Source: Actinomycetes bacterium (GTDB lineage Bacteria > Actinomycetota > Actinomycetes > DATJPE01). Taken from it: a stretch of 64,000 bases of DNA. Shown in pieces: positions 1 through 64,000 of the stretch. The position numbers and the translations under genes are program-made. Within the stretch, counting starts at the first letter, position 1. Each line of letters starts with the position of its first letter. The notes beneath the pieces are model-generated. The model saw only the letters and a program-made list of their open reading frames with translations. It was not told the origin of the DNA and did not search any database. The DNA lies in contig DATJPE010000063.1 of assembly GCA_035506535.1 (NCBI GenBank), positions 63,966 to 127,965 on the forward strand, in the 5' to 3' direction.

Positions 1-253
1 CGACAGCCTCCTCGCGAAGGTCGTCGTACGGGCGCACGACCGTGACGCCGCGGTCGCAGCCGCGCGCGCCGCCGTCGACTCCACCGTGGTCGAGGGGATC
101 GCGACGTCGACGGACGTGCACCGGGCCGTTCTCGGAGACCCGGCCTTCCGCCGGGGCGGGGTGAGCACCGCCTGGCTGGCCGAGGTCTGGCCCCCCGCTC
201 CGCTGCAGGCCCCCTCGGGGTTGGGCGACCGGACGGCGGAGGTGGCCGGATGA
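1..253 (+). CDS. Biotin carboxylase (acyl-CoA carboxylase alpha subunit), C-terminal fragment; the 5' end lies outside the window
   Basis: Frame-2 translation ...DSLLAKVVVRAHDRDAAVAAARAAVDSTVVEGIATSTDVHRAVLGDPAFRRGGVSTAWL matches the conserved C-terminal tail of biotin carboxylases (..TN..F...L....F..G...T.FL). The TGA at 251-253 overlaps the ATG of the next gene. Confidence 0.55.
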   Translation, partial: DSLLAKVVVRAHDRDAAVAAARAAVDSTVVEGIATSTDVHRAVLGDPAFRRGGVSTAWLAEVWPPAPLQAPSGLGDRTAEVAG

Positions 254-1791
254 CGCGACCGCGCGTACGCCTCGTCGACACCAGCACGCGGGACGGCAAC
301 CAGAGCCTCTGGGGCGCGGCGGGACTGACCACGGGGATGGTCGAGGCGCTGGGTCCCGACCTCGAGGCCGCCGGATTCGTCGCGCTGGACTTCACCTCCT
401 CCACGCACCTGTCCGTCGGGGTCCGCTGGCACAAGGAGGACCCCTGGGAGCGGATCGCGCGGATGCGCGCCGTCGTCCCCACGACGCGGCTCAGCGTCAT
501 CACGACGGGCATGCGGTTCATGTCGTGGGACCGCTCGCCGGTCTCGCTCATGCGGATGTCCATGCGCGCGCTCGTCGACGCGGGCGTCCGTCGCCTGCAG
601 ATCGCCGAGCCGATGAACGACACGGCGGCCGCGAGCGCGGTCGCGCGCATGGCCAAGGACGAGGGGATGGAGGAGGTCGTCGGTGCGCTGACCTTCACGG
701 TCTCCCCTGTCCACGACGACTCGCTGTACGCCGCCTGCGCGAAGGCGCTCGCGCACGACGAGTCGGTCGACGTCGTCTACCTCAAGGACCCCGGGGGCCT
801 GCTGACCCCGGAGCGGATCCAGCACCTGGTGCCGGAGATCCAGGCCGCGCTCGGCACGACGCCCTTCGAGCTGCACAGCCACTGCACGACCGGCCTGGCG
901 CCGGAGGTGTACGTCCTGGCGGCCCAGCTCGGCGTCGAGGTCCTCCACACCGCCATCGGGGCCCTCGCGAACGGGACCAGCCAGCCCTCGGCGATCCGGC
1001 TCGTCGAGAACCTCGACGCCGTGGGCATCGACGTCGACGTCGACGTGGACGCCGTACGGCGCGCAGAGCGCACCATCGACGTGATCGCCGCCAGCCAGGG
1101 GCTCGAGCCGGGGCGACCCACCGAGCTCGACCTGTCCTACCAGCGCCACCAGGTCCCCGGCGGGATGATGGGCACGCTGCGTCGGCAGCTGAACGAGATC
1201 GGCCAGATCGCGCTGCTGCCCAGGGTGCTCGACGAGGTCGGCCGCGTCCGGGCCGAGCTCGGCTACCCGATCATGGTGACGCCCTACAGCCAGTACGTCG
1301 GCAGCCAGGCCGTGCTGAACGTCCTGGCGGAGCAGGCGGGCCAGCAGCGCTGGTCGCGGATGCCGGACGAGATCCTGCGCTACCTGCTCGGCCACTTCGG
1401 CACGCCCCCGGGTCCCGTCGACCCGCTGGTCCGCGAGCGAGCCGCGGCGAACCCGCGCACCCGAGAGCTCGACGTCCCGCTCCCGGAGCCCAGCGCGGAG
1501 GAGGTCCGGGCCAAGGTCTACGCCGCCGTCGGCGGTCGCGTCCCGGACCACGAGGTGGTCCTGCGCAGCGTCCTGCCCACCGCCCAGGTCGAGGCGATGC
1601 ACGCCGCGGGCCGGGCCCCCCGCTGGTCGCCGGAGCGCGCCCGCGGCGGACCCGCGGGTCCGGTCCGCACGGCGCGCGAGTTCGTCGACGCGGTCACGGC
1701 ACTGCCGAACTGGCGCTCCATCGACGTCGAGCTGGGCGACGAGCGGGTGCGCCTGCGGCGCGGGGCCGACCAGGAGGGGAGCAGCGCATGA
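250..1791 (+). CDS. Carboxyltransferase subunit (pyruvate carboxylase subunit B / oxaloacetate decarboxylase alpha-like, HMGL-like TIM barrel)
   Basis: 513-aa ORF. The N-terminal LVDTSTRDGNQS motif matches the pyruvate carboxyltransferase DTTxRDGxQS signature. There is no biotinyl AMKM motif. It is translationally coupled (ATGA overlap) to the upstream biotin carboxylase. Confidence 0.7.
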   Translation: MTRPRVRLVDTSTRDGNQSLWGAAGLTTGMVEALGPDLEAAGFVALDFTSSTHLSVGVRWHKEDPWERIARMRAVVPTTRLSVITTGMRFMSWDRSPVSLMRMSMRALVDAGVRRLQIAEPMNDTAAASAVARMAKDEGMEEVVGALTFTVSPVHDDSLYAACAKALAHDESVDVVYLKDPGGLLTPERIQHLVPEIQAALGTTPFELHSHCTTGLAPEVYVLAAQLGVEVLHTAIGALANGTSQPSAIRLVENLDAVGIDVDVDVDAVRRAERTIDVIAASQGLEPGRPTELDLSYQRHQVPGGMMGTLRRQLNEIGQIALLPRVLDEVGRVRAELGYPIMVTPYSQYVGSQAVLNVLAEQAGQQRWSRMPDEILRYLLGHFGTPPGPVDPLVRERAAANPRTRELDVPLPEPSAEEVRAKVYAAVGGRVPDHEVVLRSVLPTAQVEAMHAAGRAPRWSPERARGGPAGPVRTAREFVDAVTALPNWRSIDVELGDERVRLRRGADQEGSSA

Positions 1792-2666
1792 TGGACGCGG
1801 GCCTGCGCGCGCGCCTTGCCGACGTCCGGGGCGTCGTCTTCGACATCGACGGCTGCCTGATTCTCTCCGACCAGCCGGCCGGCCATGACGGGCTCGTGCT
1901 GCCCGGAGCCGTCGCGGCCGTGCACGACGTACGGGCCAGCGGGCGGCGGGTCCTCGCCTTCACCAACGCCTCCAGCCGCCCGCCCGCCGAGATCGCCGCC
2001 TCCCTGAACGAGCTGGGCTTCGCCTTCGGCGACGGGGAGGTGCTCACGCCCTCGGTCGTCGCCGCACAGGTCGTCCTCGACCGCTACGGGGACGCGCCCG
2101 TGCTTGCCTTCGGCGGGGACGGCCTCGTGGCGGTGCTCCGGGAGGCAGGGGTGCGCCTGGCCGACCCGGACCAGCCGGGCGAGGTGGCCGCCGTCGTGGT
2201 CGGCTGGGACGTCGCCTTCGACCAGGCCAAGCTGCAGTCCGCCGCCGAGGCGATCTGGCACGGGGCCCCGCTCCTGGTCACCAGCGACGCACCCGCGTTC
2301 GCGACCAGGGGCCGGCGCACGGCGGGAGCGGCGGGCTTCATCGCCAACGGCCTGGCACACGTGACGGGCGCCTCGTACGAGGTCGTCGGCAAGCCCTCGG
2401 CCGTCGCGCTACGCACCGCAGCGCGCCTGCTCGACGTGGCGCCGGAGGCGATGCTCGTCGCCGGGGACGACCTCACCCTCGAGGTCGCGATGGCCCGGCG
2501 GGGTGGTGGGGTGGGCGTGCTCGTGACGACCGGGATGCACACCGAGCGCGACGCCCGCCAGGCCCCGGAGGAGCAGCGTCCCGACCTCGTCGTCGGCGGC
2601 CTCGCCGAGCTGGTCGAGAGCCTGCTGGAGGCCGACAGCGCCCGGACGACCGCGGGGGCGGGCTGA
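1788..2666 (+). CDS. HAD superfamily hydrolase, subfamily IIA (NagD-like sugar-phosphatase)
   Basis: The tail of ORF 525..2666 starting at ATG 1788 gives MMDAGLRARLADVRGVVFDIDGC... with the DxDG motif and VVGKPS (the HAD-IIA GKP motif). Its start overlaps the previous stop, which suggests an operon. The upstream part of the 713-aa ORF is an Arg-rich alternate-frame artefact. Confidence 0.7.
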   Translation: MMDAGLRARLADVRGVVFDIDGCLILSDQPAGHDGLVLPGAVAAVHDVRASGRRVLAFTNASSRPPAEIAASLNELGFAFGDGEVLTPSVVAAQVVLDRYGDAPVLAFGGDGLVAVLREAGVRLADPDQPGEVAAVVVGWDVAFDQAKLQSAAEAIWHGAPLLVTSDAPAFATRGRRTAGAAGFIANGLAHVTGASYEVVGKPSAVALRTAARLLDVAPEAMLVAGDDLTLEVAMARRGGGVGVLVTTGMHTERDARQAPEEQRPDLVVGGLAELVESLLEADSARTTAGAG

Positions 2667-2763
2667 GCCCCCGCGCGACGTACCCGGCGACCGTCACGAT
2701 CTTCACAGCCCACGCACAGGCTCCTCTGAGGCCCGCTGAAGGTCCGCTTGGGAGAAAGGATCC

Positions 2764-4155
2764 GTGAACCCGACCGCCAGCGCGTCCGCCGTGGACGCCC
2801 GAGTCGCGGTCCGGGGAGGCGAGGCGAGCGCGCCCGCACCTGTGCGAGCCCATCCCACGGTGGTCCTCACGGTGATCGCGGCGGGCGCCCTCGCCGCGAT
2901 CGGTCTGTGGTGGGTCCACACCCCCGCGATCCACGGGCTCGGTGACTGGCTGACGAACGCCGGGCGCATCACGGGGCTGCTGGCCGGCTACGGCGTCGTG
3001 GTCCTGGTCGCGCTCATGGCCCGCATCCCGCCGCTGGAGCGTGGCATCGGTGCCGACCAGCTCGCGCGGTGGCACTCCATGGGCGGTCGCTATGTCGTCA
3101 GCCTGGTCGTCGCCCACGCGCTGCTCATCACCTGGGGGTACGCCGTCACGGCGCACACCACCGTGGTGACCCAGACCAAGACGCTGCTGACCAGCTATCC
3201 GGACGTCCTCATGGCGACGGTGGCGGGCCTGCTGCTCCTCGGCGTGGGGCTGGTCTCGATGCGGGCGGCACGGCGCCGCGTCCGGTACGAGACCTGGTAC
3301 TACCTGCACTTCTACACCTACCTCGCCGTGGCGCTGGCCTTCAGCCACCAGTTCGCCGACGGCGCGGAGTTCATGAGCAACCGCCCGGCGCGCGTGGCCT
3401 GGGCCGCGATGTACGCCGCCGTCGCGGCCGCCATCCTCTGGTACCGCTTCGCCACACCGGTGCGGCAGGCCTTCCGGCATCGGATGCGAGTGCTGTCGGT
3501 ACGTCGCGAGGCGCCCGGCGTCGTCACCGTCGAAATCACCGGCGAGCACCTCGAGGAGCTCGGCGCCGAGCCTGGCCAGTTCTTCCGCTGGCGCTTCCTC
3601 ACCCGCGAGCTGTGGTGGACCGCCACGCCGTACTCGCTGTCCGCCCCGCCTCGCCCCGACCGGCTGCGCATCACCGTGAAGGACCTGGGCGACGCCAGCC
3701 ACGCCCTCGCGTCGGTCCAGCCCGGGACTCGGGTGGTCGCCGAGGGCCCCTATGGCGCCCTCACCGCCGCCCTCCGTCGTCGCCGCAAGGTGCTCCTCGT
3801 CGGAGGCGGCGTCGGCATCACGCCGCTGCGAGCGCTGTTCCAGACGATCCCGGCCGGACCGGGAGAGCTGGGCCTGATCTATCGCGCGAGCGCGGAGCGC
3901 GACGTCGTGTTCCGCCGTGAGCTCGAGCGGATCGCGGAGAAGCGCCGGGCCAAGCTGTGGATCATCCCTGGCCGGCGCAGCGACCTCGGCGGCGACCCGC
4001 TCTCCGCCGAGCAGTTCGCGGCGCACGTACCGGACATCGCCGAGCACGAGGTGTACCTGTGCGGCCCGGCCGGCATGACCGCCTCGGTGACCGCGGCGTT
4101 GCGGGCCGCGGGCGTGCCCCGGCGGCAGATCCACCACGAGTCGTTCGAGTTCTGA
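2764..4155 (+). CDS. Ferric reductase-like transmembrane flavocytochrome (FRD domain plus FAD-binding and NAD(P)-binding domains)
   Basis: 463 aa. The N-terminal half is multi-pass hydrophobic with conserved His residues. The C-terminal half has FAD/NAD motifs (RxYS-like PYSLS, GGGVGITP, CGPAGM). Confidence 0.75.
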   Translation: MNPTASASAVDARVAVRGGEASAPAPVRAHPTVVLTVIAAGALAAIGLWWVHTPAIHGLGDWLTNAGRITGLLAGYGVVVLVALMARIPPLERGIGADQLARWHSMGGRYVVSLVVAHALLITWGYAVTAHTTVVTQTKTLLTSYPDVLMATVAGLLLLGVGLVSMRAARRRVRYETWYYLHFYTYLAVALAFSHQFADGAEFMSNRPARVAWAAMYAAVAAAILWYRFATPVRQAFRHRMRVLSVRREAPGVVTVEITGEHLEELGAEPGQFFRWRFLTRELWWTATPYSLSAPPRPDRLRITVKDLGDASHALASVQPGTRVVAEGPYGALTAALRRRRKVLLVGGGVGITPLRALFQTIPAGPGELGLIYRASAERDVVFRRELERIAEKRRAKLWIIPGRRSDLGGDPLSAEQFAAHVPDIAEHEVYLCGPAGMTASVTAALRAAGVPRRQIHHESFEF

Positions 4156-4169
4156 GGAGATCTCCCACC

Positions 4170-4649
4170 ATGCGCCGCGTCGTCCTCGCCACCGTCAGCA
4201 CGGTCGCGGGCCTCGTCATGCTCCTGACCTTCAAGACCCACGACGCCACCGCTGCGGCGGGGCCGGTCGCGACCGGAGGTGGCACGACCAGCGGGTCGAC
4301 GTCGGGCTCGGGCAGCGGCTCGTCCTCCGGGTCCGGCACCGGGTCGACGTCGGGCTCGGGGAGCGGCTCGACGACCGGCACCAAGACGGCCACGGGCGAT
4401 CCGGCCGACACGCAGTACGGCCCGGTGCAGGTGCAGGTGACGGTCGCCGACGGCAAGATCACCGACGTCCAGGCGGTCGAGTACCCGCAGAACTCCCCCC
4501 GCGACCAGCAGATCAACGCCTATGCGATCCCAGCGCTCAACCAGGAAGCGGTGCAGGCCGGGAACGCGAACATCGACATGATCTCCGGGGCGACGTTCAC
4601 ATCCGAGGGCTACATCCAGTCCCTGCAGAGCGCCCTGTCGAGGATCTGA
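4170..4649 (+). CDS. Extracytoplasmic FMN-binding domain protein (FMN_bind), membrane-anchored, with a Ser/Gly/Thr-rich linker
   Basis: ATG at 4170 after GGAGATCTCCCACC. It has an N-terminal TM/signal (MRRVVLATVSTVAGLVMLL), a low-complexity SGST linker, and a C-terminal ...ISGATFTSEGYIQSLQSAL, which is the FMN_bind signature. It sits 15 nt downstream of the ferric reductase gene. Confidence 0.7.
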   Translation: MRRVVLATVSTVAGLVMLLTFKTHDATAAAGPVATGGGTTSGSTSGSGSGSSSGSGTGSTSGSGSGSTTGTKTATGDPADTQYGPVQVQVTVADGKITDVQAVEYPQNSPRDQQINAYAIPALNQEAVQAGNANIDMISGATFTSEGYIQSLQSALSRI

Positions 4650-4661
4650 CTGCCGCGGCGG

Positions 4662-5045
4662 TCACCCGGGCTCGATGAGGTCCCACAGGTTCCCGTAGCG
4701 GTCCGCGAACACGAGCACCCGGCCGTAGCTCTCCACGCGCGGCCCGTCCACGATCCGCACGTCGCGTCGTCGGAGCCTGGCGTGGTCGTCGTCGAAGCGG
4801 TCCGTGTGCAGGAAGAACCCCACCCGCCCGCCGGTCTGGCGACCGATCACCTCGGCCTGCGCCGCCGTGGCTGCTCGCGCCAGCAGCACGTGCGGCCCGT
4901 CCTCACCCGAGGGTGCCACCCGGACCCAACGCTTGCCCTGTCCGAGAGGCGTGTCCTCGACCAGCTCGAACCCGAGGTCGTCGACGAAGTGAGCGATCGC
5001 CCGGTCGTAGTCGTCCACGACGACCGTCACGCCCGCCAACCTCAC
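4662..5045 (-). CDS. VOC family protein (glyoxalase/bleomycin-resistance fold)
   Basis: 127-aa ORF with the betaalphabetabetabeta-type pattern (VVDDYDRAIAHFVDDLGFELVED...). Its size is typical of the family. Confidence 0.65.
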   Translation of the reverse strand: MRLAGVTVVVDDYDRAIAHFVDDLGFELVEDTPLGQGKRWVRVAPSGEDGPHVLLARAATAAQAEVIGRQTGGRVGFFLHTDRFDDDHARLRRRDVRIVDGPRVESYGRVLVFADRYGNLWDLIEPG

Positions 5046-5232
5046 CCGGCGAATCTAGAGGCTGCCGTCGTCCGACAGCAGCGCGCCCGCGGTGGCGGTG
5101 GGCTATGAACTCGAGCTGTGCGTGTCCGGCTGGTGTGGGCCTGGACCGGCGTGTGATGCATAGTCGCAGGTCAGGGGCCTGGGAGTGGCGGCCCGTGACC
5201 CACTCGTCCCACCGCCGGGCGAGCACGTGCAA

Positions 5233-5679
5233 TCAGGTCAGGGCGGCGCAGTCGGCGCACGTGCCGAAGATCTCCAAGGTGTGGCTGACGTCAACGAATC
5301 CGTTGTCGCCGGCAACCCGTTGGGCCCAGCGCTCGACCGCGGGGCCGTCCACCTCCACAGTGCGCCCGCAGCGACGACAGACGAGGTGGTGGTGGTGGTG
5401 ACCGGTGCTGCAACGGCGGTAGGCGATCTCCCCGTCGGCACTTCGCAGGACGTCGACCTCGTGGGCGTCAGCCAGCATCTGCAGCGACCGGTAGACGGTG
5501 GTCAGCCCGACACGGTCGCCACGCTGCCTGAGCAGGTCGTGGACCTGCTGGGCGCTGCGAAAGTCGTCGATCTCGTCGAGCACCGCTGACACGGCGGCGC
5601 GTTGGCGGGTCAAGCGGATCGGAGGCCCCGTCCTGGCGATGGTCACAGCTTCCTCCGTTGTCCGTGAGCCAGCTGGCAT
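5233..5679 (-). CDS. zur: Fur-family metalloregulator, probably the zinc uptake regulator Zur
   Basis: It has a winged-helix N-terminus and HHHH...C..C and C..C metal sites (STGHHHHHLVCRRCGRTVEVD...CADCAA). It is divergent from a Zn-type ABC importer. The true start may be the internal GTG near 5646, which has the better RBS (GGAGGAAGCT). Confidence 0.75.
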   Translation of the reverse strand: MPAGSRTTEEAVTIARTGPPIRLTRQRAAVSAVLDEIDDFRSAQQVHDLLRQRGDRVGLTTVYRSLQMLADAHEVDVLRSADGEIAYRRCSTGHHHHHLVCRRCGRTVEVDGPAVERWAQRVAGDNGFVDVSHTLEIFGTCADCAALT

Positions 5680-5763
5680 CCAGGGCTAGTCAGACGGCCG
5701 TCGTGGACATCGACCTTACGTGGATCCGCTGTGCCGCGGTATGGGACATCAGGTTGACTTACA

Positions 5764-5789
5764 AAATGAAATCCGATGTCATTTCAGTG
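5764..5789. promoter_or_regulatory. Candidate Zur box: AT-rich inverted repeat TGAAAT-N8-ATTTCA in the zur/znuA divergent intergenic region
   Basis: aaaATGAAATccgatgtcATTTCAgtg is the only AT-rich palindrome in a GC-rich spacer. A TTGACT -35-like hexamer lies just upstream (about 5754). The site sits between the Fur-family gene and the metal ABC operon. Confidence 0.45.
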
Positions 5790-5834
5790 TACGTCGTTCA
5801 CGCACATCCGATCCACGCCCAGAGGAGGCGCGTC

Positions 5835-6782
5835 GTGCGCACCAGGATCCGTGTTCTCGCCGGACTCTCGGCCGCCCTCGTTGTGTCTGTGACCGGCTGC
5901 AGCACCGGTTCCTCGCCGAGCGGAGCGACCTCGTCGGCGACCGGATCTGCGGCCGCGACGTCCAGGGTGATCCAGGTGGTCGCTGCAGAGAACTTCTGGG
6001 GAAGCATCGCAGCGCAGCTCGGGGGCAAGCACGTAAAGGTCACCAACATCATCGACAACCCGGATGCGGACCCACACGACTACGAGCCCACAGCCGCGGA
6101 CGGGCGTGCAATCGCTGGGGCGGACTTCGTCCTGATCAACGGGATTGGCTACGACACGTGGGCTACCAAGCTGGCAGACGCCAACCCGAATTCCTCACGC
6201 ACGGAGTTGACGGTGGGGGAGCTGCTCGGGGTTGCGGCGGGTGGCAACCCGCATCGCTGGTACAACCCCGACGACGTGCAGAAGGTCGTGGATGCGATCG
6301 CGACGGACTACGAGAAGCTCGATCCGGCCGACGCAGCGTACTTCGAGGCCCAGCAGGCCGCCTTCGAAGACACCGCGACTGCGGACTACAAGTCGGTGAT
6401 CGCCGACATCAAGGCCAAGTACTCCGGCACGCCAGTCGGAGCCTCGGAGTCGATCTTCGCGATGATCGCGCCGGCGCTCGGGCTGAACCTGCTCACGCCA
6501 CCGGACTTCCTCAAGGCGATCAGCGAGGGCACCGATCCGACGGCGGCGGACAAGGCGACGATCGACGAGCAGATCAAGGACAAGAAGATCAAGGTGTATG
6601 TGTACAACTCGCAGAACGCCACTCCGGACATCCAGCGGCAGGTCGATGAGGCGAAGGCGGCCGGCATCCCGGTGTCCACCATCACCGAGACGATGACTCC
6701 TGCGACTGACACGTGGGAGCAGTGGCAGACCACGCAACTGCGTAAGTTGCGGGACGCGTTGGCCCAGGCGGCAGGCTCTTGA
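5835..6782 (+). CDS. znuA: Metal (Zn/Mn) ABC transporter substrate-binding lipoprotein, ZnuA/TroA family
   Basis: GTG start after the AGAGGAGG RBS. It has a lipobox (LVVSVTGCS), a cluster A-I SBP fold with a His/Asp-rich stretch (DNPDADPHDYEP), and adjacency to zur. Confidence 0.8.
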   Translation: MRTRIRVLAGLSAALVVSVTGCSTGSSPSGATSSATGSAAATSRVIQVVAAENFWGSIAAQLGGKHVKVTNIIDNPDADPHDYEPTAADGRAIAGADFVLINGIGYDTWATKLADANPNSSRTELTVGELLGVAAGGNPHRWYNPDDVQKVVDAIATDYEKLDPADAAYFEAQQAAFEDTATADYKSVIADIKAKYSGTPVGASESIFAMIAPALGLNLLTPPDFLKAISEGTDPTAADKATIDEQIKDKKIKVYVYNSQNATPDIQRQVDEAKAAGIPVSTITETMTPATDTWEQWQTTQLRKLRDALAQAAGS

Positions 6783-7660
6783 GCGCCGCGACTGACGGTG
6801 TCCTTGCTGAGAGGATGCCGCGCGTGGACAGTCCGGACGACACGGTCATCGAGCTCCACGACGCCGCCGTCCGGTTGGGCGACCGGACGCTGTGGAGCGG
6901 CGTGGACGTGGACGTCCGCTCCGGGGAGTTCGTCGCGGTGCTGGGGCCCAACGGTGTCGGCAAGTCCACGCTGGTCAAGGTCATCCTGGGGCTCCTGCCG
7001 CTGTCGGCTGGCTCGATCCGCGTCCTAGGGGGCGCGCCTGGCTCGATGAACCAGCAGATCGGGTACCTGCCGCAGAGGCGCAGTTTCGACCCGCAGCTGC
7101 GGATCCGGGGCACCGATGTGGTCCGGCTGGGACTGGACGGCGACCGCTGGGGCATCCCGCTGCCCGGTGGCCGGCGAGTCAGTCCGCGCGCCCGAGCCGC
7201 TGCCACCCGGGTCGAGGAGGTCATCGACTTGGTCGACGCGGCCGCCTACGCCGGCCGCCCGGTCGGGCGGCTCTCTGGGGGGGAACAACAACGCCTGCTG
7301 ATCGCGCAGGCGCTCGCATCCGAACCGCGCCTCCTGTTGCTGGACGAGCCGTTGGACAGCCTGGACCTGCCCAACCAGAGCGCCGTCGCAGCGTTGATCG
7401 CCCGGATCTGCGAACGGGAAGGCGTGACGGTGCTGATGGTGGCTCACGACGTGAACCCGATCCTCAGCTACCTGGACCGGGTCGTGTACATAGCCTCCGG
7501 CGGAGCAGCCGTCGGCACTCCGGCACAGGTGATCACCGGCCCTACCCTCACTCGGTTGTACGACAACCCGATCGAGGTCCTCACCACATCAGACGGACGC
7601 CTGGTCGTCGTCGGCCAACCCGAGGCCCCCGCCCACCACGCCGACCGGCACGCACCATGA
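6779..7660 (+). CDS. znuC: Metal ABC transporter ATP-binding protein
   Basis: Walker A (GPNGVGKST), the ABC signature (LSGGEQQR) and Walker B (LLLLDEP) are present. Its start overlaps the znuA stop. Confidence 0.8.
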   Translation: MSAATDGVLAERMPRVDSPDDTVIELHDAAVRLGDRTLWSGVDVDVRSGEFVAVLGPNGVGKSTLVKVILGLLPLSAGSIRVLGGAPGSMNQQIGYLPQRRSFDPQLRIRGTDVVRLGLDGDRWGIPLPGGRRVSPRARAAATRVEEVIDLVDAAAYAGRPVGRLSGGEQQRLLIAQALASEPRLLLLDEPLDSLDLPNQSAVAALIARICEREGVTVLMVAHDVNPILSYLDRVVYIASGGAAVGTPAQVITGPTLTRLYDNPIEVLTTSDGRLVVVGQPEAPAHHADRHAP

Positions 7661-8574
7661 CGCACGTGATGTCCGTCGCGTCGGCTGGGAGTCTTCAGCC
7701 GCAGCCCAGCTGGAACCTGCTCGAGGACGTCCGCCAGGCGTTCATGTACCCGTTCATGGTCAACGCGTTCCGGGCCGGCGCCATCGTCGCCGTGCTCGCC
7801 GGACTCATCGGCTGGTTCATGGTCCTGCGTCGACAGACCTTCGCCGGGCACACACTGGCCATTGTTGGTTACCCGGGCGCCGCCGGCGCGGTCCTGGTCG
7901 GCATCAGCGCCACCTACGGACTGTTCGCCTTCGCATCCATCGCAGCACTGGTCATTGGCCTGGTCCCCAACACCGGCGGCCGCGGATACAGCGAGGAGTC
8001 GGCAGTCACCGGCACCGTCCAAGCCTTCGCCCTAGCCTGTGGGTTCCTGTTCGTCACCCTCTACGGCGGATTCCTCAGCGGCGCCAACGCACTACTGTTT
8101 GGCAGCTTTCTGGGCATCACCAGCGATCAGGTCATTGCCCTGCTCCTCGTTGCACTCGCCGCCGCCGCCGTACTCGCAGTCATCGCCAGGCCGCTGCTGT
8201 TCGCCTCGATCGACCCTGACGTCGCGCGTGCCCGCGGCGTACCCGTGCGTGGCCTGTCCATCGGCTTCCTGGTGCTTCTGGGCGTCGCAGCCGCCGAGGT
8301 CAGCCAGATCACCGGGACCCTGCTGGTGTTCGCCCTGCTGGTTGTCCCCGCCGCGACTGCCCAGACCTGGACCACTCGGCCAGTACTGAGCGTCTTGCTC
8401 ACCGTCCTCATCGGGGTCTCGGTGACCTGGATCTCGTTGCTGGTGGCCTACTACTCGCCGTACCCGATCGGGTTCTTCCTGACCACCTTCGCGTTCGCGG
8501 CATATCTCATCTCCGTCGGATGGCGCAGGCTGCATACCGAGGAGCGCCGTGCGCCACTATCGGTGCGCGCATGA
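7657..8574 (+). CDS. znuB: Metal ABC transporter permease (ABC-3 family)
   Basis: The ATG at 7657 overlaps the znuC stop. The polytopic membrane protein is typical of ZnuB/MntC-family permeases. Confidence 0.8.
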   Translation: MTHVMSVASAGSLQPQPSWNLLEDVRQAFMYPFMVNAFRAGAIVAVLAGLIGWFMVLRRQTFAGHTLAIVGYPGAAGAVLVGISATYGLFAFASIAALVIGLVPNTGGRGYSEESAVTGTVQAFALACGFLFVTLYGGFLSGANALLFGSFLGITSDQVIALLLVALAAAAVLAVIARPLLFASIDPDVARARGVPVRGLSIGFLVLLGVAAAEVSQITGTLLVFALLVVPAATAQTWTTRPVLSVLLTVLIGVSVTWISLLVAYYSPYPIGFFLTTFAFAAYLISVGWRRLHTEERRAPLSVRA

Positions 8575-9503
8575 GCGGCTCGGGCACCCTCCTCGCAACC
8601 GGAACCGGGCTAACCGAGCTGTTCAGCCACGCCTTCATGGTCGACGCGCTCCTCGCCGGCGTGCCGATTGCAGCCCTCGCCGGGCTCGTCGGCTACTTCA
8701 TGGTGCTTCGCAGCCAGATCTTCACCGGTGACGCGCTCAGCCACGCCGCCTTCACCGGCGCTCTGGGCGCTTTGGCCTTCGGGATCGACGCCCGGCTCGG
8801 GCTGTTCACCGTCACTCTTGCGGTCGCAGCCGGACTCGGACTACTCGGCAACCACGGCCGCGCCGACGACGTCGTGATCGGCACCGTGTTCGCCTGGGTT
8901 CTCGGACTGGGCGTGCTCGCCCTGTCGGTCTACGCCTCCAGCTACCACGCCACCTCCAACGGCGCAGCCGGCGTCACCGTCCTGTTCGGCTCGATATTCG
9001 GAATCAGCTCAACCCAGGCGACCCTGGCAGCCGCAATCGCCTTCGTCCTAATAGGACTGATGCTCGGCATCGCTCGACCCCTCCTCTTCGCCAGCCTCGA
9101 TCAGGCAATCGCGGCCGCCCGCGGCGTGCCCGTGCGTGGCCTCGGGGTCGTCTTCCTGCTGATCGTCGGCGCCACCGCAGCCGAAGCGACCCAAGCCGTC
9201 GGCGCACTTCTGCTGCTGGGCCTGCTCGCCGCACCCGCCGGAGCCGCGCAACGCCTGACCACACGTCCGTACGTCGGGATGACCCTCGCAGCCGCCCTAT
9301 CGATGCTCGCCATGGTCACCGGACTGCTCACCAGCTACCTCATCCCGAAGGTGCCGCCCAGCTTCGCGATCCTCGCGGTCGCGACCCTGATCTACGCAGC
9401 CACGTTCCTGCGGCGTATCAACTACCCATCAACCGGCACCAACACCGCCCCCTCCGAGCAGGTTGACCGCCCAGACCGGTCCCACAGCGGAGTCCCCGGA
9501 TGA
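8571..9503 (+). CDS. Second metal ABC transporter permease (ABC-3 family), paralogous to the upstream permease
   Basis: The ATG at 8571 overlaps the previous stop. It is similar to the upstream permease (e.g. the shared ...ARGVPVRGL... motif). The two-permease arrangement resembles TroCD/MntCD. Confidence 0.75.
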   Translation: MSGSGTLLATGTGLTELFSHAFMVDALLAGVPIAALAGLVGYFMVLRSQIFTGDALSHAAFTGALGALAFGIDARLGLFTVTLAVAAGLGLLGNHGRADDVVIGTVFAWVLGLGVLALSVYASSYHATSNGAAGVTVLFGSIFGISSTQATLAAAIAFVLIGLMLGIARPLLFASLDQAIAAARGVPVRGLGVVFLLIVGATAAEATQAVGALLLLGLLAAPAGAAQRLTTRPYVGMTLAAALSMLAMVTGLLTSYLIPKVPPSFAILAVATLIYAATFLRRINYPSTGTNTAPSEQVDRPDRSHSGVPG

Positions 9504-9851
9504 AGCCGCACATGCCACCGACTTCCCGACCCCGTCCCGGGAACGAAGCCCGGGTCGTCCTCGACACTCACGAATCCCGGAACCGAACGTAATCGTCGGT
9601 GACGCATGCGTCGACGACGCCGCGTCAGTGAACGCGCGGCCTGGCGTGGAGCAACAGTCGACGCGGGCCCGCACCATCCGCCGCAAGGCTGCCTCCGGGG
9701 TTCGCCCGCAGAGTCAGTCAATTCACGTTACGCGACCCACTGCCGAACGGCGGGCGCCAGCAAACTCAACGGGGCGGTTCCTTGGCAACCGGCGGCTCTC
9801 AAGCATCGACAGCGGACAGTCGACGTCGAGAGGGTGGCTGGTGTGGTCAGG

Positions 9852-11117
9852 ATGACTCGAGGTTGCCGGGCGCTCCTCGTTGTCGTGCTGGCAGCCGCCA
9901 TGCTCGCGGCGGGCACCGACCACGCTGTGGCTACCGACGGGGCACCCGACGGCCAGCCAGGGGCGTCGGCCGCAGGCTTGCTGCCACTGCCCGCGTGGTG
10001 GCATGGAAAGGTCTGCGACACGGGGCTAAGCCCGGGATCGAAGCCACTGGGCGCGAGCCTGGACGGGGTGATGGCCTGCGGTCCGATGCCCTCGGACGGC
10101 GCGGGCGAGGCATTGGTGCGGTTCCCCGACGGGTGGGGCGAGAAGGAATGGCAGTGCGTCGAGTTGGCGATGCGCTGGCTATACCTGGCCTACGGGGTCA
10201 AGACCTACCAAGCCAACGGCAACCAGGTCGTCAGCCATTATCGGACCGCCTATGGCGGTGGGCTGGTCAAGGTCACCAACGGCACGGTGGGCGAGGCCCC
10301 CGCAACGGGTGACGTCTTGTCCTTCGCGGGCACCACGAGTAACCCATACGGGCACACGGCCGTGGTGATCGGCTCCACCGTTGATGCCTCGGGCAATGGC
10401 GCGATCTCACTCATGGAGCAGAACTTTCACGCTGACGGCAGCGCCACCCTCCCGGTCAAGGGTTGGGTCGTGAAGACGGTGGCCACGGATGGGTCCCGCT
10501 ACCCCGGTGCAGTGTCCTGGCTGCACCATCCTTTGCCGCTTGACCTGACCCTGACGACCTCGTCGGCGCGGCTCGCCACCGGCTCCACGGTCACGGTGAC
10601 CGCCCACGCGGCGCAAGGTGGGCGTCCGCTGGCCGGAGTCTCGGTGCAGCTGATGGCCAGCACCGTCGACGGCACGGAGCTGTTCCTACCCGATGTGACC
10701 ACGGATGCCTCGGGGGACGCAGCGTTCAGTTTTCCCGCAGAGCTGGACACCACATTCAGGGCACATGCTGCCTCGAGCTGGGCTAACCCGGACACCTACT
10801 CCCCGCCCGCCTCGGTCTCGGTGCACGCTCTGGTGTCGATCCGCGTTCCAGCCGCGCGCCCCGCGGCCGGGGACCGGATCCAGATCCATGGCATCGCGAC
10901 ACCTGCGCGTCCGGGTCTGGTGGTCCAGCGGCAGCGGCTGGTCCATGGCAGCTGGGTCACCCTCGCTAGCGCGATCACCGACGCCAAGGGCCGGGTCGTG
11001 TTCGAGATCACTCCAGGCCGCAAACACACCCTGTACACCTACCGGCTGCGGATCCAACCCAGCCCCGGTCTCGGCGGGGCCGTCTCCACCGTGGCCACCG
11101 TCCGCACCCTCAAGTGA
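9852..11117 (+). CDS. Secreted CHAP-domain peptidoglycan hydrolase with a C-terminal beta-rich (Ig-like) domain
   Basis: Signal peptide MTRGCRALLVVVLAAAMLAAG. The catalytic Cys is in QCVELAMRWL and the His in NPYGHTAVVIG, with CHAP-like spacing. The in-frame upstream extension (9606-9851) looks non-coding. Confidence 0.65.
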   Translation: MTRGCRALLVVVLAAAMLAAGTDHAVATDGAPDGQPGASAAGLLPLPAWWHGKVCDTGLSPGSKPLGASLDGVMACGPMPSDGAGEALVRFPDGWGEKEWQCVELAMRWLYLAYGVKTYQANGNQVVSHYRTAYGGGLVKVTNGTVGEAPATGDVLSFAGTTSNPYGHTAVVIGSTVDASGNGAISLMEQNFHADGSATLPVKGWVVKTVATDGSRYPGAVSWLHHPLPLDLTLTTSSARLATGSTVTVTAHAAQGGRPLAGVSVQLMASTVDGTELFLPDVTTDASGDAAFSFPAELDTTFRAHAASSWANPDTYSPPASVSVHALVSIRVPAARPAAGDRIQIHGIATPARPGLVVQRQRLVHGSWVTLASAITDAKGRVVFEITPGRKHTLYTYRLRIQPSPGLGGAVSTVATVRTLK

Positions 11118-11445
11118 GCCGACGTCTGATCGACACGGCTAGTGACGAGCTGATCCACTTCGGAGTCGCATCACGGAGGCGGCGCCGTCACGCCAGCCCA
11201 GGGCGGTCACCGGCCGACACGCCCGGACCTCAAGAGCCCGAGGCGAGCTCTTCAAGCCGGGTCCAGCACTGATTCGACGTCCATCCAGAGCCCTCTGATG
11301 CCAGAACGTGTACCTCGGCTCTCGTGTCGGCCGAACCGGAGTAGTCACGGAAGGTCCTGTGACCACTTCTGTGAGCAGAGCACCCTTTCGGCCACGATGA
11401 AGGCACCCCATCAGGCATGCGACCTGCGGAAACACCTGGGAAGCT

Positions 11446-11535
11446 TGGCGGTGGCGGTGGGATTTGAACCCACGGAGGGGTTGCCCCCTCACACGCTTTC
11501 GAGGCGTGCTCCTTAGGCCGCTCGGACACGCCACC
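11446..11535 (-). tRNA. tRNA-Ser (anticodon CGA), 3' CCA encoded
   Basis: Reverse complement: GGTGGCGTGTCCGAGCGGCCTAAGGAGCACGCCTCGAAAGCGTG-TGAGGGGGCAACCCCTC-CGTGGGTTCAAATCCCACCGCCACC-G-CCA. The cloverleaf has a long variable arm and a CGA anticodon. Confidence 0.85.
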
Positions 11536-11558
11536 GCCGAGGAGGGTACCCGGTCCGC

Positions 11559-12080
11559 TCAGGTGGAGGCAGTCGCGCCCGGGTCCCGCCGGCCCGCGAA
11601 CCACCCTGACAGCACGTGCGCGCACTCAGCTTCCAGCACCCCCGGCACCACCTCGACCTGATGACCGGTACGCCGGTCCCGCACGACGTCCCACACCGAA
11701 CCGGCCGCGCCGGCGTCGGGACTCCACGCCCCCATGACCAGCCGCGAGACACGGGCGAGGACCAGGGCGCCGGCGCACATCGCGCACGGCTCGAGGGTGA
11801 CCACCAGGGTGCAGCCGTCCAGGCGCCAGGTGCCGAGGTTCGCCGCCGCCTCCCGCAACGCGACCACTTCGGCGTGCGCCGTGGGGTCGCCCGACCGCTC
11901 GCGCTCGTTGCGGCCGCGGCCGACGACCCGCCCGTCGCAGGCCACGACGACGGCGCCGACCGGCACCTCGTCCTCCTCGACCGCCCGCCTCGCCTCGGCC
12001 AGGGCCAGGCGCATCCAGGCCTCGTCGGGGGCGTGCACGGCGTCGGCTTCAGCTGCGCCGGCGTCGATGACTTCAGCCAA
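11559..12080 (-). CDS. tadA: tRNA-specific adenosine(34) deaminase TadA
   Basis: Zn-dependent CDA motifs HAEVVAL and PCAMCAGAL are present. The gene sits directly 3' of a tRNA-Ser gene, as is common in actinobacteria. Confidence 0.85.
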
Positions 12081-12573
12081 GGGCTGCGTCGACGATCGTC
12101 TCGTACTGCTCCCCGAAGCCGAGCCGGGTGGCGATGGAGCCGATCTGCTCGTCGGGATAGAGGTCGAGGTCCTCGCACAGCATGGCCAGCTCCATCGCCG
12201 GCAGCCCGAGGTCGGCGAAGATCTCCAGGTCGCCCGCAGGCGTCGACTCCTCCAGCTCCGGACCCTCGGGGGCGCTGAGCCCGAGCCGGACCAGCACCTC
12301 GGCCGCCAGCGGCCAGTCGGGGACGCAGGTCACGTCGGAGAGCAGCAGACGTACCTCCTCGCCGCGCACCCTCGCCGCGACGAAGAAGTCCTCGGCCACC
12401 GACACGAATCCCAGCGTGCCCACCTCGCCGGGCTGCTGGCGCAGGGCGTGGAGGAACGCCTCGAGCTCGGCACCCGTCCGCGGCGGCAGCGGGGAGACCT
12501 GCCAGATCCCGTCCTCGCGGACCGCGGCGATCGCGAAGTCGATCGCGGCATCGTCGAGGGCGCTCGCGTCCAT
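12073..12573 (-). CDS. tRNA adenosine deaminase-associated protein (actinobacterial TadA-neighbour family)
   Basis: 167 aa from ATG 12573 ([31 protein letters not shown]...). It is acidic and overlaps the tadA start by 8 nt. The longer 237-aa N-terminal extension is Pro/Arg-rich and is probably not translated. Confidence 0.55.
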
Positions 12574-12747
12574 GGGGGCATCGTCGCAGACCGCGGGGCG
12601 TCGTGGGCCGGCCGGGCGTACTCCGGTGGAGGATTCCGGGGCTGGGAGGACGGCCGGGGTCGGAGCCGGCCGGAGTGGATCTGGCGCCGGCCCCCGGCGA
12701 GCCCGGCGCGCTCCGAGACCCGGTCCGGCGGTGGATACGCTCCGGGG

Positions 12748-13383
12748 ATGCGGACCCTGGTCGTGGACCATCCCCTGGTCGCGCACAAGCTGACCAGCCT
12801 GCGCGACGAACGTACCGACTCGCCGACGTTTCGGCGGCTGGCCGACGAGCTGGTCACGCTGCTGGCCTACGAGGCGACCCGTGAGGTCCGTACCGTCGCC
12901 AAGAAGGTGCGAACGCCCGTCGGGGACGCGACCGGGGTACGTCTCGCGCAGCCGAAGCCGCTGGTCGTCCCGATCCTGCGAGCGGGGCTGGGCATGCTCG
13001 ACGGGATGGTGCGCCTGCTGCCCACGGCCGAGGTGGGCTTCCTCGGCATGGTGCGCGACGAGGCGACGCTGACGGCGTCGACGTACGCCAACCGCATCCC
13101 CGACGACCTGTCGCAGCGGCAGTGCTACGTGCTGGACCCGATGCTGGCCACCGGGGGGACGCTCATCGCGGCCGTCCGCCTGCTGCTCGGCCGGGGCGCT
13201 CGGGACGTGACGGCGATCTGCCTACTCGCCGCACCGGAGGGGCTGGTGGCGCTGGAGGAGGAGTTCGGCGCCGACGTACCGCTGCACGTCGTCATGGCCG
13301 GCCTGGACGAGCGCCTCAACGAGAAGGGCTACATCGTCCCCGGGCTCGGCGACGCCGGTGACCGCCTCTACGGCGTGGTCTGA
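12748..13383 (+). CDS. upp: Uracil phosphoribosyltransferase
   Basis: [20 protein letters not shown]... carries the PRPP-binding motif ([12 protein letters not shown]). It is the last 212 codons of ORF 11734..13383; the rest of that ORF is an artefact. Confidence 0.85.
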
Positions 13384-13396
13384 CCCCCCGTCCCTT

Positions 13397-13453
13397 TTGC
13401 AATGAACGCGGCGTTCCTCCAATAGGTTCGACTGAACGCCGCGTTCATTCCAA
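13397..13453. repeat. Double-palindrome intergenic repeat, copy A (TTGCAATGAACGCGGCGTTC-cTCCAATAGGTtCGACT-GAACGCCGCGTTCATTCCAA)
   Basis: Arms of 17-20 bp are nearly perfect inverted repeats. The element is flanked by a C-run and a G-run. It lies in the convergent spacer between upp and pntB. It is one of 9 copies in the window. Confidence 0.8.
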
Positions 13454-13474
13454 GAGAAGCGGGGGGACGGGCGG

Positions 13475-14854
13475 CTACAGGCCCTTGACGGCGGCGACGA
13501 CCTTGGTGAGGGAGTCCTTGGCGTCACCGAAGAGCAGGGTGGTGTTCGGTTGGTACAGCAGCTCGTTGTCGATGCCGGCGAAGCCGGGGCGCATCGAGCG
13601 CTTGAGGAAGACCACGTTCGCCGCCTGCGCGACGTCGAGGATCGGCATGCCGTAGATCGGGCAGCCAGGGTCGGTACGGGCCGCCGGGTTGACGACGTCG
13701 TTGGCTCCCACGACGAGCGCGACATCCGTCGATGCCAGCTGCGGGTTGACCTCCTCGGCCTCGTGCAGCGCCTCGTAGGGGACGTTCGCCTCGGCCAGCA
13801 GGACGTTCATGTGGCCGGGCATGCGGCCGGCCACCGGGTGGATGCCGTAGATGACGTCGACGCCGCGTTCCCCGAGCAGGTCGGCGAGCTCGCGCAGGGC
13901 GTGCTGGCCCTGGGCGACGGCCAGGCCGTACCCGGGGACGATGACCACCCTGCGGGCGTACCCGAGCAGGATGGCGACGTCCTCCGGGCTGCCCGAGCGG
14001 ACCGGGCGGTCGCTCACCGTTCCGCCACCGATCGTCGAGGCGCCGGAGAACGCACCGAACAGGGTCTTGGTCAGAGGGCGCCCCATGGCCGTGGCCATCA
14101 TCCGGGTCAGCAGCGTGCCGGAGGCCCCGACGAGGGTGCCGGCCACGAGGAGCAGCACGTTGTTCAGGACGTAGCCGCTCGCGGCCACGCTGAGGCCGGT
14201 GAAGGCGTTGAGCAGTGAGATGACGATGGGTACGTCGGCGCCGCCGACGGGCAGCACGAACAGCACACCCAGCACCAGCGAGACCAGCGCCAGGGCGACC
14301 AGTACGGCCATCGACCTCGAAGGCACCACGGCGACCGCGAGCGCCACGGCAGCGAGGGCGACCCCGATCGAGACCCAGCGCCCGAACGGCACGACGACTG
14401 GGCGGGTCGTGATGAGCTCCTGCAGCTTGAGGAAGGTGACCACCGAGCCGCTGAACGAGACGGACCCGACGAGCACGGTGAACGCGCTCGCCGCGAGGTA
14501 GCGGCTCGAGGCGTGGGACCCGCCGTCGTCGAACTCGATGAGGGCGACGAGTGCGGCAGCGGCTCCACCAACGCCGTTGAACATGGCGACCAGCTGGGGC
14601 ATCGCGGTCATCGCCACGCGGCGGGCCGCCGGGACGGCCACTGCCGCGCCCACGGCGATCGCGACGAGGACGAGCAAGAGGTGCTGGGCGTCGAGGTCCT
14701 CGTGAACGATCGTCACGATGACGGCGAGCGCCGCGCCCGCAGCGCCGATCAGGTTGCCGTTGCGGGCCGTCCTCGGCGAGGAGAGCCCCTTGAGGGCGAG
14801 GATGAAGCAGACGGCTGCGACCAGGTACAGCAGCCGGACCCACGTGTCGCTCAC
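13475..14854 (-). CDS. pntB: NAD(P) transhydrogenase subunit beta
   Basis: 459 aa. The N-terminus is polytopic and the C-terminal domain III is an NADP(H)-binding domain (GYGLAVAQGQH..., GANDVVNPAA). Confidence 0.9.
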   Translation of the reverse strand: MSDTWVRLLYLVAAVCFILALKGLSSPRTARNGNLIGAAGAALAVIVTIVHEDLDAQHLLLVLVAIAVGAAVAVPAARRVAMTAMPQLVAMFNGVGGAAAALVALIEFDDGGSHASSRYLAASAFTVLVGSVSFSGSVVTFLKLQELITTRPVVVPFGRWVSIGVALAAVALAVAVVPSRSMAVLVALALVSLVLGVLFVLPVGGADVPIVISLLNAFTGLSVAASGYVLNNVLLLVAGTLVGASGTLLTRMMATAMGRPLTKTLFGAFSGASTIGGGTVSDRPVRSGSPEDVAILLGYARRVVIVPGYGLAVAQGQHALRELADLLGERGVDVIYGIHPVAGRMPGHMNVLLAEANVPYEALHEAEEVNPQLASTDVALVVGANDVVNPAARTDPGCPIYGMPILDVAQAANVVFLKRSMRPGFAGIDNELLYQPNTTLLFGDAKDSLTKVVAAVKGL

Positions 14855-15162
14855 GCCTGAGGTCTCCCGTCCGGGGTGGCCTTGGGCGCCTGTCTCGGCT
14901 TGAACATCTGCAGCATCCGGTCGGTGACCACGAAGCCCCCGACCATGTTCACCGTGGCCAGTACGACGGCCACCAGTCCGAGCCCGAGCTCGAGGCCGTG
15001 CGCGTGACCGGTGACCACGATCGCCCCGACGAGGATCACGCCATGGATGGCGTTGGCGCCCGACATCAGCGGGGTGTGCAGGGTCGTCGAGACCTTCGAG
15101 ATGACCTCGAAGCCGACGAACACCGAGAGCACGAAGACCGTGAGCAGGCCGATGCCGTCCAT
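14851..15162 (-). CDS. pntAB: NAD(P) transhydrogenase subunit alpha part 2 (membrane segment)
   Basis: About 103 aa from ATG 15162 (MDGIGLLTVFVLSVFVGFEVISKV...). There is an ATGA overlap with the pntAA stop and a 4-nt overlap with the pntB start. Confidence 0.8.
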   Translation of the reverse strand: MDGIGLLTVFVLSVFVGFEVISKVSTTLHTPLMSGANAIHGVILVGAIVVTGHAHGLELGLGLVAVVLATVNMVGGFVVTDRMLQMFKPRQAPKATPDGRPQA

Positions 15163-16289
15163 CAGGCGGGGTCCTCCCCGGGCAGGGTGATTCCGTCGCG
15201 CAACGTCCCGTCCCGGGTCACCCAGGACCCGGCCACGATCTCGTCCTCCCACCGGGGCGCGAGCGAGCCGTCCTCGCCGGCCAGCAGCGCGAGGAGCGCG
15301 AAGACGTTCGCGGAGTACAGCTTGGCGGCGTGTACGGGCAGCTGCGAGGCGACGTCCCGCGCGCCCCACACCAGCACGCCGTGGTGGTCGACCTCCTCGC
15401 CGGGGCGCGAGACGTCGCAGTTGCCGCCGCTCTCGGCGGCGAGGTCGACGACGACCGACCCGGGCTTCATCCCGGCGACCATGTCGCCGGTCACCAGCAG
15501 CGGGGCGCGGCGCCCGGGGACGGCCGCGGTGAGGATGAGGGCGTCGGCGGCAGCGACGTACGGCGCCAGCAGCTCGCGCTGCCGCTGCGCGCGGTCCTCG
15601 GTCATCTCCCGGGCGTACCCCCCGGCGCCCTCCAGGGAGTCCAGGTCGAGCTCGACGAACGTCGCGCCCATGGAGCGGACCTCCTCGGCCGCCGCGGCCC
15701 GCACGTCGTAGGCCTCAACGACGGCGCCGAGCCGCCGGGCGGTCGCGATCGCCTGCAGGCCGGCCACGCCGGCACCCAGGACGAGCACCTTGGCGGGCGG
15801 GACGGTGCCCGCGGCGGTCATGAGGAGCGGGAAGAAGCGCGGCAGCCGGTCCGCGGCGACCAGCGCCGAGCGATAGCCGGTCACCAGGGCCTGGGAGGAC
15901 AGCGCGTCCATCGACTGGGCGCGCGAGATCCGGGGCAACAGCTCGAAGGCGAAGCTGGTGACGCCGCGCGCGAGCGCGGCGCGTACGGCTGCCGGCTCGC
16001 CGGTCGGCGAGCAGAAGCCGAGCGTCACGCCGGTCGGGGCCAGCCGCGCGATGCGCGCGGGGTCCAGGGCGGCGACGTGGACGACGACGTCGGCGGCGAG
16101 CGCCTCGGCCTCGTCGCAGGGGTGCGCGCCCGCGGCGACGTAGGCGTCGTCGTCCGCGAGGGCTGCCCGGCCGGCCCCGCGCTCGACGGCGACCTCGTGA
16201 CCGTCCTTCACCAGCCGCTGGACGTGCTCGGGCACGAGGGCGACCCGGCGCTCGCCCGGGCGCGACTCGGCGGGGACCCCGATCCTCAT
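15162..16289 (-). CDS. pntAA: NAD(P) transhydrogenase subunit alpha part 1 (NAD(H)-binding domain I)
   Basis: 375 aa. Alanine dehydrogenase/PNT N- and C-domains with a Rossmann GxGxxG motif (VLVLGAGVAGLQA). Confidence 0.9.
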   Translation of the reverse strand: MRIGVPAESRPGERRVALVPEHVQRLVKDGHEVAVERGAGRAALADDDAYVAAGAHPCDEAEALAADVVVHVAALDPARIARLAPTGVTLGFCSPTGEPAAVRAALARGVTSFAFELLPRISRAQSMDALSSQALVTGYRSALVAADRLPRFFPLLMTAAGTVPPAKVLVLGAGVAGLQAIATARRLGAVVEAYDVRAAAAEEVRSMGATFVELDLDSLEGAGGYAREMTEDRAQRQRELLAPYVAAADALILTAAVPGRRAPLLVTGDMVAGMKPGSVVVDLAAESGGNCDVSRPGEEVDHHGVLVWGARDVASQLPVHAAKLYSANVFALLALLAGEDGSLAPRWEDEIVAGSWVTRDGTLRDGITLPGEDPA

Positions 16290-16436
16290 CGCGGACTCTC
16301 CACCCGGGTGGCGGATCGCTCGAGGGCGCTCATCCCGACCTCATGCGCGCACCCTAGGCGACGCGGGTGCCGAGATCGCGGAGGGGTCGCCGGGCGGCGG
16401 GAACCCGGCGGGCGTACGGCCAGGACTGGGAGGAGG

Positions 16437-17864
16437 TCAGTCCCGGCCGTACGACCGCTCGGCGGACGCCCGGAGGGGGTCAGGCTCGGCGGTGATGCCG
16501 GCCTGGTCGAGCGCCCGTTCGAGACAGACCAGCGCGGCCTGCTCGTCCCCCAGCCGACGCAGCACGTCGGCTGAGTGTCGCCACGCCAGCGCGGTCACGC
16601 GGGAGGGCGGCAGCCCGGCGAGGGCTTCCACCGCCTCTCCTACGTGCTCGCGGGCGAGGCTGTGATCCCCGGTCACGGTCCATGCGTCCGCCGCGGCGAG
16701 GCTGGCGGAGACGCTCTCGACGCGGTGTCCCGCGGAGAGCAGGGCAGCGGCCTCGGTGGCCTCCGCGAGGGCGGCTTCGGCGTCCCCGAGCATCAGGAGC
16801 GCACGCGAGAGCTCGGTGTGCGCGTAGGCCCGGTCGGTGACCGTGCCGTGCTCATGCAGGGTGACCGCCGCGTCGCGAAGCAGCCCGACCGCGCGGGACA
16901 CCTGCGGGGGCTGCGAGCGCAGCAGCACCCAGGCGAAGGCGACCCTGGCCCGCGCGAGGTTGCGCTCGTTGTCCTGGTCGGCCAGCAGGCTCACCGCACG
17001 CTCGGCCCACGACAGCGCCTTGTCGAGGTGCCCGCGGCGCTGCGCGAGCAGGCTGGCGTTCCAGTACGCCGCCGCTCGCGCGCGCGGACTGCCCAGCCGG
17101 TCCGCCGCCTGCAGGAGGTCCTCGGCGAGCTGGGCCGCTCGGGCGGCGTCGCCGCGTCGCTCGTAGCAGCCGACGAGGGTTGACACGAGCTCGGCGTGCT
17201 CGGCGGTGCCGTCCAGCCCCTGCTCGCGGGCCGCCGCCAGGGCGCTCTCGGCGACGTCCACCGCCCGGTGCAGGTCCCCGATCTCGGCCGAGCACCGGGC
17301 CGCCGTCACCGCGGCGGGCAGCCACAGGGGGTGGTCGGGGCGCAGGTCGTCGCGCAGGTGCTCCAGGTCGACCAGCGCCTCCTCGAGGCGGCCCTCGGCC
17401 TCCAGCGCACGGACGCGGCCCCATCGGGCCCGCTCGACCAGGCCCAGGCGCACCCGGTCGCGGCCGGGACCCCCGGCCTCGGCCGCGTCCGGGTGCCGGG
17501 CCAGCCGCTCTCCCGCCGCGGCGAAGGCGTCGACGGCGGCGTGCGCCTCACCGGAGCGCAGGGCGAGCTCGGCGTAGTCGAGCTCGAGTCTGGACTCCCG
17601 CAGCTCGGGGTCCTCGACCCCGGTCAGGAGGGTCTCGACCGAGACCCCGAGGAGGCCGGAGAGGGCGGCGAGGACCGGTGGAGTCGGCTGGCGACGGCCG
17701 GACTCCAGCAAGGAGACGTAGCTGGCCGAGACCCCCGGGCAGACCAGATCGGACTGCAGCAGACCCCGCTCCGTGCGCAGGTGGCGCAACCGCGCCCCGA
17801 AGGACTCCTCCATTCGGGCGAAGCCTGGTGGACGGTCTGTAGCCTTCCCGCCTCCCCGTGTCAT
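16437..17864 (-). CDS. XRE-family HTH transcriptional regulator with a large C-terminal TPR-like helical-repeat domain (RNPP/PlcR-like architecture)
   Basis: HTH_XRE at the N-terminus (FGARLRHLRTERGLLQSDLV...VSASYVSLLESGRRQPT) is followed by about 400 aa of Ala/Leu-rich helical repeats. ATG 17864 is preferred because it follows an AGGTGAG RBS. The ORF's upstream extension to 18002 lacks an RBS. Confidence 0.7.
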   Translation of the reverse strand: MTRGGGKATDRPPGFARMEESFGARLRHLRTERGLLQSDLVCPGVSASYVSLLESGRRQPTPPVLAALSGLLGVSVETLLTGVEDPELRESRLELDYAELALRSGEAHAAVDAFAAAGERLARHPDAAEAGGPGRDRVRLGLVERARWGRVRALEAEGRLEEALVDLEHLRDDLRPDHPLWLPAAVTAARCSAEIGDLHRAVDVAESALAAAREQGLDGTAEHAELVSTLVGCYERRGDAARAAQLAEDLLQAADRLGSPRARAAAYWNASLLAQRRGHLDKALSWAERAVSLLADQDNERNLARARVAFAWVLLRSQPPQVSRAVGLLRDAAVTLHEHGTVTDRAYAHTELSRALLMLGDAEAALAEATEAAALLSAGHRVESVSASLAAADAWTVTGDHSLAREHVGEAVEALAGLPPSRVTALAWRHSADVLRRLGDEQAALVCLERALDQAGITAEPDPLRASAERSYGRD

Positions 17865-17896
17865 ATTCTCACCTGACTGCACATGACACATGACAC
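17858..17896. promoter_or_regulatory. Operator-like heptamer repeats GTGTCAT-N18-ATGACAC-ATGACAC in the 52-bp divergent spacer between the XRE/TPR regulator and the small peptide gene
   Basis: The inverted repeat GTGTCAT/ATGACAC plus a tandem third copy overlaps the regulator start codon and precedes the peptide gene RBS. Confidence 0.4.
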
Positions 17897-17916
17897 CACA
17901 GACCTCGGGAGATGTC

Positions 17917-18060
17917 ATGAAGCGCCGCCTGATCGCAGTAGTGGCCGTGTCGGCCGTCGCGGTCCTCGGCTTCCCGTCGATGGCCTCGGCCACGACGGCC
18001 AAGCCGCACGTGACTCATGCGGTGCACACGCTCATGGCCGGCCCGCCGTTCTGCTGCTGA
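17917..18060 (+). CDS. Small secreted peptide precursor (47 aa; Sec signal peptide, then a His-rich 22-aa mature peptide ending in FCC). It is absent from the ORF track because it is under 60 aa.
   Basis: ATG 17917 follows GGGAGATGTC. Translation: MKRRLIAVVAVSAVAVLGFPSMASA|TTAKPHVTHAVHTLMAGPPFCC*. The n/h/c regions of the signal peptide are canonical, with an AxA cleavage site. It is divergent from the XRE/TPR regulator. Confidence 0.4.
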   Translation: MKRRLIAVVAVSAVAVLGFPSMASATTAKPHVTHAVHTLMAGPPFCC

Positions 18061-18139
18061 CGGCGTGGCCAGCACCTACCGGACCCGTACCGCGTCGCCC
18101 GTGACCGGCCGACGCGTCCAGACCATCGAAAGGCATCCC

Positions 18140-18418
18140 ATGGCGACCAGGACCCAGCCTCGCGTCCCCCAACCTCGGGTCACGGGCGGGACCGCTGTCG
18201 CCCCAGCACCGGCCTGCGCCGCCGACGCCCCATGGGCAGCGCTGACCGAGGACGAGCACGCCGAGCTCGTGCGCCTGCGCGCCGAGAAGGCGCAGCTGCA
18301 GAACCGGGTCCATGACCTGAACCTGGAGCTCACGCTCGTCAAGGCCGCCGCCGCCCTCTTCGTCGGAGAGCACGGTCGGCTCGGCCCCAGACACCTCGCC
18401 GCTCCCGAGGTGGCCTGA
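18140..18418 (+). CDS. Hypothetical small protein (92 aa) with a Pro-rich N-terminus and a predicted coiled-coil (EHAELVRLRAEKAQLQNRVHDLNLELTLVKAAAA)
   Basis: ATG 18140 follows GAAAGG. It is co-oriented with the peptide gene and ends 50 nt before a strong terminator. The call rests on coding potential only. Confidence 0.35.
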   Translation: MATRTQPRVPQPRVTGGTAVAPAPACAADAPWAALTEDEHAELVRLRAEKAQLQNRVHDLNLELTLVKAAAALFVGEHGRLGPRHLAAPEVA

Positions 18419-18467
18419 CCGTCCCCCCCGGTCGGGTACCGCGGCGTCGCGTCCGGTGTGCCCGAGG

Positions 18468-18505
18468 GAGGGGCCGCTGCTTCCAGCAGCGGCCCCTCCT
18501 TCTTC
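18468..18505 (+). terminator. Intrinsic terminator hairpin GAGGGGCCGCTG-cttccag-CAGCGGCCCCTC followed by CTTCTTCG
   Basis: A perfect 12-bp GC-rich stem with a 7-nt loop and a T-rich tail lies downstream of the 18140..18418 gene. Confidence 0.6.
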
Positions 18506-18645
18506 GAGGTCTCCGACGTGTCGGCCCCGCCAACTTGTTAGGCGTTGGGGGGTCGATAGACGCTCCAACGCCTAACAGTTCGTGAGGAGCAGCGGGTCAC
18601 GGGGGCAGCGGGTCGCCCCGTCGCCCGAGTCGTGGACGGCCGACG

Positions 18646-20028
18646 TCACAAGACCTTGCCCGGGTTGAGGACGCCGAGGGGGTCCAGCGTGTGCTTGATC
18701 GCCCGCTGCACCCGAAGCGCCGTCGGCGACAGCTCGCGCTCCAGCCATTCGCGCTTGAGCACGCCCACGCCGTGCTCACCGGTGATCGTGCCCCCGAGAC
18801 TCAGCCCGAGCTCCATCACCGCGCCGAAGGCGGCGTACGCGCGTCGCTCCACGTCGGCGTCCCCGCGCTCGAAGACCACCGTGGGGTGCATGTTCCCGTC
18901 GCCCGCGTGGCCCGCGCACGTGATGAGGACGCCCTGCTCCTCCCCGATCCGGGCCAGCCCGTCGACGAGGTCGACCAGGCGAGCCCGAGGCACGCACACG
19001 TCCTCCACGAGGGTGGAGCCGAGCGCGTCGACCCCCCAGTGCACGAGCCGCCGGGCCTCGAGCAGCAGCTCGGACTCGGTCGCGTCGCTCGCGACGGCCA
19101 GGTCCAGCGCGCCGGCCTCGCGGCACACCGCGGCCATCGCCTCGAGGTCCTCCGGCGCGTGCGGCCCCCGGTCGGACTGGGCCACCAGCAGCGCGCCGGT
19201 GTCGGTCGGCAGCCCGAGGTCGCGATAGGCCTGCACGGCCCGTACCGTCTCGCGGTCGAGGAACTCGAGCAGGCTCGGCGGCTGCCCGCTCGCCATGATC
19301 GTGGCCACGGCGGCCATCGCGGCATGGGTCGACGGGAACACCGCCGCCAGGGTCAGCGCCGGCTCGGGGAGCGGGCGCAAGGTGAGCGTCGCCTCGGTGA
19401 CCACGCCGAGGGTGCCCTCAGACCCCACGAACAGGCGGGTCAGGTCGTAGCCGGCGACGCCCTTGGCGGTCGACGTACCGGTGCGCAGCACCTCGCCGTC
19501 GGCGAGGACGACCTCGAGCCCGCGTACGGCTTCGCGCGTGACGCCGTACTTCAAGCAGCGCATCCCGCCGGCTCCGGTGGCCACGTTGCCGCCGATCGTG
19601 CTCTCGCGAAACGACGAGGGGTCGGGGGGGAAGAACAGCCCGTGCTCGCCCGCCGCCTCCTGCAGCGTCGCGTTGACCACGCCCGGCTGCACCACCGCCA
19701 GCTGCTCAGCCGGGTCCAGGCGCAGGATGCGGTCCATCCGTTCGAGGCAGACGACGATGCAGCCGTCGACCGCGTTGGCCGCCCCGGCCAGGCCGGTACG
19801 GGCGCCCTGCGGCACCACCGGCGTACGGTGCGCGCTGGCCACCCGGAGCACGCCCGCGACCTCCTCGGTGCTACCTGGGTGGACGACGGCCAGCGGTACG
19901 CCCGCCGGGCAGAAGCGCGCGTGGTCGTGGCGGTAGGCCTCGGTGCTGGCCTCCTGGGTGAGCACCGAGGCCGTGACCGCTTCCAGGTCGCGGATCACCG
20001 CGTCCCGCCCGAGCACCTGCACCGACAT
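18646..20028 (-). CDS. FAD-linked oxidase, GlcD / D-lactate dehydrogenase family (FAD-binding PCMH domain)
   Basis: 461 aa from ATG 20028 (MSVQVLGRDAVIRDLEAV...). It has FAD-binding type 4 motifs and a C-terminal FAD-oxidase domain (HGVGVLKREWL). The upstream 190 codons of the 652-aa ORF are non-coding. Confidence 0.8.
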   Translation of the reverse strand: MSVQVLGRDAVIRDLEAVTASVLTQEASTEAYRHDHARFCPAGVPLAVVHPGSTEEVAGVLRVASAHRTPVVPQGARTGLAGAANAVDGCIVVCLERMDRILRLDPAEQLAVVQPGVVNATLQEAAGEHGLFFPPDPSSFRESTIGGNVATGAGGMRCLKYGVTREAVRGLEVVLADGEVLRTGTSTAKGVAGYDLTRLFVGSEGTLGVVTEATLTLRPLPEPALTLAAVFPSTHAAMAAVATIMASGQPPSLLEFLDRETVRAVQAYRDLGLPTDTGALLVAQSDRGPHAPEDLEAMAAVCREAGALDLAVASDATESELLLEARRLVHWGVDALGSTLVEDVCVPRARLVDLVDGLARIGEEQGVLITCAGHAGDGNMHPTVVFERGDADVERRAYAAFGAVMELGLSLGGTITGEHGVGVLKREWLERELSPTALRVQRAIKHTLDPLGVLNPGKVL

Positions 20029-20078
20029 GCTCCGACGGTAGCCCCACCCTCGCCGACCTTCCGCCCGCCCAACCCCCC

Positions 20079-20123
20079 GCTTTCGTTGCAATGAACGTGG
20101 GCGACGAAGGAGGGCGACGAAAG
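20079..20123. repeat. Degenerate half-copy of the double-palindrome repeat (copy B): CTTTCGTTGCAATGAACGtGG...GCGACGAAAG hairpin
   Basis: It contains the TTGCAATGAACG arm and is flanked by its own inverted repeat CTTTCGTtGC/GCGACGAAAG. It sits in the 5' leader of the GlcD-like gene. Confidence 0.5.
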
Positions 20124-20259
20124 AGGGGGACGGCGGGCGGGGGCCGGGTGGCAGGGGGCGGCTGGGCTCAAGGAGGCGGCGGGATGGGTCGACATCTCCT
20201 CCACGGGGGCGTCGTCCGAACCCGGAGGACGTACGAGACCGTGCTCGGGGGGAGCACCC

Positions 20260-21534
20260 ATGGGCCTGGCCACGGCCACCGACACCGGCCTCGGCGACGA
20301 GCTGGCCGCCGTGATCGGCCGTCGTTCGGTCACGCCCGCCTACCAGCCCATCGTCGACCTCGAGACGGGGGAGACGGTCGCCTTCGAGGCGCTGGCCCGC
20401 GGGCCCGAGGGCTCGCCCCTGGAGAACCCCGCCGCCCTGTTCGCCACGGCTCGGACCAACGGCCGCCTGGGCGAGCTCGACGCCCTGTGCCGCCAGCGCG
20501 CGATCGAGGGGATGCTCGCGGCCGACCTGCCCCGCGAGGTGGTCCTGTTCGTCAACGTCGAACCGTCCTCCCTCGGCTTCGAGGACGTCACCAGGCCGCT
20601 CCACCCGAGCGAGGACGGTACGTCCGCCGGCCGCATGCGCATCGTCATGGAGATCACCGAGCAGTCCCTCACCTCGCGGCCCGCCGAGCTGCTCGCCCTG
20701 GTCGAACGCTCCCGTGCTCGGGGCTGGGGCATCGCGTTGGACGACGTCGGGTCCGACTCACGGGCGCTGGGCCTGATCTCCCTCATCGAGCCGGACGTGT
20801 TCAAGATCGACCTGCGGCTGGTGTCCTCCCGGGCCACGACGGAGATCGCCGGCGTCGTGGCCGGCGTCGAGGCGCAGGCCGAGCGGACCGGCGCGCTGAT
20901 CCTCGCCGAGGGGATCGAGACCGAGGAGGACGTCGAGCTGGCCCGGGGGATGGGGGCGCGTCTCGGGCAGGGCTGGTACTTCGGCCGGCCGGCGGCCCTG
21001 CCGCACGACCTCTCCGGAGGCCCCTCCGCCCTCGCCCTGACCGGAGCGAGCCTGAGCTCGCGACGCAGCCCGTTCGAGATCGCCGCGGCGAGCCGGCCGG
21101 TACGTCGTGCCGGCAAGCGCCAGCTGCTCGCCATGAGCCACCACCTGGAGCACGAGGCGCTCGGACTCGGCGTCAAGGCCGCCGTGTTCGCCTCCTTCCA
21201 GCACGTCCGCAACTTCACCGCGGCGACCCGCGCGCGCTACGCCCAGCTCGGGACCGGCACCGCCTTCGTCGGGGTCTTCGCGCAGAACATGACGCCGGCC
21301 CCGCTGCGCGGTGTGTGGGGGGCGCGGCTGGGCGAGGACGACCCGCTGCGCGAGGAGTGGGACCTGGCGGTGGTCGGGCCGCACTTCGCCGCGGCGCTCG
21401 TGTCGCGCGACCTCGGCGACGAGGGCGCCGAGGAGGACCGCCGCTTCGACTACGTGATGACCTACGACCGCGACATCGTCGTCGAGGTCGCCCGCAGCCT
21501 CATGAGCCGGCTCGACCGAGCCCCCGCTCCCTGA
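20260..21534 (+). CDS. EAL-domain c-di-GMP phosphodiesterase with a C-terminal domain of unknown function
   Basis: The EAL signature (FEALAR), DDVG(S) (the DDFGTG equivalent) and EGIETEE (the EGVE equivalent) are present. There is no GGDEF domain. The C-terminal 150 aa are unassigned. Confidence 0.75.
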   Translation: MGLATATDTGLGDELAAVIGRRSVTPAYQPIVDLETGETVAFEALARGPEGSPLENPAALFATARTNGRLGELDALCRQRAIEGMLAADLPREVVLFVNVEPSSLGFEDVTRPLHPSEDGTSAGRMRIVMEITEQSLTSRPAELLALVERSRARGWGIALDDVGSDSRALGLISLIEPDVFKIDLRLVSSRATTEIAGVVAGVEAQAERTGALILAEGIETEEDVELARGMGARLGQGWYFGRPAALPHDLSGGPSALALTGASLSSRRSPFEIAAASRPVRRAGKRQLLAMSHHLEHEALGLGVKAAVFASFQHVRNFTAATRARYAQLGTGTAFVGVFAQNMTPAPLRGVWGARLGEDDPLREEWDLAVVGPHFAAALVSRDLGDEGAEEDRRFDYVMTYDRDIVVEVARSLMSRLDRAPAP

Positions 21535-21565
21535 CGCGGAGCGTGAGACCCGGGTACGCACTACC

Positions 21566-22231
21566 GTGCCCGGCATGGCCAGGTCGCGTGATGCGCTCGA
21601 CGACCCGGGGCGGGCCGAAGCCTTCAGCGACGGGGTCTTCGCCATCGCCATCACCCTGATCGTGCTCGAGATCGGCGTCCCCCATGTCGAGTCCGACCAG
21701 AGCCTGTGGTCGGCGCTGGGGAAGCAGTGGCCGTCCTACGCCGCCTACGTCGTCAGCTTCCTCGTCATCGGGATCGTGTGGGCCAACCACCACACGCTGT
21801 TCAGCTACATCGCGCGCGTCGACCGCACCCTGCTCTTCCTCAACCTGCTCATCCTGCTGACCGTCGCCCTGATCCCCTGGCCGACCAGCCTGGTGGCCGA
21901 CTACCTCGACACCGGAGGCTCCCAGGCCAAGGTCGCCGTCGCGGTCTACAGCATGGTCAACGTCGCGATGGCGGCGACGTTCTCGCTGTTCTGGTGGTAC
22001 GTCGTGCGCCGGGCACCCCACCTCCTGCACGACGACGTCGACCGTGCCGCGGCGAGTGCGTCACTGCACCGGTTCTCCCTGGGGCTGCTCGTCTATCCCC
22101 TCACCGTGCTGCTCGCCTTCGTGGTGCCGATCGCGACCATGGCCGTGCACGGCGTGATCGCCGTCTACTACGCCTTCAACCAGCTCTCGATCCCACGCTC
22201 CGGCGCGGCACCCGCCGAGGAGACCGCGTGA
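21566..22231 (+). CDS. TMEM175-family (DUF1211) potassium channel-like membrane protein
   Basis: The hallmark N-terminal motif RAEAFSDGVFAIAITLIVLE and a repeated 6-TM-like architecture are present. Confidence 0.7.
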   Translation: MPGMARSRDALDDPGRAEAFSDGVFAIAITLIVLEIGVPHVESDQSLWSALGKQWPSYAAYVVSFLVIGIVWANHHTLFSYIARVDRTLLFLNLLILLTVALIPWPTSLVADYLDTGGSQAKVAVAVYSMVNVAMAATFSLFWWYVVRRAPHLLHDDVDRAAASASLHRFSLGLLVYPLTVLLAFVVPIATMAVHGVIAVYYAFNQLSIPRSGAAPAEETA

Positions 22232-23148
22232 GCCTCGGCCAGCCCGCCTGGCCGACCGAGACCGCGCTCGTGGTGTCTGCCCCCGGACCAGGGCCCGGCC
22301 ACTGGGCGGGGGCCCCGAGCGCCGTCGTCGACGGCGACCTCACCTACCTCGCCTACCGGCTCCGCAGGCCAGTCGAGGAGGGACGCGGCCACGGCAACGT
22401 GCTGGCCCGCTCCACCGACGGCGTCACCTTCGAGACCGTGGGCGTGCTCGCCAAGGAGACCTTCGGCGCCGAGTCGCTCGAGCGTCCCGCGCTGGTGCGC
22501 GCCGAGGACGGTCGGTGGCGGCTGTACGTCTCCTGTGCGACGCCGGGCACGAAGCACTGGCGCGTCGACCTGCTCGAGGCGGACACGATCGAGGGCCTCG
22601 CCACGGCCGTGCCGCGTACGACGCTGACCGGCGACGCGACGTACGGCGTCAAGGACCCGGTGCTGCTGCGCCACCGCGGCGTCTGGCACCTCTGGGCCTC
22701 GTGCCACCCGCTGGAGGACCCCGACGCGACGGACCGGATGACCACCGAGCACGCGACCAGCGAGGACGGGATGGGGTGGACCTGGCACGGCACGGCGCTG
22801 GCCGGCCGGCCCGGGCGCTGGGACGCCCGCGGGGTGCGGATCAGCTCGGTCTGGTTCGACGGGACGACCCCGATGGCCCTCTACGACGGCCGCGCGAGCG
22901 CCGCGGAGAACTGGGAGGAGCGGACCGGCCTCGCCGTCGGAGCCGACGTCGGCCTCGGCCGCTTCGAGGCTGTCGGCGAGGCGCCGGTGGCCGAGTCGAG
23001 CTACGCCGGGAACGGCCTTCGGTACGTCAGCGTGGTCGAGGTCGGCGGCGTCCACCGGGCGTACTACGAGGTGGCCAGGCCTGACGGCGCGCACGAGCTC
23101 CGGATGGCGGTGCTGCCCCGATTCCACGTCCCGGTCGCTCCCGGCTGA
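22228..23148 (+). CDS. BNR/Asp-box repeat protein (sialidase/glycoside-hydrolase-like beta-propeller)
   Basis: The GTG at 22228 overlaps the channel's stop (GTGA). Asp-box motifs are RSTDGVTFE and TSEDGMGWTW (SxDxGxTW). It is the tail of ORF 21706..23148. Confidence 0.5.
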   Translation: MSLGQPAWPTETALVVSAPGPGPGHWAGAPSAVVDGDLTYLAYRLRRPVEEGRGHGNVLARSTDGVTFETVGVLAKETFGAESLERPALVRAEDGRWRLYVSCATPGTKHWRVDLLEADTIEGLATAVPRTTLTGDATYGVKDPVLLRHRGVWHLWASCHPLEDPDATDRMTTEHATSEDGMGWTWHGTALAGRPGRWDARGVRISSVWFDGTTPMALYDGRASAAENWEERTGLAVGADVGLGRFEAVGEAPVAESSYAGNGLRYVSVVEVGGVHRAYYEVARPDGAHELRMAVLPRFHVPVAPG

Positions 23149-23284
23149 GCCGCGCGGGGGTACGGCTCACCCACCGTGCATCGGAAACAACCGACCGTTG
23201 GCGAATTCTCGATCAACTGACTAGCGGGTCAGTCCCACGTACGGCACGATCCGAGTGCGCACCCCCGCCACCAGGAGCCAGCCC

Positions 23285-24505
23285 ATGAGCAGAAGCCGCC
23301 TCTCCCGCCGGATCTGGATCGCCTCGATCGCCGTAGCCGCGCTCGGCGCAGGCACCGTCCTCTCGGTCGCCACCAGCGCACCGGCCGCGACCGTGCCCCA
23401 GGTCACCATCGGCACCAGCGTCAACGGCATCGCCGGCGACCCGATGTACACCGGCCTCAACGAGGCCGTGGGTCTCACCGTCACCAACAACTCGACGACC
23501 AAGGCCAAGCTCGGCCTGTTCACCATCGTCATCCCGGCCGGCTATCCGACAGTCACGCCGGGCAGTGTTTCCCCCAGTACGTGGGGCGAGACGTACACGA
23601 CGAAGTGCGGCCTGGTGAAGAACTGCTCGGCGCTCATCTTCGTGGCGCCGAAGGTGCCGCTCGCCTCCGCGCTGATCCCGGTCGGCGGCTCGGTGACCGC
23701 TACCTTCTCCTTCACCGCCCCGAGCAGCGCGCAGACGCTGAGCTTCCCGGTCATCGGCATCGGCCTCGGCAACGGCGTCTTCACCGGCTCCGGCAACGTG
23801 GTCGTCCAGGCCATCGCCGCAGGCCAGGCGGAGATCCTCACGCCGGGTTCCCCGCCGAAGGTGCCGCTGAGCGTCACCGTGCCGTCCGGTACCAACCTGC
23901 CTGTGACGAATGCTGCTGCGGGCCTCCCCAACGGCGCTGTCGGCGGGACCGTCCTGACCGTGGCCCCCTGCACCGACCCTGCGTGCGCTCAGTCCGCACC
24001 CTCCCCCAGCGGCGACGACGAGATCACCCCGGCGTCGACGTCGTCGACGGAGATCACCCTCTCGGGCATCTTCACCGACCCCAAGCTCGGTGAGCTCTAC
24101 ACCGACACGGCTCCAGGCTCGGTGAGCTGGACCTGCCCGAACTCCAAGTGCCCGCACGCTGACTCGGTCGAGTCCGAGGGTGGCACCAACTACCTGTACA
24201 ACTTCGGCGCGACCGGCGACGAGGAGGAGCAGTACGAGGACTACCTCGCCTACCCCGTGTATGTGGGGATCCGCGATCCGCAGACCCAGTCCTACGTGTT
24301 TTCTCCCAACCCCGCGCCCGCATGCCGCGACAACGATGACTCGGAGCAAGCCGGGCAGACCGGCCAGATCGTCAGCACGGCAGCCGTCGCCGCCGGGTAC
24401 TGCGTCGACGTGTACGCGATGAGCCGCACGGATAACTCATTCACCGGTGACCTGACGATGACGCTGTTGTTCGTCGAGGACCCGAAGCTGCGGACCACGC
24501 CGTAG
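23285..24505 (+). CDS. Secreted hypothetical protein (signal peptide, Thr/Ser/Gly-rich, multiple Cys pairs)
   Basis: MSRSRLSRRIWIASIAVAALGAGTVLSVATSAPAA is a signal peptide. The protein contains 8 Cys, and no known catalytic motif was recognised. Confidence 0.5.
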   Translation: MSRSRLSRRIWIASIAVAALGAGTVLSVATSAPAATVPQVTIGTSVNGIAGDPMYTGLNEAVGLTVTNNSTTKAKLGLFTIVIPAGYPTVTPGSVSPSTWGETYTTKCGLVKNCSALIFVAPKVPLASALIPVGGSVTATFSFTAPSSAQTLSFPVIGIGLGNGVFTGSGNVVVQAIAAGQAEILTPGSPPKVPLSVTVPSGTNLPVTNAAAGLPNGAVGGTVLTVAPCTDPACAQSAPSPSGDDEITPASTSSTEITLSGIFTDPKLGELYTDTAPGSVSWTCPNSKCPHADSVESEGGTNYLYNFGATGDEEEQYEDYLAYPVYVGIRDPQTQSYVFSPNPAPACRDNDDSEQAGQTGQIVSTAAVAAGYCVDVYAMSRTDNSFTGDLTMTLLFVEDPKLRTTP

Positions 24506-24512
24506 TAGAAGG

Positions 24513-27500
24513 TCAGATCTCGAGCGGCCCTGGTCGCCTCGGGTACCGCCGGCTCCCGGCGAACCCGAGGCGGTCCAGGGCCTGTTCGCTCTCGGCGTCC
24601 CAACGCCGGGCCGACTCCTCGTCACCCCGCATCCGCGCCACCCGCGCCAACTCGGCGAGGATGAACCCGCACTCGACCCGGCCCTGGGCGTCCGCCGTCT
24701 CCAGCGCTCGATGCAGCGTCTCCTCGGCGATGTCGACGTCGCCGAGGTCCACCTCGGCCGCGCCCTGCAACCGGAGCAGCCACGGCAGCAGGTAACCGGC
24801 GTCCAGCGCGGTCGCACGTACGGCTGCGTCGTCGGCGAGGTCCCGCGCCTCCTGGGCCCGCCCCTCGCCGAGCAGGCCGAGGGCGATCGCGGCGTCGGTC
24901 TCCGCTACCTCGGACGGCTCGCCGAACTCGATGAACATCGCGCGCGCTCCTTCCAGTTCGGCTTGGCCCTCGTCGTGCTGCCCCTCGAGGACCAGCGCGA
25001 GCCCGAGCGCGCGGTGGGCGACAGCGATGAAGTCGCCGACACCGGCTCCCTGCAGGGTGGGGATGAGCCGGCGCAGGATGTCCTCCGCCTCGCGGGTACG
25101 GCCGAGCCGGACGAGGACGTCACCCACGTTGCACCCGGTCTGGGCCGCACCGACCGTGTCGCCGGACTCCTCGGCGAGGCGCTGGGCGCGCTCGAACATC
25201 TCCAGCGCCTCCTGGCCGCGCCCCTGGATCCACGCCAGGACGGCGAGGTTGTTGAGCGCGCGCGATTGCCCGGCGCGAAAGCCGAGGTGCTCGTAGAGCT
25301 CCAGCGCCTGCTGCCCGTACGGCCGGTCCGGCTCGCCCCCGAGCATGGACGTCACGCCGTGCAGCGCCTCCAGCGCATCCGCCAGAGCAGCGGTGTCGCC
25401 GGAGGCCTCGGCGTCGCGTTCGGCCAGACGAGCCCACTGGAGGGCGTCCCGGTAGCGGCCCTGGTTCTCCCGGACGACCGCGTACACGCCCTCGAGCCGG
25501 CTGCGCGCGGCCAGGCTCTGGGCGTCGCCGTGCCCGTCGAGCAGCCGCAGGCCCCGTGTCACGCTTCGCAGTGCAACCGGCTGGCGGCCAAGGCGGTTCT
25601 GGATCGCCGCCTCCTCCTTGAGCACGAGGGCGGCTCGGGCCGGGTAGCCCTTGAGCCGCGCGCGTGCCCCCTTCAGCGCGACGAGCGCGGCCTCGTTGCG
25701 CCCCAACCGGTTCCGCGCCTCACCGAGGGAGAGGTAGGCCGACGCCACCTGTTCGTCGGGGACGTCGCGGAGCCCGCGCACCGAGGCGACCGCGCGCTCG
25801 AGGTGCTCCTCGGCCTCGACGTAGGCGTACTTCTCCGCCGCGCGCTCCCCGGCGAGCCGCGCGTAGTACCACGCCTTGTCGTGACGGGCCGCGTGGAAGT
25901 AGTGCAGCGACAGCAGCTCGGCCACGTCGTCCGGGTCCGACGTCCGCGCCTCGATCACCTCTCCCGCCCGCCCGTGCAGCTCGCGCCGCAGGCGGAACGG
26001 CAGTCCCTCGTACGCCGTGTCGCGCAGCAGCTGGTGGTCGAAGTGGAATCGCCCGTGCCCCTCGGCCTGGATGAAGAACGACATCCGCCGCAGCGCCGCC
26101 CGGCTCGTCGGCAGCGGGTGCCCCTGGAGCAGCGCCCGCAGCGTCGCCTCGTCGAAACGCATGCCGAGCACCGAGGCGAAACGCAGCACGGTGCGCTCGT
26201 CCGGGGGCAGGCGGTCGATCTGGCTGGTGATGAGCGCCTCGACGGTGCTCGGCAGCGCGTCGAGCGAGGCGCCTTCACGGGCCGCCAGGGCGAGGCCGCG
26301 CAGGAACAGGGGGTTGCCGTTGGCTCGGGCCGCCAGCGCGGCGACGTCGTGCGGGGCTAGCGCGGTGTCGGCGAGCGCGGCCATGACCAGCGAGCTCGCG
26401 GCTGCGGCGTCGAGCGGCGCCGGTCGGACCTCGACGACCGGGTAGCGCGGCGACGGGCGGAACCCCTCCCCGACGTCGCGGCGGGTGACCACCACGAGCC
26501 AGGGCCGACCCGCCAGGCCGAGGCACAGCTGCTCGAGCAGGTCCACGGACGCCTCGTCCATGAGGTGGACGTCGTCGAAGACCAGCACGGCCTGACCGGG
26601 CTGAACCGCCGTCGCGAGGCGTACCACCACCTCCTCGGTCCGTGACCGGCGGAACCGCTCGTCGAGCGCGTCCACCTCGGGCGTGCTCGGCAGGTCCACG
26701 TCGAGCACCTGTCCCACCAGCGGCAGCCAGGGCAGCAGCGAGGGGTCGGCACGCGTAGCGCTCTCGACCAGCGCGGCGACCAGCGTCTCCTCGTCGGCCT
26801 CCTCGGAGACGTCGAGCAGCTCGCCGAGCAGCGCCCGGAACGGCCAGTACGGCGTCGCCGTCTGGAACTCGTCGCACCGCGTGGTGAGCACCCGCGCAGG
26901 GGTGTCCCGCAGCATCTCCTCGACCAGACGCGACTTGCCGATGCCCGGCTCCCCCACGAGGTCCACGAGCTGGCCGCTGCCCGCCGCTGCCTTCTCCGCC
27001 GCCTCGCGCAGGACGCCCAGCTCGGCCTCGCGACCGATGAACGGCGAGTCCTCCCTGCCCCGACGCTCGCTGAGCAGGCGCCCGAGGCTGAACGCGTGCA
27101 CCGGCTCGGACTTGCCCTTGACCAGGAACGGCGGCATCGCCTCGGCGTCGAAGCGTGCCGCCGAGGCCTCGACCACCGCGGCCGTGGCGAGGACCTGCCC
27201 GGGCTCGGCCTTGCCCATCACCCGGGCCGCCAGGTTGATGGCGTCGCCCTTGACCGAGAACGTCTTGCGGAACGACGGGCCGAAGTCACCGGCGAAGACG
27301 GGTCCGCAGTTAACGCCGATCCGGATGGGGAGCTGCCCGACCAGGTCGACGACGTGCCGGGCCGCGCGCAGCATCCGCTCCTCGTCGTTGCCGAGGCTGA
27401 CCGGGGCCCCTGCAGTGAGCATGATCTTGCCGCCGTCACGGTTGATGTCGGACTCGAAGAAGGTCACCCCGTGCCGCTCGGTGGCGTCCTGCACGTTGCG

Positions 27501-28340
27501 CACGCACTCGTCGAGCGCCTCGGCGAGGGCCTGCGGCCCACGTTCGGCGAGGACCGCGTCGGTTCCGGAGAACTGCACGAAGGCCACCGCGATCCGCCGG
27601 TGCTCGGGCTCGCCGGACGCGCTGAGCAGGTGGGCGCGGATGTTCGGAGGGATGAGCGTGGCGAGGTCCAGACCCGCCGTCGACGGCCGCGGGACGACCT
27701 CGCTGTCCTCGACCACGGGGTCGGCCGCGAGGAGGAAGCCCCCGCCCTTGGCGTCCCCCACGCTCGACGCCTCGAGCAGGGCGGCGGTCTCGGGGGACAC
27801 GACGACCTCGCCCGCCTCGGCGATCGCCTCCATCTCGGCCGTACGGCTCGCGGCCGGCCCGCTGACGATGAGCTCGCGGTGCACGGCGGGGTCGCCGACG
27901 AGGAAGAAGTGGAACGCTCCGCTGTGAATGCCCACGGACATGCGGAGCTCGACGCGTCCCGAGCCGGTGCTGAGCTGGCCGATCCGGCGCAGCCGGGCCC
28001 GCATCCGCGAGCTGGCCAGCGCCGCCCGAGCGGCGTGGTCGGGGCCCTCGAACAGCAGGAGCACGGCGTCGCCGCCCCACTTCACCAGGCCGGCGCCCGT
28101 CGGGTAGGCAACCGAGAGCAGGTCGGCGAAGGTGGCGTTGAGAATGTCGCTCATCTCCTCCGCGCCGACCTTGCCCTTGCGGGCGAGTCGCTCGGTCAGC
28201 GCGGTGAAGCCGGAGATGTCGACGAACGCGAGCGAGCCGTCGACCTCGCGCCAGAGGGCATCGGGGGTGTCGCGCAGCCAGGTCAGGGCGAGCCGGGGGA
28301 CGTACGGCTCCAGCAGGGCCACGTCCGCGCGCTCCGCCAT
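24513..28340 (-). CDS. Multidomain STAND-type signalling protein with two class III adenylate/guanylate cyclase domains, an AAA+/NB-ARC-like ATPase and TPR repeats. It has no C-terminal HTH.
   Basis: 1275 aa. The first cyclase domain is FVDISGFTALTERL...WGGDAVLLLF and the second is IAVAFVQFSGTDAV...GDAINLAARV. The P-loop is GEPGIGKSRLVEE. About 500 aa of TPR-like repeats follow. Unlike the mycobacterial Rv0386-type proteins it lacks a LuxR HTH. Confidence 0.8.
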   Translation of the reverse strand: MAERADVALLEPYVPRLALTWLRDTPDALWREVDGSLAFVDISGFTALTERLARKGKVGAEEMSDILNATFADLLSVAYPTGAGLVKWGGDAVLLLFEGPDHAARAALASSRMRARLRRIGQLSTGSGRVELRMSVGIHSGAFHFFLVGDPAVHRELIVSGPAASRTAEMEAIAEAGEVVVSPETAALLEASSVGDAKGGGFLLAADPVVEDSEVVPRPSTAGLDLATLIPPNIRAHLLSASGEPEHRRIAVAFVQFSGTDAVLAERGPQALAEALDECVRNVQDATERHGVTFFESDINRDGGKIMLTAGAPVSLGNDEERMLRAARHVVDLVGQLPIRIGVNCGPVFAGDFGPSFRKTFSVKGDAINLAARVMGKAEPGQVLATAAVVEASAARFDAEAMPPFLVKGKSEPVHAFSLGRLLSERRGREDSPFIGREAELGVLREAAEKAAAGSGQLVDLVGEPGIGKSRLVEEMLRDTPARVLTTRCDEFQTATPYWPFRALLGELLDVSEEADEETLVAALVESATRADPSLLPWLPLVGQVLDVDLPSTPEVDALDERFRRSRTEEVVVRLATAVQPGQAVLVFDDVHLMDEASVDLLEQLCLGLAGRPWLVVVTRRDVGEGFRPSPRYPVVEVRPAPLDAAAASSLVMAALADTALAPHDVAALAARANGNPLFLRGLALAAREGASLDALPSTVEALITSQIDRLPPDERTVLRFASVLGMRFDEATLRALLQGHPLPTSRAALRRMSFFIQAEGHGRFHFDHQLLRDTAYEGLPFRLRRELHGRAGEVIEARTSDPDDVAELLSLHYFHAARHDKAWYYARLAGERAAEKYAYVEAEEHLERAVASVRGLRDVPDEQVASAYLSLGEARNRLGRNEAALVALKGARARLKGYPARAALVLKEEAAIQNRLGRQPVALRSVTRGLRLLDGHGDAQSLAARSRLEGVYAVVRENQGRYRDALQWARLAERDAEASGDTAALADALEALHGVTSMLGGEPDRPYGQQALELYEHLGFRAGQSRALNNLAVLAWIQGRGQEALEMFERAQRLAEESGDTVGAAQTGCNVGDVLVRLGRTREAEDILRRLIPTLQGAGVGDFIAVAHRALGLALVLEGQHDEGQAELEGARAMFIEFGEPSEVAETDAAIALGLLGEGRAQEARDLADDAAVRATALDAGYLLPWLLRLQGAAEVDLGDVDIAEETLHRALETADAQGRVECGFILAELARVARMRGDEESARRWDAESEQALDRLGFAGSRRYPRRPGPLEI

Positions 28341-28379
28341 CGCCTCCCCACATCCTCTGGCCGGCCCCGTGCCCGGAGT

Positions 28380-30038
28380 CTATGAGCCTGACGGGGGCTC
28401 CTGCCTGAGCGCCGAGGCGAGGTCTCGGGCCCGGTGGGCGTCAGCGACCTCGCTGGCGAGCGCGTGGCCGTCCGCACTGCCGGTCACAGCCGCCAAGAAG
28501 TCGGCACCGCTCAGCACGAGCAGCCGGGCCGGGGACCGCGCCGTCACGGTGGCCGTGCGGGGCACCGACCGCAGCAGGGCCACCTCCCCGAAGGCGTGGC
28601 CCGGTGCCAGCGTCTGTGGCCGGGCGACCCCGTCGACCGTGACCGTGAACAGGCCGTCCGCGATGACGTAGAAGTCCTGCGCGTCCTCGCCCTGCACCAC
28701 GACGTCGGTGCCGGCCGTGACCTCCGTCCACCGCGCGTTCCGGGCCAGGCGCTCCAGCTCGAACTCGGGGAGCACGGCGAGGAAGCCGACGGTCCGCAGG
28801 AGGCGGATCTCGTAGGGAAGGTAGACAGCGCGGTCGTCCAGGCGCCGGATGAACCATGCGCTCCCCAGGGCGAGGGCCACGGCGCCCGCTCCCAGCGGCA
28901 CGAAGGTCTGGGCGGGATCGAGCCAGCCGAGCAGCAGCGACACGGAGGCGGCGCCGACCGCCAGCCCGACCAGCGACATCCCCTCCTGCACGGCGAAGAC
29001 CCGCGCCAGCACGGCGTCGTCGATCGCGCGTTGCAGCAACGTCCGACCGCAGACCATGAGCATCGCCTCCGCGGCCCCGACGAGGGCGATCACGACCATG
29101 GCAGCACCGAGGCCGGACACGACCGACACGACGGCGAACCCGGCACCTTCGGCCACGCCCAGGAGGACGATCGCCGGTCCGAGCCGGCGCCGCCGAGCGA
29201 TGAGCGCCGCAGCGGCTGCACCCACCAGGCCGCCGATGCCGATGGCCCCCACGACCAGGCCCGCGCCGGACTGGCCGTGGTGCAGGGTGTCGACCGAGAA
29301 CGCGACGCCGAGCACGTCCAGCGCCCCGGCGAGGAAGAACGTCGTGGTCAGCAGGACGAGCAGGGTCAGGGCGGGCCAGTCCCCGCGCAGCGAACGCAGC
29401 CCCTGGAAGGCAGCCCGCCACCCGTCGGCCTCCTCGTCGGCCGCGGCCCGACCGAGGTGCAGCCCGCTGGAGAGCAGGGTGGCGACGGCCGCCGCGATAG
29501 CCGCGCCGGCGAACACCAGCCACGGGCCGGCGTACGCGGCACCGAAGCCGGCGAGCACGGGGCCGAGGAAGGCGGCGACGCCGTCGAGCACCGAGGACAG
29601 CGAGTTCGCGGAGACGAGGTGGTCGCTGGTCCGCGACAGCTGGGGCAGGGCGGCGAAGTGGATCGGCCGCACGACGGCCACGGCGACCGTGGCCGTCGTC
29701 GACGCGGCCACGACCAGGGGCAGGGGCGCGGAGGCCAGGATGGCGATCAGGGTGAGGGTGACGGTCGCGGTCACCCCGGCGTAGGCGAGCGCGAGCGCGC
29801 GCCCTCTCGGCAGCCGGTCGCCGATCGCGGCGAGGGCCGGGGCGAGCATCGAGGCAGGGACCAGCTGGATGACGGTGACGACGCCCGCCGTGCGGGCCCC
29901 GTCGGCCGCGAAGACGTACAGGATGACCGCGAGCCAGATCGAGAACTCGACCAGCCCATAGAGGCCATAGGCCACCAGCACCCTGCGCAGCCCCGTCCGC
30001 GCCTGCAACGCCCGCAGGGTCACGGGAAGAGCACGCAT
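28380..30038 (-). CDS. MFS transporter fused to a C-terminal cyclic nucleotide-binding (CAP-effector) domain
   Basis: About 552 aa from ATG near 30038 (MRALPVTLRALQARTGLRRVLVAYGLYGL...). It has 12 predicted TM helices. The C-terminal cNMP-binding signature is FGEVALLRSVPRTATVTARSPARLLVL. Confidence 0.7.
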   Translation of the reverse strand: MRALPVTLRALQARTGLRRVLVAYGLYGLVEFSIWLAVILYVFAADGARTAGVVTVIQLVPASMLAPALAAIGDRLPRGRALALAYAGVTATVTLTLIAILASAPLPLVVAASTTATVAVAVVRPIHFAALPQLSRTSDHLVSANSLSSVLDGVAAFLGPVLAGFGAAYAGPWLVFAGAAIAAAVATLLSSGLHLGRAAADEEADGWRAAFQGLRSLRGDWPALTLLVLLTTTFFLAGALDVLGVAFSVDTLHHGQSGAGLVVGAIGIGGLVGAAAAALIARRRRLGPAIVLLGVAEGAGFAVVSVVSGLGAAMVVIALVGAAEAMLMVCGRTLLQRAIDDAVLARVFAVQEGMSLVGLAVGAASVSLLLGWLDPAQTFVPLGAGAVALALGSAWFIRRLDDRAVYLPYEIRLLRTVGFLAVLPEFELERLARNARWTEVTAGTDVVVQGEDAQDFYVIADGLFTVTVDGVARPQTLAPGHAFGEVALLRSVPRTATVTARSPARLLVLSGADFLAAVTGSADGHALASEVADAHRARDLASALRQEPPSGS

Positions 30039-30180
30039 CCGGCCGTCCCCGTCTGCTCGCCTCTTGTTTGCTGCGAGGATAGGAGGTCTGGCCACAGGAG
30101 CGCAGCGGGAACGCCGCGTCGGCGCACCAAAGGGCTGATACGTTCGAAGCACGCGTGGTGCGCCGGCGAAGGAGGGTGCG

Positions 30181-30597
30181 GTGACGCCGTACGAGATGCT
30201 CGCGCAGGTGGACCTGTTCAAGACCCTGCCGAGCGACGTCATCTACGAGATGGTCGAACGCAGCTCGACGCACCGGACCGCGCCGGGAGCGGTGCTGGTC
30301 GAGCAGGGCAGCCCCGACTCGGGCCTGCGTCTGATCATCGAGGGGACCGCGACCGTCTCGGTCAACGGGGTGGAGCGAGGCGAGATGAAGACCGGCGACT
30401 ACTTCGGCGAGATCTCCCTCATCGACTCACAGCCGCGTTCGGCGACGGTCATCGCCGGCCCGGAGGGCGTACGGACGCTCGCCATGTCGCCGCTGACCTT
30501 CTCGCAGCTGCTCGACGCTCACCCGCAGATCGCCCGCAAGCTGTTGCCGGTGCTCACGGCGCGGATCCGTCGCATCGAGGCGGCCCAGCACGACTAG
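30181..30597 (+). CDS. Stand-alone cyclic nucleotide-binding domain protein
   Basis: 138 aa. The signature is GDYFGEISLIDSQPRSATVIA (the FGE...RSA phosphate-binding cassette). There is no output domain. Confidence 0.7.
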   Translation: MTPYEMLAQVDLFKTLPSDVIYEMVERSSTHRTAPGAVLVEQGSPDSGLRLIIEGTATVSVNGVERGEMKTGDYFGEISLIDSQPRSATVIAGPEGVRTLAMSPLTFSQLLDAHPQIARKLLPVLTARIRRIEAAQHD

Positions 30598-30608
30598 GTG
30601 GTGGTGAC

Positions 30609-31439
30609 GTGCGGCTGACGCTGCTGGGGGTGCGTGGCTCCACGCCCGCGCCCGGGCGAGACTTCGTGCGCTACGGCGGGCACACCTCGTGCATCGCGGT
30701 GACGCGTGACGACGAGGACCTGCCGGATCTGGTGCTCGACGCCGGCACCGGCTTCCGCGGACTTCCCGGGCTGCTCGGCGGAGCCGCGTACGACGGCTCG
30801 ATCCTGCTCAGCCACCTGCACTGGGACCACGTCCAGGGGATCCCGTTCTGCCCCTCCGGGGACCGCGACGACTCCCGGGTCGATGTGTTCCTGCCCGCGC
30901 AGGAGGGCCTGAGCGGGCGCGACCTGTTGGCCCAGCTGATGGCACCCCCGGCGTTCCCGATCACCCCGGAGGGCCTGCGCGGTGACTGGTCCTTCCACGC
31001 GGTGCAGCCGGGAATGTTCGAGACCGACGGATACGTCGTCACCGCCTGCGAGGTGACGCACAAGGGCGGTCGCACGTACGCCTACCGCGTCGAGGCGGAC
31101 GGTGCCTCCCTCGCCTACGCCCCGGACCACGCCCCCGCGCTCGGCCTCGACGATGCCACCCTGCGCACCATGGAGGGCGTCGACCTGCTCGTTCAGGACG
31201 CGCAGTTCATCGACCGCGAACGGCTGATCGCCGACGACTACGGGCACGCGACCGTCCGGGACGCCGTCGAGCTCGCCCAGCGCGTCCATGCGCGTGCCGT
31301 CCTGCTCTTCCACCACGGGCCGGGGCGCAAGGATGACGACCTCGACCGCATCGCCGACGACATCGCCGCGGACGTCACGGTCCTCACCGCCTACGAGGGC
31401 ATGGTCCTCGACGTGACGAGCCGGACCATGAGCCGGTGA
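30609..31439 (+). CDS. MBL-fold metallo-hydrolase (candidate class II-like cNMP phosphodiesterase or nuclease)
   Basis: GTG 30609 follows AGGTGGTGA. The SHLHWDHVQG motif matches HxHxDH. It is the last 277 codons of the artefactual 1001-aa ORF 28434..31439. Its stop overlaps the next gene's start. Confidence 0.7.
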   Translation: MRLTLLGVRGSTPAPGRDFVRYGGHTSCIAVTRDDEDLPDLVLDAGTGFRGLPGLLGGAAYDGSILLSHLHWDHVQGIPFCPSGDRDDSRVDVFLPAQEGLSGRDLLAQLMAPPAFPITPEGLRGDWSFHAVQPGMFETDGYVVTACEVTHKGGRTYAYRVEADGASLAYAPDHAPALGLDDATLRTMEGVDLLVQDAQFIDRERLIADDYGHATVRDAVELAQRVHARAVLLFHHGPGRKDDDLDRIADDIAADVTVLTAYEGMVLDVTSRTMSR

Positions 31440-31918
31440 GCGAGCTCCTCGCGCTGTGCGCCGACCTGCCCGTCGAGGCTGTTCCGCCCGGACAGACCCT
31501 CATCGTCGAGGGTGACGCCCCGGGCCCGATGTACGTGCTGCGCACCGGCAGCGTCAGCGTCGAACGCGACGGCGTACCGGTGGCCCGCATCCACGCCTCC
31601 GGTGCGGTCCTCGGCGAGATGTCCGTCGTCCTGGAGCGACCCGCCACCGCGACGGTACGCGCGGAGCAGGAGGTGACGGTCCACGTCGTCGAGGACCCTC
31701 ACGACTTCCTCAGCGCCAACCCTGGCGCCGCGCTGGCGGTGCTGCGCACGACGGCGGCGCGGCTCGACGGGATGACGCAGTACCTCGTGGACGTCAAGCA
31801 GCAGTACGCCGGTCTGGGCGGCCACCTGGCGATGGTCGACCAGATCCTGGACGCCCTGGTCCACCACCAGCCGTCGACCGCGCGGACCGGGTCCGTCCGT
31901 GACCCCGAGGTGGGCTGA
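31436..31918 (+). CDS. Stand-alone cyclic nucleotide-binding domain protein (second copy)
   Basis: 160 aa. The signature GEMSVVLERPATATVRAEQEVTV is a cNMP-binding cassette. There is an ATGA overlap with the MBL hydrolase gene. Confidence 0.7.
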   Translation: MSELLALCADLPVEAVPPGQTLIVEGDAPGPMYVLRTGSVSVERDGVPVARIHASGAVLGEMSVVLERPATATVRAEQEVTVHVVEDPHDFLSANPGAALAVLRTTAARLDGMTQYLVDVKQQYAGLGGHLAMVDQILDALVHHQPSTARTGSVRDPEVG

Positions 31919-31967
31919 GGGTCCGCCGGCGAGGCCGGCCGACGCGGAGCCCTGCGATCCGGAAGCC

Positions 31968-32687
31968 TCAGGCCAGGTCCACCGTCTGCCGGTCGAAGAC
32001 GCCGTACCACTCCGCGGTGCCCCGCTCGGTGTCGAGGGTGATGTGCGGGGGCACCGGGCCGACCTGGCGCCCGGCGTTGAACACCCACGTCGAGCCGATC
32101 CGGGCATGCCACGAGCCGCCCTCGACCCACGGCGCCTGGTGGATGTGCCCGCACAGCACCGCGAACGGCTGGTAACGCTCGATCCAGGACGTGAGGTCGT
32201 GGTCGGGGAACTCGCGCCGGCCGTCGCTGCACAGCACCGTGCCGGCGGGCGGGGCGTGGTAGAGCCACACCCACGTGTCCGGCCGGTCCACCGCGGCCGC
32301 TTGCAGCAGGGCGTCGACCTCGGCCCTGGCCGTCGGCCCGTCCCACCAGGGGCAGACCGTGAAGCGCACGCCGTCGATGTCGACCGAGGCGCCGTCCGCG
32401 TGCAGGCCGGGCGCGCTGAGCAGGCGCAGCCAGCCGGCGACCTGCTCGCCGTCGCGACCCGGCCCGTCGAGGTCGTGGTTGCCGGACGCGGCGAGGACGG
32501 TGGCTCGCTCGGCCAGCTGTCCGAGATAGCGCTCGAGGACGACGACCTGGACCTCGTGCGGCACCGGGCTCACCACGTCGGCGAGGTCGCCGGGCAACGC
32601 GACCACGTCGACGTCCGCGGCGGCCTGGACGAGCCAGTCGTAGTGCGGCAGCCGGTAGTGCAGGTCCGAGGCCACGAGGACGCGCAC
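31968..32687 (-). CDS. Calcineurin-like metallophosphoesterase, CpdA/Rv0805-like class III cyclic nucleotide phosphodiesterase candidate
   Basis: 239 aa from GTG 32687. The motifs D-x-H (ASDLHY), GD (LPGDL), GNHD (ASGNHDLD) and GH..GHIH (CGHIHQ) match the class III PDE signature set. Confidence 0.6.
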   Translation of the reverse strand: MRVLVASDLHYRLPHYDWLVQAAADVDVVALPGDLADVVSPVPHEVQVVVLERYLGQLAERATVLAASGNHDLDGPGRDGEQVAGWLRLLSAPGLHADGASVDIDGVRFTVCPWWDGPTARAEVDALLQAAAVDRPDTWVWLYHAPPAGTVLCSDGRREFPDHDLTSWIERYQPFAVLCGHIHQAPWVEGGSWHARIGSTWVFNAGRQVGPVPPHITLDTERGTAEWYGVFDRQTVDLA

Positions 32688-32738
32688 CCGCGGATCGTCG
32701 CAGCCTCGTGTTACGCCGGTGGGAACGCGCGATCTCGG

Positions 32739-33482
32739 ATGTGGTTCCTGGATCGGCCTACCCTGGGCACCGTGACGACGTACGGGCTCGTCCACGGCGC
32801 CTACCACGGGGCATGGTGCTGGTCCGACGTCGTGACCGAGCTCGAGCGACGGGGGCACCGCGCGCTGACCGTGGACCTGCCCTCGGAGGACCCCACGGCC
32901 GCGGGCCGGGAGTACGCCGCTGCCGCGCTCGAGGCGTTCTCCTCGGCCGGCGAGGACCTCGTCCTCGTCGGCCACTCCCTGGGTGGGCTCACCATCCCCC
33001 TGGTGGCCGCCGCGCGGCCGGTCGCCCACCTGGTGTTCGTCGCCGCGATGCTGCCGCGGGTGGGGCGCAGCCTGGACGAGGTGCTGGCCGAGGAGGCCGA
33101 CATGGTCCTGCCCGGACCGCCGCACGGCGCGTACGTCGACGCGGCCGGGCTCGTCCGCTTCCACCCGGAGGTGGCGGCCGCCTGGTTCTTCGCGGACTGC
33201 TCGCCCGCGGTGGCCGCGCGTGCCGCCGCCCGGCTGCGGGGCCAGTGGTGGGGCATCAGCAACGAGGTCACCCCGCTCCAGGCCTGGCCTGACGTGCCGA
33301 TGACCTACGTCCTCGGGGTGGCCGACCCGGTCATCAACCCCGCCTGGTCGCGACGGGTCGTCCCGGCGGTGCTCGGCGGGCGACCGGTCGAGCTCCCCGG
33401 CGGGCACTCGCCGTTCCTGGCCCGGCCGGGCGAGCTGGTCGACGCCCTCCTCCTGGCGTGCGAGGGCTCCTCCGACGGCTGA
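32739..33482 (+). CDS. Alpha/beta hydrolase fold protein
   Basis: It has the nucleophile elbow GHSLGG. It is the tail of ORF 31899..33482, which is otherwise antisense to the phosphoesterase. Confidence 0.65.
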   Translation: MWFLDRPTLGTVTTYGLVHGAYHGAWCWSDVVTELERRGHRALTVDLPSEDPTAAGREYAAAALEAFSSAGEDLVLVGHSLGGLTIPLVAAARPVAHLVFVAAMLPRVGRSLDEVLAEEADMVLPGPPHGAYVDAAGLVRFHPEVAAAWFFADCSPAVAARAAARLRGQWWGISNEVTPLQAWPDVPMTYVLGVADPVINPAWSRRVVPAVLGGRPVELPGGHSPFLARPGELVDALLLACEGSSDG

Positions 33483-33492
33483 CACTGGAGGG

Positions 33493-34404
33493 GTGCCCGC
33501 CCTCCTCGACGTCGCCCGCGTCCTCCCGGTGAACCCGGTGGCGCGAACGTTCCGCCGGATCGTCTCCGGCGACCCGCAGGGGCGACCCGAGTGGATCCGG
33601 GCGCTCGAGGACGGAACGGACGCCGGCCTCTTCGGCCCCGGGTCCGCGCCGTGGGCGGTGCACGGCAGCACGACGACGCTCATCGGAGGCGTACGTGCGC
33701 TGCTCCTCCAGGCCCTGCACCCGGCAGCGCTGGCCGGGGTCCGGGACCACTCGCGCTATCGCGACGATGCCCTGGGCCGCCTGGCCGGCACGTCGCGGTG
33801 GCTGGTGACGCTCACCTTCGGCGACTCCCGGGCGGTGGAACGCGAGTCGGCACGCGTGCGCGGGATGCACACCAGGGTCCGGGGGCTGATGCTGGACCCT
33901 CAGGGCGACCTGCGACCGTACGCCGCGAGCGACCCGCACCTGCTGCGCTGGGTGCACCTGGCCTTCACCGACTCCTTCCTGGTGGCCCACGAGGTGTGGG
34001 GCGCCGCGATCCCCGGAGGCCCCGACGCCTACGTCGGTGAGTGGGGGCGGGCGGCTGAGCTGCTCGGCCTCGACGACCCGCCGCGATCGGTCGTCGAGCT
34101 GCGCGATCAGCTGCACGGCTACGACGACGAGCTCGACGGCGGGACTGACGCCCGGGAGGTCGCGCGCTTCATCCTCAACCCTCCCCTGCCGCTGGCGGCC
34201 CGGCCTGCCTACGCCGTCCTCGCGAGCGCCGCGGTGTCCACACTGGAGCCGCGGCACCGCGAGCTGCTCGAGCTGACCGCGCTCCCGCTGACGCTCACCC
34301 GCCCGATGGCCGGCGCCCTGCTCAGGGGGCTGGGCGTGGCGCTGGGATCGACCTCGCCCAGCGAGCGCGCCGCGCGGCAGCGGCTGGACCGGGTCCTCGC
34401 CTGA
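33493..34404 (+). CDS. DUF2236 / MpaB-family oxygenase-like protein
   Basis: 303 aa. The conserved HP...R.H motifs and length are typical of the ER-bound oxygenase mpaB/DUF2236 family. The assignment rests on pattern recognition only. Confidence 0.5.
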   Translation: MPALLDVARVLPVNPVARTFRRIVSGDPQGRPEWIRALEDGTDAGLFGPGSAPWAVHGSTTTLIGGVRALLLQALHPAALAGVRDHSRYRDDALGRLAGTSRWLVTLTFGDSRAVERESARVRGMHTRVRGLMLDPQGDLRPYAASDPHLLRWVHLAFTDSFLVAHEVWGAAIPGGPDAYVGEWGRAAELLGLDDPPRSVVELRDQLHGYDDELDGGTDAREVARFILNPPLPLAARPAYAVLASAAVSTLEPRHRELLELTALPLTLTRPMAGALLRGLGVALGSTSPSERAARQRLDRVLA

Positions 34405-34418
34405 GCGAGGATGGTGCG

Positions 34419-35267
34419 ATGCGGCTCGACACCGCCTCGCGCGTCGATGCCCTCGCCGAGCTCGTGGCGGGCGGCGACGTCGTGGTGCTCAGCGGCGCGG
34501 GCCTGTCGACCGAGTCCGGCATCCCGGACTATCGCGGGCCGAGCGGGGCGAGCCGGCGCCGACCGCCGATGACCTATCGCGCCTTCGTGGACGACCCGGT
34601 GGCCCGCCGCCGCTACTGGGCGCGCAGCCATCTCGGCTGGCGGCACCTCTCGAGCGTCGGACCGAACGCCGGCCACCGCGCCGTGGCCGCCCTCGAGCAC
34701 AGCGGCGTGCTCGTGGGCACGATCACCCAGAACGTCGACGGCCTCCACCAGCGGGCCGGGTCGCACGGGGTGCTCGACCTGCACGGCCGCCTCGACCGCG
34801 TGGTCTGCCTGGACTGTCGCGCCGTGGTGTCCCGCGAGGAGGTGGCGGCCCGGATGAGCGCAGCCAACGCCTCGTGGGACGCCGAGGCGACGGCGCTGAA
34901 CCCCGACGGCGACGCCGACGTACCCGATGGGCAGCTCGACGGCTTCGTCGTCGTGGCCTGCGAGCGCTGCGGCGGGACGTTGAAGCCGGACGTCGTCTAC
35001 TTCGGCGAGAACGTCCCGGTGGCGCGGGTCGCGGCGGCCAACGACTGGGTCGACTGGGCCCGCGCGGTGCTCGTGCTGGGATCCTCGCTGACGGTGTTCT
35101 CCGGCCGTCGGTTCGTGATTCGGGCCGCCCGCGCGGGCAAGGCCGTCGCGATCGTCAACGACGGGCCCACCCGCTGCGACGACCTGGCGGGGATCCGGCT
35201 GCACGGCCGGCTCGGCGTCACCCTGACGCGGTTGGCCGACGCGATCGGGTCAGGCGCCGGGCTCTGA
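34419..35267 (+). CDS. NAD-dependent protein deacylase, Sir2 family (sirtuin)
   Basis: Motifs GAGLSTESGIPDYRG, TQNVDGLH and the Zn ribbon CxxC...CxxC (CLDC...CERC). Confidence 0.85.
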   Translation: MRLDTASRVDALAELVAGGDVVVLSGAGLSTESGIPDYRGPSGASRRRPPMTYRAFVDDPVARRRYWARSHLGWRHLSSVGPNAGHRAVAALEHSGVLVGTITQNVDGLHQRAGSHGVLDLHGRLDRVVCLDCRAVVSREEVAARMSAANASWDAEATALNPDGDADVPDGQLDGFVVVACERCGGTLKPDVVYFGENVPVARVAAANDWVDWARAVLVLGSSLTVFSGRRFVIRAARAGKAVAIVNDGPTRCDDLAGIRLHGRLGVTLTRLADAIGSGAGL

Positions 35268-37253
35268 CTCGTCCTTCAGCGAAACGGACAACGCCCCGAG
35301 GCTCTCCGCGGTGAACAGCTTGTCGCGGACTTCCTCGCGGGCCTGGAGCGCGGCCTCGATCGCCTCGATCTGGGTCTTCGTGGCCGGCAGGTCGTACACC
35401 TCGCTGATGAACCGGGTGAGGTCGGGCCGGTAGTCGTGCGCCCAGGCCCGGTAGGCCCCCGGGATCTGCGCGTTCTTCATGTCGACCATGGACTGCAGGA
35501 ACGTCGTCAGCGGCCGCCACCGCATCCGGGCGGGGATCCCCCGCGGGCTCGCGCCGGGCACGACCTCGACCCGCGGCCGCTCGTCGCTCAGCCAGGCCGG
35601 GCGGGTGGCCACCAGGTCGGCGCCGAACTTCGTGACCCCGTCGTTGTCGTGGCTGACCATGACGTAGCGCAGCTTCTGCCGTCGCTCCTCCGGCATCGAC
35701 TCGACCTGGCCGAAGTCGTTGACCATCACGACGACGTCCGGGTCCACGTCGGGGCGGGGCGGGCCGGTGACCTCGTGCATCCAGCCGCTGCCGTACGGCG
35801 TCCCGATCCACAGTGCCCGCTCGATGCCGAGCGCCTGCGGCCCGAGCGTGCCCCAGTGCAGGAGCACGTCCTGGCTGGTGTGCGCGCCGAGGCTCTCCCC
35901 GAAGAGCACGACCTTGGGCCGGTGGGTGCGCCCGATGAGCCGCTCGCTGATCCGCAGCCACAGCAGGCGGTTCTGCTCGCGGGCATCCTTCACCTTGAAG
36001 AGCGAGAGCGGCGACGGGCGCTTGGAGTACTGCAGGGTCACCGTCGCGATGTCGCCGAGGGTCAGGTACTCCGCGGCCGCCGTGGCGCAGTAGTTGACGT
36101 AGCCGGTCCCGGTCGGGGAGATGAGCATGAGCACCGAGCGGTCCCACGCGCCGGTACGGTCCATCTCGGCCAGCGCGAGATCGACGCGTTCGGCAGCCGT
36201 GGGCGCGCTGTCCAGGCCGACGTACACCTGGACCGGCTCGGTCTTGGCCTCCTGGCCCATCACCGTCTCGATCGAGAGGTCGGGCAGCCCCGCGGGGCGG
36301 TCCTCGACCGGGCGGGGACGCACGTACGCGAACGCGTGCCGGCGTCCCTCGCGGCCGAGGGTGTCCCACGGGACGAGGCTGCCAGGTCCCCCGCTGACGT
36401 TCCCGCCGACCCATCGGGCTGCCACCGCGTCGTCGAGGATCGGCTCGATCCTCGACGTCCCCGCCTCGATCTTCGCCACCGTCCGGTTGAACAGCGCGGT
36501 TCCGCCAGCAGCGAGCCCGCCGAGGACCAGCGCGTGCCCCGCCGGACGCCACAGCCGAGACGAGCCGGGGAGGACGCTGGCCAACCCGGCGGCGATCGCG
36601 CGGACCAGCTCGTGCTCGCCGTAGGCGACGAGCGTGAGCGCGAGGCTGGCGCCGATCCCCGCCCCGACGGACTCGACCGGCTTGAGCGTCGTGGCTTCGC
36701 CGACCTCGATCTCCTCGGGCAGGCCCTGACGGCGGCGCGACTCGACGACGAAGGCGAGCAGCAGCCCGGCCGGGATCGCGACCGGCATCCTCGCGATCCG
36801 CCCGTTGGCGCCGAGCAGGCGGTCCAGGGTCTCGGTGCCGAGCTGGACGGCGGCGAAGGTCGCCCCGCCGACACCGGTGGCCGCTGTACGCCATGCTGAC
36901 TGCCGGAGCGCGCCGCGCGCCACGGCCTCGCCGGGTCGCTTGGGGATCGCCCGTTGTGCGAGCAGGCCGGCCGGGATCACCGCGAGGTCGAGCAGCATCG
37001 CGGCGTTACGCTGCCTTGCCTCGGCGCTCGCTCCTGGCACGGACTCCGCGAACAGCGAGGCGGCGGCCTCGATGGCGTCCTGGGTGCCAACCGTGAGGAC
37101 GTAGGTCAGCGTCGTGGCGAGCCCGGTGATGATGCCCTGGTCGACCAGGCTGCGGGGGACCAGAGACGGCTCGAAGGTTCCCGGTGTGACGGCCGCGGCC
37201 GCAAGAAGCCCCGTCTGCTCGCCCCGCCCGCTGAGACCGCTTCCGTTGGCCAT
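35250..37253 (-). CDS. Membrane-anchored alpha/beta-hydrolase family protein (Abhydrolase_9-like: N-terminal TM domain plus C-terminal GxSxG hydrolase)
   Basis: About 667 aa from ATG 37253 (GGGAGG RBS). It has an N-terminal polytopic region and a C-terminal lipase motif VLFGESLGAHTS. The upstream 113 codons are Arg/Gly-rich non-coding sequence. Confidence 0.55.
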   Translation of the reverse strand: MANGSGLSGRGEQTGLLAAAAVTPGTFEPSLVPRSLVDQGIITGLATTLTYVLTVGTQDAIEAAASLFAESVPGASAEARQRNAAMLLDLAVIPAGLLAQRAIPKRPGEAVARGALRQSAWRTAATGVGGATFAAVQLGTETLDRLLGANGRIARMPVAIPAGLLLAFVVESRRRQGLPEEIEVGEATTLKPVESVGAGIGASLALTLVAYGEHELVRAIAAGLASVLPGSSRLWRPAGHALVLGGLAAGGTALFNRTVAKIEAGTSRIEPILDDAVAARWVGGNVSGGPGSLVPWDTLGREGRRHAFAYVRPRPVEDRPAGLPDLSIETVMGQEAKTEPVQVYVGLDSAPTAAERVDLALAEMDRTGAWDRSVLMLISPTGTGYVNYCATAAAEYLTLGDIATVTLQYSKRPSPLSLFKVKDAREQNRLLWLRISERLIGRTHRPKVVLFGESLGAHTSQDVLLHWGTLGPQALGIERALWIGTPYGSGWMHEVTGPPRPDVDPDVVVMVNDFGQVESMPEERRQKLRYVMVSHDNDGVTKFGADLVATRPAWLSDERPRVEVVPGASPRGIPARMRWRPLTTFLQSMVDMKNAQIPGAYRAWAHDYRPDLTRFISEVYDLPATKTQIEAIEAALQAREEVRDKLFTAESLGALSVSLKDESEPGA

Positions 37254-37270
37254 GCCCAACCTCCCGCCCT

Positions 37271-37996
37271 TCAGCGCGACGCGGCGTCGCGTTCGCTGCC
37301 CGCCGGTCGCCTGGCCGAGCGAGCACCCTTGCGCCACGCTATCGCGACCCCCATCCCGTTGACTGCCCAGTGCAGACCCACGGGCGGGAGCAGGCTGTCG
37401 CTCCACAGACGCAGCCCGGCGAACAGGACGCCGGCGGCGGCGGTGAAGGCGACCGTGCCGGCGACGGCGACCGCCCGCCCACGGCGTCCTCCACCCGCGA
37501 GGGAGCCGAACGCCTCGTGCTCCGCATGCATGGTGCGGGCGGGGAGCACGTGCCAGAGGCCGAAGACCACCGAGCTGAGCGCCACGGCCCATCCCGTACC
37601 GACGTCACGCCGCAGCTCCGCGAGCAGCACGCCGCGGAAGGCGGTCTCCTCCAGCAGCACGGTGCCGAGGGGGATCGCGACGAGGACCCGCGCCGCGATC
37701 TGCCGCCCGGTCGAGGTCATCGCGCGGCGATCGGAGAACGCCGCGCCGAGGTGGGGGATCGAGGCGGCGACGACGTACCCGGCGATGACCAGCACGACCA
37801 GGACCGCGGCCCACAGCAGACCCTTGCCGATCGTGCCTTTGCCCAGGCCGAGGTCGGCCCTGGTCAGCCCGCTGCGCAGCCCAAGGGCGACGAGCACGCC
37901 GGCCGAGACCACGCAGACGGGGACGTACCAGCGCTGGGCCAGCAGGTTGGTCAGCAGGTTGGCGGCGACCAGCACCGCCAGCACGACGACCAGCAC
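37271..37996 (-). CDS. CPBP family intramembrane glutamic endopeptidase (CAAX protease-like)
   Basis: Motifs EETAFRG and FGLWH. Confidence 0.7.
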   Translation of the reverse strand: MLVVVLAVLVAANLLTNLLAQRWYVPVCVVSAGVLVALGLRSGLTRADLGLGKGTIGKGLLWAAVLVVLVIAGYVVAASIPHLGAAFSDRRAMTSTGRQIAARVLVAIPLGTVLLEETAFRGVLLAELRRDVGTGWAVALSSVVFGLWHVLPARTMHAEHEAFGSLAGGGRRGRAVAVAGTVAFTAAAGVLFAGLRLWSDSLLPPVGLHWAVNGMGVAIAWRKGARSARRPAGSERDAASR

Positions 37997-38036
37997 CCGT
38001 GGTCACCTCCCCGTCCGCCGCGGCCACCCCACCTTC

Positions 38037-38092
38037 TCGAATGAACGCGACATTCCTCCAATAGGACCGTAGGAACGCCGCGTTCATTCGAA
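38037..38092. repeat. Double-palindrome intergenic repeat, copy C
   Basis: TCGAATGAACGCGaCaTTC-CTCCAATAGGACCGTAG-GAACGCCGCGTTCATTCGAA. It lies between the CPBP protease start and the BBE oxidase stop. Confidence 0.8.
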
Positions 38093-38110
38093 GAGTAGGC
38101 AGCCCGCGGG

Positions 38111-39487
38111 TCAGGTGGTCGAGGGCGGGATGTTCTGGTTGTGCCGGAACATGTTCGTCGGGTCGTACCGGTCCTTGAGCGCCTGCAACCGGGCGAACTT
38201 CTCCGGTCCGAACGCCTCGCGGACGCGGTCGATGCCCTCGTCGCCGAGGTAGTTCAGGTACGCGCCCTGCCTGGTCCACGGCTTCATGCGGGCGCCGAAG
38301 TCCTTCACCCACCCGATCTGCTCGGCGTCCATCGACGGGTCGGGAGGCCACATGTTGAGCAGGTGGATGTTGAACGGCGCCTGGCGCTGACCGAACGCCA
38401 TCGCGTCGTTCTCGACGCGGGCGACCGCTCCGCCACCGGCGACCATCAGGCTCTGGGACAACGGCGACGTGTGGGTGTTGGCGACGGCGGCGAAGGTCTC
38501 GCACGCCTCGTCGGGCAGGTCCACGAAGTCCGACGTCCAGTAGTTGCGCATGCCCGGCGCGTTGGCCCCGTCGAGCATCTGCTGCACGGCGACGTAGGGC
38601 ATGGGCTGCACGAGGTTGACGGCAGGTGGCCCCCACTCCAGCAGCGGCCGCAGGACCTCCTGCCCCTTGTCCGGGTCCCCGACGTACACCACGACGAGGC
38701 CGATGACCGGATGCCCGCGCACCGGCTCAGGAACGAAGTCGGCTGGTGGCGCGGAGATGAACGCGATGGCGGAGTTCACCTCGTCCGGGGCGACGAGCAT
38801 GAAGTCACGCCAGAACTTCAGCAGGTCGGCGCCGCGCGGCGCCGGGTGGAGGACCAGCCCGGCGAGGAGCAGCGGCGGGATCGCACGCAGGGTGAACTCG
38901 AAATCCGTGACCACACCGAAGTTGCCGCTTCCGCCCCGCAGACCCCAGAACAGCTCGGCGTTCTCCGACTCGCTGGCACGGACCACGGTGCCGTCGGCGA
39001 CGACGACCTCGCAGCTCGTGAGGCTGTCGCAGGTCAGACCGTACGTCCGCTCGAGCCAGCCGCTCCCGGAGCCGAGCGTCAGCCCGCCGACGCCAGTACT
39101 ACCGACCCGCCCGCCGGTGACGGCGAGACCATGAGCAGTGGTGGCTGCGTCGACGACCCGCCAGGTCGCACCGCCTTGCACATGCGCGGTGCTGGTGACC
39201 GGGTCGACATCGACGCCGTCGAGAGGGCGGAGGTCGATGACGACGCCGCCGTCGTTGACGCCCGCACCGGTGACGCTGTGGCCACCGCCGTAGACGGACA
39301 CGTCCGCACCGCCGTCGCGCGCGACGTTGACCGCCGCGACGACGTCCGCCGTCGAGGCACAGCGCAGGATCGCGGCCGGCCGTCTGTCGACCATGCCGTT
39401 GAAGACGTGACGAAGCTCGTCGTAGTCCGCGTCCCCCGGTCGGACGACGGCCCCGCCGAAGCCGGCGAGGTCGAGGGTTGAGGTCAT
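38111..39487 (-). CDS. FAD-binding oxidoreductase, berberine-bridge-enzyme-like (FAD_binding_4 plus BBE domain)
   Basis: 458 aa. FAD-binding PCMH motifs are present, and the C-terminal ...YLNYLGDEG...LKDRYDPTNMFRHNQNIPP is a BBE domain. Confidence 0.75.
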   Translation of the reverse strand: MTSTLDLAGFGGAVVRPGDADYDELRHVFNGMVDRRPAAILRCASTADVVAAVNVARDGGADVSVYGGGHSVTGAGVNDGGVVIDLRPLDGVDVDPVTSTAHVQGGATWRVVDAATTAHGLAVTGGRVGSTGVGGLTLGSGSGWLERTYGLTCDSLTSCEVVVADGTVVRASESENAELFWGLRGGSGNFGVVTDFEFTLRAIPPLLLAGLVLHPAPRGADLLKFWRDFMLVAPDEVNSAIAFISAPPADFVPEPVRGHPVIGLVVVYVGDPDKGQEVLRPLLEWGPPAVNLVQPMPYVAVQQMLDGANAPGMRNYWTSDFVDLPDEACETFAAVANTHTSPLSQSLMVAGGGAVARVENDAMAFGQRQAPFNIHLLNMWPPDPSMDAEQIGWVKDFGARMKPWTRQGAYLNYLGDEGIDRVREAFGPEKFARLQALKDRYDPTNMFRHNQNIPPSTT

Positions 39488-39597
39488 GCGTGCCCCCTTC
39501 GCTAGGTCGGGGCTCGCCGCGGCGGACTAGAGCGCGCGGGCTGGCACGACCGTAGTGCCCGCCGTCACCCTGAGGCCAGAGCCGCCCCACCCTCTCC

Positions 39598-39652
39598 TGC
39601 AATGAACACGGCGTTGTGCCACTAGGCGGGCAACTACGCCGCGTTCATTGCA
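39598..39652. repeat. Double-palindrome intergenic repeat, copy D (variant core GTGCCACTAGGCGGGCAAC)
   Basis: TGCAATGAACaCGGCGTTG-tgccactaggcgggc-AACtACGCCGCGTTCATTGCA. It has the same arms but a different loop from copies A, C and F. It overlaps the 3' end of the GH32 gene. Confidence 0.75.
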
Positions 39653-40814
39653 ACGGGAAGGGGAGGCCGACTACGGCGTTGCCGGTGCAGACCTCGAGCA
39701 CGGGGCCGTCGACGAGCACGTCGACCGGCCCGGCGGGGTCCGGCACGTCCACGTCGTGCCCCGGAGCCGAGACGCGCACCGACGCCGGCCCCACGGTGAC
39801 GGACACGGTCTCGTCGAGACGTGCCTCCGCTTCCAGCTCGTCAGTCGCGATCCGCCAGTGGCGGACACCCGGGCGCGCCGACCGGAGGGGTTCGCTCACC
39901 GACGGGTGCGGCTCCAGGTGGACCCGTCCGTCCACCAGCGACATCCGGTACGGGATGCTCAGCGCGCCCGTCCACCGTCCACCCGGGTCGGCGACGCCGC
40001 GGATCCAGAACATGAGCGCGGGTCGGCCCTCGGCGTCGGTGAAGGCGGCAGGTGCGTAGTGACCCGGGCCGTACGTCAGCTGCTGCCAACGCTCCACGTC
40101 CAGCCGGCCCTCGGCGTAGGTACCGACGGCCGCGAGCACGTTCAGGTTCACGTTCGGCTGCCACGCGGACACGATCATCACGCACCGCTCGCCGAGATCG
40201 ACCAGCTGCGGGCACTCCCAGGCCTCGCCCGATGCCAGGCCGCCCGTCGGGCTGGTCCGCGAGCTGGCCAGCACCCCGTCGTAGGTCCACCCAGACAGAT
40301 CCGCGGACGTGTAGCTCACCGCCGCCGCGGTCCCGTCGCTGAGTCCGGCGCCGACGAACATCCGCCAGTGGTCGGCCTCGCGACGAACGACCGGGTCGCG
40401 GAACACGCGGATCCCTTCGCCCTGCGGAGCACGTACGACGGTGCCGGCTCTCTCCCACCGCTGCCACTCGGCGTCGACGGCACGGGCCGTGCGGATCTCG
40501 CCGATGTCGAAGGCGGGGCCTCGCACCGAGGTATAGAAGATCGTCGGCTCGCCGGTGACCGGATCAGGGACCAAGGTCCCCGACCAGCACCCGTCCTCGT
40601 CGTCACCTGGGACGAGCACCGACCCGTGATGGGTCCAGGTCACCAGGTCGGGACTGGTGGCATGACCCCACTGACAGCGAGGGTTCCAGTGGCTCTCGCC
40701 CGGAAGCGATTGGTAGAACAGCTCGTAGTGGCCGTCGCGATAGGTGATGCCGAGCGGGTCGTTGAGCCATCCGTGCGGCGCCGTGAGGTGCAGCGCCGGC
40801 CGTGCCTCGTGCAT
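39645..40814 (-). CDS. Glycoside hydrolase family 32 (beta-fructofuranosidase / levanase-like)
   Basis: The N-terminal motif HLTAPHGWLNDPLG (WMNDPNG type) and the RDP and EC motifs (FRDPVV, WECP) are present. The start is assigned to ATG 40814. Confidence 0.7.
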   Translation of the reverse strand: MHEARPALHLTAPHGWLNDPLGITYRDGHYELFYQSLPGESHWNPRCQWGHATSPDLVTWTHHGSVLVPGDDEDGCWSGTLVPDPVTGEPTIFYTSVRGPAFDIGEIRTARAVDAEWQRWERAGTVVRAPQGEGIRVFRDPVVRREADHWRMFVGAGLSDGTAAAVSYTSADLSGWTYDGVLASSRTSPTGGLASGEAWECPQLVDLGERCVMIVSAWQPNVNLNVLAAVGTYAEGRLDVERWQQLTYGPGHYAPAAFTDAEGRPALMFWIRGVADPGGRWTGALSIPYRMSLVDGRVHLEPHPSVSEPLRSARPGVRHWRIATDELEAEARLDETVSVTVGPASVRVSAPGHDVDVPDPAGPVDVLVDGPVLEVCTGNAVVGLPFPLQ

Positions 40815-41007
40815 CGACGGTTCGAGTGCCGACCCATCGACGTCCGATCCGGCCAGCGCCCTCACCCTCCCTCTCACGCGTCGGCCACGATAGCCAGGCG
40901 CGCGAGTCCCGTTCAGCCGGATGTGCCACGTCGACCCTGCACCCTCACGACGCGACGTACCGATCACGCCTGGTGCTTCCGTTCACCACGCGTACGGTGA
41001 AGTGCTC

Positions 41008-42462
41008 CTAGGCCGGCTTGGCCGACCCTCTCCCTCTGCCGCGACTGCCGCCGCGCCGGCCTGCCGAGAACTCGGCCACGGACATGGTCGGTACCCGCGG
41101 AGCCTCCGTACGTCCTCGGTCGTTCGCCCCGGACGGTCGAGACGCTGACTTGCTCTGCACCCCATGCTTGGCGACGCCATGTCCGCGTCGGCGCGGCCCC
41201 TCGGAGGCACTGCCACGGTTACGGCCCTCGTTCCGCCGGGGCTCGCGCGGCAGCGGCAGCGGGGCTACGAGGTCGGCGCGAGGACCGGTGAGCGCGACCA
41301 CCTCGCGCGATCCGGGAGTCACGGTGCGCAGCGTGGGCGTGATCCCGGCTCTGCGGGTCATCGAGGCGACCTCCGCACGCTGGGAAGTGGTCTGCACCGT
41401 CACCACGACCCCGCTGGCGCCCGCACGCCCGGTACGGCCGGAACGATGCAGATAGGCCTTGTGCTCCACCGGGGGATCGACGTGCACGACGAGCGCGACG
41501 TCGTCGACGTGGATCCCGCGGGCAGCCACGTCGGTCGCGACCAGCACGCGCACCCGGCCGTCCCTGAAGAGCGCGAGGTTGCGGTCACGGGCGGCCTGGC
41601 TCAGGTTGCCATGGAGGTCGACCGCGGGTACGCCCGACTGGGTCAGGTCCCGCGCCAGCTTGCGCGCGGAGTGCTTGGTACGCGTGAACAGAACCGTGCG
41701 ATCCCGACCCGACGCGAGCTCGGTCACGATGCTCGGCTTGTCCGAGGCCGCCACCGTCAGGACGTGGTGCTCGATGTCGAGCTGCGTGCGGGCATCACCG
41801 TCCACCGAGTGACGGACCGGGTCGCTGAGGTAGCGCCTCACCAGGACGTCCACCCCGTTGTCCAGTGTCGCCGAGAACAGCAGACGCTGGCCATGACGGT
41901 CGGTCGCGTCCAGGATGCGCCGAACCGCTGGGAGGAAGCCGAGGTCGGCCATGTGATCGGCTTCGTCGACCACCGTGACGGCGACGGCATCGAGGTGCAC
42001 GCAGCGTTGCCGCATCAGGTCCTCGAGCCGGCCCGGGCAGGCGATCAGTACGTCGACGCCTCGGGTGAGGGCGCTCACCTGGGGGCGCTGGCTGACGCCG
42101 CCGAAGATCGTGGTGGTCGTGAGGCCCATCGCCGCCGCCAGCGGGGCCATCGCTGTCTGAACCTGAGTGGCGAGCTCCCGTGTGGGGACGAGAACGAGAC
42201 CGTGCGGGTGCCCGGCGGAGGATCGGGACGGCATCGCCGCGATCCGAGTCAGCAGCGGGATCGAGAACGCGAGGGTCTTCCCGCTGCCGGTCCGGCCGCG
42301 GCCGAGCACGTCGCGGCCGGCGAGTGCGTCAGGCAGCGTGGCCACTTGGATCGGGAATGCGGAGGTGATGCCTTGCGCCGAGAGAACGTCGACCAGCCGG
42401 GCTGGTACGCCCAGGTCGGCGAAGTCGGGCAGGACGGTGATGGTGGCGGGGTCGAGCCCCAT
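41008..42462 (-). CDS. DEAD-box ATP-dependent RNA helicase with an Arg/Gly-rich C-terminal tail
   Basis: 484 aa from ATG 42462 (GGAGAGG RBS). It has the Q motif, Walker A GRTGSGKT, DEAD (VVDEADHM), SAT and HRSGRTGRAG motifs. Confidence 0.85.
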   Translation of the reverse strand: MGLDPATITVLPDFADLGVPARLVDVLSAQGITSAFPIQVATLPDALAGRDVLGRGRTGSGKTLAFSIPLLTRIAAMPSRSSAGHPHGLVLVPTRELATQVQTAMAPLAAAMGLTTTTIFGGVSQRPQVSALTRGVDVLIACPGRLEDLMRQRCVHLDAVAVTVVDEADHMADLGFLPAVRRILDATDRHGQRLLFSATLDNGVDVLVRRYLSDPVRHSVDGDARTQLDIEHHVLTVAASDKPSIVTELASGRDRTVLFTRTKHSARKLARDLTQSGVPAVDLHGNLSQAARDRNLALFRDGRVRVLVATDVAARGIHVDDVALVVHVDPPVEHKAYLHRSGRTGRAGASGVVVTVQTTSQRAEVASMTRRAGITPTLRTVTPGSREVVALTGPRADLVAPLPLPREPRRNEGRNRGSASEGPRRRGHGVAKHGVQSKSASRPSGANDRGRTEAPRVPTMSVAEFSAGRRGGSRGRGRGSAKPA

Positions 42463-42989
42463 GATGATGCCTCTCCGAGGTGGAAGTCGGTGCTGTTCGC
42501 GGCGGACAGCAGACGGCCAATGCCGTCCCCAGTCCAGATCGCGGCCAGAGCCTGGTGCACGTCCCGTTCGGGGGCACCGCGCCCGGTCACTGAGCCGGAA
42601 GCCCGAGGCTGCACCTGCTGCGCTACCTCGGCAAGTTCGTGGTTCGCCGGTGGGTCCAGTGCTACCCATCACCCGGCGACGACAACGATTCTATCGCACC
42701 TGCATCACCGGCTGCCTCTGGGGGCGAGCCCTACATCCTTCGAGGAGGAGCCCTCAGCCTCAGCCTCAGCCTCGGTGGCCCAGGTCCATCGCGTCCACGG
42801 CGCGAGCCGGTCCGACGGCACGCCTGTCGCAGTGAAGGTGTCGGACGTCGGAAAGGCGTCCAAGGGTGCCGGGGCTCGTCGCCGCTGAGAACTCCGGCGA
42901 GCCGGCCCTGCACGTGAGGATCAGGCGCCTTGCGGGCCGGAAGCCGTTCCGCTGATGAGGAGACGGGCTGCGGCATGCAGTGGCTCTTG

Positions 42990-43062
42990 CGCGCCCGAAG
43001 GGATTCGAACCCCCAACCTTCTGATCCGTAGTCAGATGCTCTATCCGTTGAGCTACGGGCGC
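42990..43062 (-). tRNA. tRNA-Arg (anticodon ACG)
   Basis: Reverse complement: GCGCCCGTAGCTCAACGGATAGAGCATCTGACTACGGATCAGAAGGTTGGGGGTTCGAATCCCTTCGGGCGCG. The cloverleaf has anticodon ACG. CCA is not encoded. Confidence 0.85.
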
Positions 43063-43194
43063 AGCGCCGGGTACGTCCTACTCGGCGGGAAGCGCCAGTG
43101 TAGCCGCCGACGTACCCCGGCCCGTAACCGAGATCATCAGCGACCGCGGGCCCCCGGTAGTGCCGCGAACGGGTGCGGGCGCGACGATGGCCCC

Positions 43195-44157
43195 ATGCGT
43201 GTCGTGATCGCCGCCCGCCACGGCGGGCCAGAGGTGCTCGAGATCCAGGACCGCCCGACGCCCACCCCGGGCTCGGGCGAGGTGCTCGTCGACGTACGGG
43301 CCGCCGGTGTCAACTTCACCGACGTCTACACCCGTACCGGTGTGTACGGCTCCGAGATGCCGACCGTCATGGGCCAGGAGGGCGCTGGCGTCGTCGCGGC
43401 GGTCGGCCCCGACGTCACCGACCTCGCCGTCGGCGACCGCGTGGCCTGGACGTCGGCACCCGGCAGCTACGCCGACCAGGTCGTCGTGCAGGCAGCCGCC
43501 GCAGTACCCGTGCCGGCGGGGCTCGGGGACGACGTCGCGGCCGGTGCGCTGCTGCAGGGGATGACCGCGCACTACCTGCTCAACTCGACGTACGCGGTCG
43601 AGCCCGGGGACACCATCCTCGTCCACGCCGCAGCCGGCGGGGTCGGGCTGCTCCTCGTCCAGATGGCCAAGGCCAAGGGCGCCCGGGTGATCGCCACGGT
43701 GTCCACCGACGGGAAGGAGCGGCTGGCCCGCGAGGCGGGAGCCGACGAGGTCCTGCGCTACGAGGGGTTCGCGGAGCGCGTACGCGCCCTGACCGGTGGC
43801 GAGGGCGTCCCCGTCGTCTACGACAGCGTCGGTGCCGCGACCTTCGACGGCAGCCTCGCCAGCGTGCGTACCCGCGGCTTGCTCGTCATGTTCGGCCAGT
43901 CCAGCGGGGTCGTGCCGCCCTTCGAGCTGCGGCGGCTGATGAACTCCGGGTCGCTGTACCTCACCCGTCCGACCCTCGGGCACTACATCGCGACCACCGA
44001 GGAGCTGCGCGAGCGGGCGTCGGCGGTCTTCGGCGGCATCCTCGACGGGTCGCTGTCGCTGCGGATCGGGGGCCGGTACGCCCTCACGGACGCGGCGGAC
44101 GCCCACCGCGACCTCGAAGGCCGACGCACGACGGGCAAGCTGCTGCTCATCCCCTGA
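43195..44157 (+). CDS. NADPH:quinone oxidoreductase (zeta-crystallin-like, MDR superfamily)
   Basis: 320 aa from ATG 43195. It has the ADH_N/ADH_zinc_N fold with AAGGVGLLLVQMAKAKGARV. Confidence 0.8.
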   Translation: MRVVIAARHGGPEVLEIQDRPTPTPGSGEVLVDVRAAGVNFTDVYTRTGVYGSEMPTVMGQEGAGVVAAVGPDVTDLAVGDRVAWTSAPGSYADQVVVQAAAAVPVPAGLGDDVAAGALLQGMTAHYLLNSTYAVEPGDTILVHAAAGGVGLLLVQMAKAKGARVIATVSTDGKERLAREAGADEVLRYEGFAERVRALTGGEGVPVVYDSVGAATFDGSLASVRTRGLLVMFGQSSGVVPPFELRRLMNSGSLYLTRPTLGHYIATTEELRERASAVFGGILDGSLSLRIGGRYALTDAADAHRDLEGRRTTGKLLLIP

Positions 44158-44267
44158 CCGGGCGTCCCCGCAACAGGGTCGCTCGTCCCTTGCGGGACGT
44201 ACCGCTCAGCGCCACGATCGGGCCGACCGCCGGAGCGACCGGACCAGCGTCTCGAAGGAGCACGCCC

Positions 44268-44474
44268 ATGAGCGTCTATCGCGTCACCGAGCTGATCGGC
44301 ACCAGCACCACCTCGTGGGAGGACGCCGCGGCCGGCGCCATCAAGACCGCGCAGCAGACCTTGCGCGACCTGCGGGTGGCCGAGGTCGTCGCGCAGGACG
44401 TCACCATCGACGACGCCGGCACCCTCACCTACCGCACGAAGGTGCGCCTGTCCTTCAAGTACGAAGCCTCCTGA
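44268..44474 (+). CDS. Dodecin (small flavin-binding protein)
   Basis: 68 aa. MSVYRVTELIGTSTTSWEDAAAGAIKTAQQTLRDLRVAEVVAQDVTIDDAGTLTYRTKVRLSFKYEAS aligns along its full length with mycobacterial dodecin (the YRV.E..GTS....A...A. pattern). Confidence 0.7.
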   Translation: MSVYRVTELIGTSTTSWEDAAAGAIKTAQQTLRDLRVAEVVAQDVTIDDAGTLTYRTKVRLSFKYEAS

Positions 44475-44489
44475 GGCCGCGCGCCCTGC

Positions 44490-45521
44490 CTACCCGGCCG
44501 AACCGCCGGCGCGGAGGTCGGAGACCACCTGGTCGACGACGTCCGCGTCGAGCTCCGCCGGGGTGTACAGGGAGATACGCGTCATGACGTCGCCGTAGCG
44601 GCGCAGCAGCTCGCCGGCGACGCGGTCCGGCTCGGCCACGACGCAGAACGCGTTCAGGACGTCGTCGTCGATCGCCTCGCCCATCTCTCGCCAGCGGCCC
44701 GCGACCGACATCGCGTGCAGCTCGTCGGACAGCCCGCCCCAGCCGTGGGCCTCGAGGACCGGGCGGTACGCCGGCGTCGAGGCATAGAACGCGATCTGCT
44801 CGCGCACGCCGCGGCAGGCGCGGGCGATCTGCTCCTCGTCGCGACCGGTGGCCACGAACGGCGCCCCGACCACGTCGAAGCCGGCGAGCCCGTCGGTACG
44901 CCCGGCGGCGGCGCGGCCCTCCTCCAGGGCCGGCACGGTCACGGTTCGCAGGTACGTCTCGGTCGTGAAGCCGTGGCACAGGAACCCGTCGGCCACCTCG
45001 CCGGCGACCCGCGTCATCACCTCGCCGACGCCGGCGAGGAGGACCCGCGGAGCGCCGTACGGGTTGGGACCGGGCGAGAAGAACGGTGTCATCAGCGTGT
45101 GGGAGTAGTACTCGCCGCGGAAGTCGAGCGGGGTGTTGGTGTTCCAGCAGTCCCAGATCGCGCGCATGGCGAGGATGTACTCGCGCATGCGGGGGGCCGG
45201 GTGCGACCAGGGCATGCTGAAGCGCCGGCTGATGTGGGCCTTGATCTGAGAGCCGAGCCCGAGCAGGAGGCGGCCGCGCGAGAGCAGCTGGACGTCGTTG
45301 GCCGCGACCGCCGTCGTCATCGGGTTGCGGGCGAACGCCACCGTGATGGCGGTGCCCACCTCGATCGTGTCGGTCGCCGAGGCCGCGAGGGAGACGGCGA
45401 TGAACGGGTCGTGCTTGGTCTCGCTCGTCCACACCGCCGCGTAGCCGGCGTGCTCGGCACCGACCGCGACCGCGCGCGTGTCGACCGGGCCTTCCGGGTT
45501 GAACGTCGCGTCGACCTTCAC
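44490..45521 (-). CDS. Luciferase-like monooxygenase (LLM) class F420-dependent oxidoreductase
   Basis: About 343 aa from GTG near 45521 (VKVDATFNPEG...). It has the TIM-barrel LLM fold, and its neighbours are other F420 genes. Confidence 0.7.
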   Translation of the reverse strand: MKVDATFNPEGPVDTRAVAVGAEHAGYAAVWTSETKHDPFIAVSLAASATDTIEVGTAITVAFARNPMTTAVAANDVQLLSRGRLLLGLGSQIKAHISRRFSMPWSHPAPRMREYILAMRAIWDCWNTNTPLDFRGEYYSHTLMTPFFSPGPNPYGAPRVLLAGVGEVMTRVAGEVADGFLCHGFTTETYLRTVTVPALEEGRAAAGRTDGLAGFDVVGAPFVATGRDEEQIARACRGVREQIAFYASTPAYRPVLEAHGWGGLSDELHAMSVAGRWREMGEAIDDDVLNAFCVVAEPDRVAGELLRRYGDVMTRISLYTPAELDADVVDQVVSDLRAGGSAG

Positions 45522-45622
45522 GTCATCACCTCGGTGCGATGGGCCGGCCGGTGCCGCCACGGGCCGGTCGGGGCGGGTCCTGGGAGCATACTTACTGACG
45601 AGTAGCAAACCAGGAGGTCGCC

Positions 45623-46783
45623 GTGCCCGCTCGTGACGCCGTCATCGTCGACGCCGTACGCACCCCCGTCGGCAAGCGTGGAGGGTCGCTGGCCGCGGTC
45701 CACGCCGTGGACCTGTCCGCGCACGTCCTGGGCGCGCTGGTGGAGCGGACCGGGATCGACCCCGCGGTCGTCGACGACGTCATCTGGGGCTGCGTGCAGC
45801 AGGTGGGCCAGCAGAGCTTCAACGTGGGCCGCAACGCGGTGCTCGCCGCTGGCTGGCCCGAGTCGGTGCCGGGGACGACGATCGACCGGCAGTGCGGGTC
45901 CTCCCAGCAGGCCGTCCACTTCGCCGCCGCGGGCCTGGTCGCCGGACACTACGACGTGGTCGTCGCCGGGGGCGTCGAGATGATGACCGCGATCCCGCTC
46001 GGCGCCGCCGCGCGTGACCCCGAGCTCGGGGAGCCGTACGGCCCGCTCGTCGACGCCCGCTATGGCGTGCCGTTCCACCAGGGACTGGGCGCGGAGATGA
46101 TGGCGGAGAAGTGGGGCTTCACGAGGGCGGAGCTCGACGAGTTCGCCGGCGCCTCGCACGCCAAGCTCGCCGCGGCGGTCGACGAGGGTCGTCTGGCCGG
46201 CCAGATCACGCCGGTACGCCTCCCCGAGGGTGGCACGCTCTCCGCCGACGAGGGCCTGCGCCGCGGCACGACGCCGCAGACGCTGGCCGGGCTGCGGCCG
46301 GCGTTCAAGCCCGACGGGGTCCTGCACGCCGGCAACTCCTCGCAGATCAGCGACGGGTCCGCGGCCGTCCTCCTGACAACCTCGGAGAAGGCTCGTGAGC
46401 TGGGCTTGACGCCGCTGGCCCGGGTGCACACGGCCGTCCTTGCCGGCGACGACCCGGTGATGATGCTGAGCGCGCCGATCCCGGCGACCCAGCGGGCGCT
46501 GGCCCGGGCCGGCCTCGGCATCGGCGACATCGACGTCTTCGAGGTCAACGAGGCCTTCGCGCCGGTGCCGATGGCCTGGCTCGCCGAGACCGGAGCCGAC
46601 CCGGCGCGCCTGAACCCGAACGGCGGCGCGATCGCCATCGGGCACCCGCTCGGCGCGTCGGGGGCTCGGCTGATGACCGCGCTGGTCCACGAGATGGCCG
46701 ACCGCGGGCTGCGTTACGGCCTGCAGACCATGTGCGAGGGCGGCGGCATGGCCAACGCGACCATCCTGGAGCGCCTCGCCTGA
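45623..46783 (+). CDS. Acetyl-CoA C-acyltransferase (thiolase)
   Basis: 386 aa. The thiolase active-site Cys is in DRQCGSSQQA and the C-terminal motifs are NEAFA and GHPLGASGAR. Confidence 0.9.
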   Translation: MPARDAVIVDAVRTPVGKRGGSLAAVHAVDLSAHVLGALVERTGIDPAVVDDVIWGCVQQVGQQSFNVGRNAVLAAGWPESVPGTTIDRQCGSSQQAVHFAAAGLVAGHYDVVVAGGVEMMTAIPLGAAARDPELGEPYGPLVDARYGVPFHQGLGAEMMAEKWGFTRAELDEFAGASHAKLAAAVDEGRLAGQITPVRLPEGGTLSADEGLRRGTTPQTLAGLRPAFKPDGVLHAGNSSQISDGSAAVLLTTSEKARELGLTPLARVHTAVLAGDDPVMMLSAPIPATQRALARAGLGIGDIDVFEVNEAFAPVPMAWLAETGADPARLNPNGGAIAIGHPLGASGARLMTALVHEMADRGLRYGLQTMCEGGGMANATILERLA

Positions 46784-46804
46784 CCCCACCCGGCGCCATG
46801 TTCT

Positions 46805-46934
46805 GACTGAACGCGGCGTTCCCCCGGACCTATTGGAGGAATGTCGCGTTCAGTCGAAGCACGCGGGGGCCGAGGAGCCGACTCAACGCGGCGTTCAGTC
46901 GGACCTATTGGAGGAATGCCGCGTTCAGTCGGAA
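46805..46934. repeat. Tandem pair of double-palindrome repeats (copies E1 46805..46858 and E2 46880..46934) in inverted orientation relative to copy A
   Basis: GACTGAACGCGGCGTTC-ccccGGACCTATTGGAGGAATG-tCGCGTTCAGTCGAA and GACTcAACGCGGCGTTC-AGTCGGACCTATTGGAGGAATG-CCGCGTTCAGTCGGAA, separated by 21 bp. They lie in the convergent spacer between the thiolase and the SDR gene. Confidence 0.8.
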
Positions 46935-46993
46935 ACCGGCGGGGGCGCTTCCCGTCGCACCGGGAGAAGCGGGGCGGGGGCTGGGCGGGACGG

Positions 46994-47755
46994 TCAGCGG
47001 GGGCCCATCCGGATGGCCCCGTCGAGGCGGATCGTCTCGCCGTTGAGCATCGGGTTGCGCACGATGTGCTCGACGAGGGCGGCGTACTCCGAGGGGTCGC
47101 CCAGCCGGGACGGGTGCGGCACCTGCGCCTCGAGGGAGGCGATCGCCTCCGGCGGCAGCGAGGCGAACAGCGGGGTGTTGAACAGCCCGGGCGCGATGGT
47201 GACGACCCGGATCTTGTGCTGGGCGAGGTCGCGCGCCACCGGCAGGGTCAGGCCCACGACGCCGCCCTTGGATGCCGAGTACGCCGCCTGCCCGATCTGG
47301 CCGTCGAACGCCGCCACCGAGGCCGTGTTGACGATGACCCCCCGCTCGCCGTCGACCTCCGGCGTCGCGGCGATGCGCTGGGCAGCCAGCCGGATCACGT
47401 TGAAGGTGCCGATGAGGTTGACCTGGATGACGCGTGCGAAGCCGTCGAGCGGGAACGGCCCCTCCTTGCCGAGCGTTCGGATCGCGTTGGCGATCCCGGC
47501 GCAGTTGACCGCGATCCGCAGCGTCCCCAAGGACTCGGCGGCGTCGAGCGCAGCCCGTACGTCGTCCTCGGCCGTGACGTCACCCGGGGCGAACAGCGCC
47601 CGGTCGCCGAGCGCAGCGGCCTCGGTCGCGCCGGCCGAGGACGGCAGGTCCAGCAGGACCACCCCGGCCCCCTCGGCGTGCAGCCGCGTGGCGGTGGCCA
47701 GGCCGAGCCCGGAGGCCCCGCCCGAGACGACGGCGACGCTGCCCTCGATCTTCAT
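46994..47755 (-). CDS. SDR family oxidoreductase (3-hydroxyacyl-CoA dehydrogenase type-2-like)
   Basis: 253 aa from ATG 47755 ([22 protein letters not shown]...). It has the TGxxxGxG-type NAD motif and the catalytic YxxxK (YSASK). Confidence 0.8.
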
Positions 47756-47885
47756 GGCGCTCTCCTCGATCGATTCCGCCAGGCGCAGCCCGGCCCTCTG
47801 ACCGGGCAGTCTCGCAGCCGCCCCGCGCGGGCGACGGCGCGGGGTTGGCATGATCGGGCGGAGGACACCCGCACACGAGGAGCCC

Positions 47886-49037
47886 ATGCCTGCGACCGAC
47901 TCGCCCACGCCCCAGGGGCCGCTGCGCGGCGTGCGGGTGATCGAGCTCGCGGGCATCGGACCGGGACCGTTCGCGGCGATGGTGCTCGCCGACCTCGGCG
48001 CGAGCGTGCTGCGGATCGACCGCCCGGGCCCCCAGCCCATCGAGCCCGAGGGTGCCGTCATCAACCGCGGTCGGCGCTCCGCCGTCCTGGACCTCAAGCA
48101 CCCGAGGGCCGTCGACGCCCTCCTGCGCCTCGCGGACCGGGCCGACGTCCTGCTCGAAGGCCTGCGCCCCGGGGTGACGGAACGCCTCGGCATCGGACCG
48201 GACACCTGCCTCGACCGCAACCCGCGCCTGGTCTACGCCCGGATGACCGGCTGGGGCCAGGACGGGCCGATGGCCCTGCGGGCCGGCCACGACCTCGGCT
48301 ACATCGCCCGCGCGGGCGCCCTGCACGGCTTCGGCCGGGCGGGCGGACCGCCGCAGTTCCCGGGCAACCTGCTCGGGGACTTCGGCGCCGGCGGGATGCT
48401 CGCCGCGCTCGGCATCTGCGCCGCCCTGGTCGAGCGCGGGTCGTCAGGCCGAGGTCAGGTCGTGGACGCCGCCATCGTCGACGGCGTCGCATCCCTGCTC
48501 ACCATGCCGTTGATGCTGCTCGCACAGGGGCACTGGCTCGACGAGCGCGGTGTCAACCTCCTCGACGGCGGCGTCCCCTGGTACGACGTCTACCAGACCG
48601 CCGACGACGAGTGGGTCGCCGTCGCCGCCCTGGAGCCGCCGTTCTACGCGGCGCTGCTGGCCGGCCTCGGGCTGGCGGACGTCCCTGACCGGGCAGACCC
48701 CGCGAACTGGCCCGAGTTGCGCCGCCGCTTCGCCGAGCGCTTCCGGGAGCGCACCCGCGAGGAGTGGGCCGGCCTGTTCGCCGGCACCGACGCGTGCGTG
48801 GAGCCGGTGCTGTCACTCACCGAGGCGACCCGGGACGAGCACCTGCTGGCCAGGGGCACCTACGTGCTGCGCGACGGCACGCCCGAACCCGCCCCCGCGC
48901 CCCGCTTCTCCCGCACCCCTGGGGTCCTGTCCTCCCCGCCGCCGCTCCCTGGCGAGCACACCAGGGAGGCGCTCACCGACTGGGGTCTCGGCGACGTCGA
49001 GGACCTGATCGCCGACGGGGCCGCGGTCCAGGCCTGA
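47886..49037 (+). CDS. CoA-transferase family III protein (CaiB/BaiF; alpha-methylacyl-CoA racemase-like)
   Basis: The N-terminus [25 protein letters not shown] and the family III fold are typical. The preferred start is ATG 47886. Confidence 0.75.
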
Positions 49038-49044
49038 CCGGGGC

Positions 49045-49713
49045 TCAGTGCCCGTCGACGCCGACGACGCGGATCCCGGAGCGGGTCTTGTACTTCTTGT
49101 TGATGTTGATCAGAGCAGCGGTCAGCGGCTCGAGCTGGCGCGCCAGCCGCAGCGAGCCGGCATCGATGCCCGCCCGTCCGGTCACCGACCGCGCGAGCTC
49201 GATGGCGACGGCCTTCGCCTGCTCGTCGTCGCCGCACACGAGCACGTCCTCGTGGTCGAGCAGCTCGGCCTCGCCCCACAGGCTGACCGCCGAGAGGTGG
49301 TGGAAGGCGCCGACCAGCCGGGCGCTCGGCACGATGCGCTGCGCCTCCTCGGCGGCGCTGCCGTCGGGGACCGGCAGGCCGTACGAGCCCTGCTTGTCGA
49401 AGCCCAACGGGTTGACGCAGCTGATGACGACCTTGCCGGCCAGCACCTCGGCAAGCGAGGCCACCAGCTCGTCGTGGCCGGCATAGGGGACGGCGATGAG
49501 CGCGACCTCGGCCTCCGCGACCGCCACGGCGTTGGCCGCCCCCGTCACCGCCGCCGACCCGTCGAGCCGCTCGTTGATCTGCGCGGCCGTCTCCTCGGCG
49601 CGCTCGGCGGCGCGCGAGCCGATCACCACCCGGTGGCCCGCCCGGGCGAAGCGGTAGGCGAGCCCCTTGCCCTGCGGGCCGGTCCCGCCCACGACCGCGA
49701 CGTACTGGCCCAC
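49045..49713 (-). CDS. NADPH-dependent F420 reductase (NpdG/Fno family)
   Basis: 222 aa. The N-terminus VAVVGGTGPQGKGLAYRFARAGHRVVIGSR has the dinucleotide-binding fold typical of F420:NADP oxidoreductases. Confidence 0.7.
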   Translation of the reverse strand: MGQYVAVVGGTGPQGKGLAYRFARAGHRVVIGSRAAERAEETAAQINERLDGSAAVTGAANAVAVAEAEVALIAVPYAGHDELVASLAEVLAGKVVISCVNPLGFDKQGSYGLPVPDGSAAEEAQRIVPSARLVGAFHHLSAVSLWGEAELLDHEDVLVCGDDEQAKAVAIELARSVTGRAGIDAGSLRLARQLEPLTAALININKKYKTRSGIRVVGVDGH

Positions 49714-49823
49714 CGACGCCTCCTCGGCTCGCTCCGCCCCTGGATGGACGCAGCATGGCAGCCGGTGAGGGACCGCCTCCGACCGGGTGCGGCGGCTAGA
49801 GTCGCGGACAGGGAGGCGCGGCG

Positions 49824-50978
49824 GTGAAGCGAGGGCTCTTCGAGGCGGACCACGAGGTCTTCCGCGACGTGGTGCGCGAGTTCGTGGCCCGCGAGGTCCT
49901 GCCCCACCAGGAGCGCTGGGACCGCGAGCACATCATCGACCGCTCGACCTGGCTCGCGGCGGGCAAGCAGGGCGTCATCGGGCTGCCGGTCCCCGAGCGG
50001 TACGGCGGTGTCGGGACCGACGACTTCCGCTTCCGCTGCGTCGTCGCCGAGGAGCTCGCCCGGGTCGGCGCGTCCTCGCTCAGCTCGGGCTTCGGCCTGC
50101 AGGACGACATCGCGCTGCCGTACCTCACCGACCTCGGGACCGAGGAACAGCGCGCCCGGTGGCTGCCCGGGGTTGCCTCCGGCGAGCTGATCCTCGCCAT
50201 CGCGATGACCGAGCCGGGCGCGGGCAGCGACCTGCAGGGTGTGCGGACCACGGCGAGGCGCGACGGCGACGAGTGGGTGATCAACGGCAGCAAGACGTTC
50301 ATCACCAACGGCATCCACTCCGACCTGGTCATCGTCGTGGCGCGGACCGACGCCGGCGCCGGCGCCCGCGGCTTCAGCCTGCTCGCCGTCGAGCGCGGGA
50401 CCCCCGGCTTCAGCCGTGGGCGACAGCTCGAGAAGCTCGGCCTGGTCGCGCAGGACACCGCGGAGCTGTTCTTCGACGAGGTGCGCGTCCCGGCCGCGAA
50501 CCTGCTCGGGACGGAGGGCTCCGGTTTCGTCCATCTCATGGAGCGACTGCCACGGGAACGCATGTCGATCGCCTACGCCGGCCTCGCGGGCGCCCGGGCG
50601 GCGCTGGACTGGACGGTGGCCTACACCCGCGAGCGCAGTGCGTTCGGGCGGCCGCTCGCGGCGTACCAGAACACCCAGTTCGAGCTGGCCGAGCTGGTGA
50701 CCGAGGTGGACGTCCTCGAGGCCTTCATGGACAAGGCGGTGCTGGAGCTCAACGACGGCACCCTGACCGCGGTGGACGCGGCGAAGGCGAAGCTGTGGGC
50801 GACCGAGGTCCAGGGGCGGGTGGTCGACCGCTGCCTGCAGCTGTTCGGCGGGTACGGCTACATGCTCGAGTACCCCATCGCGAGGGCCTGGGCCGATGCG
50901 CGCGTGCAGCGGATCTACGGCGGGACGTCGGAGATCATGAAGACGATCATCGCCCGCGACCTCACCGGGCTGCGTTAG
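49824..50978 (+). CDS. Acyl-CoA dehydrogenase
   Basis: 384 aa. The ACAD N, middle and C domains are present, with the catalytic Glu in the C-terminal ...YGGTSEIMKTII region. Confidence 0.9.
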   Translation: MKRGLFEADHEVFRDVVREFVAREVLPHQERWDREHIIDRSTWLAAGKQGVIGLPVPERYGGVGTDDFRFRCVVAEELARVGASSLSSGFGLQDDIALPYLTDLGTEEQRARWLPGVASGELILAIAMTEPGAGSDLQGVRTTARRDGDEWVINGSKTFITNGIHSDLVIVVARTDAGAGARGFSLLAVERGTPGFSRGRQLEKLGLVAQDTAELFFDEVRVPAANLLGTEGSGFVHLMERLPRERMSIAYAGLAGARAALDWTVAYTRERSAFGRPLAAYQNTQFELAELVTEVDVLEAFMDKAVLELNDGTLTAVDAAKAKLWATEVQGRVVDRCLQLFGGYGYMLEYPIARAWADARVQRIYGGTSEIMKTIIARDLTGLR

Positions 50979-50988
50979 CCGCGACGCG

Positions 50989-51810
50989 ATGAGCGAGACG
51001 CCCGCCGATCACGAGACCGGCTTGCTCGATCTGCTCGACCTCGAGCAGATCGAGGAGGACCTGTTCCGCGCGAACTTCCTCGTCCAGGAGGAGTTCGCGC
51101 TCTATGGCGGACAGGTCGCCGCGCAGGCGCTCCTCGCGGCGGGGAGCACCGTCGACCGCGAGCGCCAGCCGCACTCCCTGCACGGCTACTTCCTGCGCGG
51201 CGGCGACCCCCTGCGGCCCACCGTGTTCCAGGTGTTCCGGGACCGCGACGGCGGGTCGTACTCGGCCCGGCGGGTCATCGCGATCCAGCAGGGGGCGGTC
51301 ATCTTCAACATGGCCTGCTCGTTCCACCGGCCCGAGGAGAGCCCGAGCTGGCAGGTCGAGCAGCTGCCGGCCACGGCGCCGCCGGACGGGCTCGAGCCGG
51401 GTCGCTTCCACCGACTCTTCTCGGTGGAGCACCGGATGCCCGAGCAGCCGTACGACCGGGGCTGGCCGACCCGCTTCTGGGCGCGTGTCAGCGTGCCGCT
51501 GCCCGACGACCCGCTGATCCACGCCTGCGCGCTGACCTACCTGTCGGACGTCTCGACCGGCGTCCTGCCGGCCGAGGACGGCTCGGCGGGACCGGGGTCG
51601 AGCATCGACCACGCGGTGTGGTTCCACCGCCCGGTCGACATGACGGACTGGACGCTGACCGAGTACCACCCGCGGATCGCGACTGGCGGTCGCGGCTGGT
51701 ACACCGGCTCGGTGTTCACCGCCGACGGGACGCTGGTGGCCAGCCTCACCCAGGAGGCGCTCTTCCGCGGCGGGCGGCCCGCCTGGGACCGGAGACCTAC
51801 GACCGGCTGA
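50989..51810 (+). CDS. Acyl-CoA thioesterase II (TesB-like double hotdog)
   Basis: 273 aa. The TesB pattern LLDLLDLEQIEEDLFRA...HSLHGYFLRGGD is present. It lies 11 nt downstream of the ACAD gene. Confidence 0.8.
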   Translation: MSETPADHETGLLDLLDLEQIEEDLFRANFLVQEEFALYGGQVAAQALLAAGSTVDRERQPHSLHGYFLRGGDPLRPTVFQVFRDRDGGSYSARRVIAIQQGAVIFNMACSFHRPEESPSWQVEQLPATAPPDGLEPGRFHRLFSVEHRMPEQPYDRGWPTRFWARVSVPLPDDPLIHACALTYLSDVSTGVLPAEDGSAGPGSSIDHAVWFHRPVDMTDWTLTEYHPRIATGGRGWYTGSVFTADGTLVASLTQEALFRGGRPAWDRRPTTG

Positions 51811-51958
51811 CCCCGGCGCGTCGCGCTCGGCTCGAAGCGTCACCTGACAACCGGCCCGGCCTCCCTGCGGACAGCCAGCGTCACCCGACAAGCAGCGTCA
51901 GCCGACAACCAGCCCACTCCCGAGCCGCGACCCGTCGGGCAACCCGCAGCCACAACAG

Positions 51959-52048
51959 CGGAGGCGGAGGGATTTGAACCCTCGATGGGCTTTAGACCCA
52001 AACCGCATTAGCAGTGCGGCGCCATAGACCGGACTAGGCGACGCCTCC
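51959..52048 (-). tRNA. tRNA-Ser (anticodon GCT)
   Basis: Reverse complement: GGAGGCGTCGCCTAGTCCGGTCTATGGCGCCGCACTGCTAATGCGG-TTTGGGTCTAAAGCCCATC-GAGGGTTCAAATCCCTCCGCCTCC-G. It has a long variable arm and anticodon GCT. CCA is not encoded. Confidence 0.85.
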
Positions 52049-52112
52049 CCGCGGCCTCCCGACCGCCCGGACAGGGTACCGAGGCGTTCCGGGGACGGGC
52101 AAAGTACGTCCG

Positions 52113-52775
52113 GTGGGAAGCGCGACGACCTCCGGCGATGGGGCAGGTCGGCACGGGCGCGACGTACGTCCGCCTGACGTCGCGCCGGTCGACGTCGTCG
52201 CGGTCGGCGCCGACGGGTGGGCGCGGCTCGAGGCGTTCTTCGGGCCCTCGGGGGCGTACTCGCACTGCTGGTGCACCTGGTGGCGGCAGCCGTCGGCGGC
52301 CTTCGACGCCGGGTGCAGGGACGGCGGGGCGGGCAACCGCGCGCTGCTCGAGTCGCTGGTGCGGGCCGGCCGCGAGCCCGGGCTGGTCGCCCTCGAGTCG
52401 GGGGCGCCGGTGGGGTGGGTGAGCGTCGCGCCGCGAACGGAGTACGTCCGGCTGGCTCGCTCGCCGTTGCTGCGCGGTACCGGCGACCTCGCCGACGACG
52501 GGGTCTGGGCGCTGCCGTGCTTCTGGGTCCCGCGCGCGCACCGCGGCCGCGGCGTGGCCTCGACGCTGCTGGCGGCGGCGGTGGACCACGCGAAGGCGCG
52601 CGGCGCCCGGGTGCTCGAGGCTTACCCGGTTGCGGCCGCGGGTCGGCTGGCCGCAGCGGAGGCGTACACGGGGACCGTCACCCTGTTCTCGCGTTTCGGC
52701 TTCCGCGTGGTGCGACGGCCGCCGACCGGACGACGCGTGGTGGTGCGCCGTGACCTCGGCGAGGCCCTACGGTGA
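52113..52775 (+). CDS. GNAT family N-acetyltransferase
   Basis: The acetyl-CoA binding motif region is ...WVPRAHRGRGVASTLLAAAVDHAKARGARVLEAYPV. The start is uncertain and may be an internal GTG near 52180. Confidence 0.55.
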   Translation: MGSATTSGDGAGRHGRDVRPPDVAPVDVVAVGADGWARLEAFFGPSGAYSHCWCTWWRQPSAAFDAGCRDGGAGNRALLESLVRAGREPGLVALESGAPVGWVSVAPRTEYVRLARSPLLRGTGDLADDGVWALPCFWVPRAHRGRGVASTLLAAAVDHAKARGARVLEAYPVAAAGRLAAAEAYTGTVTLFSRFGFRVVRRPPTGRRVVVRRDLGEALR

Positions 52776-53494
52776 CGGGCATGGCGGACCTCGACGCCGT
52801 GACGTCGGCCAAGAAGGCGGCGGCGGACTACGCCGTCGACACCTTCGTGGCTTCGGGGATGCGGGTCGGGCTCGGTACCGGCTCGACCGCGGTCTGGGCC
52901 GTCCGCCGGGTCGGGGAGCGGTTCGCGTCGGGGGCGCTCGCCGACGTGCTCGCCGTACCGACGTCGGAGGCGACCGCGGCGGAGGCGGCGCGGTGCGGCG
53001 TACCGCTGACCTCCCTGGACGACCACCCGGTCCTCGACGTGACCATCGACGGCGCCGACGAGGTCGACCCCGAGCTGGACTGCATCAAGGGCGGCGGCGG
53101 GGCGCACCTGCGGGAGAAGCTCGTCGCGCAGGCGAGCCGGCGGCTGGTGATCGTGGTCGACGACTCCAAGCGGGTGCCCGTGCTCGGGACGGCGTTCCCG
53201 CTGCCGGTCGAGGTGGTGCGCATGGCGCGCGTACCGGAGACGCTGTACGTGCGCTCGCTCGGCTTCGACGTGACGTGGCGCCGACGCGACGGGGCGCCCT
53301 TCGTGACCGACGAGGGCAACTGGATCCTCGACGTGGCCACCGGCCCGATCCTCGACAAGGACGGGCTGCTCGACCGGTTGCTGCGACGAGCCGGCGTCGT
53401 CGAGGTCGGCCTGTTCCTCGGGATGGCCTCCGACCTGGTCGTCGCCCACCCCGGCCGCGACGTCGAGCACCTGACCCGAGCCCCGAGCACCTGA
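52772..53494 (+). CDS. rpiA: Ribose-5-phosphate isomerase A
   Basis: Motifs GLGTGSTAV, DGADEVD and KGGGGAHLREK. GTG 52772 overlaps the GNAT stop; the alternative start is ATG 52781. Confidence 0.85.
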   Translation: MTGMADLDAVTSAKKAAADYAVDTFVASGMRVGLGTGSTAVWAVRRVGERFASGALADVLAVPTSEATAAEAARCGVPLTSLDDHPVLDVTIDGADEVDPELDCIKGGGGAHLREKLVAQASRRLVIVVDDSKRVPVLGTAFPLPVEVVRMARVPETLYVRSLGFDVTWRRRDGAPFVTDEGNWILDVATGPILDKDGLLDRLLRRAGVVEVGLFLGMASDLVVAHPGRDVEHLTRAPST

Positions 53495-53508
53495 CCCGCC
53501 CCTCCCTT

Positions 53509-53564
53509 CCGAATGAACGCGGCGTTCAGTCGGACCTATTGGAGGAATGCCGCGTTCATTCGAA
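53509..53564. repeat. Double-palindrome intergenic repeat, copy F (near-consensus)
   Basis: CCGAATGAACGCGGCGTTC-AGTCGGACCTATTGGAGGAATG-CCGCGTTCATTCGAA. It lies in the convergent spacer between rpiA and the bfaB-like gene and is flanked by C-rich and G-rich runs. Confidence 0.85.
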
Positions 53565-53575
53565 AACGGCGGGGG

Positions 53576-54856
53576 TCAGAACCAGGGGCGGAGGGGGACG
53601 CCGGCTTGGCCGGGGGGGAACTCGGGGGCGGCCTTGCCGATCTTGCCGCCCGGCTCGCAGCGGACGGCCAGCACCTGGTGGAGCTCGATGCGGCGGGTGT
53701 CGAAGCCGAGTCGCGACGCCGCCATGTACAGCCGCCACACCCGGGCCTTGGCGATGCCGACCTCGCGCACCGCCTCCTCCCAGTGCTCCTCGAGGTTGGC
53801 GCCCCAGTCGCGCAGCGTCAGCGCATAGTGCTCGCGCAGGTTCTCCTCGTGGCGCACCTCGAAGCCGTTGTCCTGGATGGCCGAGATGATCGTGCCGACG
53901 CCCTCGAGCTCACCGTCGGGGAACACGTAGCGGTTGATGAAGCCGCCCGCGGTGTTCTTCTCCTTGGTCGTGGGCCGAGTGATGCAGTGGTTGAGCAGGC
54001 GGCCCTCGGGACGCAGCCGGGACGCGAGGAAGGAGACGTACGACGGCAGGTTCGCCAGCCCGATGTGCTCGGTGAGCCCGATCGAGGAGATGGCGTCGAA
54101 GCGCTGCTCCGGGACGTCCCGGTAGTCGAGGTAGCGCACCTCCGCGAGGTCCTTCAGCCCGGCCTCGTGGATCGCGTCCTGGGCCCACTCGGCCTGCCGC
54201 TCGGACAAGGTGACGCCGAGGGCCCTCACGCCGTACTCCCGGGCAGCGTGGATGACCATGCCGCCCCAGCCGCAGCCGACGTCGAGCAGCGTCATCCCCG
54301 GCTCGAGGCCGAGCTTTCGCGCGACGAGGTCGAACTTCTCGTACTGCGCCTCCTCGAGGCTGGCCTCCGCCTTCGGGTAGCACGCGCAGGTGTACGCCAT
54401 CGAGGGGCCGAGCACCCAGCGATAGAAGCGGTTAGAGACGTCGTAGTGGTGCGAGATGGCCTCGGCGTCACCGCGCCGGGAGTGGCGCCGGACGAGACGG
54501 GACCGTACGTGCTCCTCGCGCGGCAACGGCGGCCGCCGGAAGGCGCTCACCCCGCCCGCGGCCTTGACCACCTCCGTGCGCTGCGCCCACGAGAGGTCCC
54601 CGATCTGGCCCTCCGTCAGCAGCTTGAGCGCGGTGTACATGTCGCCGTGCACCTCCAGATGCCCAGTGACGTACGCCCGCGCGAGGCCGAGGTCCCCCGG
54701 CGAGGTGATGATGTAGCGCAGCGCCAGCGGCGAGCGCACCTCCAAGGTGATGGCCGCGTCCTCGGGTCCGGACCGTGAGCCGTCGTACGCCGTGAACGCC
54801 ACCGACCCGCCGGCCGCGCCGCCGATGACCCGCTCGAAGACCTCCGCCAACCCCAT
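53576..54856 (-). CDS. Cyclopropane-fatty-acyl-phospholipid synthase family SAM-dependent methyltransferase (BfaB/TmsB-like, 10-methylene fatty acid forming)
   Basis: 426 aa. The CFA-synthase fold has the SAM motif LLDVGCGWGGMVIHAARE. It sits immediately downstream of a FAD oxidoreductase, which is the bfaA-bfaB (tmsA-tmsB) arrangement. Confidence 0.7.
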   Translation of the reverse strand: MGLAEVFERVIGGAAGGSVAFTAYDGSRSGPEDAAITLEVRSPLALRYIITSPGDLGLARAYVTGHLEVHGDMYTALKLLTEGQIGDLSWAQRTEVVKAAGGVSAFRRPPLPREEHVRSRLVRRHSRRGDAEAISHHYDVSNRFYRWVLGPSMAYTCACYPKAEASLEEAQYEKFDLVARKLGLEPGMTLLDVGCGWGGMVIHAAREYGVRALGVTLSERQAEWAQDAIHEAGLKDLAEVRYLDYRDVPEQRFDAISSIGLTEHIGLANLPSYVSFLASRLRPEGRLLNHCITRPTTKEKNTAGGFINRYVFPDGELEGVGTIISAIQDNGFEVRHEENLREHYALTLRDWGANLEEHWEEAVREVGIAKARVWRLYMAASRLGFDTRRIELHQVLAVRCEPGGKIGKAAPEFPPGQAGVPLRPWF

Positions 54857-54863
54857 CGCTGCT

Positions 54864-56231
54864 CTACCTCCGTCTCACGGTCTTCTCGTAGAGGTCGAGG
54901 AGCCGCCCATCCGGGTCGTAGTCCTTCTTGACCAGGTGGTAGCCCTCGCCGTTGTACGTCGCCCAGAACTCCTCTTCCGGATAGAACGCCGTCGAGTACA
55001 GCGACTTGTGGCCCCCGAGCTCGGCGACCTTCTCCTCGATGCGGCGGTTGTGGAAGCCCTCGACCTGTCCGGGCGGCAGGTCGACGGCGGACCAGAAGCC
55101 GACGTTGGTCCAGGTGACGTCGTGGTCGATGTCGAACAGGGTCCACGACGGTGAGCCAGCCCGCGCGCGCATCGGGCAGACCCAGACCGGGCTGATGCGG
55201 ATCTCGCGGTGGAAGAACTCCAGGAACTCGGGCAGGCGCTGGACCGGCACCTCGACGTCTTGCACCACCGGCTCCTGCGCGGGCCGTCCGAGCCGGGCGT
55301 CCAGCCGCGCCTTCCACTGGTGGCGTCGCTCGAAGCCGATCACCTTCCAGTAGACGTCAGAGCGCAGGAACCGCTTGGGCACCAGCGGACGTACCCACGG
55401 CTTCTGCACCTGCAGGGCGCGGGAGCACCAGAACCAGTCGGTGTCCCAGCGCCAGAGGTAGTCGCGGACCCTCAGGTGGTCGACCGCCTTCGCCTGGATG
55501 GAGCGGTAGTAGATGCGGTTACCCGTGTAGTCGGACACCGCCGGGACGCGCTGCGCCCACGAGCCGACGCTCAGGTACATCTCGCGCGGCCCGAACACCG
55601 TGCCGTCGAGGAAGTCGACGGCCGAACCGGCGTACGTGCGCTGCGCGACCGCCGACGCGACCGCGTCGGCGAACGCGTCCGCGTCCTCGAAGCGGTGGTG
55701 GTGCAGCTCGACGTAAGGGTGGACCTGCTCCAGGTCGATGCGCAGCCGCAGGGCGTACCCGAGCGTGCCGTAGGAGTTCGGGAACGCCCGGAACAGCTCC
55801 GCGTGCTCGTTGGTCGGCGAAGCCGTCACGACGCGTCCGTCCCCGGTGAGCACGTCCATCTCCAGGACCGACTCGTGGGGGAAGCCGCTGCGAAACGACG
55901 TCGACTCGATCCCGACGCCGGCGACCGCACCGCCGAGGGTGATGGTCTTCAGCTCGGGGACGACCAGCGGCATGAAGCCGTACGGCAGCAGCGCGTCGAC
56001 CAGGTGCTCGTAGGTCGTCATCCCCAGGACGTCCGCGGTACGCCGTTCCGGGTCGACCGAGAGCACTCCGTCGAAGCCGGTGACGTCCAGCCGAGGCACG
56101 GTGTCGGAGGTGCGCGTCCGGAACAGGTTCGAGGTCCGCTTCGCGAGGCGTACCGGCTCGCCGGGCGGGATGGCGGCGTACTGCGCCTGCAGGTCCCTGA
56201 CCCGGCCGGCGTAGTCGACGGTCGCGCTCAT
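54864..56231 (-). CDS. FAD-binding oxidoreductase (BfaA/TmsA-like candidate 10-methylene-acyl reductase)
   Basis: 455 aa. It has the FAD_binding_4 PCMH domain (ITLGGAVAGVGIESTSFRSG). It ends 8 nt before the methyltransferase gene. Confidence 0.65.
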   Translation of the reverse strand: MSATVDYAGRVRDLQAQYAAIPPGEPVRLAKRTSNLFRTRTSDTVPRLDVTGFDGVLSVDPERRTADVLGMTTYEHLVDALLPYGFMPLVVPELKTITLGGAVAGVGIESTSFRSGFPHESVLEMDVLTGDGRVVTASPTNEHAELFRAFPNSYGTLGYALRLRIDLEQVHPYVELHHHRFEDADAFADAVASAVAQRTYAGSAVDFLDGTVFGPREMYLSVGSWAQRVPAVSDYTGNRIYYRSIQAKAVDHLRVRDYLWRWDTDWFWCSRALQVQKPWVRPLVPKRFLRSDVYWKVIGFERRHQWKARLDARLGRPAQEPVVQDVEVPVQRLPEFLEFFHREIRISPVWVCPMRARAGSPSWTLFDIDHDVTWTNVGFWSAVDLPPGQVEGFHNRRIEEKVAELGGHKSLYSTAFYPEEEFWATYNGEGYHLVKKDYDPDGRLLDLYEKTVRRR

Positions 56232-56479
56232 CGCGGCGGCCTCGGCGCGCGCAGCGGGCGCTGGCCGCCCGGTTGCTGCGGCGGCTTCATGACGCGCAGG
56301 CCGATGGCGACCATGACGCCGGCGATGACGAGGTCGGACACGACGACGAGCCAGGACAGCCCCTTGATCGCCTGCGCGATCGCGAGCCCGACGGTCAGCA
56401 CGGCCATGACGAAGAACACGGGCGCGAGGTAGCGCTGCCGCGAGGGCTCCTGCGGCGGGGGCTTCGGGGCGGCGCTCAC
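56228..56479 (-). CDS. Small membrane protein (83 aa, two TM helices), probably co-transcribed with the bfaA-like gene
   Basis: MSAAPKPPPQEPSRQRYLAPVFFVMAVLTVGLAIA...VIAGVMVAIGL. Its stop overlaps the downstream gene's start (ATGA). Confidence 0.4.
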   Translation of the reverse strand: MSAAPKPPPQEPSRQRYLAPVFFVMAVLTVGLAIAQAIKGLSWLVVVSDLVIAGVMVAIGLRVMKPPQQPGGQRPLRAPRPPR

Positions 56480-56573
56480 GACTCGAGCCTACCGAGGCGA
56501 CGCCCTCGCCACCCCGGTGCTCCTCACCTCCGCGGCGATGACCGGCCCGGCGCCGCCGACGGCGCGGGCACGG

Positions 56574-57470
56574 TCAGGCGCTGGGCACCGCCGCGCGCTG
56601 CAGGCGCGCGACCGCGTCGTCGTCCACGCCGGCGAAGAAGCCGCCCACGACGTCCTCGACGTGGGCGAAGGAGTCCGCGCAGAACAGCACCGGCTGGTAG
56701 TGGGTGATGTCGTAGGTCTGCACCCCCATCCGCGCGACCTCCAGCGGGCGCAGGTGGGCGGCACGGAACTCCTGGATCTCCCCGTAGCTGGACAGCAGCC
56801 CGGCGCCGTACGTCTTCACGCCGTCGGGCTCGCGCAGCACCCCGAACTCCAGGGAGAACCAGAACACCTTGGAGACGAACTCCAGCGCCTCCGCCGACTC
56901 GACGCGGCGCGCGGCCTCCCCCGCCACCTGGTAGAGCGCGGCGAAGCGCGGTGACGCCAGGCAGTTCGCGTGCCCCACCACCTCGTGCACGACGTCGGGC
57001 TCCGGGGTGTACAGCGGGACCGAGTGGTGGCGGATGTACTGCGTGGAGTGGAACACCCGGTCGGCCAGCGAGCCGTAGAAGACGAGGAGGGGGACCAGGC
57101 CGGCCGCGGGGACGTACCGGAATCCGGTGAGCGGCTGCAGCAGATCGCTCACCTCGTCGAGCTGCGGGACGTGGTCCTCCGGCAGCCGCAGCGCCGCTTT
57201 GCCCTCGAGGTACTCCCGGCAGGCCAGCGTCTCGTGCAGCTCGTGCAGGTGCGCGCACGCCACCCGCCACACCTCGTGCTCCTCGTCGGTGTACTCGGCG
57301 TGCGGGATCGGGTCACCGGGGCGCCACGCCAGGGCGAGGGCCGCGATCGCGTTGCGGCGGGAGCGGTACACCGGGTCGGTCGCGCCCGGGTGGTCGGCGG
57401 CGAGGTGCACCTCGACGTCGCCGTCGGCGCTGCGGGTGACCGGCGCGTACAGCTGGGCTTCCTCGAACAT
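56574..57470 (-). CDS. phhA: Phenylalanine 4-monooxygenase (biopterin-dependent aromatic amino acid hydroxylase)
   Basis: 298 aa from ATG 57470 (MFEEAQLYAPV...). It has the Biopterin_H fold with iron ligands H...H (HEVVGH) and the conserved PEPDVVHE and FWFSLEFG regions. Confidence 0.8.
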   Translation of the reverse strand: MFEEAQLYAPVTRSADGDVEVHLAADHPGATDPVYRSRRNAIAALALAWRPGDPIPHAEYTDEEHEVWRVACAHLHELHETLACREYLEGKAALRLPEDHVPQLDEVSDLLQPLTGFRYVPAAGLVPLLVFYGSLADRVFHSTQYIRHHSVPLYTPEPDVVHEVVGHANCLASPRFAALYQVAGEAARRVESAEALEFVSKVFWFSLEFGVLREPDGVKTYGAGLLSSYGEIQEFRAAHLRPLEVARMGVQTYDITHYQPVLFCADSFAHVEDVVGGFFAGVDDDAVARLQRAAVPSA

Positions 57471-57596
57471 GGCCCCTCCCGGGTGACGGCGGGACGAACG
57501 ACGCCGTTCCGGGTCACGGCGACGGCGCCGTAGGACCAGCGTGGCACATCCGCGCCCCGTCGGCGCTGACCTGCCCGGGGGATAGGCCGCCGATCC

Positions 57597-58199
57597 GTGC
57601 AGCACGATAGGCCGGTGGGGCGGATCGGGATCCTCGTCGTGGCCGGCGGAGCGGGCCGACGGGCGGGGGGCGTCGACAAGGCGCTGCTTGCGCTGGACGG
57701 GCGGCCGTTGCTGGCGCACGTCCTCGACTCGGTACGGGCGGCCGAGCAGGCTCGGCCCTCCGACGAGGTGGAGGCCGTGGTCGTCGGCCCGCGGCGGGAC
57801 GGCTTCGCTGGCGTTCGCTGGGCCCAGGAGTCCCCGCCCGGCGGCGGCCCGCTGGCCGCCGTCGCGGCGGGCGAGGCCGTGCTGACGGCAGACGTGTCCA
57901 CGGTGCTGGTCCTGGGCGGGGACATGCCGTACGTCTCTCGCGCCGTCCCCGCGCTGCTGGCCGCGCTCGACGAGGGCCCCGCCGCGGCGGTCCTCGTCGC
58001 GGGGCAGCCGCAGCCGCTCGCCAGCGCGTGGCGGCGAGCCGCGCTCGCCACGGCTCTTGACGAGCTCGCTCCGCCGGAGGGCGTACCGCTGCGCCGTCTC
58101 CTCGACCGGGTCGACGCCGCCGCCGTGCCCGACCTCGACGGCGCGAGCGCCGACGTCGACGCCCTGGCGGACCTCGACGGCCCCGAGGCGGTGCAGTGA
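57597..58199 (+). CDS. MobA-like NTP transferase (molybdenum cofactor guanylyltransferase family)
   Basis: The N-terminus LVVAGGAGRRAGGVDKALL matches the LAGGxxxRMGGxDKxL motif of MobA-type nucleotidyltransferases. Confidence 0.55.
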   Translation: MQHDRPVGRIGILVVAGGAGRRAGGVDKALLALDGRPLLAHVLDSVRAAEQARPSDEVEAVVVGPRRDGFAGVRWAQESPPGGGPLAAVAAGEAVLTADVSTVLVLGGDMPYVSRAVPALLAALDEGPAAAVLVAGQPQPLASAWRRAALATALDELAPPEGVPLRRLLDRVDAAAVPDLDGASADVDALADLDGPEAVQ

Positions 58200-60181
58200 G
58201 CCAGGTCGAGCACCACGTGCGGCCGCTGCTGCATCTGGAGCGGCGGGTGCTCGACCCTGCGGTGGCCGTCCGGCACGGCCTGGTGGTGGCGCTGGCCCTG
58301 GCCCTCGGCTTCGCCTTCGACGAGCCGAAGCTCGGCTTCACCGCCGCGATGGGCGCGCTGCAGCTGGGCTTCTACGACAACCGCGAGCCGTACCTCGCGC
58401 GGCTGGAGACGATGGCTGCGGTGACGCTCGCCCTGGCGGTGGCGGCGGTGATCGGTACCCAGGCCCGGCACACGCCCACGGTCACCGTCGTCACGGTGGG
58501 AGTCGCCTTCGTCGGCGGGCTGATGACCGCGATCGGGCCGAATGCAGCGCTGGCCGGGCTGCACTCCACGGTGTTGGTCCTCGTGTTCTCCTCGGTGAGC
58601 GGCATCGGTGCCCTGGTCGTCGGCGGCGGGGTGCTGCTCGGCGGGGCGGTCCAGGCGCTGGTGTCCCTGGTCGGGTGGCCGGTGCACCCGTACCGCCCCG
58701 AGGAGCGAGCCCTCGTCGCCGCCTGGGAGGCCCTCGCCGACTTCGGCCGCCACGGGGACGACGAGCGCGACCGCGCCGCGATGGTGGCCCTGTCGGATGC
58801 CGGGACGACCCTGGCGCTGAGCTCGGCGCGAGGCGCGGCGGGGCAGCGGCTGCGCGGCCTGCTGGACCGCGGTGACGGGCTGCGGCTCGAACTGGTGGCC
58901 CTCGGCCGGCGCGCGGGGGAGGGGGCGGCCCGGCTGCGGGAGATGACGGGGGCGGCGGTGACCGGGCTCGCCGAGGCCCTGGTGGGACCGTCGGCCGACC
59001 GCGCGGCACGGGCCGAGATGGCGCTCGACCGTTTCCGAGCGGCTGTCGCGGGCACGCCGGCCGAGGCCGCGCTGCCGCCGGTACGTCTCACCGCCGTCGA
59101 GCGCGAGCTGTACGAGACCGCCGCGCTGATGGATCCGGGGTGGCAGGCGGACGCGCGTACCCCGCCGCTGCGGCGTCGGCACGGTCCGTCGGACGGCTGG
59201 CGAGCCCTGCGGGCGGCGGCGACGCCCGGATCGGCGCTGTTCCGGCATGCCGCCCGGCTCGCCCTGGCCGTCCTCATCGCGGACCTGGTCGCGGGTGGCT
59301 TCGGCCTGAGCCGGGGGTACTGGGTCGCGATGACCGTCGCCGTCGTCCTGCGCCCGGACTACAGCTCGACCCTCCAGCGCGGGGTGGGTCGCGTGGCGGG
59401 CACGCTCGCCGGTGTGCTCCTCGCGTGGGGCTGCGTCAGCCTGGTGGGGTCCGACCGCGGCTGGCTGGTCGTCCTGGTCGGCGCCTTCGCGTGCGCGACC
59501 TTCCTGCTCATGAAGGCGAACTTCGTCCTCGGGGCCGCCTCGCTGACCGCGCTGATCTCCTGCCTGCTCGAGGTGGAGGGCCAGCCGCTGAGCCAGACCG
59601 CCCCCGCCCGCCTGGTGGACACGGTCATCGGTGGGGCCATCGCCGTGGCGGTCTACCTCCTGTGGCCGACCTGGCAGGGAAGCGACCTGGCCGAGGTCGC
59701 CGCGCAGTCGGTGGACGCCAGCCGGGCGTGGGCGTCGAGCATCTTCGGTGCGCTCGCCGAGCGGGGGACGTACACCGCTGCGACGATCCGCGAGCTCGGG
59801 TCACGGGCGCGGGAGACGCGCGCCGAGGCCGAGATGGCCGTCGACGGTGCCCAGGGCGAGCCGCACCGGGGGCAGGTGCCGCTGGCGACCGTCGCCGCGG
59901 TGGTGGCTGCGAACCGTCGGCTCAACCGGGCGCTGGTGTCGCTGGAGGTGGTGGCCAAGGCGCCGACCCAGGACCGGCCGCGGCTGCTGGTGGCCGGCGC
60001 CGAGCTGGACCGGGCGCTGGCCGCGGTCGCAGCCCGGCTGCGGGCCACGACGGGCGTCCTGAGCCCGACCGGCTACGACGCGGTCGTCCGCGTGGACCAG
60101 GCCGCCCGGGACGACCCGATCACGGTCGAGGTCGGCCGAGCGCTGGACGCCGCCAGCGGTCTGCTCGACCTCACCCGCTGA
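58196..60181 (+). CDS. FUSC family protein (fusaric acid resistance / aromatic acid exporter-like inner membrane protein)
   Basis: 661 aa. There are two hydrophobic multi-TM blocks separated by a soluble Ala/Arg-rich region, as in YccS/YhfK/FUSC. Its start overlaps the previous gene's stop. Confidence 0.65.
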   Translation: MSQVEHHVRPLLHLERRVLDPAVAVRHGLVVALALALGFAFDEPKLGFTAAMGALQLGFYDNREPYLARLETMAAVTLALAVAAVIGTQARHTPTVTVVTVGVAFVGGLMTAIGPNAALAGLHSTVLVLVFSSVSGIGALVVGGGVLLGGAVQALVSLVGWPVHPYRPEERALVAAWEALADFGRHGDDERDRAAMVALSDAGTTLALSSARGAAGQRLRGLLDRGDGLRLELVALGRRAGEGAARLREMTGAAVTGLAEALVGPSADRAARAEMALDRFRAAVAGTPAEAALPPVRLTAVERELYETAALMDPGWQADARTPPLRRRHGPSDGWRALRAAATPGSALFRHAARLALAVLIADLVAGGFGLSRGYWVAMTVAVVLRPDYSSTLQRGVGRVAGTLAGVLLAWGCVSLVGSDRGWLVVLVGAFACATFLLMKANFVLGAASLTALISCLLEVEGQPLSQTAPARLVDTVIGGAIAVAVYLLWPTWQGSDLAEVAAQSVDASRAWASSIFGALAERGTYTAATIRELGSRARETRAEAEMAVDGAQGEPHRGQVPLATVAAVVAANRRLNRALVSLEVVAKAPTQDRPRLLVAGAELDRALAAVAARLRATTGVLSPTGYDAVVRVDQAARDDPITVEVGRALDAASGLLDLTR

Positions 60182-60473
60182 GCCTCGGGGTGGCGGGCGA
60201 TGGGCTCGCCGGCGCCGGCGAGGTGCCGCTGACTGGGGGGCGCGTGCGGTGGGCTCTCGCGGTGCCTGACGAAGTGCGCACTGCCTGGCGAGGTGTCAGA
60301 CGAAACGGGCGGCCCCGCGCCCCAGACGTCTGACAGGTGTCGCGCCCGCGAGCGCGGCTGGCAGGTGCAGGGCAACGGGTGCGGGAGCCGGTGGCTGAGG
60401 CAGGTTGCGATACTGGTCCGACGCCGCCTCGGGCCGACGTACGGCCCGTCCCTCATCCCCCTGGGGTCGCCCC

Positions 60474-60833
60474 GTGTCCGCCATCGACCCGGTCGAGACG
60501 CCGTCCGACGCGCCGAGGCTGCCCCTCGACCTGCGCGTGTACCGCGTGCTGGCCTACATCACCGGTGTGCTGCTGGTGATCCTCATCTTCGTCGGCATCC
60601 CGCTGAAGTACCTCGGCTCGATTCCGGAGGTCGACGCGGTCGTCGGCGTCGCGCACGGCGTGCTGTTCTTCCCGGCCTACATCCTGGCGACGCTGGTGGT
60701 GGGCTACCGCCGCAACTGGTCGATCATCAAGATCGTGATCGTCGCGGCGTGCGGGGTCATCCCGTTCGGGTCGTTCGTGGCCGAGCACCGGGTGGTGCAG
60801 GAGGAGCATCGGCGCGCAGCCGCTCCCGCCTGA
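60474..60833 (+). CDS. DUF3817-type small membrane protein
   Basis: About 120 aa from GTG 60474. LRVYRVLAYITGVLLVILIFVGIPLKYL... is the typical N-terminal pattern of this family. Confidence 0.45.
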   Translation: MSAIDPVETPSDAPRLPLDLRVYRVLAYITGVLLVILIFVGIPLKYLGSIPEVDAVVGVAHGVLFFPAYILATLVVGYRRNWSIIKIVIVAACGVIPFGSFVAEHRVVQEEHRRAAAPA

Positions 60834-61551
60834 CCGCGGTCACCCACATCCACACCGCGGCGAGCGCGAAGAACCACCACTCGAAGGTGTACGCCAGGCT
60901 CTGCACCGACCACCGGATGCCGGGCCTCGGCGGCGGGGGGGCGGGTACGGCCGCCAGCGTCGAGCTCGGCGTCTGAGCCGCGAGGCCGACGTAGCCGTCG
61001 ACGAGCCGGTAGGGCATCAGCGACAGCAGGGGGGCGGTGGAGATCGTCGCGACTTGTCCGGCGGGGAGCACCGCCGGCAGGTCCGCCGCACCTACCGGCG
61101 CGTCCGGATCCTCGGCGGGGGCCAGCCACCCGTGGACGTCCACCGGCCCGGCCGGCACGCTGGGCGCGCTGCTCGGCCGACCGGGCACCCAGCCGCGCAG
61201 GACGACGACGGCGTGGCCGCCGAGCCCGGGTACGCCGAGCAGGGGCGTCAGCACGTACGAGCCGTCCCGGCCGTCGAGGCTGCGACCAGGCACGAGGACC
61301 TGGTGGGCGGCGTCGTAGCGACCGGCTGCGGTCACTGCGCGCGCCGGCGTACCCGCGGGGACGGCGAGGGACGGGCCCAGGGCCTGCGCGACCGGGACCG
61401 GTGGCGCCTTCGTCAGGTCGACCGCGTGCGGGGTGTCCCGTGTCCGGGCGCGGTGCCACTGCCACGACCCCAGGCCGATGAACGCCGCGATGGCGAGCAG
61501 CGTCGCGATGCTGCCCGCGACCCAACGCGGGGTGCCCAGGAACCGGTACAC
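60757..61551 (-). CDS. SURF1-family protein (cytochrome oxidase assembly)
   Basis: 264 aa. N- and C-terminal TM helices flank a periplasmic domain with the GSWQWHRA motif (SURF1 GxWQ..R). Its 3' end overlaps the DUF3817 ORF convergently. Confidence 0.6.
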   Translation of the reverse strand: MYRFLGTPRWVAGSIATLLAIAAFIGLGSWQWHRARTRDTPHAVDLTKAPPVPVAQALGPSLAVPAGTPARAVTAAGRYDAAHQVLVPGRSLDGRDGSYVLTPLLGVPGLGGHAVVVLRGWVPGRPSSAPSVPAGPVDVHGWLAPAEDPDAPVGAADLPAVLPAGQVATISTAPLLSLMPYRLVDGYVGLAAQTPSSTLAAVPAPPPPRPGIRWSVQSLAYTFEWWFFALAAVWMWVTAVRRERLRADAPPAPPGARPRTTRTG

Positions 61552-61586
61552 CTCGACAACGCTAAGCCCACCTCAGTGACGCCTCA

Positions 61587-61642
61587 CCCCCCTGCCTGCT
61601 CTAGGCCCCCCTGCCTGCTCTAGGCCCCCCTGCCTGCTTTGG
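61587..61642. repeat. Three tandem copies of a 19-bp unit CCCCCCTGCCTGCTCTAGG (third copy slightly diverged)
   Basis: Units lie at 61587-61605, 61606-61624 and 61625-61642. They sit immediately upstream of the SURF1 start and directly abut repeat copy G. Confidence 0.75.
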
Positions 61643-61696
61643 AATGAACGCGGCGTTCAGTCGCACCTAATGGAAGAACGCCGCGTTCATCCGGAA
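61639..61696. repeat. Double-palindrome intergenic repeat, copy G (core AGTCGCACCTAATGGAAG)
   Basis: TTGGAATGAACGCGGCGTTC-AGTCGCACCTAATGGAAG-AACGCCGCGTTCATCCGGAA. It lies between the SURF1 start and the DUF2127 gene stop. Confidence 0.8.
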
Positions 61697-61708
61697 AAGA
61701 GGGAGGGG

Positions 61709-62521
61709 TCAGAGGGGGGTGGCGGGCTGGCGGGTCGGCTGCTCGACGGCGGGTGAGGCCTGCGCCGCGGCCGCCGCCTCCACCGTGAGCAGGGACGCTT
61801 CGTGGCGCTGGGCGGCGTACGCCGTCCCGCCACCGCGCACCCCGAACAACCGCTTGGTCAGGACGAGGTAGGCCACGAGCGCGATGTTGAGGAGGAACGC
61901 GGCGAGCCGCAGCGGGGTGACCTTGTCGATCAGCTCGTAGATCTCGAACGGCAGGAACACCGAGGTCGCGACGGCGGCCAGGTACTCCCCCCAGCGCTTC
62001 AGCGACCACAGGCCCACCCCCTCGGCCACCTGCAGGCACGCGTAGGCGAACAGCCCCGCCCCGATCCACGCCAGGGTGCGCGGATCGGTCTCCAGGAGCC
62101 GGTGGATGCGGGCGATGATCGGGCTGTGGTCGATGTCGAGGTCGAAGGCCTGGGCTAGCGGCCGCGCGGCCGGAAGGATCCGGTCGAAGGTCTGCTCGAG
62201 GGAGCTCTCGGACGTACGGAACTGCAGGACGGCGTAGCCGAGCAGCGCCAAGACGGTGGCTCGCACCCAGCGCTCGACCGCGAACAGGCGCAGGATCGTC
62301 GCCTCGCGCAGCTGGCGCCCCCGAAGGACGAGGGGTGCGTCCGCGGCCGGCCCGCCGCCCTGCGGCTCACCGAGCACGAACGTCCCGCAGCGCAGGCACC
62401 GCCACGCCTCGCCCGCTGGCGTCGGCGCGTGCAGCCGCGCCGCCAGGTCCGGCTCGTCGGGACGGAAGGTGACGTGGCCGTGGCGGGCGCACCCGCGCAG
62501 GCTCCAGTCCACGGCGACCAA
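61709..62521 (-). CDS. DUF2127-like membrane protein with an N-terminal zinc-ribbon
   Basis: The N-terminal C..H...C..C (CARHGH...CLRCGTF) is followed by four TM helices. Confidence 0.5.
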   Translation of the reverse strand: MVAVDWSLRGCARHGHVTFRPDEPDLAARLHAPTPAGEAWRCLRCGTFVLGEPQGGGPAADAPLVLRGRQLREATILRLFAVERWVRATVLALLGYAVLQFRTSESSLEQTFDRILPAARPLAQAFDLDIDHSPIIARIHRLLETDPRTLAWIGAGLFAYACLQVAEGVGLWSLKRWGEYLAAVATSVFLPFEIYELIDKVTPLRLAAFLLNIALVAYLVLTKRLFGVRGGGTAYAAQRHEASLLTVEAAAAAQASPAVEQPTRQPATPL

Positions 62522-62602
62522 GCCTAGGGGCGACAGATGGGGCGGCGGTGAGAGGCGAGGGGTCGCGAGAAGTCGTACGTCGCCGGCGAGCGGCCGCGCG
62601 GG

Positions 62603-63259
62603 TCAGGACCAGGGGGCGTCAGGCAGGTGCTCGTCGAGCAAGCCACCGGGGCGACACTCGCCGGAGACGTACCCGTCGGGCATGTCCGGGTAGACGACCC
62701 GCCAGTACGTCCGTGCCAGGTACAGGCCCGCGCCGGGAGTCGCGCCGAGCAGCTGGGCCATGCGGGCGTCGCGCTGCACCGCCGCGCACTCGGCGAGCGC
62801 CTCGTCGGTGATGCCGGACATGTGCATGGACTCGTGGGTCAGCACGTGGACCGCGATGACCTGGTCGAGGGTCGGGTGGACCTTCGAGGAGTGCAGGTAG
62901 CCCCGCAGGTCCGCGCACTGGTCGTGCTTGATCAGGGTCCTGTGCTCCGGTACGCCGCCCGCGCCCCACTTGACGTACCCCAGCTCGGTTCCGCCGTCGA
63001 CGAAGGCCTGGCCGAAGGTCTGGCAGTGGACCGACACCCGGATGCCAATGAGCTCCGACGCGGCGGCGGCCAGCTGCTTCTGCTCCGCGCGCCGGTGCAC
63101 CCCCGGGGTCGCGAACACCAGCGCGGGCAGCACCAGCGCGACGACGGCGATCGCCGGGAAGCGTCCGGGACGGCCGAGGGCGTCGACGCGGTGCAGACCC
63201 CAGCGCAGGGCGAGGAACAGCGCCGCGCACACCAGCACCTGAGCCAGCGCGTCGAGCAT
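62603..63259 (-). CDS. Membrane-anchored putative zinc metallopeptidase (HExxH motif)
   Basis: It has an N-terminal TM helix and a VLTHESMHMSG (HExxH) motif. There is no recognisable family beyond the motif. Confidence 0.45.
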   Translation of the reverse strand: MLDALAQVLVCAALFLALRWGLHRVDALGRPGRFPAIAVVALVLPALVFATPGVHRRAEQKQLAAAASELIGIRVSVHCQTFGQAFVDGGTELGYVKWGAGGVPEHRTLIKHDQCADLRGYLHSSKVHPTLDQVIAVHVLTHESMHMSGITDEALAECAAVQRDARMAQLLGATPGAGLYLARTYWRVVYPDMPDGYVSGECRPGGLLDEHLPDAPWS

Positions 63260-63390
63260 GTCGCCTCCCTGCGGACGTACCCCGGCTTCTGCCAGCCCAT
63301 CACCGGCCCTCCCGAGCCCGGCGGGACCCGGTACCGACCCGGTACCCGACCCTGCCGCCCTGCCGAGTCAGCCTCACCCTCGGATCGGCA

Positions 63391-63445
63391 GGAATGAACG
63401 CGGCATTCATCCAATAGGTCCGACTGAATGCCCCGTTCATTCGAA
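63391..63445. repeat. Double-palindrome intergenic repeat, copy H (orientation as copy A, slightly diverged arms)
   Basis: GGAATGAACGCGGCaTTCAT-CCAATAGGTCCGACT-GAATGCCcCGTTCATTCGAA. It lies between the HExxH gene start and the ABC ATPase stop. Confidence 0.75.
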
Positions 63446-63480
63446 ACAACCGGGGGCGGGTCGGGCTGCGGGGATCGGGT

Positions 63481-64000
63481 TCAGGCGGCGGGGGCGGGGT
63501 AGACCTCCGCCTCGGTGGCCTTGAGGCTGACCCACACGGGATGGCCGGGCGCCAGGTCGAGCGCCGCGACGGCGGCCGGCGTCACGTCGACCAGGGCGTT
63601 CGGGGGACCGGCGACCGCGACCCGTACCCGGTCCCCGAGTGGCTCGAGGCCGCTGACGCGGCCGGCCCACGCGTTGCGAGGTGAGCCGCCGGGCGCCGCG
63701 AGGTGCAGGCCGAGCGCGGCTGGGCGTACGGCCACCAGGACCGGCCCGTCCATCGACGTGTCGGCCACGACGACGTGCCCCCCGCCGGCCAGCACGACGT
63801 CGCCGTGAGCGGCCCGCCCCGGCCACAGGTTGAGGCCGAGCAGGCTGGCCACGTACGCCGTCGCCGGGCGCCGCCCCACCTCCGCCGGCGTCCCCCGCTG
63901 GGCGACCCTGCCCCCCTCGAGGACCAGCAGCGAGTCGGCCAGCACCATCGCCTCCACCGCGTCGTGGGTCACGACGAGAGACGGCCCGGAGAACGCGTGC
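63481..64000 (-). CDS. ABC transporter ATP-binding protein, C-terminal part with TOBE/Mop-like domain (molybdate/sulfate ModC/CysA type); the 5' end lies outside the window
   Basis: The frame stays open to the window edge. ...LVVTHDAVEAMVLADSLLVLEGGRV is the end of the ABC ATPase domain. The TOBE-like beta-rich tail follows. Confidence 0.6.
   Translation of the reverse strand, partial: HAFSGPSLVVTHDAVEAMVLADSLLVLEGGRVAQRGTPAEVGRRPATAYVASLLGLNLWPGRAAHGDVVLAGGGHVVVADTSMDGPVLVAVRPAALGLHLAAPGGSPRNAWAGRVSGLEPLGDRVRVAVAGPPNALVDVTPAAVAALDLAPGHPVWVSLKATEAEVYPAPAA

What the first reader, a model, noticed from the sequence alone, without database searches (positions are those of the whole stretch)
28380..30038. 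12-TM MFS transporter fused to a cNMP-binding domain
The fusion wires cyclic-nucleotide binding directly to transport, i.e. ligand-gated transport. The gene sits immediately downstream of the dual-cyclase gene on the same strand, which suggests a producer-and-effector pair.
Basis: partly seen in the sequence, partly recalled or inferred. Interest (0 to 1): 0.5.

Follow-up and report, generated by a model that had tools for sequence, protein, structure and literature searches.

The report
Cyclic-nucleotide-sensing MFS transporter in cNMP gene cluster
This is a real, widely conserved actinobacterial gene that fuses a 12-helix membrane transporter to an intact cyclic-nucleotide sensor and sits beside genes that probably make, degrade and bind cyclic nucleotides; the design is already catalogued, but nobody has shown what it transports or that the nucleotide controls transport.

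Summary
Window 28380-30038 (minus strand) encodes a 552-aa protein with a 12-TM MFS core, a conserved ordered linker and a C-terminal cNMP-binding domain.

- **Ligand contacts:** the phosphate-binding cassette (FGEVALLRSVPRTATV) keeps the canonical Glu and Arg. Both are kept in 323 of 328 full-length relatives.
- **Not a frameshift artefact:** there are more than 470 close homologs and 824 clusters at 50% identity, mostly actinobacterial MAGs.
- **Gene cluster:** the gene lies 39 nt upstream (not downstream) of a soluble-adenylyl-cyclase-like tandem cyclase with STAND and TPR regions. It is divergent from an operon of a single-domain CNB protein, an MBL-fold candidate phosphodiesterase and an Arg-less CNB protein.
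- **Conservation of the cluster:** all five genes recur in a 67%-identical relative with different flanks. Four different cyclase architectures sit next to family members elsewhere (7/106 adjacent versus 1/499 non-adjacent genes).

The best reading is a cAMP-modulated (or other cNMP) EntS/DHA3-like exporter inside a local producer, eraser and reader module. Gating, ligand and substrate are inferred, not shown.

MFS-CNBD fusions are already noted in the literature (Willson et al. 2019, cited in PMC10710835). I found no characterised member and no solved structure. Verdict: a new member of a known but unstudied kind, of moderate interest.

The parts
28380..30038 (-). MFS-CNB fusion gene, 552 aa. 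It is 100% identical to an NCBI MAG protein annotated 'cyclic nucleotide-binding domain-containing protein [Actinomycetes bacterium]'.
28863..29990 (-). 12-TM MFS core (aa 17-392). It has a motif-A-like G73-D-R-L-P-R-G-R80 in the TM2-3 loop, a motif-C-like G159-P-x-x-A-G164 in TM5, and conserved R124-P125-x-H127 in TM4.
   Evidence: Pfam MFS_1; AF2 helices; Foldseek TM 0.7-0.82 to inward-facing MFS structures; conservation
28764..28862 (-). Ordered, conserved linker (aa 393-425): helix 394-403 carrying R-R-L-D401-x-R403, then helix 408-414 (E410, L413, L414).
   Evidence: pLDDT 90-98 across this stretch; D401 kept in 306/328, L414 in 309/328; motif shared with the 28%-identical paralog subfamily
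28401..28763 (-). Cyclic-nucleotide-binding domain (aa 426-546): beta-barrel plus B and C helices. It is cytoplasmic by MFS topology and the positive-inside rule.
   Evidence: Pfam cNMP_binding; PDB sequence hits to PKG, PKA-R and MloK1 CNB domains only; AF2
28548..28592 (-). Phosphate-binding cassette FGEVALLRSVPRTAT (aa 483-497) with Glu485 and Arg494.
   Evidence: sequence; invariant in A1/A2; E and R both kept in 323/328
28341..28379 (-). 39-nt gap between the MFS-CNB stop and the cyclase start. No terminator-like site, so co-transcription is likely.
24513..28340 (-). 1275-aa tandem class III cyclase plus AAA_16 (STAND) plus TPR. CHD1 (aa 25-209) carries both metal Asp residues (FVDISGFT, GGD). 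CHD2 (aa 244-415) lacks them but carries the Asn/Arg (NLAAR). This makes a pseudo-heterodimer like soluble adenylyl cyclase.
   Evidence: Pfam; best PDB hit is human ADCY10 with C1 and C2 in the same order; residue read-out
30039..30180 (.). 142-bp divergent intergenic region between the MFS-CNB gene and the CNB1-MBL-CNB2 operon. No conserved operator was found.
30181..30597 (+). CNB1: a 138-aa single-domain cNMP-binding protein with a canonical cassette (FGEISLIDSQPRSATV).
   Evidence: conserved next to family genes in L059, L063/64 and L038
30609..31439 (+). 276-aa MBL-fold hydrolase, a candidate cNMP phosphodiesterase. S68-H-L-H-W-D-H74 fits the [T/S]HXHXDH signature of atypical class-II phosphodiesterases (Rv1339, CpdA, YfhI).
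   Evidence: Pfam Lactamase_B_2; motif invariant; signature definition in PMC9293780; Foldseek to RNase Z and YhfI; homologs hit PF23023 Apyc1
31436..31918 (+). CNB2: a 160-aa CNB protein. The cassette Arg is replaced by Ala (LGEMSVVLERPATATV), and the protein has a roughly 60-aa C-terminal extension.
   Evidence: same substitution in the L059 and L064 orthologs

Best explanation
The gene encodes a secondary-active MFS transporter, most like the EntS/DHA3 group of proton-coupled exporters. Its cytoplasmic C-terminus continues through a rigid, conserved linker into a functional cyclic-nucleotide-binding domain.

Proposed mechanism (inferred, not shown). The co-transcribed soluble-adenylyl-cyclase-like cyclase makes a cyclic nucleotide, most likely cAMP. 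The nucleotide binds the cassette (Glu485, Arg494). This repositions the CNB B/C helices and the TM12 linker. That in turn shifts the transporter's inward/outward equilibrium, so transport rate follows the local nucleotide level.

The divergent operon probably shapes the signal. It supplies a candidate eraser (an MBL-fold atypical class-II phosphodiesterase) and two soluble CNB proteins that could act as buffers or adaptors. Together the five genes would form a self-contained producer, eraser and reader module.

The direction of regulation (activation or inhibition) and the substrate are unknown. A small cationic or amine-type export substrate is only a weak lead.
For: Shown by the sequence and tools:
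- Both domains score above Pfam thresholds.
- The model is a confident single-chain fold with 12 TM helices, an ordered linker and a CNB fold (pLDDT 93.2, pTM 0.89). The MFS part is closest to inward-facing VMAT, SotB, MdfA and SPNS2 structures.
- The cassette Glu and Arg are kept in 323/328 full-length relatives spanning about 30-67% identity. Linker D401 is kept in 306/328.
- MFS motif-A-like and motif-C-like residues are conserved, so a working transporter is under selection.
- The five-gene module is conserved in L059 (67% identity) despite different flanks.
- CNB2-MBL-CNB1 next to MFS-CNB occurs without the cyclase in L063/64.
- A CHD-AAA16-TPR cyclase overlaps a 61%-identical family gene by 4 nt in L061/62.
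- Four cyclase architectures are recruited next to family genes.
- Guanylate_cyc is the commonest Pfam family immediately downstream, in 6 of 51 loci.
- Adjacent versus non-adjacent enrichment: cyclase 7/106 versus 1/499 (p=3e-5); any cNMP-related gene 15/106 versus 8/499 (p=3e-7).
- The cyclase pairs metal-binding CHD1 with Asn/Arg-bearing CHD2, as in human ADCY10.
- The MBL protein carries the SHLHWDH signature.

Precedent: SLC9C1 is a solute carrier gated through a CNBD (PMC6052114).
Against: - No binding or transport data exist for any family member. None was found in the literature searches.
- The CNB-transporter interface could not be inspected, because the tool returns no coordinates or PAE.
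- My covariation analysis gave only noise for inter-domain pairs.
- Most family loci have no cyclase within 10 kb (about 45 of 53), so the pairing is recurrent but not obligatory.
- The conserved cytoplasmic TM10-11 patch (R332...E352) is also present in CNB-less relatives. It is therefore not a fusion-specific docking site.
- The nucleotide's identity is open. The substrate-specifying positions of the adjacent cyclases are non-canonical: Asn/Ser in the window's CHD2, and Ala/Thr, Lys/Met and Lys/Gly elsewhere. R-T-A in the cassette does not discriminate cAMP from cGMP (my knowledge of PKG, HCN and MloK1).
- The MBL protein scores far below the NCBIfam phosphodiesterase cut-off (37 versus 400 bits) and is as close to RNase Z.
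Confidence: 0.6

Rival explanations
1. Scaffold or transceptor. The MFS-CNB protein does not gate transport by cNMP. It acts as a membrane anchor or sensor that localises cNMP signalling. For example, it could recruit the STAND/TPR cyclase or the small CNB proteins to the membrane, or report transporter occupancy to them. In this reading the CNB domain serves mainly as a local nucleotide sink or interaction module.
For: Two extra single-domain CNB proteins and a TPR-rich cyclase (TPR is a protein-interaction module) are encoded in the same module. Family genes often form arrays of 2-3 paralogs, which fits hetero-oligomeric assemblies.
Against: Transport motifs (motif A, the TM5 GP motif, charged TM4 residues) are as conserved as the cassette. 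The linker is short, ordered and conserved rather than a flexible tether. No interaction data exist.
Confidence: 0.15
2. Feedback valve. The transporter exports the cyclic nucleotide itself, or a product made under its control, and opens when cytoplasmic cNMP rises. It would act together with the phosphodiesterase to end the signal.
For: Producer, degrader and reader genes cluster tightly. The transporter is exporter-like: TIGR00900 H+ antiporter and EntS are its nearest NCBIfam models, and it has a motif-C-like TM5. Actinobacteria are known to secrete cAMP by an unidentified route (my knowledge, not tested here).
Against: There is no evidence on the substrate. Most family members have no cyclase nearby. 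Neighbours in other lineages point elsewhere: a PLP decarboxylase-CNB fusion, amine oxidases and an Orn/Lys/Arg decarboxylase.
Confidence: 0.08
3. Pycsar-like anti-phage system. The STAND/TPR cyclase senses infection and makes a cNMP. The CNB-membrane protein is the abortive-infection effector that collapses the membrane or drains metabolites.
For: The overall logic is the same: a cyclase plus a CNB-fused membrane effector. PADLOC gives domain-level hits of the CNB domains to PycTIR (2.5e-12 and 1.3e-20) and of the cyclase to PycC (8e-9). MBL homologs hit the Anti-Pycsar Apyc1 Pfam family. STAND plus TPR is a common defence-sensor layout (my knowledge).
Against: PADLOC matches cover only the generic CNB or cyclase domains, and the MBL has no PADLOC hit. 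The effector is a complete, motif-intact 12-TM MFS under purifying selection, not a 2-4 TM pore. The family is usually chromosomal beside housekeeping neighbours (LacI regulators 12/53, UvrD helicases 5/53), mostly without a cyclase, and often in paralog arrays. A self-encoded phosphodiesterase would quench a defence signal. The flanks show no mobile or defence-island features.
Confidence: 0.04
4. The CNB-fold domain senses something other than a 3',5'-cyclic nucleotide, as CooA, CprK and NtcA do. In that case the cyclase neighbourhood would be coincidental.
For: The CNB fold is used for other ligands in the CRP/FNR family (my knowledge). The neighbouring CNB2 has lost the cassette Arg in all orthologs. 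One family member, L049, has a degenerate cassette.
Against: The fused domain keeps the full canonical FGE...R[ST]A cassette in 98% of members. Its best matches are genuine cAMP/cGMP-binding domains (PKG, PKA-R, MloK1). cNMP-metabolism genes are statistically enriched next to it.
Confidence: 0.05

Closest known systems
MFS-CNBD fusions catalogued by Willson, Dalzell, Chapman & Thomas 2019 (Microbiology 165:419), as cited in the review PMC10710835. From memory, also M. tuberculosis Rv3728 and Rv3239c (McCue et al. 2000).
   Same: [quoted passage not shown]
   Different: The catalogue is bioinformatic, and I found no characterised member. The original paper is not in the held library, so I could not check whether this exact subfamily is listed. 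As I recall, the mycobacterial proteins are about 1000 aa with extra domains; this was not tested here.
SLC9C1 (sperm Na+/H+ exchanger) together with soluble adenylyl cyclase ADCY10
   Same: A secondary transporter regulated through its own cytoplasmic CNBD (PMC6052114). Here too the neighbouring producer is a tandem-domain cyclase resembling soluble adenylyl cyclase, so the producer-plus-CNBD-transporter pairing is analogous.
   Different: Different transporter superfamily (CPA/NhaA fold versus MFS). SLC9C1 also has a voltage-sensor domain and is eukaryotic. There is no sequence relationship outside the CNB domain.
CNBD-gated channels (MloK1, HCN, CNG)
   Same: A C-terminal CNB domain joined to the last TM helix by a structured linker, with the canonical cassette. 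MloK1's CNBD is among the PDB sequence hits (E about 5e-8).
   Different: Those are tetrameric pore channels gated through a gating ring. This is a rocker-switch carrier and is presumably monomeric (oligomeric state unknown).
EntS / DHA3-type MFS exporters (TIGR00900, NF007792, Pfam MFS_3)
   Same: These are the nearest transporter models. They align across nearly the whole 12-TM core (aa 34-392). The short central loop and the TM10-11 'T-L-L-Q-R...R-V-F' motif are shared with CNB-less relatives.
   Different: All scores are far below the curated cut-offs (76 versus 320, 53 versus 324, 20 versus 27 bits). It is therefore a relative, not a member. The substrate cannot be transferred, and those families have no CNB domain.
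Pycsar effectors (PycTM, PycTIR)
   Same: A cNMP-binding domain fused to an effector and encoded beside a cyclase; domain-level PADLOC hits.
   Different: There is no full-length match, and the effector is a complete MFS transporter. The genomic distribution and neighbours are housekeeping-like.

Membership tests
Major facilitator superfamily (Pfam MFS_1, PF07690) | Profile match above the curated threshold | tested here: met
   63.7 bits versus cut-off 33.4, aa 21-363 covering profile positions 2-347 of 347
Major facilitator superfamily (Pfam MFS_1, PF07690) | 12 TM helices in two six-helix bundles, MFS fold | tested here: met
   AF2 model with 12 TM helices and a short central loop at aa 190-220. 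Foldseek TM-score (target-normalised) 0.7-0.82 to VMAT1/2, SotB, MdfA and SPNS2.
Major facilitator superfamily (Pfam MFS_1, PF07690) | Motif A (G-x-x-x-D-R/K-x-G-R-R/K) in the TM2-TM3 loop | tested here: met
   G73-D-R-L-P-R-G-R80. R78 is kept in 291/328. Some members have A-E-R in place of G-D-R. The motif definition is from my knowledge.
EntS / DHA3 exporters (NF007792, TIGR00900, PF05977) | Score above the curated family cut-off | tested here: not met
   52.9 versus 324, 76.2 versus 319.6 and 20.1 versus 27 bits. It is related but not a member.
Cyclic nucleotide-binding domain (PF00027) | Profile match above threshold and CNB fold | tested here: met
   49 bits versus 27.5. Beta-barrel plus cassette helix plus B/C helices in the model. 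PDB hits are to PKG, PKA-R and MloK1 domains.
Cyclic nucleotide-binding domain (PF00027) | Phosphate-binding cassette with the conserved Glu and Arg (F-G-E...R-[ST]-A) | tested here: met
   F483 G484 E485 ... R494 T495 A496. Both E and R are kept in 323/328 relatives.
Cyclic nucleotide-binding domain (PF00027) | Actual binding of cAMP or cGMP, and which one | not testable with these tools
   Needs ITC, DRaCALA or a co-structure. R-T-A does not discriminate between the two (my knowledge).
cNMP-gated transporter (functional class, as for SLC9C1) | Transport rate changes on nucleotide binding | not testable with these tools
   Indirect support only: a conserved ordered linker and genomic linkage to cyclases.
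Pycsar defence system | Full-length match of cyclase and effector to PADLOC Pycsar models; defence-island context | tested here: not met
   Only the CNB and cyclase domains match, and the MBL has no hit. The neighbours are housekeeping.
Soluble-adenylyl-cyclase-like class III cyclase (neighbour 24513-28340) | Tandem catalytic domains: the first with two metal Asp, the second with the transition-state Asn and Arg | tested here: met
   CHD1 has FVDISGFT and GGD. CHD2 has FVQFSG (no Asp) and NLAAR. Best PDB hit is ADCY10 with both domains in order, E 1.6e-17.
Soluble-adenylyl-cyclase-like class III cyclase (neighbour 24513-28340) | Adenine-specifying Lys plus Asp/Thr pair | tested here: inconclusive
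   The Ser at the Asp/Thr position resembles the Thr of soluble adenylyl cyclase. The position aligned to the Lys of bacterial adenylate cyclase chains reads Asn. The alignment there is weak.
Atypical class-II cNMP phosphodiesterase (Rv1339/CpdA/YfhI; neighbour 30609-31439) | [T/S]HXHXDH metal motif on a PF12706 MBL fold | tested here: met
   S68-H-L-H-W-D-H74 is invariant or nearly so in 40 homologs. Motif definition from PMC9293780. PF12706 scores 73 bits. Foldseek to YhfI gives TM up to 0.79.
Atypical class-II cNMP phosphodiesterase (Rv1339/CpdA/YfhI; neighbour 30609-31439) | Equivalog-level match to NF041851 (cyclic nucleotide-degrading phosphodiesterase) | tested here: not met
   37.3 bits versus cut-off 400. 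RNase Z models score as well or better.

The most novel reading that the evidence does not exclude
The five genes form a self-contained cyclic-nucleotide circuit whose output is transport. The MFS-CNB protein would be a nucleotide-opened exporter that expels the second messenger itself, or a metabolite made under its control. That would identify the long-sought actinobacterial cAMP efflux route and give the first bacterial secondary carrier directly gated by a cyclic nucleotide.
Probability: 0.07. Interest if true: 0.75.

Novelty: new member of a known kind. Interest (0 to 1): 0.38.

Why it matters
Post-translational control of bacterial transporters by second messengers is well documented for c-di-AMP acting through CBS and RCK domains. 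In the held literature I found no documented case of a cAMP/cGMP-binding domain controlling a bacterial MFS carrier.

This family is large: 824 clusters at 50% identity. Its ligand-binding residues are almost invariant. In this window it comes packaged with its likely producer, eraser and two extra readers. That makes it a compact and experimentally approachable system for testing whether a cyclic nucleotide can gate a rocker-switch carrier.

It would also be a bacterial counterpart of the sperm pair of soluble adenylyl cyclase and SLC9C1. Cultured relatives exist: Longivirga aurantiaca (L012, L034) and Pengzhenrongella phosphoraccumulans (L047).

As it stands, this is an annotated domain fusion of a recognised type, with unknown substrate and unproven regulation.

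Tried and rejected
- **Covariation:** mean-field DCA on 316 unique full-length sequences (Meff 212) was meant to find CNB-to-MFS contacts. Only a few intra-domain pairs stood out, and the inter-domain pairs were implausible noise. No conclusion.
- **Docking patch:** I first took the invariant cytoplasmic TM10-11 patch (R332, T333, Q336, R337, R346, E352) for a fusion-specific docking site. It is rejected as such, because CNB-less relatives (L054, L009, L036) carry the same motif.
- **Shared operator:** I looked for a CRP-type site in the 142-bp divergent intergenic region. Alignment with L059, L063 and L038 and a palindrome search found nothing conserved.
- **Promoter and terminator scan** of 24000-32500 found nothing, which is uninformative for a 73% GC actinobacterium.
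- **AlphaFold-database fold search** (afdb50) was unavailable, so the domain arrangement could not be compared with other predicted fusions.
- **The primary survey paper** (Willson 2019) is not in the held library.
- **Defence-system reading:** tested with PADLOC and rejected as the main explanation.
- **Amine-export idea:** the PLP decarboxylase-CNB neighbour occurs in one lineage only (L060 and L065, 87% identical). Amine oxidase neighbours occur in 3 of 53 loci and an Orn/Lys/Arg decarboxylase in 1 of 51. I keep it as a lead, not a conclusion.
- **Nucleotide identity from cyclase specificity residues:** the residues are non-canonical and heterogeneous. Inconclusive.
Full report
**1. What is there**

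On the minus strand, an ORF runs from the ATG at 30038 to a TAG ending at 28380 and encodes 552 aa. A longer reading from 30242 is possible. It would overlap the divergent gene at 30181-30597, and no relative supports it: homolog N-termini align to Met-30038 (MRALPVTLRAL...). A GGGGA lies 8-12 nt upstream of that ATG.

Pfam places MFS_1 on aa 21-363 (63.7 bits, cut-off 33.4) and cNMP_binding on aa 439-517 (49 bits, cut-off 27.5). The local GC content is 0.71-0.74. The protein is 100% identical to an NCBI record named 'MAG TPA: cyclic nucleotide-binding domain-containing protein [Actinomycetes bacterium]'. The reported coordinates and architecture are correct.

**2. Not an artefact**

The word-indexed search returned 473 homologs. 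The best 120 are all 524-573 aa and carry both Pfam domains. The exhaustive search of 1.84 billion 50%-identity representatives found 824 clusters at E<=1e-30. Nearly all of the top 150 align in one stretch from about residue 10 to about 540.

A genome scan found 55 family loci. Almost all are from actinobacterial MAGs (Nanopelagicales, Frankiales, Sporichthyaceae, Kineosporiaceae, Mycobacteriales). Two cultured organisms also carry the family: Longivirga aurantiaca and Pengzhenrongella phosphoraccumulans. A frameshift origin is excluded.

**3. Anatomy**

An AlphaFold2 model built on 101 sequences is confident (mean pLDDT 93.2, pTM 0.89). It shows the following elements:
- twelve TM helices with a short central loop (aa 190-220);
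- a linker helix at aa 394-403 directly after TM12;
- a short helix at aa 408-414;
- a CNB fold at aa 425-546, made of a beta-barrel, a cassette helix (485-489) and the B and C helices.

Even-numbered loops and both termini are Arg-rich (R14/R18/R19, D74-R-L-P-R-G-R80, R281-R284, R332/R337/R346, R398/R399). By the positive-inside rule and standard MFS topology, the CNB domain is therefore cytoplasmic (inference).

The TM2-3 loop carries a motif-A-like G-D-R-L-P-R-G-R. TM5 carries a G159-P-x-x-A-G164 that resembles the antiporter motif C (motif definitions from my knowledge). The nearest curated transporter models are TIGR00900 'H+ antiporter' and EntS. Both fall far below their cut-offs, so this is an EntS/DHA3-like relative and not a member.

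In the PDB, the MFS half superposes best on inward- or cytosol-facing structures. Examples are VMAT1 8tgl (TM 0.82), VMAT2 8xo9 (0.79), SotB 6kkk (0.79) and MdfA 4zow (0.76). No solved chain covers both halves, either by fold or by sequence, where all 74 sequence hits fall in aa 400-543.

**4. Is the sensor competent?**

The phosphate-binding cassette reads F483-G-E485-V-A-L-L-R-S-V-P-R494-T-A-T-V. This is the canonical F-G-E...R-[ST]-A pattern that contacts the ribose and the cyclic phosphate.

In an HMM-guided alignment of 328 unique full-length relatives (about 30-67% identical), Glu485 is kept in 326 and Arg494 in 324. Both are kept in 323. The barrel glycines G450 and G462 are kept in 325 and 328.

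The linker is also conserved: D401 in 306/328, L414 in 309/328 and L413 in 280/328. It is predicted with pLDDT 90-98. The R-L-D linker motif is shared even with a paralogous subfamily only about 28% identical. A conserved, ordered linker is what a mechanical coupling would need, but that is inference.

**5. Neighbourhood in the window**

Thirty-nine nucleotides downstream on the same strand lies a 1275-aa protein (24513-28340). It has two class III cyclase domains, an AAA_16 STAND NTPase and TPR repeats. No terminator-like site separates the two genes.

The best PDB match of the cyclase is human soluble adenylyl cyclase ADCY10, with C1 and C2 aligned in the same order (E 1.6e-17). CHD1 has both metal-binding Asp residues (FVDISGFT, GGD) but lacks the transition-state Asn/Arg. 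CHD2 has lost the Asp residues (FVQFSG; Gly at the second site) but keeps N-L-A-A-R. One composite active site should therefore form within the chain, as in soluble and mammalian cyclases (my knowledge).

The residue seven positions before the Asn is Ser, where ADCY10 has Thr. The position aligned with the adenine-specifying Lys of bacterial adenylate cyclase chains reads Asn. cAMP is therefore the likeliest product but not a safe call.

A likely operon is transcribed divergently from a 142-bp spacer, with small overlaps or gaps between its genes:
- **CNB1** (30181-30597): 138 aa, canonical cassette.
- **MBL-fold hydrolase** (30609-31439): 276 aa.
- **CNB2** (31436-31918): 160 aa.

The MBL protein carries S-H-L-H-W-D-H, which is invariant in 40 homologs. 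This fits the [T/S]HXHXDH signature that defines the atypical class-II cAMP phosphodiesterases Rv1339, CpdA and YfhI (PMC9293780). Its model (pLDDT 87.7) matches RNase Z and YhfI best, and many homologs hit the Apyc1 Pfam family. It is nevertheless far below the NCBIfam phosphodiesterase cut-off, so 'candidate phosphodiesterase' is the right label.

**6. Is the neighbourhood meaningful?**

- **Whole module.** CNB2, MBL and CNB1 divergent from MFS-CNB and the tandem cyclase recur in L059. Its transporter is 67% identical, and its flanks are unrelated to the window's.
- **Module without the cyclase.** In L063/L064 (64% identical) the cyclase is absent.
- **Reverse order.** In L061/L062 (61% identical) a 946-aa CHD-AAA_16-TPR cyclase sits upstream and overlaps the transporter start by 4 nt.
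- **Other cyclase types.** Among the genome loci, Zn-ribbon-CHD-AAA_16-TPR cyclases lie convergent in L020, L035 and L042. Response-regulator-CHD cyclases follow tandem transporter pairs in L006, L013, L017 and L050.

Four different cyclase architectures have therefore ended up beside this transporter family.

Using my own GC3-based gene calls, Guanylate_cyc is the commonest Pfam family immediately downstream (6 of 51). Cyclase genes occupy 7 of 106 adjacent positions against 1 of 499 other positions in the same loci (odds ratio 35, Fisher p=3e-5). For any cNMP-related gene (cyclase, MBL, stand-alone CNB) the counts are 15/106 against 8/499 (p=3e-7). These tests ignore shared ancestry, so the number of independent events is nearer four to six.

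Most loci (about 45 of 53) have no cyclase within 10 kb. The commonest neighbours are paralogs (tandem copies and a divergent copy about 28% identical), LacI regulators (12/53) and UvrD helicases (5/53).

**7. Mechanism proposed**

Shown: a conserved MFS carrier; a conserved, canonical CNB domain on the cytoplasmic side; a conserved ordered linker; and recurrent genomic linkage to cNMP synthesis, binding and (candidate) degradation genes.

Inferred: nucleotide binding to the CNB domain moves its B/C helices and the TM12 linker. This biases the rocker-switch cycle, so efflux follows the local nucleotide level set by the adjacent cyclase and phosphodiesterase. I put this at about 0.6.

Unknown: the sign of regulation, the ligand (cAMP favoured) and the substrate.

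A weak substrate lead comes from related loci. In L060 and L065 a group-II PLP decarboxylase, itself fused to a CNB domain, lies 38 nt upstream of a 60-62% identical transporter. Its best NCBIfam match is diaminobutyrate decarboxylase, below cut-off. Amine oxidases flank three loci and an Orn/Lys/Arg decarboxylase flanks one. The decarboxylase fusion is a single lineage, so this stays a lead.

**8. Rivals**

- **Scaffold or transceptor role (0.15).** The data cannot exclude it.
- **Nucleotide-opened exporter of the nucleotide itself (0.08).** This is the most interesting reading that remains open.
- **Pycsar-like defence (0.04).** The cyclase-plus-CNB-effector logic and the STAND/TPR sensor layout suggest it. 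However, PADLOC matches only the generic domains. The effector is a motif-intact transporter, the context is housekeeping, and the module encodes its own phosphodiesterase.
- **A non-nucleotide ligand (0.05).** This is unlikely given the canonical cassette.

**9. Comparison with what is known**

A 2023 review states that MFS transporters are found fused to CNBDs, PAS domains and UspA. It cites Willson et al. 2019. The original paper is not held.

From memory, M. tuberculosis Rv3728 and Rv3239c are MFS proteins with cNMP-binding regions (McCue et al. 2000). The held papers list them only as putative efflux pumps.

Searches for a characterised cNMP-regulated MFS carrier found none. No PDB entry has this architecture up to April 2026.

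The closest functional precedent is SLC9C1, a Na+/H+ exchanger gated through a CNBD (PMC6052114). In sperm it works with soluble adenylyl cyclase. The cyclase here resembles that enzyme, which makes the window's gene pair a bacterial analogue in logic, though not in ancestry.

**10. Verdict**

It is a new member of a known but uncharacterised kind. Interest is moderate (0.38). A specialist would not be surprised by the fusion. The compact five-gene module and the near-invariant cassette do make the gating question directly testable.

Noticed in passing
window 31436-31918 (+); orthologs L059 8152-8643 and L064 265-756: CNB2 is a stand-alone CNB protein whose cassette Arg is replaced by Ala (LGEMSVVLERPATATV) in all three orthologs, while the Glu is kept. 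It also has a conserved C-terminal extension of about 60 aa. A conserved Arg-less CNB inside a cNMP module suggests altered ligand binding or a non-binding adaptor role.
   Followed up: partly
L060 7073-8962 and L065 4850-6736: A 628-aa group-II PLP-dependent decarboxylase is fused to a C-terminal cNMP-binding domain and lies 38 nt upstream of a 60-62% identical MFS-CNB gene. Its nearest NCBIfam model is L-2,4-diaminobutyrate decarboxylase, below cut-off. An enzyme and an exporter that both carry CNB domains hint at a co-regulated amine pathway. Only one lineage was seen (the two copies are 87% identical).
   Followed up: partly
window 24513-28340 (-): The neighbouring cyclase has the full domain order of mammalian soluble adenylyl cyclase: C1-like and C2-like catalytic domains, then a STAND NTPase and TPR repeats. 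Human ADCY10 is its best PDB match. The residue aligned to the substrate-specifying Lys is non-canonical (Asn), so product identity is uncertain.
   Followed up: partly
L004, L006, L013, L014, L016, L017, L019, L023, L024, L050 and others (around positions 8000-13400 of each locus): Family genes commonly occur as arrays: two or three tandem copies about 50% identical, plus a divergently transcribed paralog about 28% identical. All copies have intact CNB cassettes. This hints at subfunctionalisation or hetero-oligomers.
   Followed up: partly
L006 13480-14496, L013 15544-16287, L017 13407-14531, L050 12413-13477: Response-regulator-receiver plus cyclase fusions lie directly downstream of tandem MFS-CNB genes. 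Their cyclase domains have Ala in place of the substrate Lys and Thr in place of Asp.
   Followed up: no
window 31968-32687 (-): A 239-aa calcineurin-like metallophosphoesterase (Pfam Metallophos) is convergent on CNB2. Class III cNMP phosphodiesterases belong to this superfamily, but it has no NCBIfam match and is not conserved next to the module in L059.
   Followed up: partly
window 21566-22231 (+); L063 5334-5984: A TMEM175-type K+ channel homolog (Pfam E 6.9e-32) lies about 6 kb from the module in the window and about 2 kb from it in L063. This may be residual synteny rather than a functional link.
   Followed up: no
L049 9971-11599: One distant family member has a degenerate cassette (FEESALAQASPSTGTL: both the Gly-Glu and the Arg are lost). 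This looks like a natural loss of nucleotide sensing within the family.
   Followed up: no
window 23255-24505 (+): A 416-aa predicted secreted, Thr/Ser/Gly/Pro-rich protein with no Pfam match lies just beyond the cyclase gene.
   Followed up: no

Follow-up and report, generated by a model that had tools for sequence, protein, structure and literature searches.

The pairing of an MBL-fold hydrolase with two small cyclic nucleotide-binding (CNB) proteins in a compact actinobacterial gene triad raises the question of whether the enzyme degrades a cyclic nucleotide (cNMP), acts on another substrate under cNMP control, or is a mere neighbour of the sensor genes. The triad lies within the window, meaning the whole 64-kb stretch of DNA that was analysed; domain identities were taken from Pfam profile scores, and gene borders and motifs were read directly from the sequence. 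CNB1, MBL, and CNB2 proved to be three real open reading frames (ORFs) on the same, forward strand. CNB1 (30181–30597; 138 aa) begins with a GTG codon 5 nt downstream of a Shine-Dalgarno sequence, AAGGAGG (30169–30175), and matches PF00027 (46.8 bits), the MBL-fold hydrolase (30609–31439; 276 aa, also with a GTG start) matches PF12706, Lactamase_B_2 (73.2 bits, cut-off 27), and CNB2 (31436–31918; 160 aa) again matches PF00027 (49.4 bits). Independent gene calls on the source contig gave the same 138-, 276-, and 160-aa proteins, whose N-termini agree with those of their homologues. The cNMP-binding/MBL/cNMP-binding domain calls of a preliminary description were correct, as was its portrayal of the two CNB proteins as lacking an output module, with no further Pfam domain found in either. 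Its account of overlapping start and stop codons holds at one junction only: the CNB2 start (GTG, 31436–31438) overlaps the MBL stop (TGA, 31437–31439) within a GTGA (31436–31439), the arrangement expected for translational coupling, whereas the CNB1 stop codon, TAG, ends at 30597 and MBL starts at 30609, so that these two genes are tightly spaced without overlap by an 11-nt, Shine-Dalgarno-like spacer, ggtggtggtga (30598–30608).

The spacing alone suggests co-transcription of CNB1, MBL, and CNB2; a scan for promoters and terminators between 29900 and 32800 found none and was uninformative at 72% GC. Rfam and tRNA scans returned nothing near the locus. Autoregulation by cAMP-CRP was rejected, as no TGTGA-N6-TCACA-like site is present in the promoter region (30039–30180); over the window, four matches to this motif with up to two mismatches were found against 10.7 expected, none of them intergenic at the cluster. 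Outside positions 30181–31918 but relevant to them are three further genes, all on the reverse strand. These include, from source-contig gene calls, a 552-aa MFS-CNB protein (28380–30038; PF07690 with a C-terminal PF00027) divergent from CNB1 and a 1275-aa class III nucleotidyl cyclase-AAA_16-TPR protein (24513–28340; PF00211, 82 bits, with two Guanylate_cyc stretches, PF13191, 83 bits, and PF13424, 78 bits), as well as a 239-aa calcineurin-like metallophosphoesterase (MPE; 31968–32687; PF00149 and PF12850) convergent with CNB2. A BLASTP alignment to CNB1 revealed a canonical cassette, FGE...PRTATV, in the cNMP-binding domain of MFS-CNB. Only three CNB ORFs occur in the window, all of them in this cluster next to the cyclase, which is the likely local source of cAMP.

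The identity of the hydrolase was approached through its motifs, profile scores, and modelled fold. MBL carries S68-H-L-H-W-D-H74, H151, D173, D197, H213, and H235/H236; no variation was seen at H69, H71, D73, H74, H151, D173, D197, H213, H235, or H236 across 118 homologues, S68 is retained in at least 90% of them, and additional invariant motifs (LGVRGS, RYGGHTSC, PPAFPITPEGL, HKGGR, PDHAP, and FHHxPxRxD) are particular to this subfamily. Within its PF12706 domain, SHLHWDH conforms to [T/S]HxHxDH, the signature of Rv1339, YhfI, and CpdA, the 'atypical class II' cAMP phosphodiesterases, the canonical class II metal motif being quoted as HxHLDH (PMC9293780). The latter is not matched by MBL, which reads H69-L-H-W-D-H74 followed by VQGIPF, with Trp in place of Leu and P-F as the downstream hydrophobic pair, and PF02112 (PDEase_II) gave no match up to E 1 for the window MBL or 21 homologues. 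A canonical class II phosphodiesterase, for which the preliminary description had suggested a pattern search, was therefore rejected on both metal motif and PF02112, the looser signature being the only one satisfied; the extended PROSITE pattern, which runs beyond HxHLDH, was not matched either.

The MBL structural model has a YhfI-like fold, and in Foldseek it matched YhfI best, with an arylsulfatase and diphosphatases of the PhnP family also among the top hits. Profile searches by sequence place RNase Z proteins nearest among relatives of solved structure (E 6.6e-13), with YhfI behind them (E 1.5e-3), and identities to the solved relatives are only 15–23%. Glyoxalase II and true metallo-beta-lactamases, the specificities that the preliminary description had weighed against its own proposal, were rejected since the closest structural class of the model is a different one. 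The matches to diphosphatases and an arylsulfatase are consistent with a rival explanation in which MBL is a nuclease resembling RNase Z/RNase BN, or a phosphoesterase of some other kind (for 2',3'-cNMPs, phosphonate or diphosphate esters, or a sulfatase) that the CNB proteins place under cNMP control, as are the alignment of DAQF and GHAT with the RNase Z-type 'HEAT' and 'HST' motifs and the names given to homologues by the JGI pipeline, 'phosphoribosyl 1,2-cyclic phosphodiesterase' and 'ribonuclease BN'. This explanation is nonetheless doubtful. MBL scores far below the family cut-offs for RNase Z (TIGR02651, 53.9 bits vs 292.95) and PhnP (TIGR03307, 26.7 bits vs 272.25), and it is a 276-aa single domain in which no beta-CASP or nucleic-acid-binding domain was found. 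In the alignment to Bacillus subtilis RNase Z (1y44), residues 164–188 of MBL span residues 152–222 of the target, so that about 46 residues are absent from the part in which RNase Z has its tRNA-binding flexible arm. RNase Z, including RNase BN (ElaC), was rejected on the score and the missing arm region, and PhnP on the score and the lack of C-P lyase context, no phn or C-P lyase genes being found among the neighbours of MBL. A small-molecule ligand shared by enzyme and sensors would, moreover, be the simpler account of the persistent and varied CNB adjacency described below.

Assignment to the Rv1339 type itself is also not straightforward. MBL resembles Rv1339 of Mycobacterium tuberculosis, YhfI of B. 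subtilis, and CpdA of Corynebacterium glutamicum in being a single-domain PF12706 protein of about 250–280 aa, in carrying their signature, and in its actinobacterial host and cAMP-signalling context, but it differs from them in the Trp of the metal motif, in its own invariant subfamily motifs, and in a family-wide habit of adjoining CNB genes. Its 39.6 bits in the NCBIfam equivalog model of the Rv1339-type enzyme (NF041851), for which the cut-off is 400, are no improvement on its scores in the RNase Z models. The term 'cyclic nucleotide-binding' is absent from the paper on Rv1339 (PMC9293780). MBL belongs to a subfamily of its own that is widespread in actinobacteria and falls within the RNase Z/YhfI/PhnP phosphodiesterase clade, and its most likely identity is that of a predicted binuclear-metal cyclic-nucleotide phosphodiesterase.

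The MBL family has thousands of members (about 6000 homologues) and is a conserved chromosomal gene in four classes of Actinomycetota, namely Actinomycetes, Acidimicrobiia, Thermoleophilia, and Nitriliruptoria, with cultured hosts including Nocardioides, Nonomuraea, Jiangella, and Planotetraspora; orthologues are found, for example, in Nocardioides sp. SR21, Nonomuraea angiospora, and Jiangella muralis DSM 45357. Its neighbourhood was sampled at 80 orthologue loci from different species, which are not phylogenetically independent. Far from MBL homologues never being linked to CNB genes elsewhere, a prospect that the preliminary description had raised against itself, a CNB-domain ORF lies within 200 bp of the MBL orthologue at 43 of the 80 loci and within 1 kb at 55. 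CNB ORFs number 62 at 0–1 kb and 14 at 2–6 kb, which amounts to an approximately 18-fold higher density in the nearest kilobase, and at about 25 of the 80 loci a CNB-bearing gene is found 0–11 nt upstream of MBL. The partners include CNB alone, MFS-CNB, CNB-patatin, glutaminase-CNB, and a fusion of a novel domain to CNB, with at least six architectures and three orientations represented, and this variety argues for repeated independent selection for proximity. The 214-aa novel domain, which with its CNB domain forms a 330-aa fusion, is an unstudied conserved module in its own right.

An inherited gene order, devoid of functional meaning, as the sole reason for CNB and MBL genes lying together would agree with the phylogenetic dependence of the 80 loci and with the 21 of them that have no CNB gene within 6 kb. 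It is, however, very improbable given the steep fall of CNB density with distance and the persistence of the linkage over four classes with differing partner architectures, orientations, and gene orders, which points to repeated re-creation of the linkage rather than inheritance. The recurrent CNB neighbours strongly link the MBL enzyme to cNMP signalling. MBL-CNB linkage is the commonest arrangement in the family, and a fused MBL with two CNB modules is known in Dictyostelium (PMC11988041), so that the view of the preliminary description that neither of its proposed arrangements is standard was overstated. The exact CNB1-MBL-CNB2 layout is a local rearrangement; it is the enzyme-sensor pairing itself that recurs in Actinomycetota. 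No description of Lactamase_B_2/cNMP_binding gene linkage was found in the literature. Likewise, no MBL-CNB fusion was found among the best 120 MBL homologues, the apparent fusion at one locus (L044) looking like a frameshift, with the CNB domain split over two frames, and those at three others (L013, L051, and L079) being long stop-to-stop ORFs judged to be high-GC read-through.

The two CNB proteins of the triad share the beta-roll and C-helix of CRP/GlxR-family receptors and of stand-alone bacterial CNB proteins, but unlike CRP and GlxR they have no HTH output domain. CNB1 belongs to a family of 183 proteins of 137–142 aa and carries the canonical phosphate-binding cassette, G76-E77 ... R86-S87-A88, all five residues of which are invariant in 31 family members. 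The Pfam match together with the Gly-Glu ... Arg-[ST]-Ala pattern is what would be predicted of a ligand-competent PF00027 domain. CNB1 homologues lie directly upstream of an MBL orthologue at four loci (L164, L168, L170, and L028), with spacers of 8–11 nt in these orthologous pairs, and have no MBL neighbour at two (L169 and L171).

CNB2 differs in several respects. Its cassette retains G60-E61, and the position of the arginine is taken by alanine (P69-A70-T71-A72-T73); all of 28 aligned sequences have A70, as do at least 90% in a set of 100. The protein has a CRP-like cNMP-binding fold without HTH, with a long C-helix and an added second helix, and family alignments and the AF2 model identified a conserved 45-residue C-terminal extension with a tail, HHQ...GSxRDPE, predicted to be disordered. 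The alanine, the added helix, and the tail set CNB2 apart from CRP and GlxR. The AF2 model (pLDDT 88) found its best fold matches in the N-domains of CRP, GlxR, and MtbCRP, and CNB2 looks like a CRP-type dimer without the DNA-binding domain. The convergent MPE is present at 51 of the 53 CNB2 loci where there is room for it, as well as at all eight MBL loci that carry a CNB2 orthologue, whereas CNB2 follows directly behind MBL in just one further lineage. It is the MPE, not MBL, that constantly accompanies CNB2. The preliminary description had considered two regulatory subunits on either side of MBL, a symmetry that does not survive the loss of the phosphate-binding arginine from CNB2 and its pairing with the MPE. 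The MPE itself carries the motifs DxH, GD, GNHD, H, and GHIH, and its family alignment has a mean column identity of 79%; no informative PDB or NCBIfam relative was found, the best being SbcD/Mre11 at E ~0.01. The arginine-less CNB protein and its metallophosphoesterase form a further unstudied conserved module.

These observations bear on whether the triad encodes a split holoenzyme in which CNB1, and possibly CNB2, would act in trans as regulatory subunits on an MBL dimer, switching its phosphodiesterase activity in response to cNMP. A precedent is offered by Dictyostelium GbpA (PdeD) and GbpB (PdeE), class IIb cNMP-stimulated phosphodiesterases in which cNMP on two CNB domains activates the MBL domain (PMC11988041). 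The likeness concerns domain make-up, an MBL-type catalytic module with two cNMP-binding modules, and by analogy the logic whereby a substrate can double as activator may be held in common. Unlike GbpA and GbpB, which are single polypeptides with both CNB domains at the C-terminus, the present system consists of three genes in the order CNB-MBL-CNB, one of whose CNB proteins, CNB2, combines a degenerate cassette with a main partner other than MBL. A split enzyme would also be in keeping with the 11-nt spacing and the single 4-nt overlap, with the close upstream CNB genes at about 25 of the 80 loci, with the conserved, predicted-disordered tail of CNB2, which is typical of a partner-binding motif, and with Bd1971 (6hq4), in which bacterial CNB domains are able to gate a phosphodiesterase. 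Yet the upstream partner varies from a free domain to an MFS transporter, a glutaminase fusion, and the 330-aa novel-domain fusion, which leaves no obvious common docking mode, and such wide variation is more readily reconciled with a common pathway than with a fixed heteromeric holoenzyme. Taken with the missing cassette arginine of CNB2, its constant association with the MPE, and the lack of fusions among the best 120 homologues, this makes a split holoenzyme rather unlikely, and any physical or allosteric contact of the CNB proteins with the hydrolases is putative. An extension of the idea can be offered as speculation, with little confidence: the MBL subfamily may constitute a new family of cNMP phosphodiesterases that small single-domain CNB proteins control in trans, with catalysis and sensing divided among separate subunits where GbpA/GbpB have them in one chain. 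It might even be related to the stock from which GbpA/GbpB arose, and CNB2 would be an arginine-less pseudo-receptor coupling MBL and MPE into one cAMP-degrading pathway through its HHQ...GSxRDPE tail.

The combination of a cyclase with CNB proteins is also reminiscent of Pycsar-like defence, in which a cyclase is paired with a CNB effector, and MBL could then be a host regulator of such a system akin to Apyc1, a phage anti-Pycsar cNMP phosphodiesterase (PF23023; PMC9117128). The PADLOC PycTIR/Pycsar effector models match CNB1, CNB2, and MFS-CNB (E down to 1.3e-20) and the PycC models weakly match the cyclase. However, the effector matches span the generic CNB part only, neither CNB1 nor CNB2 is joined to an effector domain of TIR or transmembrane type, and Pycsar defence was rejected as the PADLOC matches reflect generic CNB and cyclase homology only. 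Like MBL, Apyc1 is an MBL-fold protein of similar size, and it is a homodimeric cNMP phosphodiesterase, the activity predicted for MBL; many MBL homologues have weak or faint precomputed PF23023 matches. The window MBL, by contrast, did not match PF23023 up to E 1 (the best value, 0.014, came from one of the 22 members tested), gave no PADLOC or PHROGs match, the latter database returning nothing for CNB1 or CNB2 either, and lies outside any phage context; identity with Apyc1 was rejected on the PF23023 result and the context. Since the MBL family is, in addition, a conserved chromosomal one in four classes and base composition is uniform, a defence role for the locus, on either the effector or the regulator side, is extremely improbable.

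Together, the gene layout, the domains identified, the intact catalytic motifs, the class of fold, and the conserved neighbourhood established here favour, if by no means decisively, a reading in which this region of a high-GC actinomycete is an island of cyclic-nucleotide signalling, most likely by cAMP, where two pairs of sensor and hydrolase meet and MBL is a cNMP phosphodiesterase. MBL would act in the cytoplasm as a phosphodiesterase with a binuclear metal centre; within the MBL fold it falls in the RNase Z/YhfI/PhnP branch and has the 'atypical class II' enzymes as relatives. From its motifs, fold, and neighbours, we infer cNMP to be its substrate, and it would probably hydrolyse 3',5'-cNMP to 5'-NMP, ending the signal produced by class III cyclases such as the 1275-aa neighbour. 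CNB1, a single domain whose cNMP-binding cassette is intact, would serve as the receptor; MBL would be transcribed with it, so that receptor and degrading enzyme are made together, and would be translationally coupled to CNB2 downstream. In the triad, two older modules have locally come to lie side by side: the recurrent pair of a CNB-domain gene with MBL behind it, and the highly conserved convergent CNB2/MPE pair.

Actinobacteria, including mycobacteria and antibiotic producers, are rich in cyclases and cNMP-binding proteins. Known enzymes for the removal of cAMP are few, M. tuberculosis having, to our knowledge, Rv0805 and Rv1339 only. The uncharacterised MBL family represented in this soil actinobacterium, with its links to many cNMP-receptor architectures, is a concrete candidate for a further family of cNMP phosphodiesterases. 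Should the small CNB proteins regulate MBL, bacteria would have their first example of an MBL phosphodiesterase under the control of a cNMP sensor on a separate subunit.

On the forward strand of this window (72% GC, from an uncultured Actinomycetes bacterium), three genes encode a cNMP-binding-domain protein, CNB1 (30181-30597, 138 aa, GTG start with AAGGAGG ahead), a metallo-β-lactamase-fold hydrolase, MBL (30609-31439, 276 aa, GTG start), and a second cNMP-binding-domain protein, CNB2 (31436-31918, 160 aa). Pfam assigned cNMP_binding to CNB1 and CNB2 (46.8 and 49.4 bits, respectively) and Lactamase_B_2 to MBL (73.2 bits) and found no extra domains in the three proteins; the start codons are backed by independent gene calls and homologue N-termini. 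The same-strand cNMP-binding/MBL/cNMP-binding order given in the preliminary description was borne out by Pfam and gene calls, whereas its overlapping start and stop codons are found at one junction only: the MBL stop and CNB2 start overlap in GTGA, but 11 nt separate the CNB1 stop codon TAG, whose last base is 30597, from the MBL start. The observation was thus confirmed in part, and its interpretation as a regulated class II-like phosphodiesterase or a nuclease/effector is likewise partly supported. An NCBI MAG protein matches MBL at 100% identity, and three assemblies carry this locus.

MBL has more than 6000 homologues (E < 1e-5), the best 120 of which are all single-domain proteins of ~270-300 aa with 59-74% identity. 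The metal-binding residues H69, H71, D73, H74, H151, D173, D197, H213, H235, and H236 are invariant in 118 sequences, as are the family-specific motifs LGVRGS, RYGGHTSC, PPAFPITPEGL, HKGGR, and PDHAP, and MBL therefore looks like an active enzyme. Curated identities were rejected for RNase Z (models at most 54 bits against cut-offs of ~290), PhnP (27 against 272), and the Rv1339-type ‘cyclic nucleotide-degrading phosphodiesterase’ equivalog (39.6 against 400). Against solved structures, the family profile matched RNase Z (E 6.6e-13), ELAC1, PhnP, and YhfI (E 1.5e-3), and a Foldseek search with the confident AlphaFold model (pLDDT 93) ranked Bacillus subtilis YhfI first (E 2.9e-15), followed by RNase Z, a B. 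anthracis ELAC homologue, and PhnP-family enzymes; these closest folds are not of the β-lactamase or glyoxalase II type, the specificities that would have counted against the earlier proposal. MBL residues 164-188 align across 152-222 of B. subtilis RNase Z, so that ~46 residues are absent at the position of the tRNA-binding flexible arm, and no β-CASP or other added domain was found in MBL. That MBL acts as a nuclease or another esterase under cNMP control is a less likely possibility. The class II phosphodiesterase pattern was not recovered, as MBL reads HLHWDH in place of the canonical HxHLDH and does not match PF02112. Its SHLHWDH does conform to the [T/S]HxHxDH signature that defines the ‘atypical class II PDEs’ Rv1339, YhfI, and CpdA (PF12706; Thomson et al., PMC9293780), among which YhfI has been shown to prefer cAMP/cGMP (PMC9117128). 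Together, the curated-family tests, the atypical signature, and the fold ranking indicate that MBL forms a distinct subfamily inside the RNase Z/YhfI/PhnP phosphodiesterase clade, with its substrate a matter of prediction.

Scanning a single genome for each species confirmed at least 516 MBL orthologue loci, the best 80 of which, covering Actinomycetes, Acidimicrobiia, Solirubrobacterales, and Nitriliruptorales, were used for neighbourhood counts with a CNB-domain HMM built iteratively from the MBL loci. Counted by distance from the MBL gene, 43 of the 80 loci have a CNB-bearing ORF no more than 200 bp away, 55 have one within 1 kb, and 59 have one within 6 kb, and CNB ORFs number 62 at 0-1 kb compared with 14 at 2-6 kb; linkage of MBL homologues to CNB genes elsewhere, on which the preliminary description depended, is therefore clear. 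Mycobacterium tuberculosis has ~10 CNB proteins among ~4000 genes, from which the chance of a CNB gene being an immediate neighbour is well below 1%. Depending on lineage, the partner is a free CNB domain, MFS-CNB (a transporter with a C-terminal CNB domain), MFS-CNB-patatin, CNB-patatin, or glutaminase-CNB. Acidimicrobiia, Solirubrobacterales, and Streptosporangiales contribute ~23 loci in which the MBL gene is preceded, at a distance of 0-10 bp, by a gene for a ~330-aa protein composed of a conserved 214-aa N-terminal domain (SLSWIPSEA, FRFAN, GDGWVRFxQTxGGRTG, WTTLSLT, FPRHWVYD, and TPWG motifs), which has no Pfam match, and a canonical CNB domain, to which it is always fused in the loci listed for it (L032-L036, L041, L043, L047, L049, L052, L053, L056, L057, L059-L061, L063, L079, and L080, ~1 kb upstream of position 6000). 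Partners are same-strand upstream, convergent, or divergent relative to MBL; such varied architectures and orientations argue for repeated selection of proximity and not inherited synteny, and this diversity is the strongest evidence for MBL acting in cNMP signalling. Dense ‘CNB islands’ of three or four CNB-domain genes, comprising MFS-CNB two or three times and a small CNB, adjoin the MBL gene in L165 (1-4819), L168 (20-4743), L002, and L027, as would be expected if MFS-CNB genes had duplicated in tandem. In an Acidimicrobiaceae MAG (L044, 4900-6837), the upstream novel-domain-CNB gene is split across two frames, one part running in frame into the MBL ORF; this is most likely due to an assembly frameshift and does not represent a true CNB-MBL fusion.

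The two CNB proteins are not equivalent. The CNB1 family (183 proteins of 137-142 aa from Actinomycetes MAGs and Kribbella) has an invariant phosphate-binding cassette (G76-E77 ... R86-S87-A88) and is predicted from it to bind ligand. CNB1 is the immediate upstream neighbour of MBL in L164 (the closest relative, 74% MBL identity), L168, and L170, where the spacers measure 8-11 nt, and likewise in L028; it is divergent from MBL in L016, and homologues adjoin DUF6855 (L169) or, in Kribbella (L171), a cyclase-AAA gene. The larger and strongly conserved CNB2 family (850 proteins, 65-74% identity over full length) keeps Gly-Glu but replaces the cassette Arg with Ala throughout (residues 60-74, P-A-T-A-T, PATATV, versus P-R-S-A-T in CNB1). 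In the CNB2 model (pLDDT 88), the β-roll is accompanied by two helices, one of them a 29-residue C-helix, and by a nearly invariant, disordered tail (HHQ...GSxRDPE), and the best structural matches are N-domains that bind cAMP, those of CRP, GlxR, and MtbCRP; the C-terminal extension of CNB2 (114-157) is near-invariant (TQYLVDVKQQFAG..GHLGMVDQILDTLVHHQ...GSxRDPE), the final ~18 residues being predicted as disordered. CNB2 may be a pseudo-receptor or adaptor with a partner-binding tail, its main partner being a calcineurin-like metallophosphoesterase (MPE; 239 aa, 31968-32687, reverse strand, convergent with CNB2). Among 80 metagenomic CNB2 loci (L084-L163), 53 have enough downstream sequence to hold an MPE, and 51 of these contain it in convergent orientation, which makes CNB2 and MPE a highly conserved gene pair. 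MBL is directly upstream of CNB2 in one other lineage only (L140, 18-nt spacer); elsewhere MBL, if present, sits on the far side of MPE and shares its strand, as in 5 of the 31 loci with sufficient flank and in genome loci L001-L005, which read MBL(+), MPE(+), CNB2(-). The triad is therefore a lineage-specific rearrangement that placed a CNB2/MPE module right behind a CNB1-to-MBL module. For direct allosteric control of MBL by CNB1 or CNB2, Dictyostelium GbpA/GbpB offer a precedent, as their two fused CNB domains mediate activation of an MBL catalytic domain (PMC11988041), although the genes are separate in the window; such control is a tentative possibility by analogy, and the heterogeneity of upstream CNB partners and the preference of CNB2 for MPE speak against a fixed MBL-CNB holoenzyme.

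The MPE family, whose alignment columns average 79% identity and include many invariant Trp and Cys residues, carries the generic metallophosphoesterase blocks DxH/GD/GNHD/H/GHxH; searches of PDB and NCBIfam gave no informative relative, and MPE may serve as a nucleotidase or as a second cNMP phosphodiesterase. Matches of MPE in PADLOC (candidate-defence family PDC-S10, E 2.6e-10) and in PHROGs (a metallo-phosphoesterase family, E 6e-5) probably reflect generic fold similarity. An α/β hydrolase lies past MPE, and two forward-strand genes come right after the cluster, an oxygenase-like gene of the MpaB/Lcp family (33493-34404) and one for a Sir2-family deacetylase (34419-35267). Protein acetylation in mycobacteria is under cAMP control through Pat, and the Sir2 gene may be of interest in this regard.

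A gene divergent from CNB1 (552 aa, 28380-30038, reverse strand) encodes an MFS transporter that carries a CNB domain at its C-terminus, and the window contains only three CNB-domain ORFs, all inside this cluster. Beyond the transporter, a 1275-aa protein (24513-28340, reverse strand) combines two class III cyclase (Guanylate_cyc) stretches with an AAA_16 ATPase and TPR repeats. The first stretch retains the metal-binding Asp (FVDISGFT) and a KWGGDA motif and the second, FVQFSG, appears degenerate, pointing to a pseudo-heterodimeric catalytic core. On balance, MBL is predicted to be a binuclear-metal 3',5'-cNMP phosphodiesterase: class III cyclases would generate the cAMP signal, MBL would terminate it by hydrolysing 3',5'-cNMP, and it would be co-expressed with receptors reading the same signals. 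A phage-related role of the Pycsar or Apyc1 type is unlikely. The components, an MBL-fold phosphodiesterase and CNB receptors, are of known kinds; the searchable literature yielded no account of this MBL subfamily or of its association with CNB genes, and the subfamily is readily testable in cultured relatives.

What the first reader, a model, noticed from the sequence alone, without database searches (positions are those of the whole stretch)
53576..56479. Probable 10-methyl (tuberculostearic-type) fatty acid operon: small membrane protein, FAD oxidoreductase (BfaA/TmsA-like), CFA-synthase-like methyltransferase (BfaB/TmsB-like)
A CFA-synthase-family SAM methyltransferase immediately downstream of a FAD_binding_4 oxidoreductase is the two-gene signature established for 10-methylstearate synthesis in actinomycetes. 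The methyltransferase makes 10-methylene from oleoyl lipid and the FAD enzyme reduces it. An 83-aa two-TM protein is translationally coupled upstream and may be an uncharacterised third component.
Basis: partly seen in the sequence, partly recalled or inferred. Interest (0 to 1): 0.5.

Follow-up and report, generated by a model that had tools for sequence, protein, structure and literature searches.

The report
bfaAB 10-methyl fatty acid operon
This is an ordinary copy of the known two-enzyme actinobacterial operon (bfaA-bfaB) that turns oleate-type membrane lipids into 10-methyl (tuberculostearic-type) fatty acids; its only unusual feature is a small, undescribed membrane protein gene placed in front of it in one uncultured lineage.

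Summary
Three minus-strand genes lie at the stated coordinates. They are an 83-aa two-helix membrane protein (56228-56479), a 455-aa FAD_binding_4 protein (54864-56231) and a 426-aa CMAS-family methyltransferase (53576-54856). The first two overlap by ATGA.

The FAD protein is 62% identical over its full length to the characterised Thermomonospora curvata BfaA. The methyltransferase is 59% identical to T. curvata BfaB and only 30% identical to E. coli Cfa. In a tree it falls inside the BfaB clade (100/100 bootstraps), away from cyclopropane synthases, CmaA1 and UmaA. Of 80 related genomes, 79 keep bfaB directly after bfaA.

One correction is needed. UfaA1 is not the equivalent enzyme; the M. 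tuberculosis orthologues are Rv3719/Rv3720.

The small protein is real, with a coding signature and an invariant C-terminal PLRAPRPPR motif that is kept despite synonymous changes. It is not a general third component. It occurs in a single BfaA subclade and in 1 of the 80 related loci, and characterised bfaAB pairs work without it.

Verdict: a new member of a known kind, of low interest. It comes with a minor undescribed small-protein family of unknown role.

The parts
54864..56231 (-). bfaA: FAD-dependent 10-methylene-acyl reductase (455 aa). It has a VAO/PCMH-type FAD_binding_4 N-domain and a family-specific C-terminal domain containing the DYLWRWDTDWFWCSR motif.
   Evidence: Pfam PF01565. 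It is 62% identical over 454 aa to T. curvata BfaA and 53-55% to the M. smegmatis, M. tuberculosis Rv3719, R. opacus and C. glyciniphilum BfaA proteins. The AlphaFold model has pLDDT 85.8 and pTM 0.88; the nearest solved folds are cytokinin oxidase and DprE1 at TM 0.60-0.65 and 15-20% identity.
53576..54856 (-). bfaB: SAM-dependent phospholipid acyl-chain delta-9 C-methyltransferase that forms the 10-methylene intermediate (426 aa). It has the CFA-synthase architecture with an N-terminal extension.
   Evidence: Pfam CMAS E 7.2e-96. It is 59% identical to T. curvata BfaB, 53-57% to the mycobacterial and Rhodococcus BfaB proteins, 46% to C. glyciniphilum BfaB and 30% to E. coli Cfa. It falls in the BfaB clade 100/100 and is sister to T. 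curvata BfaB 97/100. The bicarbonate-site residues C157, E263, H290, I292 and Y344 are conserved. It scores below every curated NCBIfam cyclopropane or mycolic cut-off.
56228..56479 (-). Small two-TM membrane protein (83 aa), first cistron of the operon. It belongs to an undescribed clade-restricted family with an invariant C-terminal PLRAPRPPR motif.
   Evidence: GC3 is 0.96. The model shows a helical hairpin, helices 16-39 and 43-64. A profile search found 32 homologous clusters of 70-88 aa, none with a Pfam domain. In 11 of 13 distinct loci the gene lies directly upstream of bfaA.
56231..56257 (-). Codons for the invariant C-terminal PLRAPRPPR tail of the small protein. The last base is shared with the bfaA ATG.
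   Evidence: The motif is invariant or nearly so in 20 family members. The codons differ synonymously between loci, for example CTG/CTT/TTG/CTA for Leu and CGA/CGC/CGG/AGG for Arg.
56486..56491 (-). -10-like hexamer TAGGCT lying exactly 6 nt upstream of the GTG start. This suggests a leaderless transcript beginning at the small gene's start codon.
   Evidence: TAGGCT (TAGGAT in L085) sits 6 nt before the start codon in the window and in L001, L081, L083, L084, L085, L086, L088 and L089. Its function is inferred from the TANNNT -10 consensus of actinobacterial leaderless promoters (own knowledge). The sigma-70 scan found nothing.
53491..53579 (.). Long GC-rich hairpin filling the convergent bfaB/rpiA intergenic region and including both stop codons. 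It looks like a bidirectional terminator.
   Evidence: The RNA fold gives -52.9 kcal/mol, z = -6.4, with 0 of 200 shuffles folding as well. The inverted repeat arms are 53507-53527 and 53545-53565. Similar hairpins lie after bfaB in L081, L083 and L084. There is no T-tract, so the terminator scan did not flag it.

Best explanation
The locus is a bfaAB operon of an uncultured actinomycete (public names HTY72577.1 and HTY72576.1, annotated only generically). BfaB uses S-adenosylmethionine to methylate the cis-delta-9 double bond of oleoyl or palmitoleoyl chains already esterified in membrane phospholipids, giving a 10-methylene acyl chain. BfaA, a VAO-fold flavoprotein, then reduces the exocyclic methylene with NADPH via FAD, giving a saturated 10-methyl chain of the tuberculostearic type. 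The three genes are transcribed together on the minus strand, probably as a leaderless mRNA starting at the small gene, and transcription ends at a hairpin shared with the convergent rpiA. Translation of bfaA is coupled to the small ORF through an ATGA overlap. The small two-TM protein is a clade-specific addition. It is a real membrane protein with a cytoplasmic Pro/Arg tail. Its most likely role is a non-essential accessory of the pathway, such as a membrane partner for the peripheral enzymes, or simply a co-transcribed membrane protein. Shown here: orthology, gene order, conserved residues, and the fact that the small gene is coding and where it occurs. Inferred: the chemistry (from characterised orthologues), the leaderless start, the terminator, and any role for the small protein.
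For: Full-length identity is 62% to T. curvata BfaA and 59% to T. curvata BfaB. That pair makes 10-methylstearate in E. coli and yeast, and its BfaA needs NADPH. The BfaB clade is supported 100/100 and is separate from three solved CFA synthases, CmaA1 and UmaA. PDB scores are 211 bits or less to any cyclopropane or mycolic enzyme, against 488 bits to T. curvata BfaB. bfaB follows bfaA in 79 of 80 species loci, and the eightieth contig ends 44 nt after bfaA. All five bicarbonate-site residues are conserved. Deleting the M. smegmatis orthologue cfa (MSMEG_6284) removes tuberculostearic acid from its membrane phospholipids, and its upstream gene MSMEG_6283 encodes the FAD protein. For the small gene: GC3 of 0.96, the ATGA overlap, a conserved -10-like box 6 nt upstream, and peptide-level conservation.
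Against: No product was measured, because the organism is an uncultured MAG. Seven of the eleven bfaAB operons tested gave no activity in E. coli, so orthology does not guarantee activity in a heterologous host. Which chain lengths are methylated (C16, C17 or C18) is unknown. No residue is known that separates methylene-forming from cyclopropane-forming CMAS enzymes, so product assignment rests on orthology and on the partner reductase. Whether the genome makes delta-9 unsaturated acyl chains could not be checked.
Confidence: 0.9

Rival explanations
1. The small protein is a true third subunit. It would be a membrane tether or regulator that recruits the peripheral BfaA/BfaB enzymes through its invariant cytoplasmic PLRAPRPPR tail.
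For: It lies directly upstream of bfaA in 11 of 13 distinct loci, even though the genes further upstream vary (Biopterin_H, DUF3105, Usp, AA_permease). The tail is invariant and under peptide-level selection. The positive-inside rule places both termini in the cytoplasm. [quoted passage not shown] Loci carrying the small gene form one exclusive BfaA clade.
Against: It is absent from 79 of 80 other bfaAB loci. Characterised pairs work alone in E. coli and yeast, and the other 'third genes' (bfaC, polyketide cyclase) were dispensable. In L086/L087 the gene persists with an intact motif but no bfaAB within 4 kb. In L085 a convergent nitroreductase separates it from bfaA. The association could be inherited synteny within a narrow lineage.
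Confidence: 0.25
2. The small ORF is a cis-acting regulatory leader. It would be a membrane-inserted nascent chain whose C-terminal R-A-P-containing motif stalls the ribosome and so tunes translation of the overlapping bfaA, like the ApcA/ApdA monitoring substrates.
For: [quoted passage not shown] R-A-P is invariant here, sits 6 residues from the stop, and the stop overlaps the bfaA start.
Against: The motif is R-A-P-R, not RAPP, RGPP or RAPG. In ApdA and ApdP only Pro at the A-site supports arrest, and ApcA G105R impaired arrest. The motif stays intact in L085-L087, where no co-directional gene follows. The distance to bfaA ranges from -4 to about 63 nt across loci. Both points fit a trans-acting protein better.
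Confidence: 0.06
3. The methyltransferase is a cyclopropane fatty acid synthase or a mycolic-acid modifying enzyme, and the FAD protein next to it is unrelated.
For: Pfam names the domain 'mycolic acid cyclopropane synthetase'. The best NCBIfam hit is CfaB, and the bicarbonate site used for cyclopropanation is intact.
Against: All NCBIfam cyclopropane and mycolic models score far below their cut-offs (315.6 against 650, 237.6 against 400, 175.3 against 390). Identity is 30% to E. coli Cfa but 59% to BfaB, and the tree is 100/100 for BfaB. BfaB enzymes also keep the bicarbonate site. The pairing with BfaA is essentially universal.
Confidence: 0.03

Closest known systems
Thermomonospora curvata BfaA/BfaB, earlier called TmsA/TmsB (Blitzblau et al. 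2021, PMC7791843)
   Same: The gene order bfaA then bfaB, the protein lengths (455/455 aa and 426/420 aa) and the domain content all match. Identity is 62% and 59% over full length, and the window methyltransferase is the sister of T. curvata BfaB in the tree.
   Different: The window operon has an extra small membrane-protein gene overlapping the bfaA start. The organism is an uncultured MAG with no lipid data.
Mycobacterial operon: M. chlorophenolicum BfaA/BfaB (Machida et al. 2017), M. smegmatis MSMEG_6283/cfa MSMEG_6284 (Prithviraj et al. 2023) and M. tuberculosis Rv3719/Rv3720
   Same: The same two-gene unit, at 53-57% identity. In these organisms it is shown genetically and heterologously to make tuberculostearic acid.
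   Different: Mycobacteria have a divergently transcribed polyketide-cyclase-like neighbour instead of the small TM gene.
E. coli, L. acidophilus and A. aeolicus cyclopropane fatty acid synthases (6BQC, 5Z9O, 7QOS)
   Same: The same CMAS fold with an N-terminal lipid-binding extension, action on phospholipid-bound cis double bonds, and the same bicarbonate-site residues.
   Different: Identity is only 30-40%, and they form a separate clade. Their product is a cyclopropane ring, and they have no partner reductase.
M. tuberculosis UfaA1 and UmaA, and the mycolic-acid methyltransferases CmaA1/2, PcaA and MmaA1-4
   Same: The CMAS catalytic domain.
   Different: The solved mycolic enzymes and UmaA are about 290-320 aa and lack the N-terminal extension; they score 118-138 bits. 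UmaA and CmaA1 form a separate clade (100/100). UfaA1 and UmaA are stated to be distinct from bfaB and are not the in vivo tuberculostearic acid methyltransferase. UfaA1 itself was not available for the tree.
TmpB/TmpA 10-methylpalmitate operon of Desulfobacter and Marinobacter
   Same: The same overall chemistry, a CMAS methyltransferase plus a flavoprotein reductase.
   Different: The gene order is reversed, and TmpA belongs to a different flavoprotein family (geranylgeranyl-reductase-like), not FAD_binding_4. The window reductase is clearly the BfaA type.
ApcA/ApdA/ApdP and other RAPP-type arrest peptides (for the small ORF only)
   Same: A small membrane protein encoded just upstream of the gene it might regulate, with an invariant R-A-P near the C-terminus.
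   Different: The residue after RAP is Arg, which does not support arrest in the tested peptides. The motif also persists where no downstream gene follows.

Membership tests
BfaB (10-methylene-forming phospholipid acyl methyltransferase) | CMAS-family SAM methyltransferase with the long CFA-synthase-type N-terminal extension | tested here: met
   PF02353 covers residues 126-395 of 426. The protein aligns from residue 1 with characterised BfaBs.
BfaB (10-methylene-forming phospholipid acyl methyltransferase) | Groups with characterised BfaBs rather than with CFA synthases or mycolic-acid methyltransferases | tested here: met
   An NJ tree on 218 ungapped columns supports the BfaB split 100/100 and places the window protein sister to T. 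curvata BfaB 97/100. UfaA1 was not included.
BfaB (10-methylene-forming phospholipid acyl methyltransferase) | Conserved Cfa bicarbonate-site residues, the criterion used by Blitzblau et al. | tested here: met
   C157, E263, H290, I292 and Y344 align with E. coli C139, E239, H266, I268 and Y317.
BfaB (10-methylene-forming phospholipid acyl methyltransferase) | Encoded immediately downstream of bfaA in one operon | tested here: met
   There is a 7-nt gap on the same strand. The same arrangement occurs in 79 of 80 related loci.
BfaB (10-methylene-forming phospholipid acyl methyltransferase) | Produces 10-methylene acyl chains from delta-9 unsaturated phospholipids | not testable with these tools
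   This needs expression and GC-MS.
BfaA (FAD/NADPH 10-methylene reductase) | FAD_binding_4 (VAO/PCMH) flavoprotein of about 455-485 aa with the family-specific C-terminal half | tested here: met
   PF01565 covers residues 26-137. Alignment to six BfaAs is full-length at 53-62% identity. The model shows a two-domain VAO-type fold.
BfaA (FAD/NADPH 10-methylene reductase) | NADPH-dependent reduction of the 10-methylene intermediate | not testable with these tools
   This is known only for T. curvata BfaA extracts (Table S3).
Cyclopropane fatty acid synthase (NCBIfam PRK11705 / CfaB / CPFASynBruc) | Score at or above the curated equivalog cut-off | tested here: not met
   Scores are 237.6 against 400, 315.6 against 650 and 224.1 against 600 bits.
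Mycolic-acid cyclopropane/methyl transferases (NCBIfam mycolic_MTase) | Score at or above the cut-off, with an architecture of about 290 aa lacking the N-extension | tested here: not met
   The score is 175.3 against 390 bits. The protein is 426 aa with an N-extension.
RAPP-type translation arrest peptides (small ORF) | C-terminal R-[AG]-P-P, RAPG or RAGP with Pro (or Gly) at the A-site | tested here: not met
   The motif is R-A-P-R-P-P-R. Arg at the A-site impaired or abolished arrest in ApcA, ApdA and ApdP.
RAPP-type translation arrest peptides (small ORF) | Ribosome stalling demonstrated on the motif | not testable with these tools
   This needs in vitro translation or toeprinting.

The most novel reading that the evidence does not exclude
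The small two-TM protein with the invariant cytoplasmic PLRAPRPPR tail is a clade-specific third component of the 10-methyl fatty acid pathway. It would be either a membrane dock or regulator that positions the peripheral BfaA/BfaB enzymes on the bilayer or, less likely, an R-A-P-type nascent-chain sensor that couples bfaAB translation to the state of the membrane. Either would be the first dedicated accessory factor for mid-chain lipid methylation.
Probability: 0.25. Interest if true: 0.45.

Novelty: new member of a known kind. Interest (0 to 1): 0.2.

Why it matters
The result upgrades two generically annotated MAG proteins ('FAD-binding oxidoreductase' and 'class I SAM-dependent methyltransferase') to a specific pathway assignment that has experimental precedent. 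It predicts that this uncultured soil actinomycete makes 10-methyl-branched membrane lipids. By my own knowledge, that is the class used as actinomycete PLFA biomarkers; in mycobacteria it controls membrane compartmentalisation. The survey also shows how uniform the bfaA-bfaB unit is across Actinomycetota. The only new element is a family of about 30 small membrane proteins with an invariant Pro/Arg tail, fixed in front of bfaA in one lineage. It is a modest lead for anyone studying how peripheral lipid-modifying enzymes are targeted or regulated.

Tried and rejected
- **Single-sequence searches with the small protein.** They found almost nothing: 1 hit and 6. Only a 4-sequence profile recovered the family.
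- **Metagenome DNA scan for the back-translated PLRAPRPPR-stop.** It returned 75 loci, but 74 were chance GC-rich matches in non-TM frames. Only L137 was a real family member.
- **Library scans of the small protein.** Pfam and NCBIfam and PADLOC gave no significant family. At lenient thresholds 17 of 20 members touch PF07332 (actinobacterial Holin-X), but all are far below the 28.4-bit cut-off with a best E-value of 0.001. I treat this as TM-hairpin composition.
- **Other reported 'third genes'.** No similarity was found to C. glyciniphilum BfaC.
- **Promoter, terminator and RNA scans.** The sigma-70 and T-tract terminator consensus scans found nothing in 53300-56800. Rfam found no riboswitch or other RNA family there.
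- **Arrest-peptide reading.** I considered it and downgraded it because the motif is RAPR rather than RAPP or RGPP, and because it persists without a downstream gene.
- **Paralogues and transfer.** The window has no second CMAS gene. The other FAD_binding_4 gene, at 38111-39487, is a BBE-type oxidase unrelated to BfaA. GC content of the locus is about 0.70-0.74, like the rest of the window, so horizontal transfer is not indicated.
- **A technical correction.** Biopython's get_support gave meaningless clade supports because of rooting. I recomputed them as bipartitions.
Full report
**Observation**

The minus strand carries three consecutive ORFs at exactly the coordinates given:
- 56228-56479, 83 aa, GTG start
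- 54864-56231, 455 aa
- 53576-54856, 426 aa

The first two overlap by ATGA, and the second and third are 7 nt apart. Pfam assigns FAD_binding_4 (PF01565, E 1.2e-11) to the 455-aa protein and CMAS (PF02353, E 7.2e-96) to the 426-aa protein. The small protein matches nothing.

In a 72% GC window spurious ORFs are everywhere, so I checked the coding signal. GC at codon positions 1/2/3 of the small ORF is 0.75/0.51/0.96, the same pattern as bfaA, bfaB and the neighbouring housekeeping genes.

**Identity of the two enzymes**

Blitzblau et al. 2021 (PMC7791843) deposited the protein sequences of bfaA/bfaB pairs from six actinomycetes, several of which they tested by expression, and I took these from their Additional file 3. 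BLASTP results:

| Window protein | T. curvata | Other BfaA/BfaB | E. coli Cfa |
|---|---|---|---|
| FAD protein | 62% over 454 aa (BfaA) | 53-55% to M. smegmatis, M. phlei, M. tuberculosis Rv3719, R. opacus, C. glyciniphilum | not applicable |
| Methyltransferase | 59% over full length (BfaB) | 53-57% to mycobacterial and Rhodococcus BfaB, 46% to C. glyciniphilum BfaB | 30% |

Against solved structures, the best methyltransferase hit is the L. acidophilus CFA synthase at 211 bits. UmaA, CmaA1/2, PcaA and MmaA1/2/4 score 118-138 bits over the catalytic domain only.

I built a neighbour-joining tree on 218 ungapped columns. It includes six BfaBs, three CFA synthases, UmaA and CmaA1. The window protein falls inside the BfaB clade in 100 of 100 bootstraps and is sister to T. 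curvata BfaB in 97 of 100.

All curated NCBIfam cyclopropane and mycolic models score far below their cut-offs. The five residues that bind bicarbonate in E. coli Cfa are conserved as C157, E263, H290, I292 and Y344. Blitzblau et al. used this site as a selection criterion for bfaB.

**The reductase**

No BfaA structure is solved. By sequence, the PDB gives only distant FAD-domain matches to cytokinin dehydrogenase and DprE1. An AlphaFold model built from 36 homologues is confident (pLDDT 85.8, pTM 0.88). It is a two-domain VAO/PCMH-type flavoenzyme whose nearest solved folds are again cytokinin oxidases and DprE1, at TM 0.60-0.65 and 15-20% identity. For the T. curvata orthologue, reduction of 10-methylene chains requires NADPH and does not work with NADH (Table S3).

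**Synteny**

A scan of one genome per GTDB species with a BfaA profile returned at least 600 loci. The best 80 span Actinomadura, Amycolatopsis, Saccharothrix, Microbispora, Gordonia, Nanopelagicales and many MAGs. In 79 of them a BfaB homologue starts within about 130 nt after bfaA. The remaining contig ends 44 nt after bfaA. The protein database holds more than 8000 BfaA homologues. The unit is very common and very uniform.

**Function and mechanism (inferred from characterised orthologues)**

BfaB methylates the cis-delta-9 double bond of phospholipid-bound acyl chains with SAM, giving a 10-methylene chain. BfaA reduces that to a 10-methyl chain using NADPH. In M. smegmatis, deleting the BfaB orthologue cfa (MSMEG_6284) abolishes tuberculostearic acid in PI, PE and PIMs and disturbs membrane compartmentalisation. 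Its upstream gene MSMEG_6283 encodes the FAD protein. The same authors state that cfa, rather than the two previously proposed genes, is the enzyme responsible. Blitzblau et al. likewise say the bfa genes are distinct from ufaA1 and umaA, and they list Rv3720/Rv3719 as the M. tuberculosis pair.

**The small membrane protein: real but clade-restricted**

It is predicted to be a helical hairpin, with helices 16-39 and 43-64 at pLDDT above 90. Basic residues lie on both cytoplasmic ends.

A single-sequence search found only a 99% identical copy, and an exhaustive phmmer run found 6 hits. The contigs of the closest BfaA homologues each carry an ORF of 70-88 aa in the same position: L081 (83% BfaA identity), L082 (76%) and L001 (71%). 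A profile built from these four retrieved 32 protein clusters, all 70-88 aa and none with a Pfam domain.

The family is poorly conserved in the helices. It ends in an essentially invariant PLRAPRPPR: P75, L76, R77, P79 and R80 are invariant, and A78, P81, P82 and R83 are at least 90% conserved. The codons under the motif differ synonymously between loci, for example Leu CTG/CTT/TTG/CTA and Arg CGA/CGC/CGG/AGG. In L082 the motif is followed by 17 more residues. Conservation is therefore at the peptide level and is not a by-product of the bfaA ribosome-binding region.

**Association of the small gene with bfaAB**

There are 13 distinct small-gene loci: the window, L001, L081, L082, L083/84, L085, L086/87, L088/89, L137, L165, L166, L167 and L168.
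- In 11 of them, bfaA and bfaB follow directly, at distances from a 4-nt overlap to about 63 nt. The genes further upstream differ (Biopterin_H, DUF3105, Usp, an amino-acid permease).
- In L085, a convergent nitroreductase gene sits between the small gene and bfaA.
- In L086/87, no bfaAB lies within 4 kb, yet the motif is intact.

In the other direction, a six-frame motif search and an upstream-ORF scan of the 80 species loci found the small gene only in L001. In a BfaA tree, the eight loci that have both an intact bfaA and the small gene form one exclusive clade. The simplest reading is a single acquisition in one uncultured actinomycete lineage.

Characterised bfaAB pairs work alone in E. 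coli and yeast, and two other lineage-specific 'third genes' were dispensable. The small protein is therefore not a general component of the pathway. It may be a local accessory, for example a membrane dock for enzymes that act at the membrane without being integral to it. It may also be only a co-transcribed membrane protein. I put the accessory reading at about 0.25.

**Arrest-peptide idea**

Small membrane or secreted proteins with C-terminal RAPP, RGPP, RAPG or RAGP motifs upstream of diverse genes are translation-arrest peptides, including in Actinomycetota. The invariant R-A-P here invites the comparison. However, the next residue is Arg. In ApdA and ApdP only Pro at that A-site position supports arrest, and ApcA G105R impaired arrest. 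The motif also survives where no co-directional gene follows. I rate this reading at about 0.06.

**Operon boundaries**

TAGGCT (TAGGAT in L085) lies exactly 6 nt upstream of the small gene's start codon in the window and in eight further loci. L082 has TAGGCC at a different spacing. This fits the TANNNT -10 box of actinobacterial leaderless promoters (own knowledge) and supports the annotated GTG start. The E. coli-type promoter scan found nothing.

Downstream, the 81-nt gap between the convergent bfaB and rpiA stops folds into a long hairpin, with dG -52.9 kcal/mol and z -6.4. Relatives L081, L083 and L084 have similar hairpins. It has no T-tract, so it is terminator-like only by inference. 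Rfam finds no riboswitch or other RNA family in 53300-56900.

**Surroundings**

On the bfaB side lie rpiA, a GNAT acetyltransferase, acyl-CoA thioesterase II and an acyl-CoA dehydrogenase, all on the opposite strand. On the other side lie a biopterin-dependent aromatic amino-acid hydroxylase, a MobA-like transferase and a FUSC-family membrane protein. None is part of the unit. The window has no second CMAS gene. GC content is typical of the window. The sequence is identical to a public MAG contig of 305 kb ('Actinomycetes bacterium'). There the two proteins are named only 'FAD-binding oxidoreductase' (HTY72577.1) and 'class I SAM-dependent methyltransferase' (HTY72576.1).

**Verdict**

The finding is correct and ordinary. 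It is a new member of the well-characterised bfaAB 10-methyl fatty acid operon, with confidence 0.9 for that function. The one item not described in the papers I searched is the small PLRAPRPPR-tailed membrane protein family fixed in front of bfaA in one lineage. Its role is open. Overall interest is 0.2.

Noticed in passing
window 56228-56479 (-); also L001 3737-3949, L081 150-401, L082 4738-5004, L083/L084/L085/L086/L088/L165/L166/L168 from 4001, L167 99-317, L137: An undescribed family of about 32 protein clusters, 70-88 aa, each a two-TM hairpin. The C-terminal PLRAPRPPR is invariant and kept through synonymous codon changes. A mostly conserved Asp sits in TM2 (D48 in the window). No Pfam family matches.
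   Followed up: yes
window 56486-56491 (-) and the equivalent positions in L001, L081, L083-L086, L088 and L089: A conserved TAGGCT box lies exactly 6 nt upstream of the small gene's ATG/GTG. This suggests a leaderless mRNA, so the first cistron would be translated without a Shine-Dalgarno sequence.
   Followed up: partly
window 53491-53579: A hairpin of about 89 nt (dG -52.9 kcal/mol, z -6.4) spans the whole convergent bfaB/rpiA intergenic region and includes both stop codons. Related hairpins, partly similar in sequence, follow bfaB in L081, L083 and L084. There is no T-tract.
   Followed up: partly
L085 4228-5313; L086/L087 4226-5377: In one subclade a convergent nitroreductase gene follows the small gene. 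In L085 bfaAB comes after it. In L086/87 bfaAB is missing from the 4 kb downstream, yet the small protein's motif is intact. This hints at a function that does not depend on adjacency to bfaA.
   Followed up: partly
family alignment A4 (20 small proteins): 17 of 20 members give weak sub-threshold matches to PF07332 (putative actinobacterial Holin-X), with a best E-value of 0.001 and all far below the 28.4-bit cut-off. This is probably TM-hairpin composition rather than homology.
   Followed up: no
L083, L084, L085, L088, L166, L168 (ENA ERZ250395xx contigs): On these contigs bfaA and bfaB are called as several short fragments, and tblastn shows frame changes within otherwise 70-85% identical sequence. 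This looks like indel errors in the assemblies rather than pseudogenes.
   Followed up: no
window 45623-51810 (+): A run of same-strand acyl-CoA metabolism genes lies a few kb from the bfa operon: thiolase, family III CoA-transferase, acyl-CoA dehydrogenase and acyl-CoA thioesterase II. An F420-type NADP oxidoreductase on the opposite strand interrupts the run. They are not part of the same transcription unit as the bfa genes.
   Followed up: no
window 38111-39487 (-): A second FAD_binding_4 protein carries a BBE domain (berberine-bridge-type oxidase). It is unrelated to BfaA beyond the FAD domain.
   Followed up: no
L023, L024, L031 (Actinomadura/Spirillospora), upstream of bfaA: A different conserved upstream gene encodes a protein of about 180-230 aa with the motif RVSDAERD...L.EAYAEGRLDHDEFD followed by TM segments, on the same strand as bfaA. 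It is another lineage-specific membrane-protein neighbour of bfaAB.
   Followed up: no
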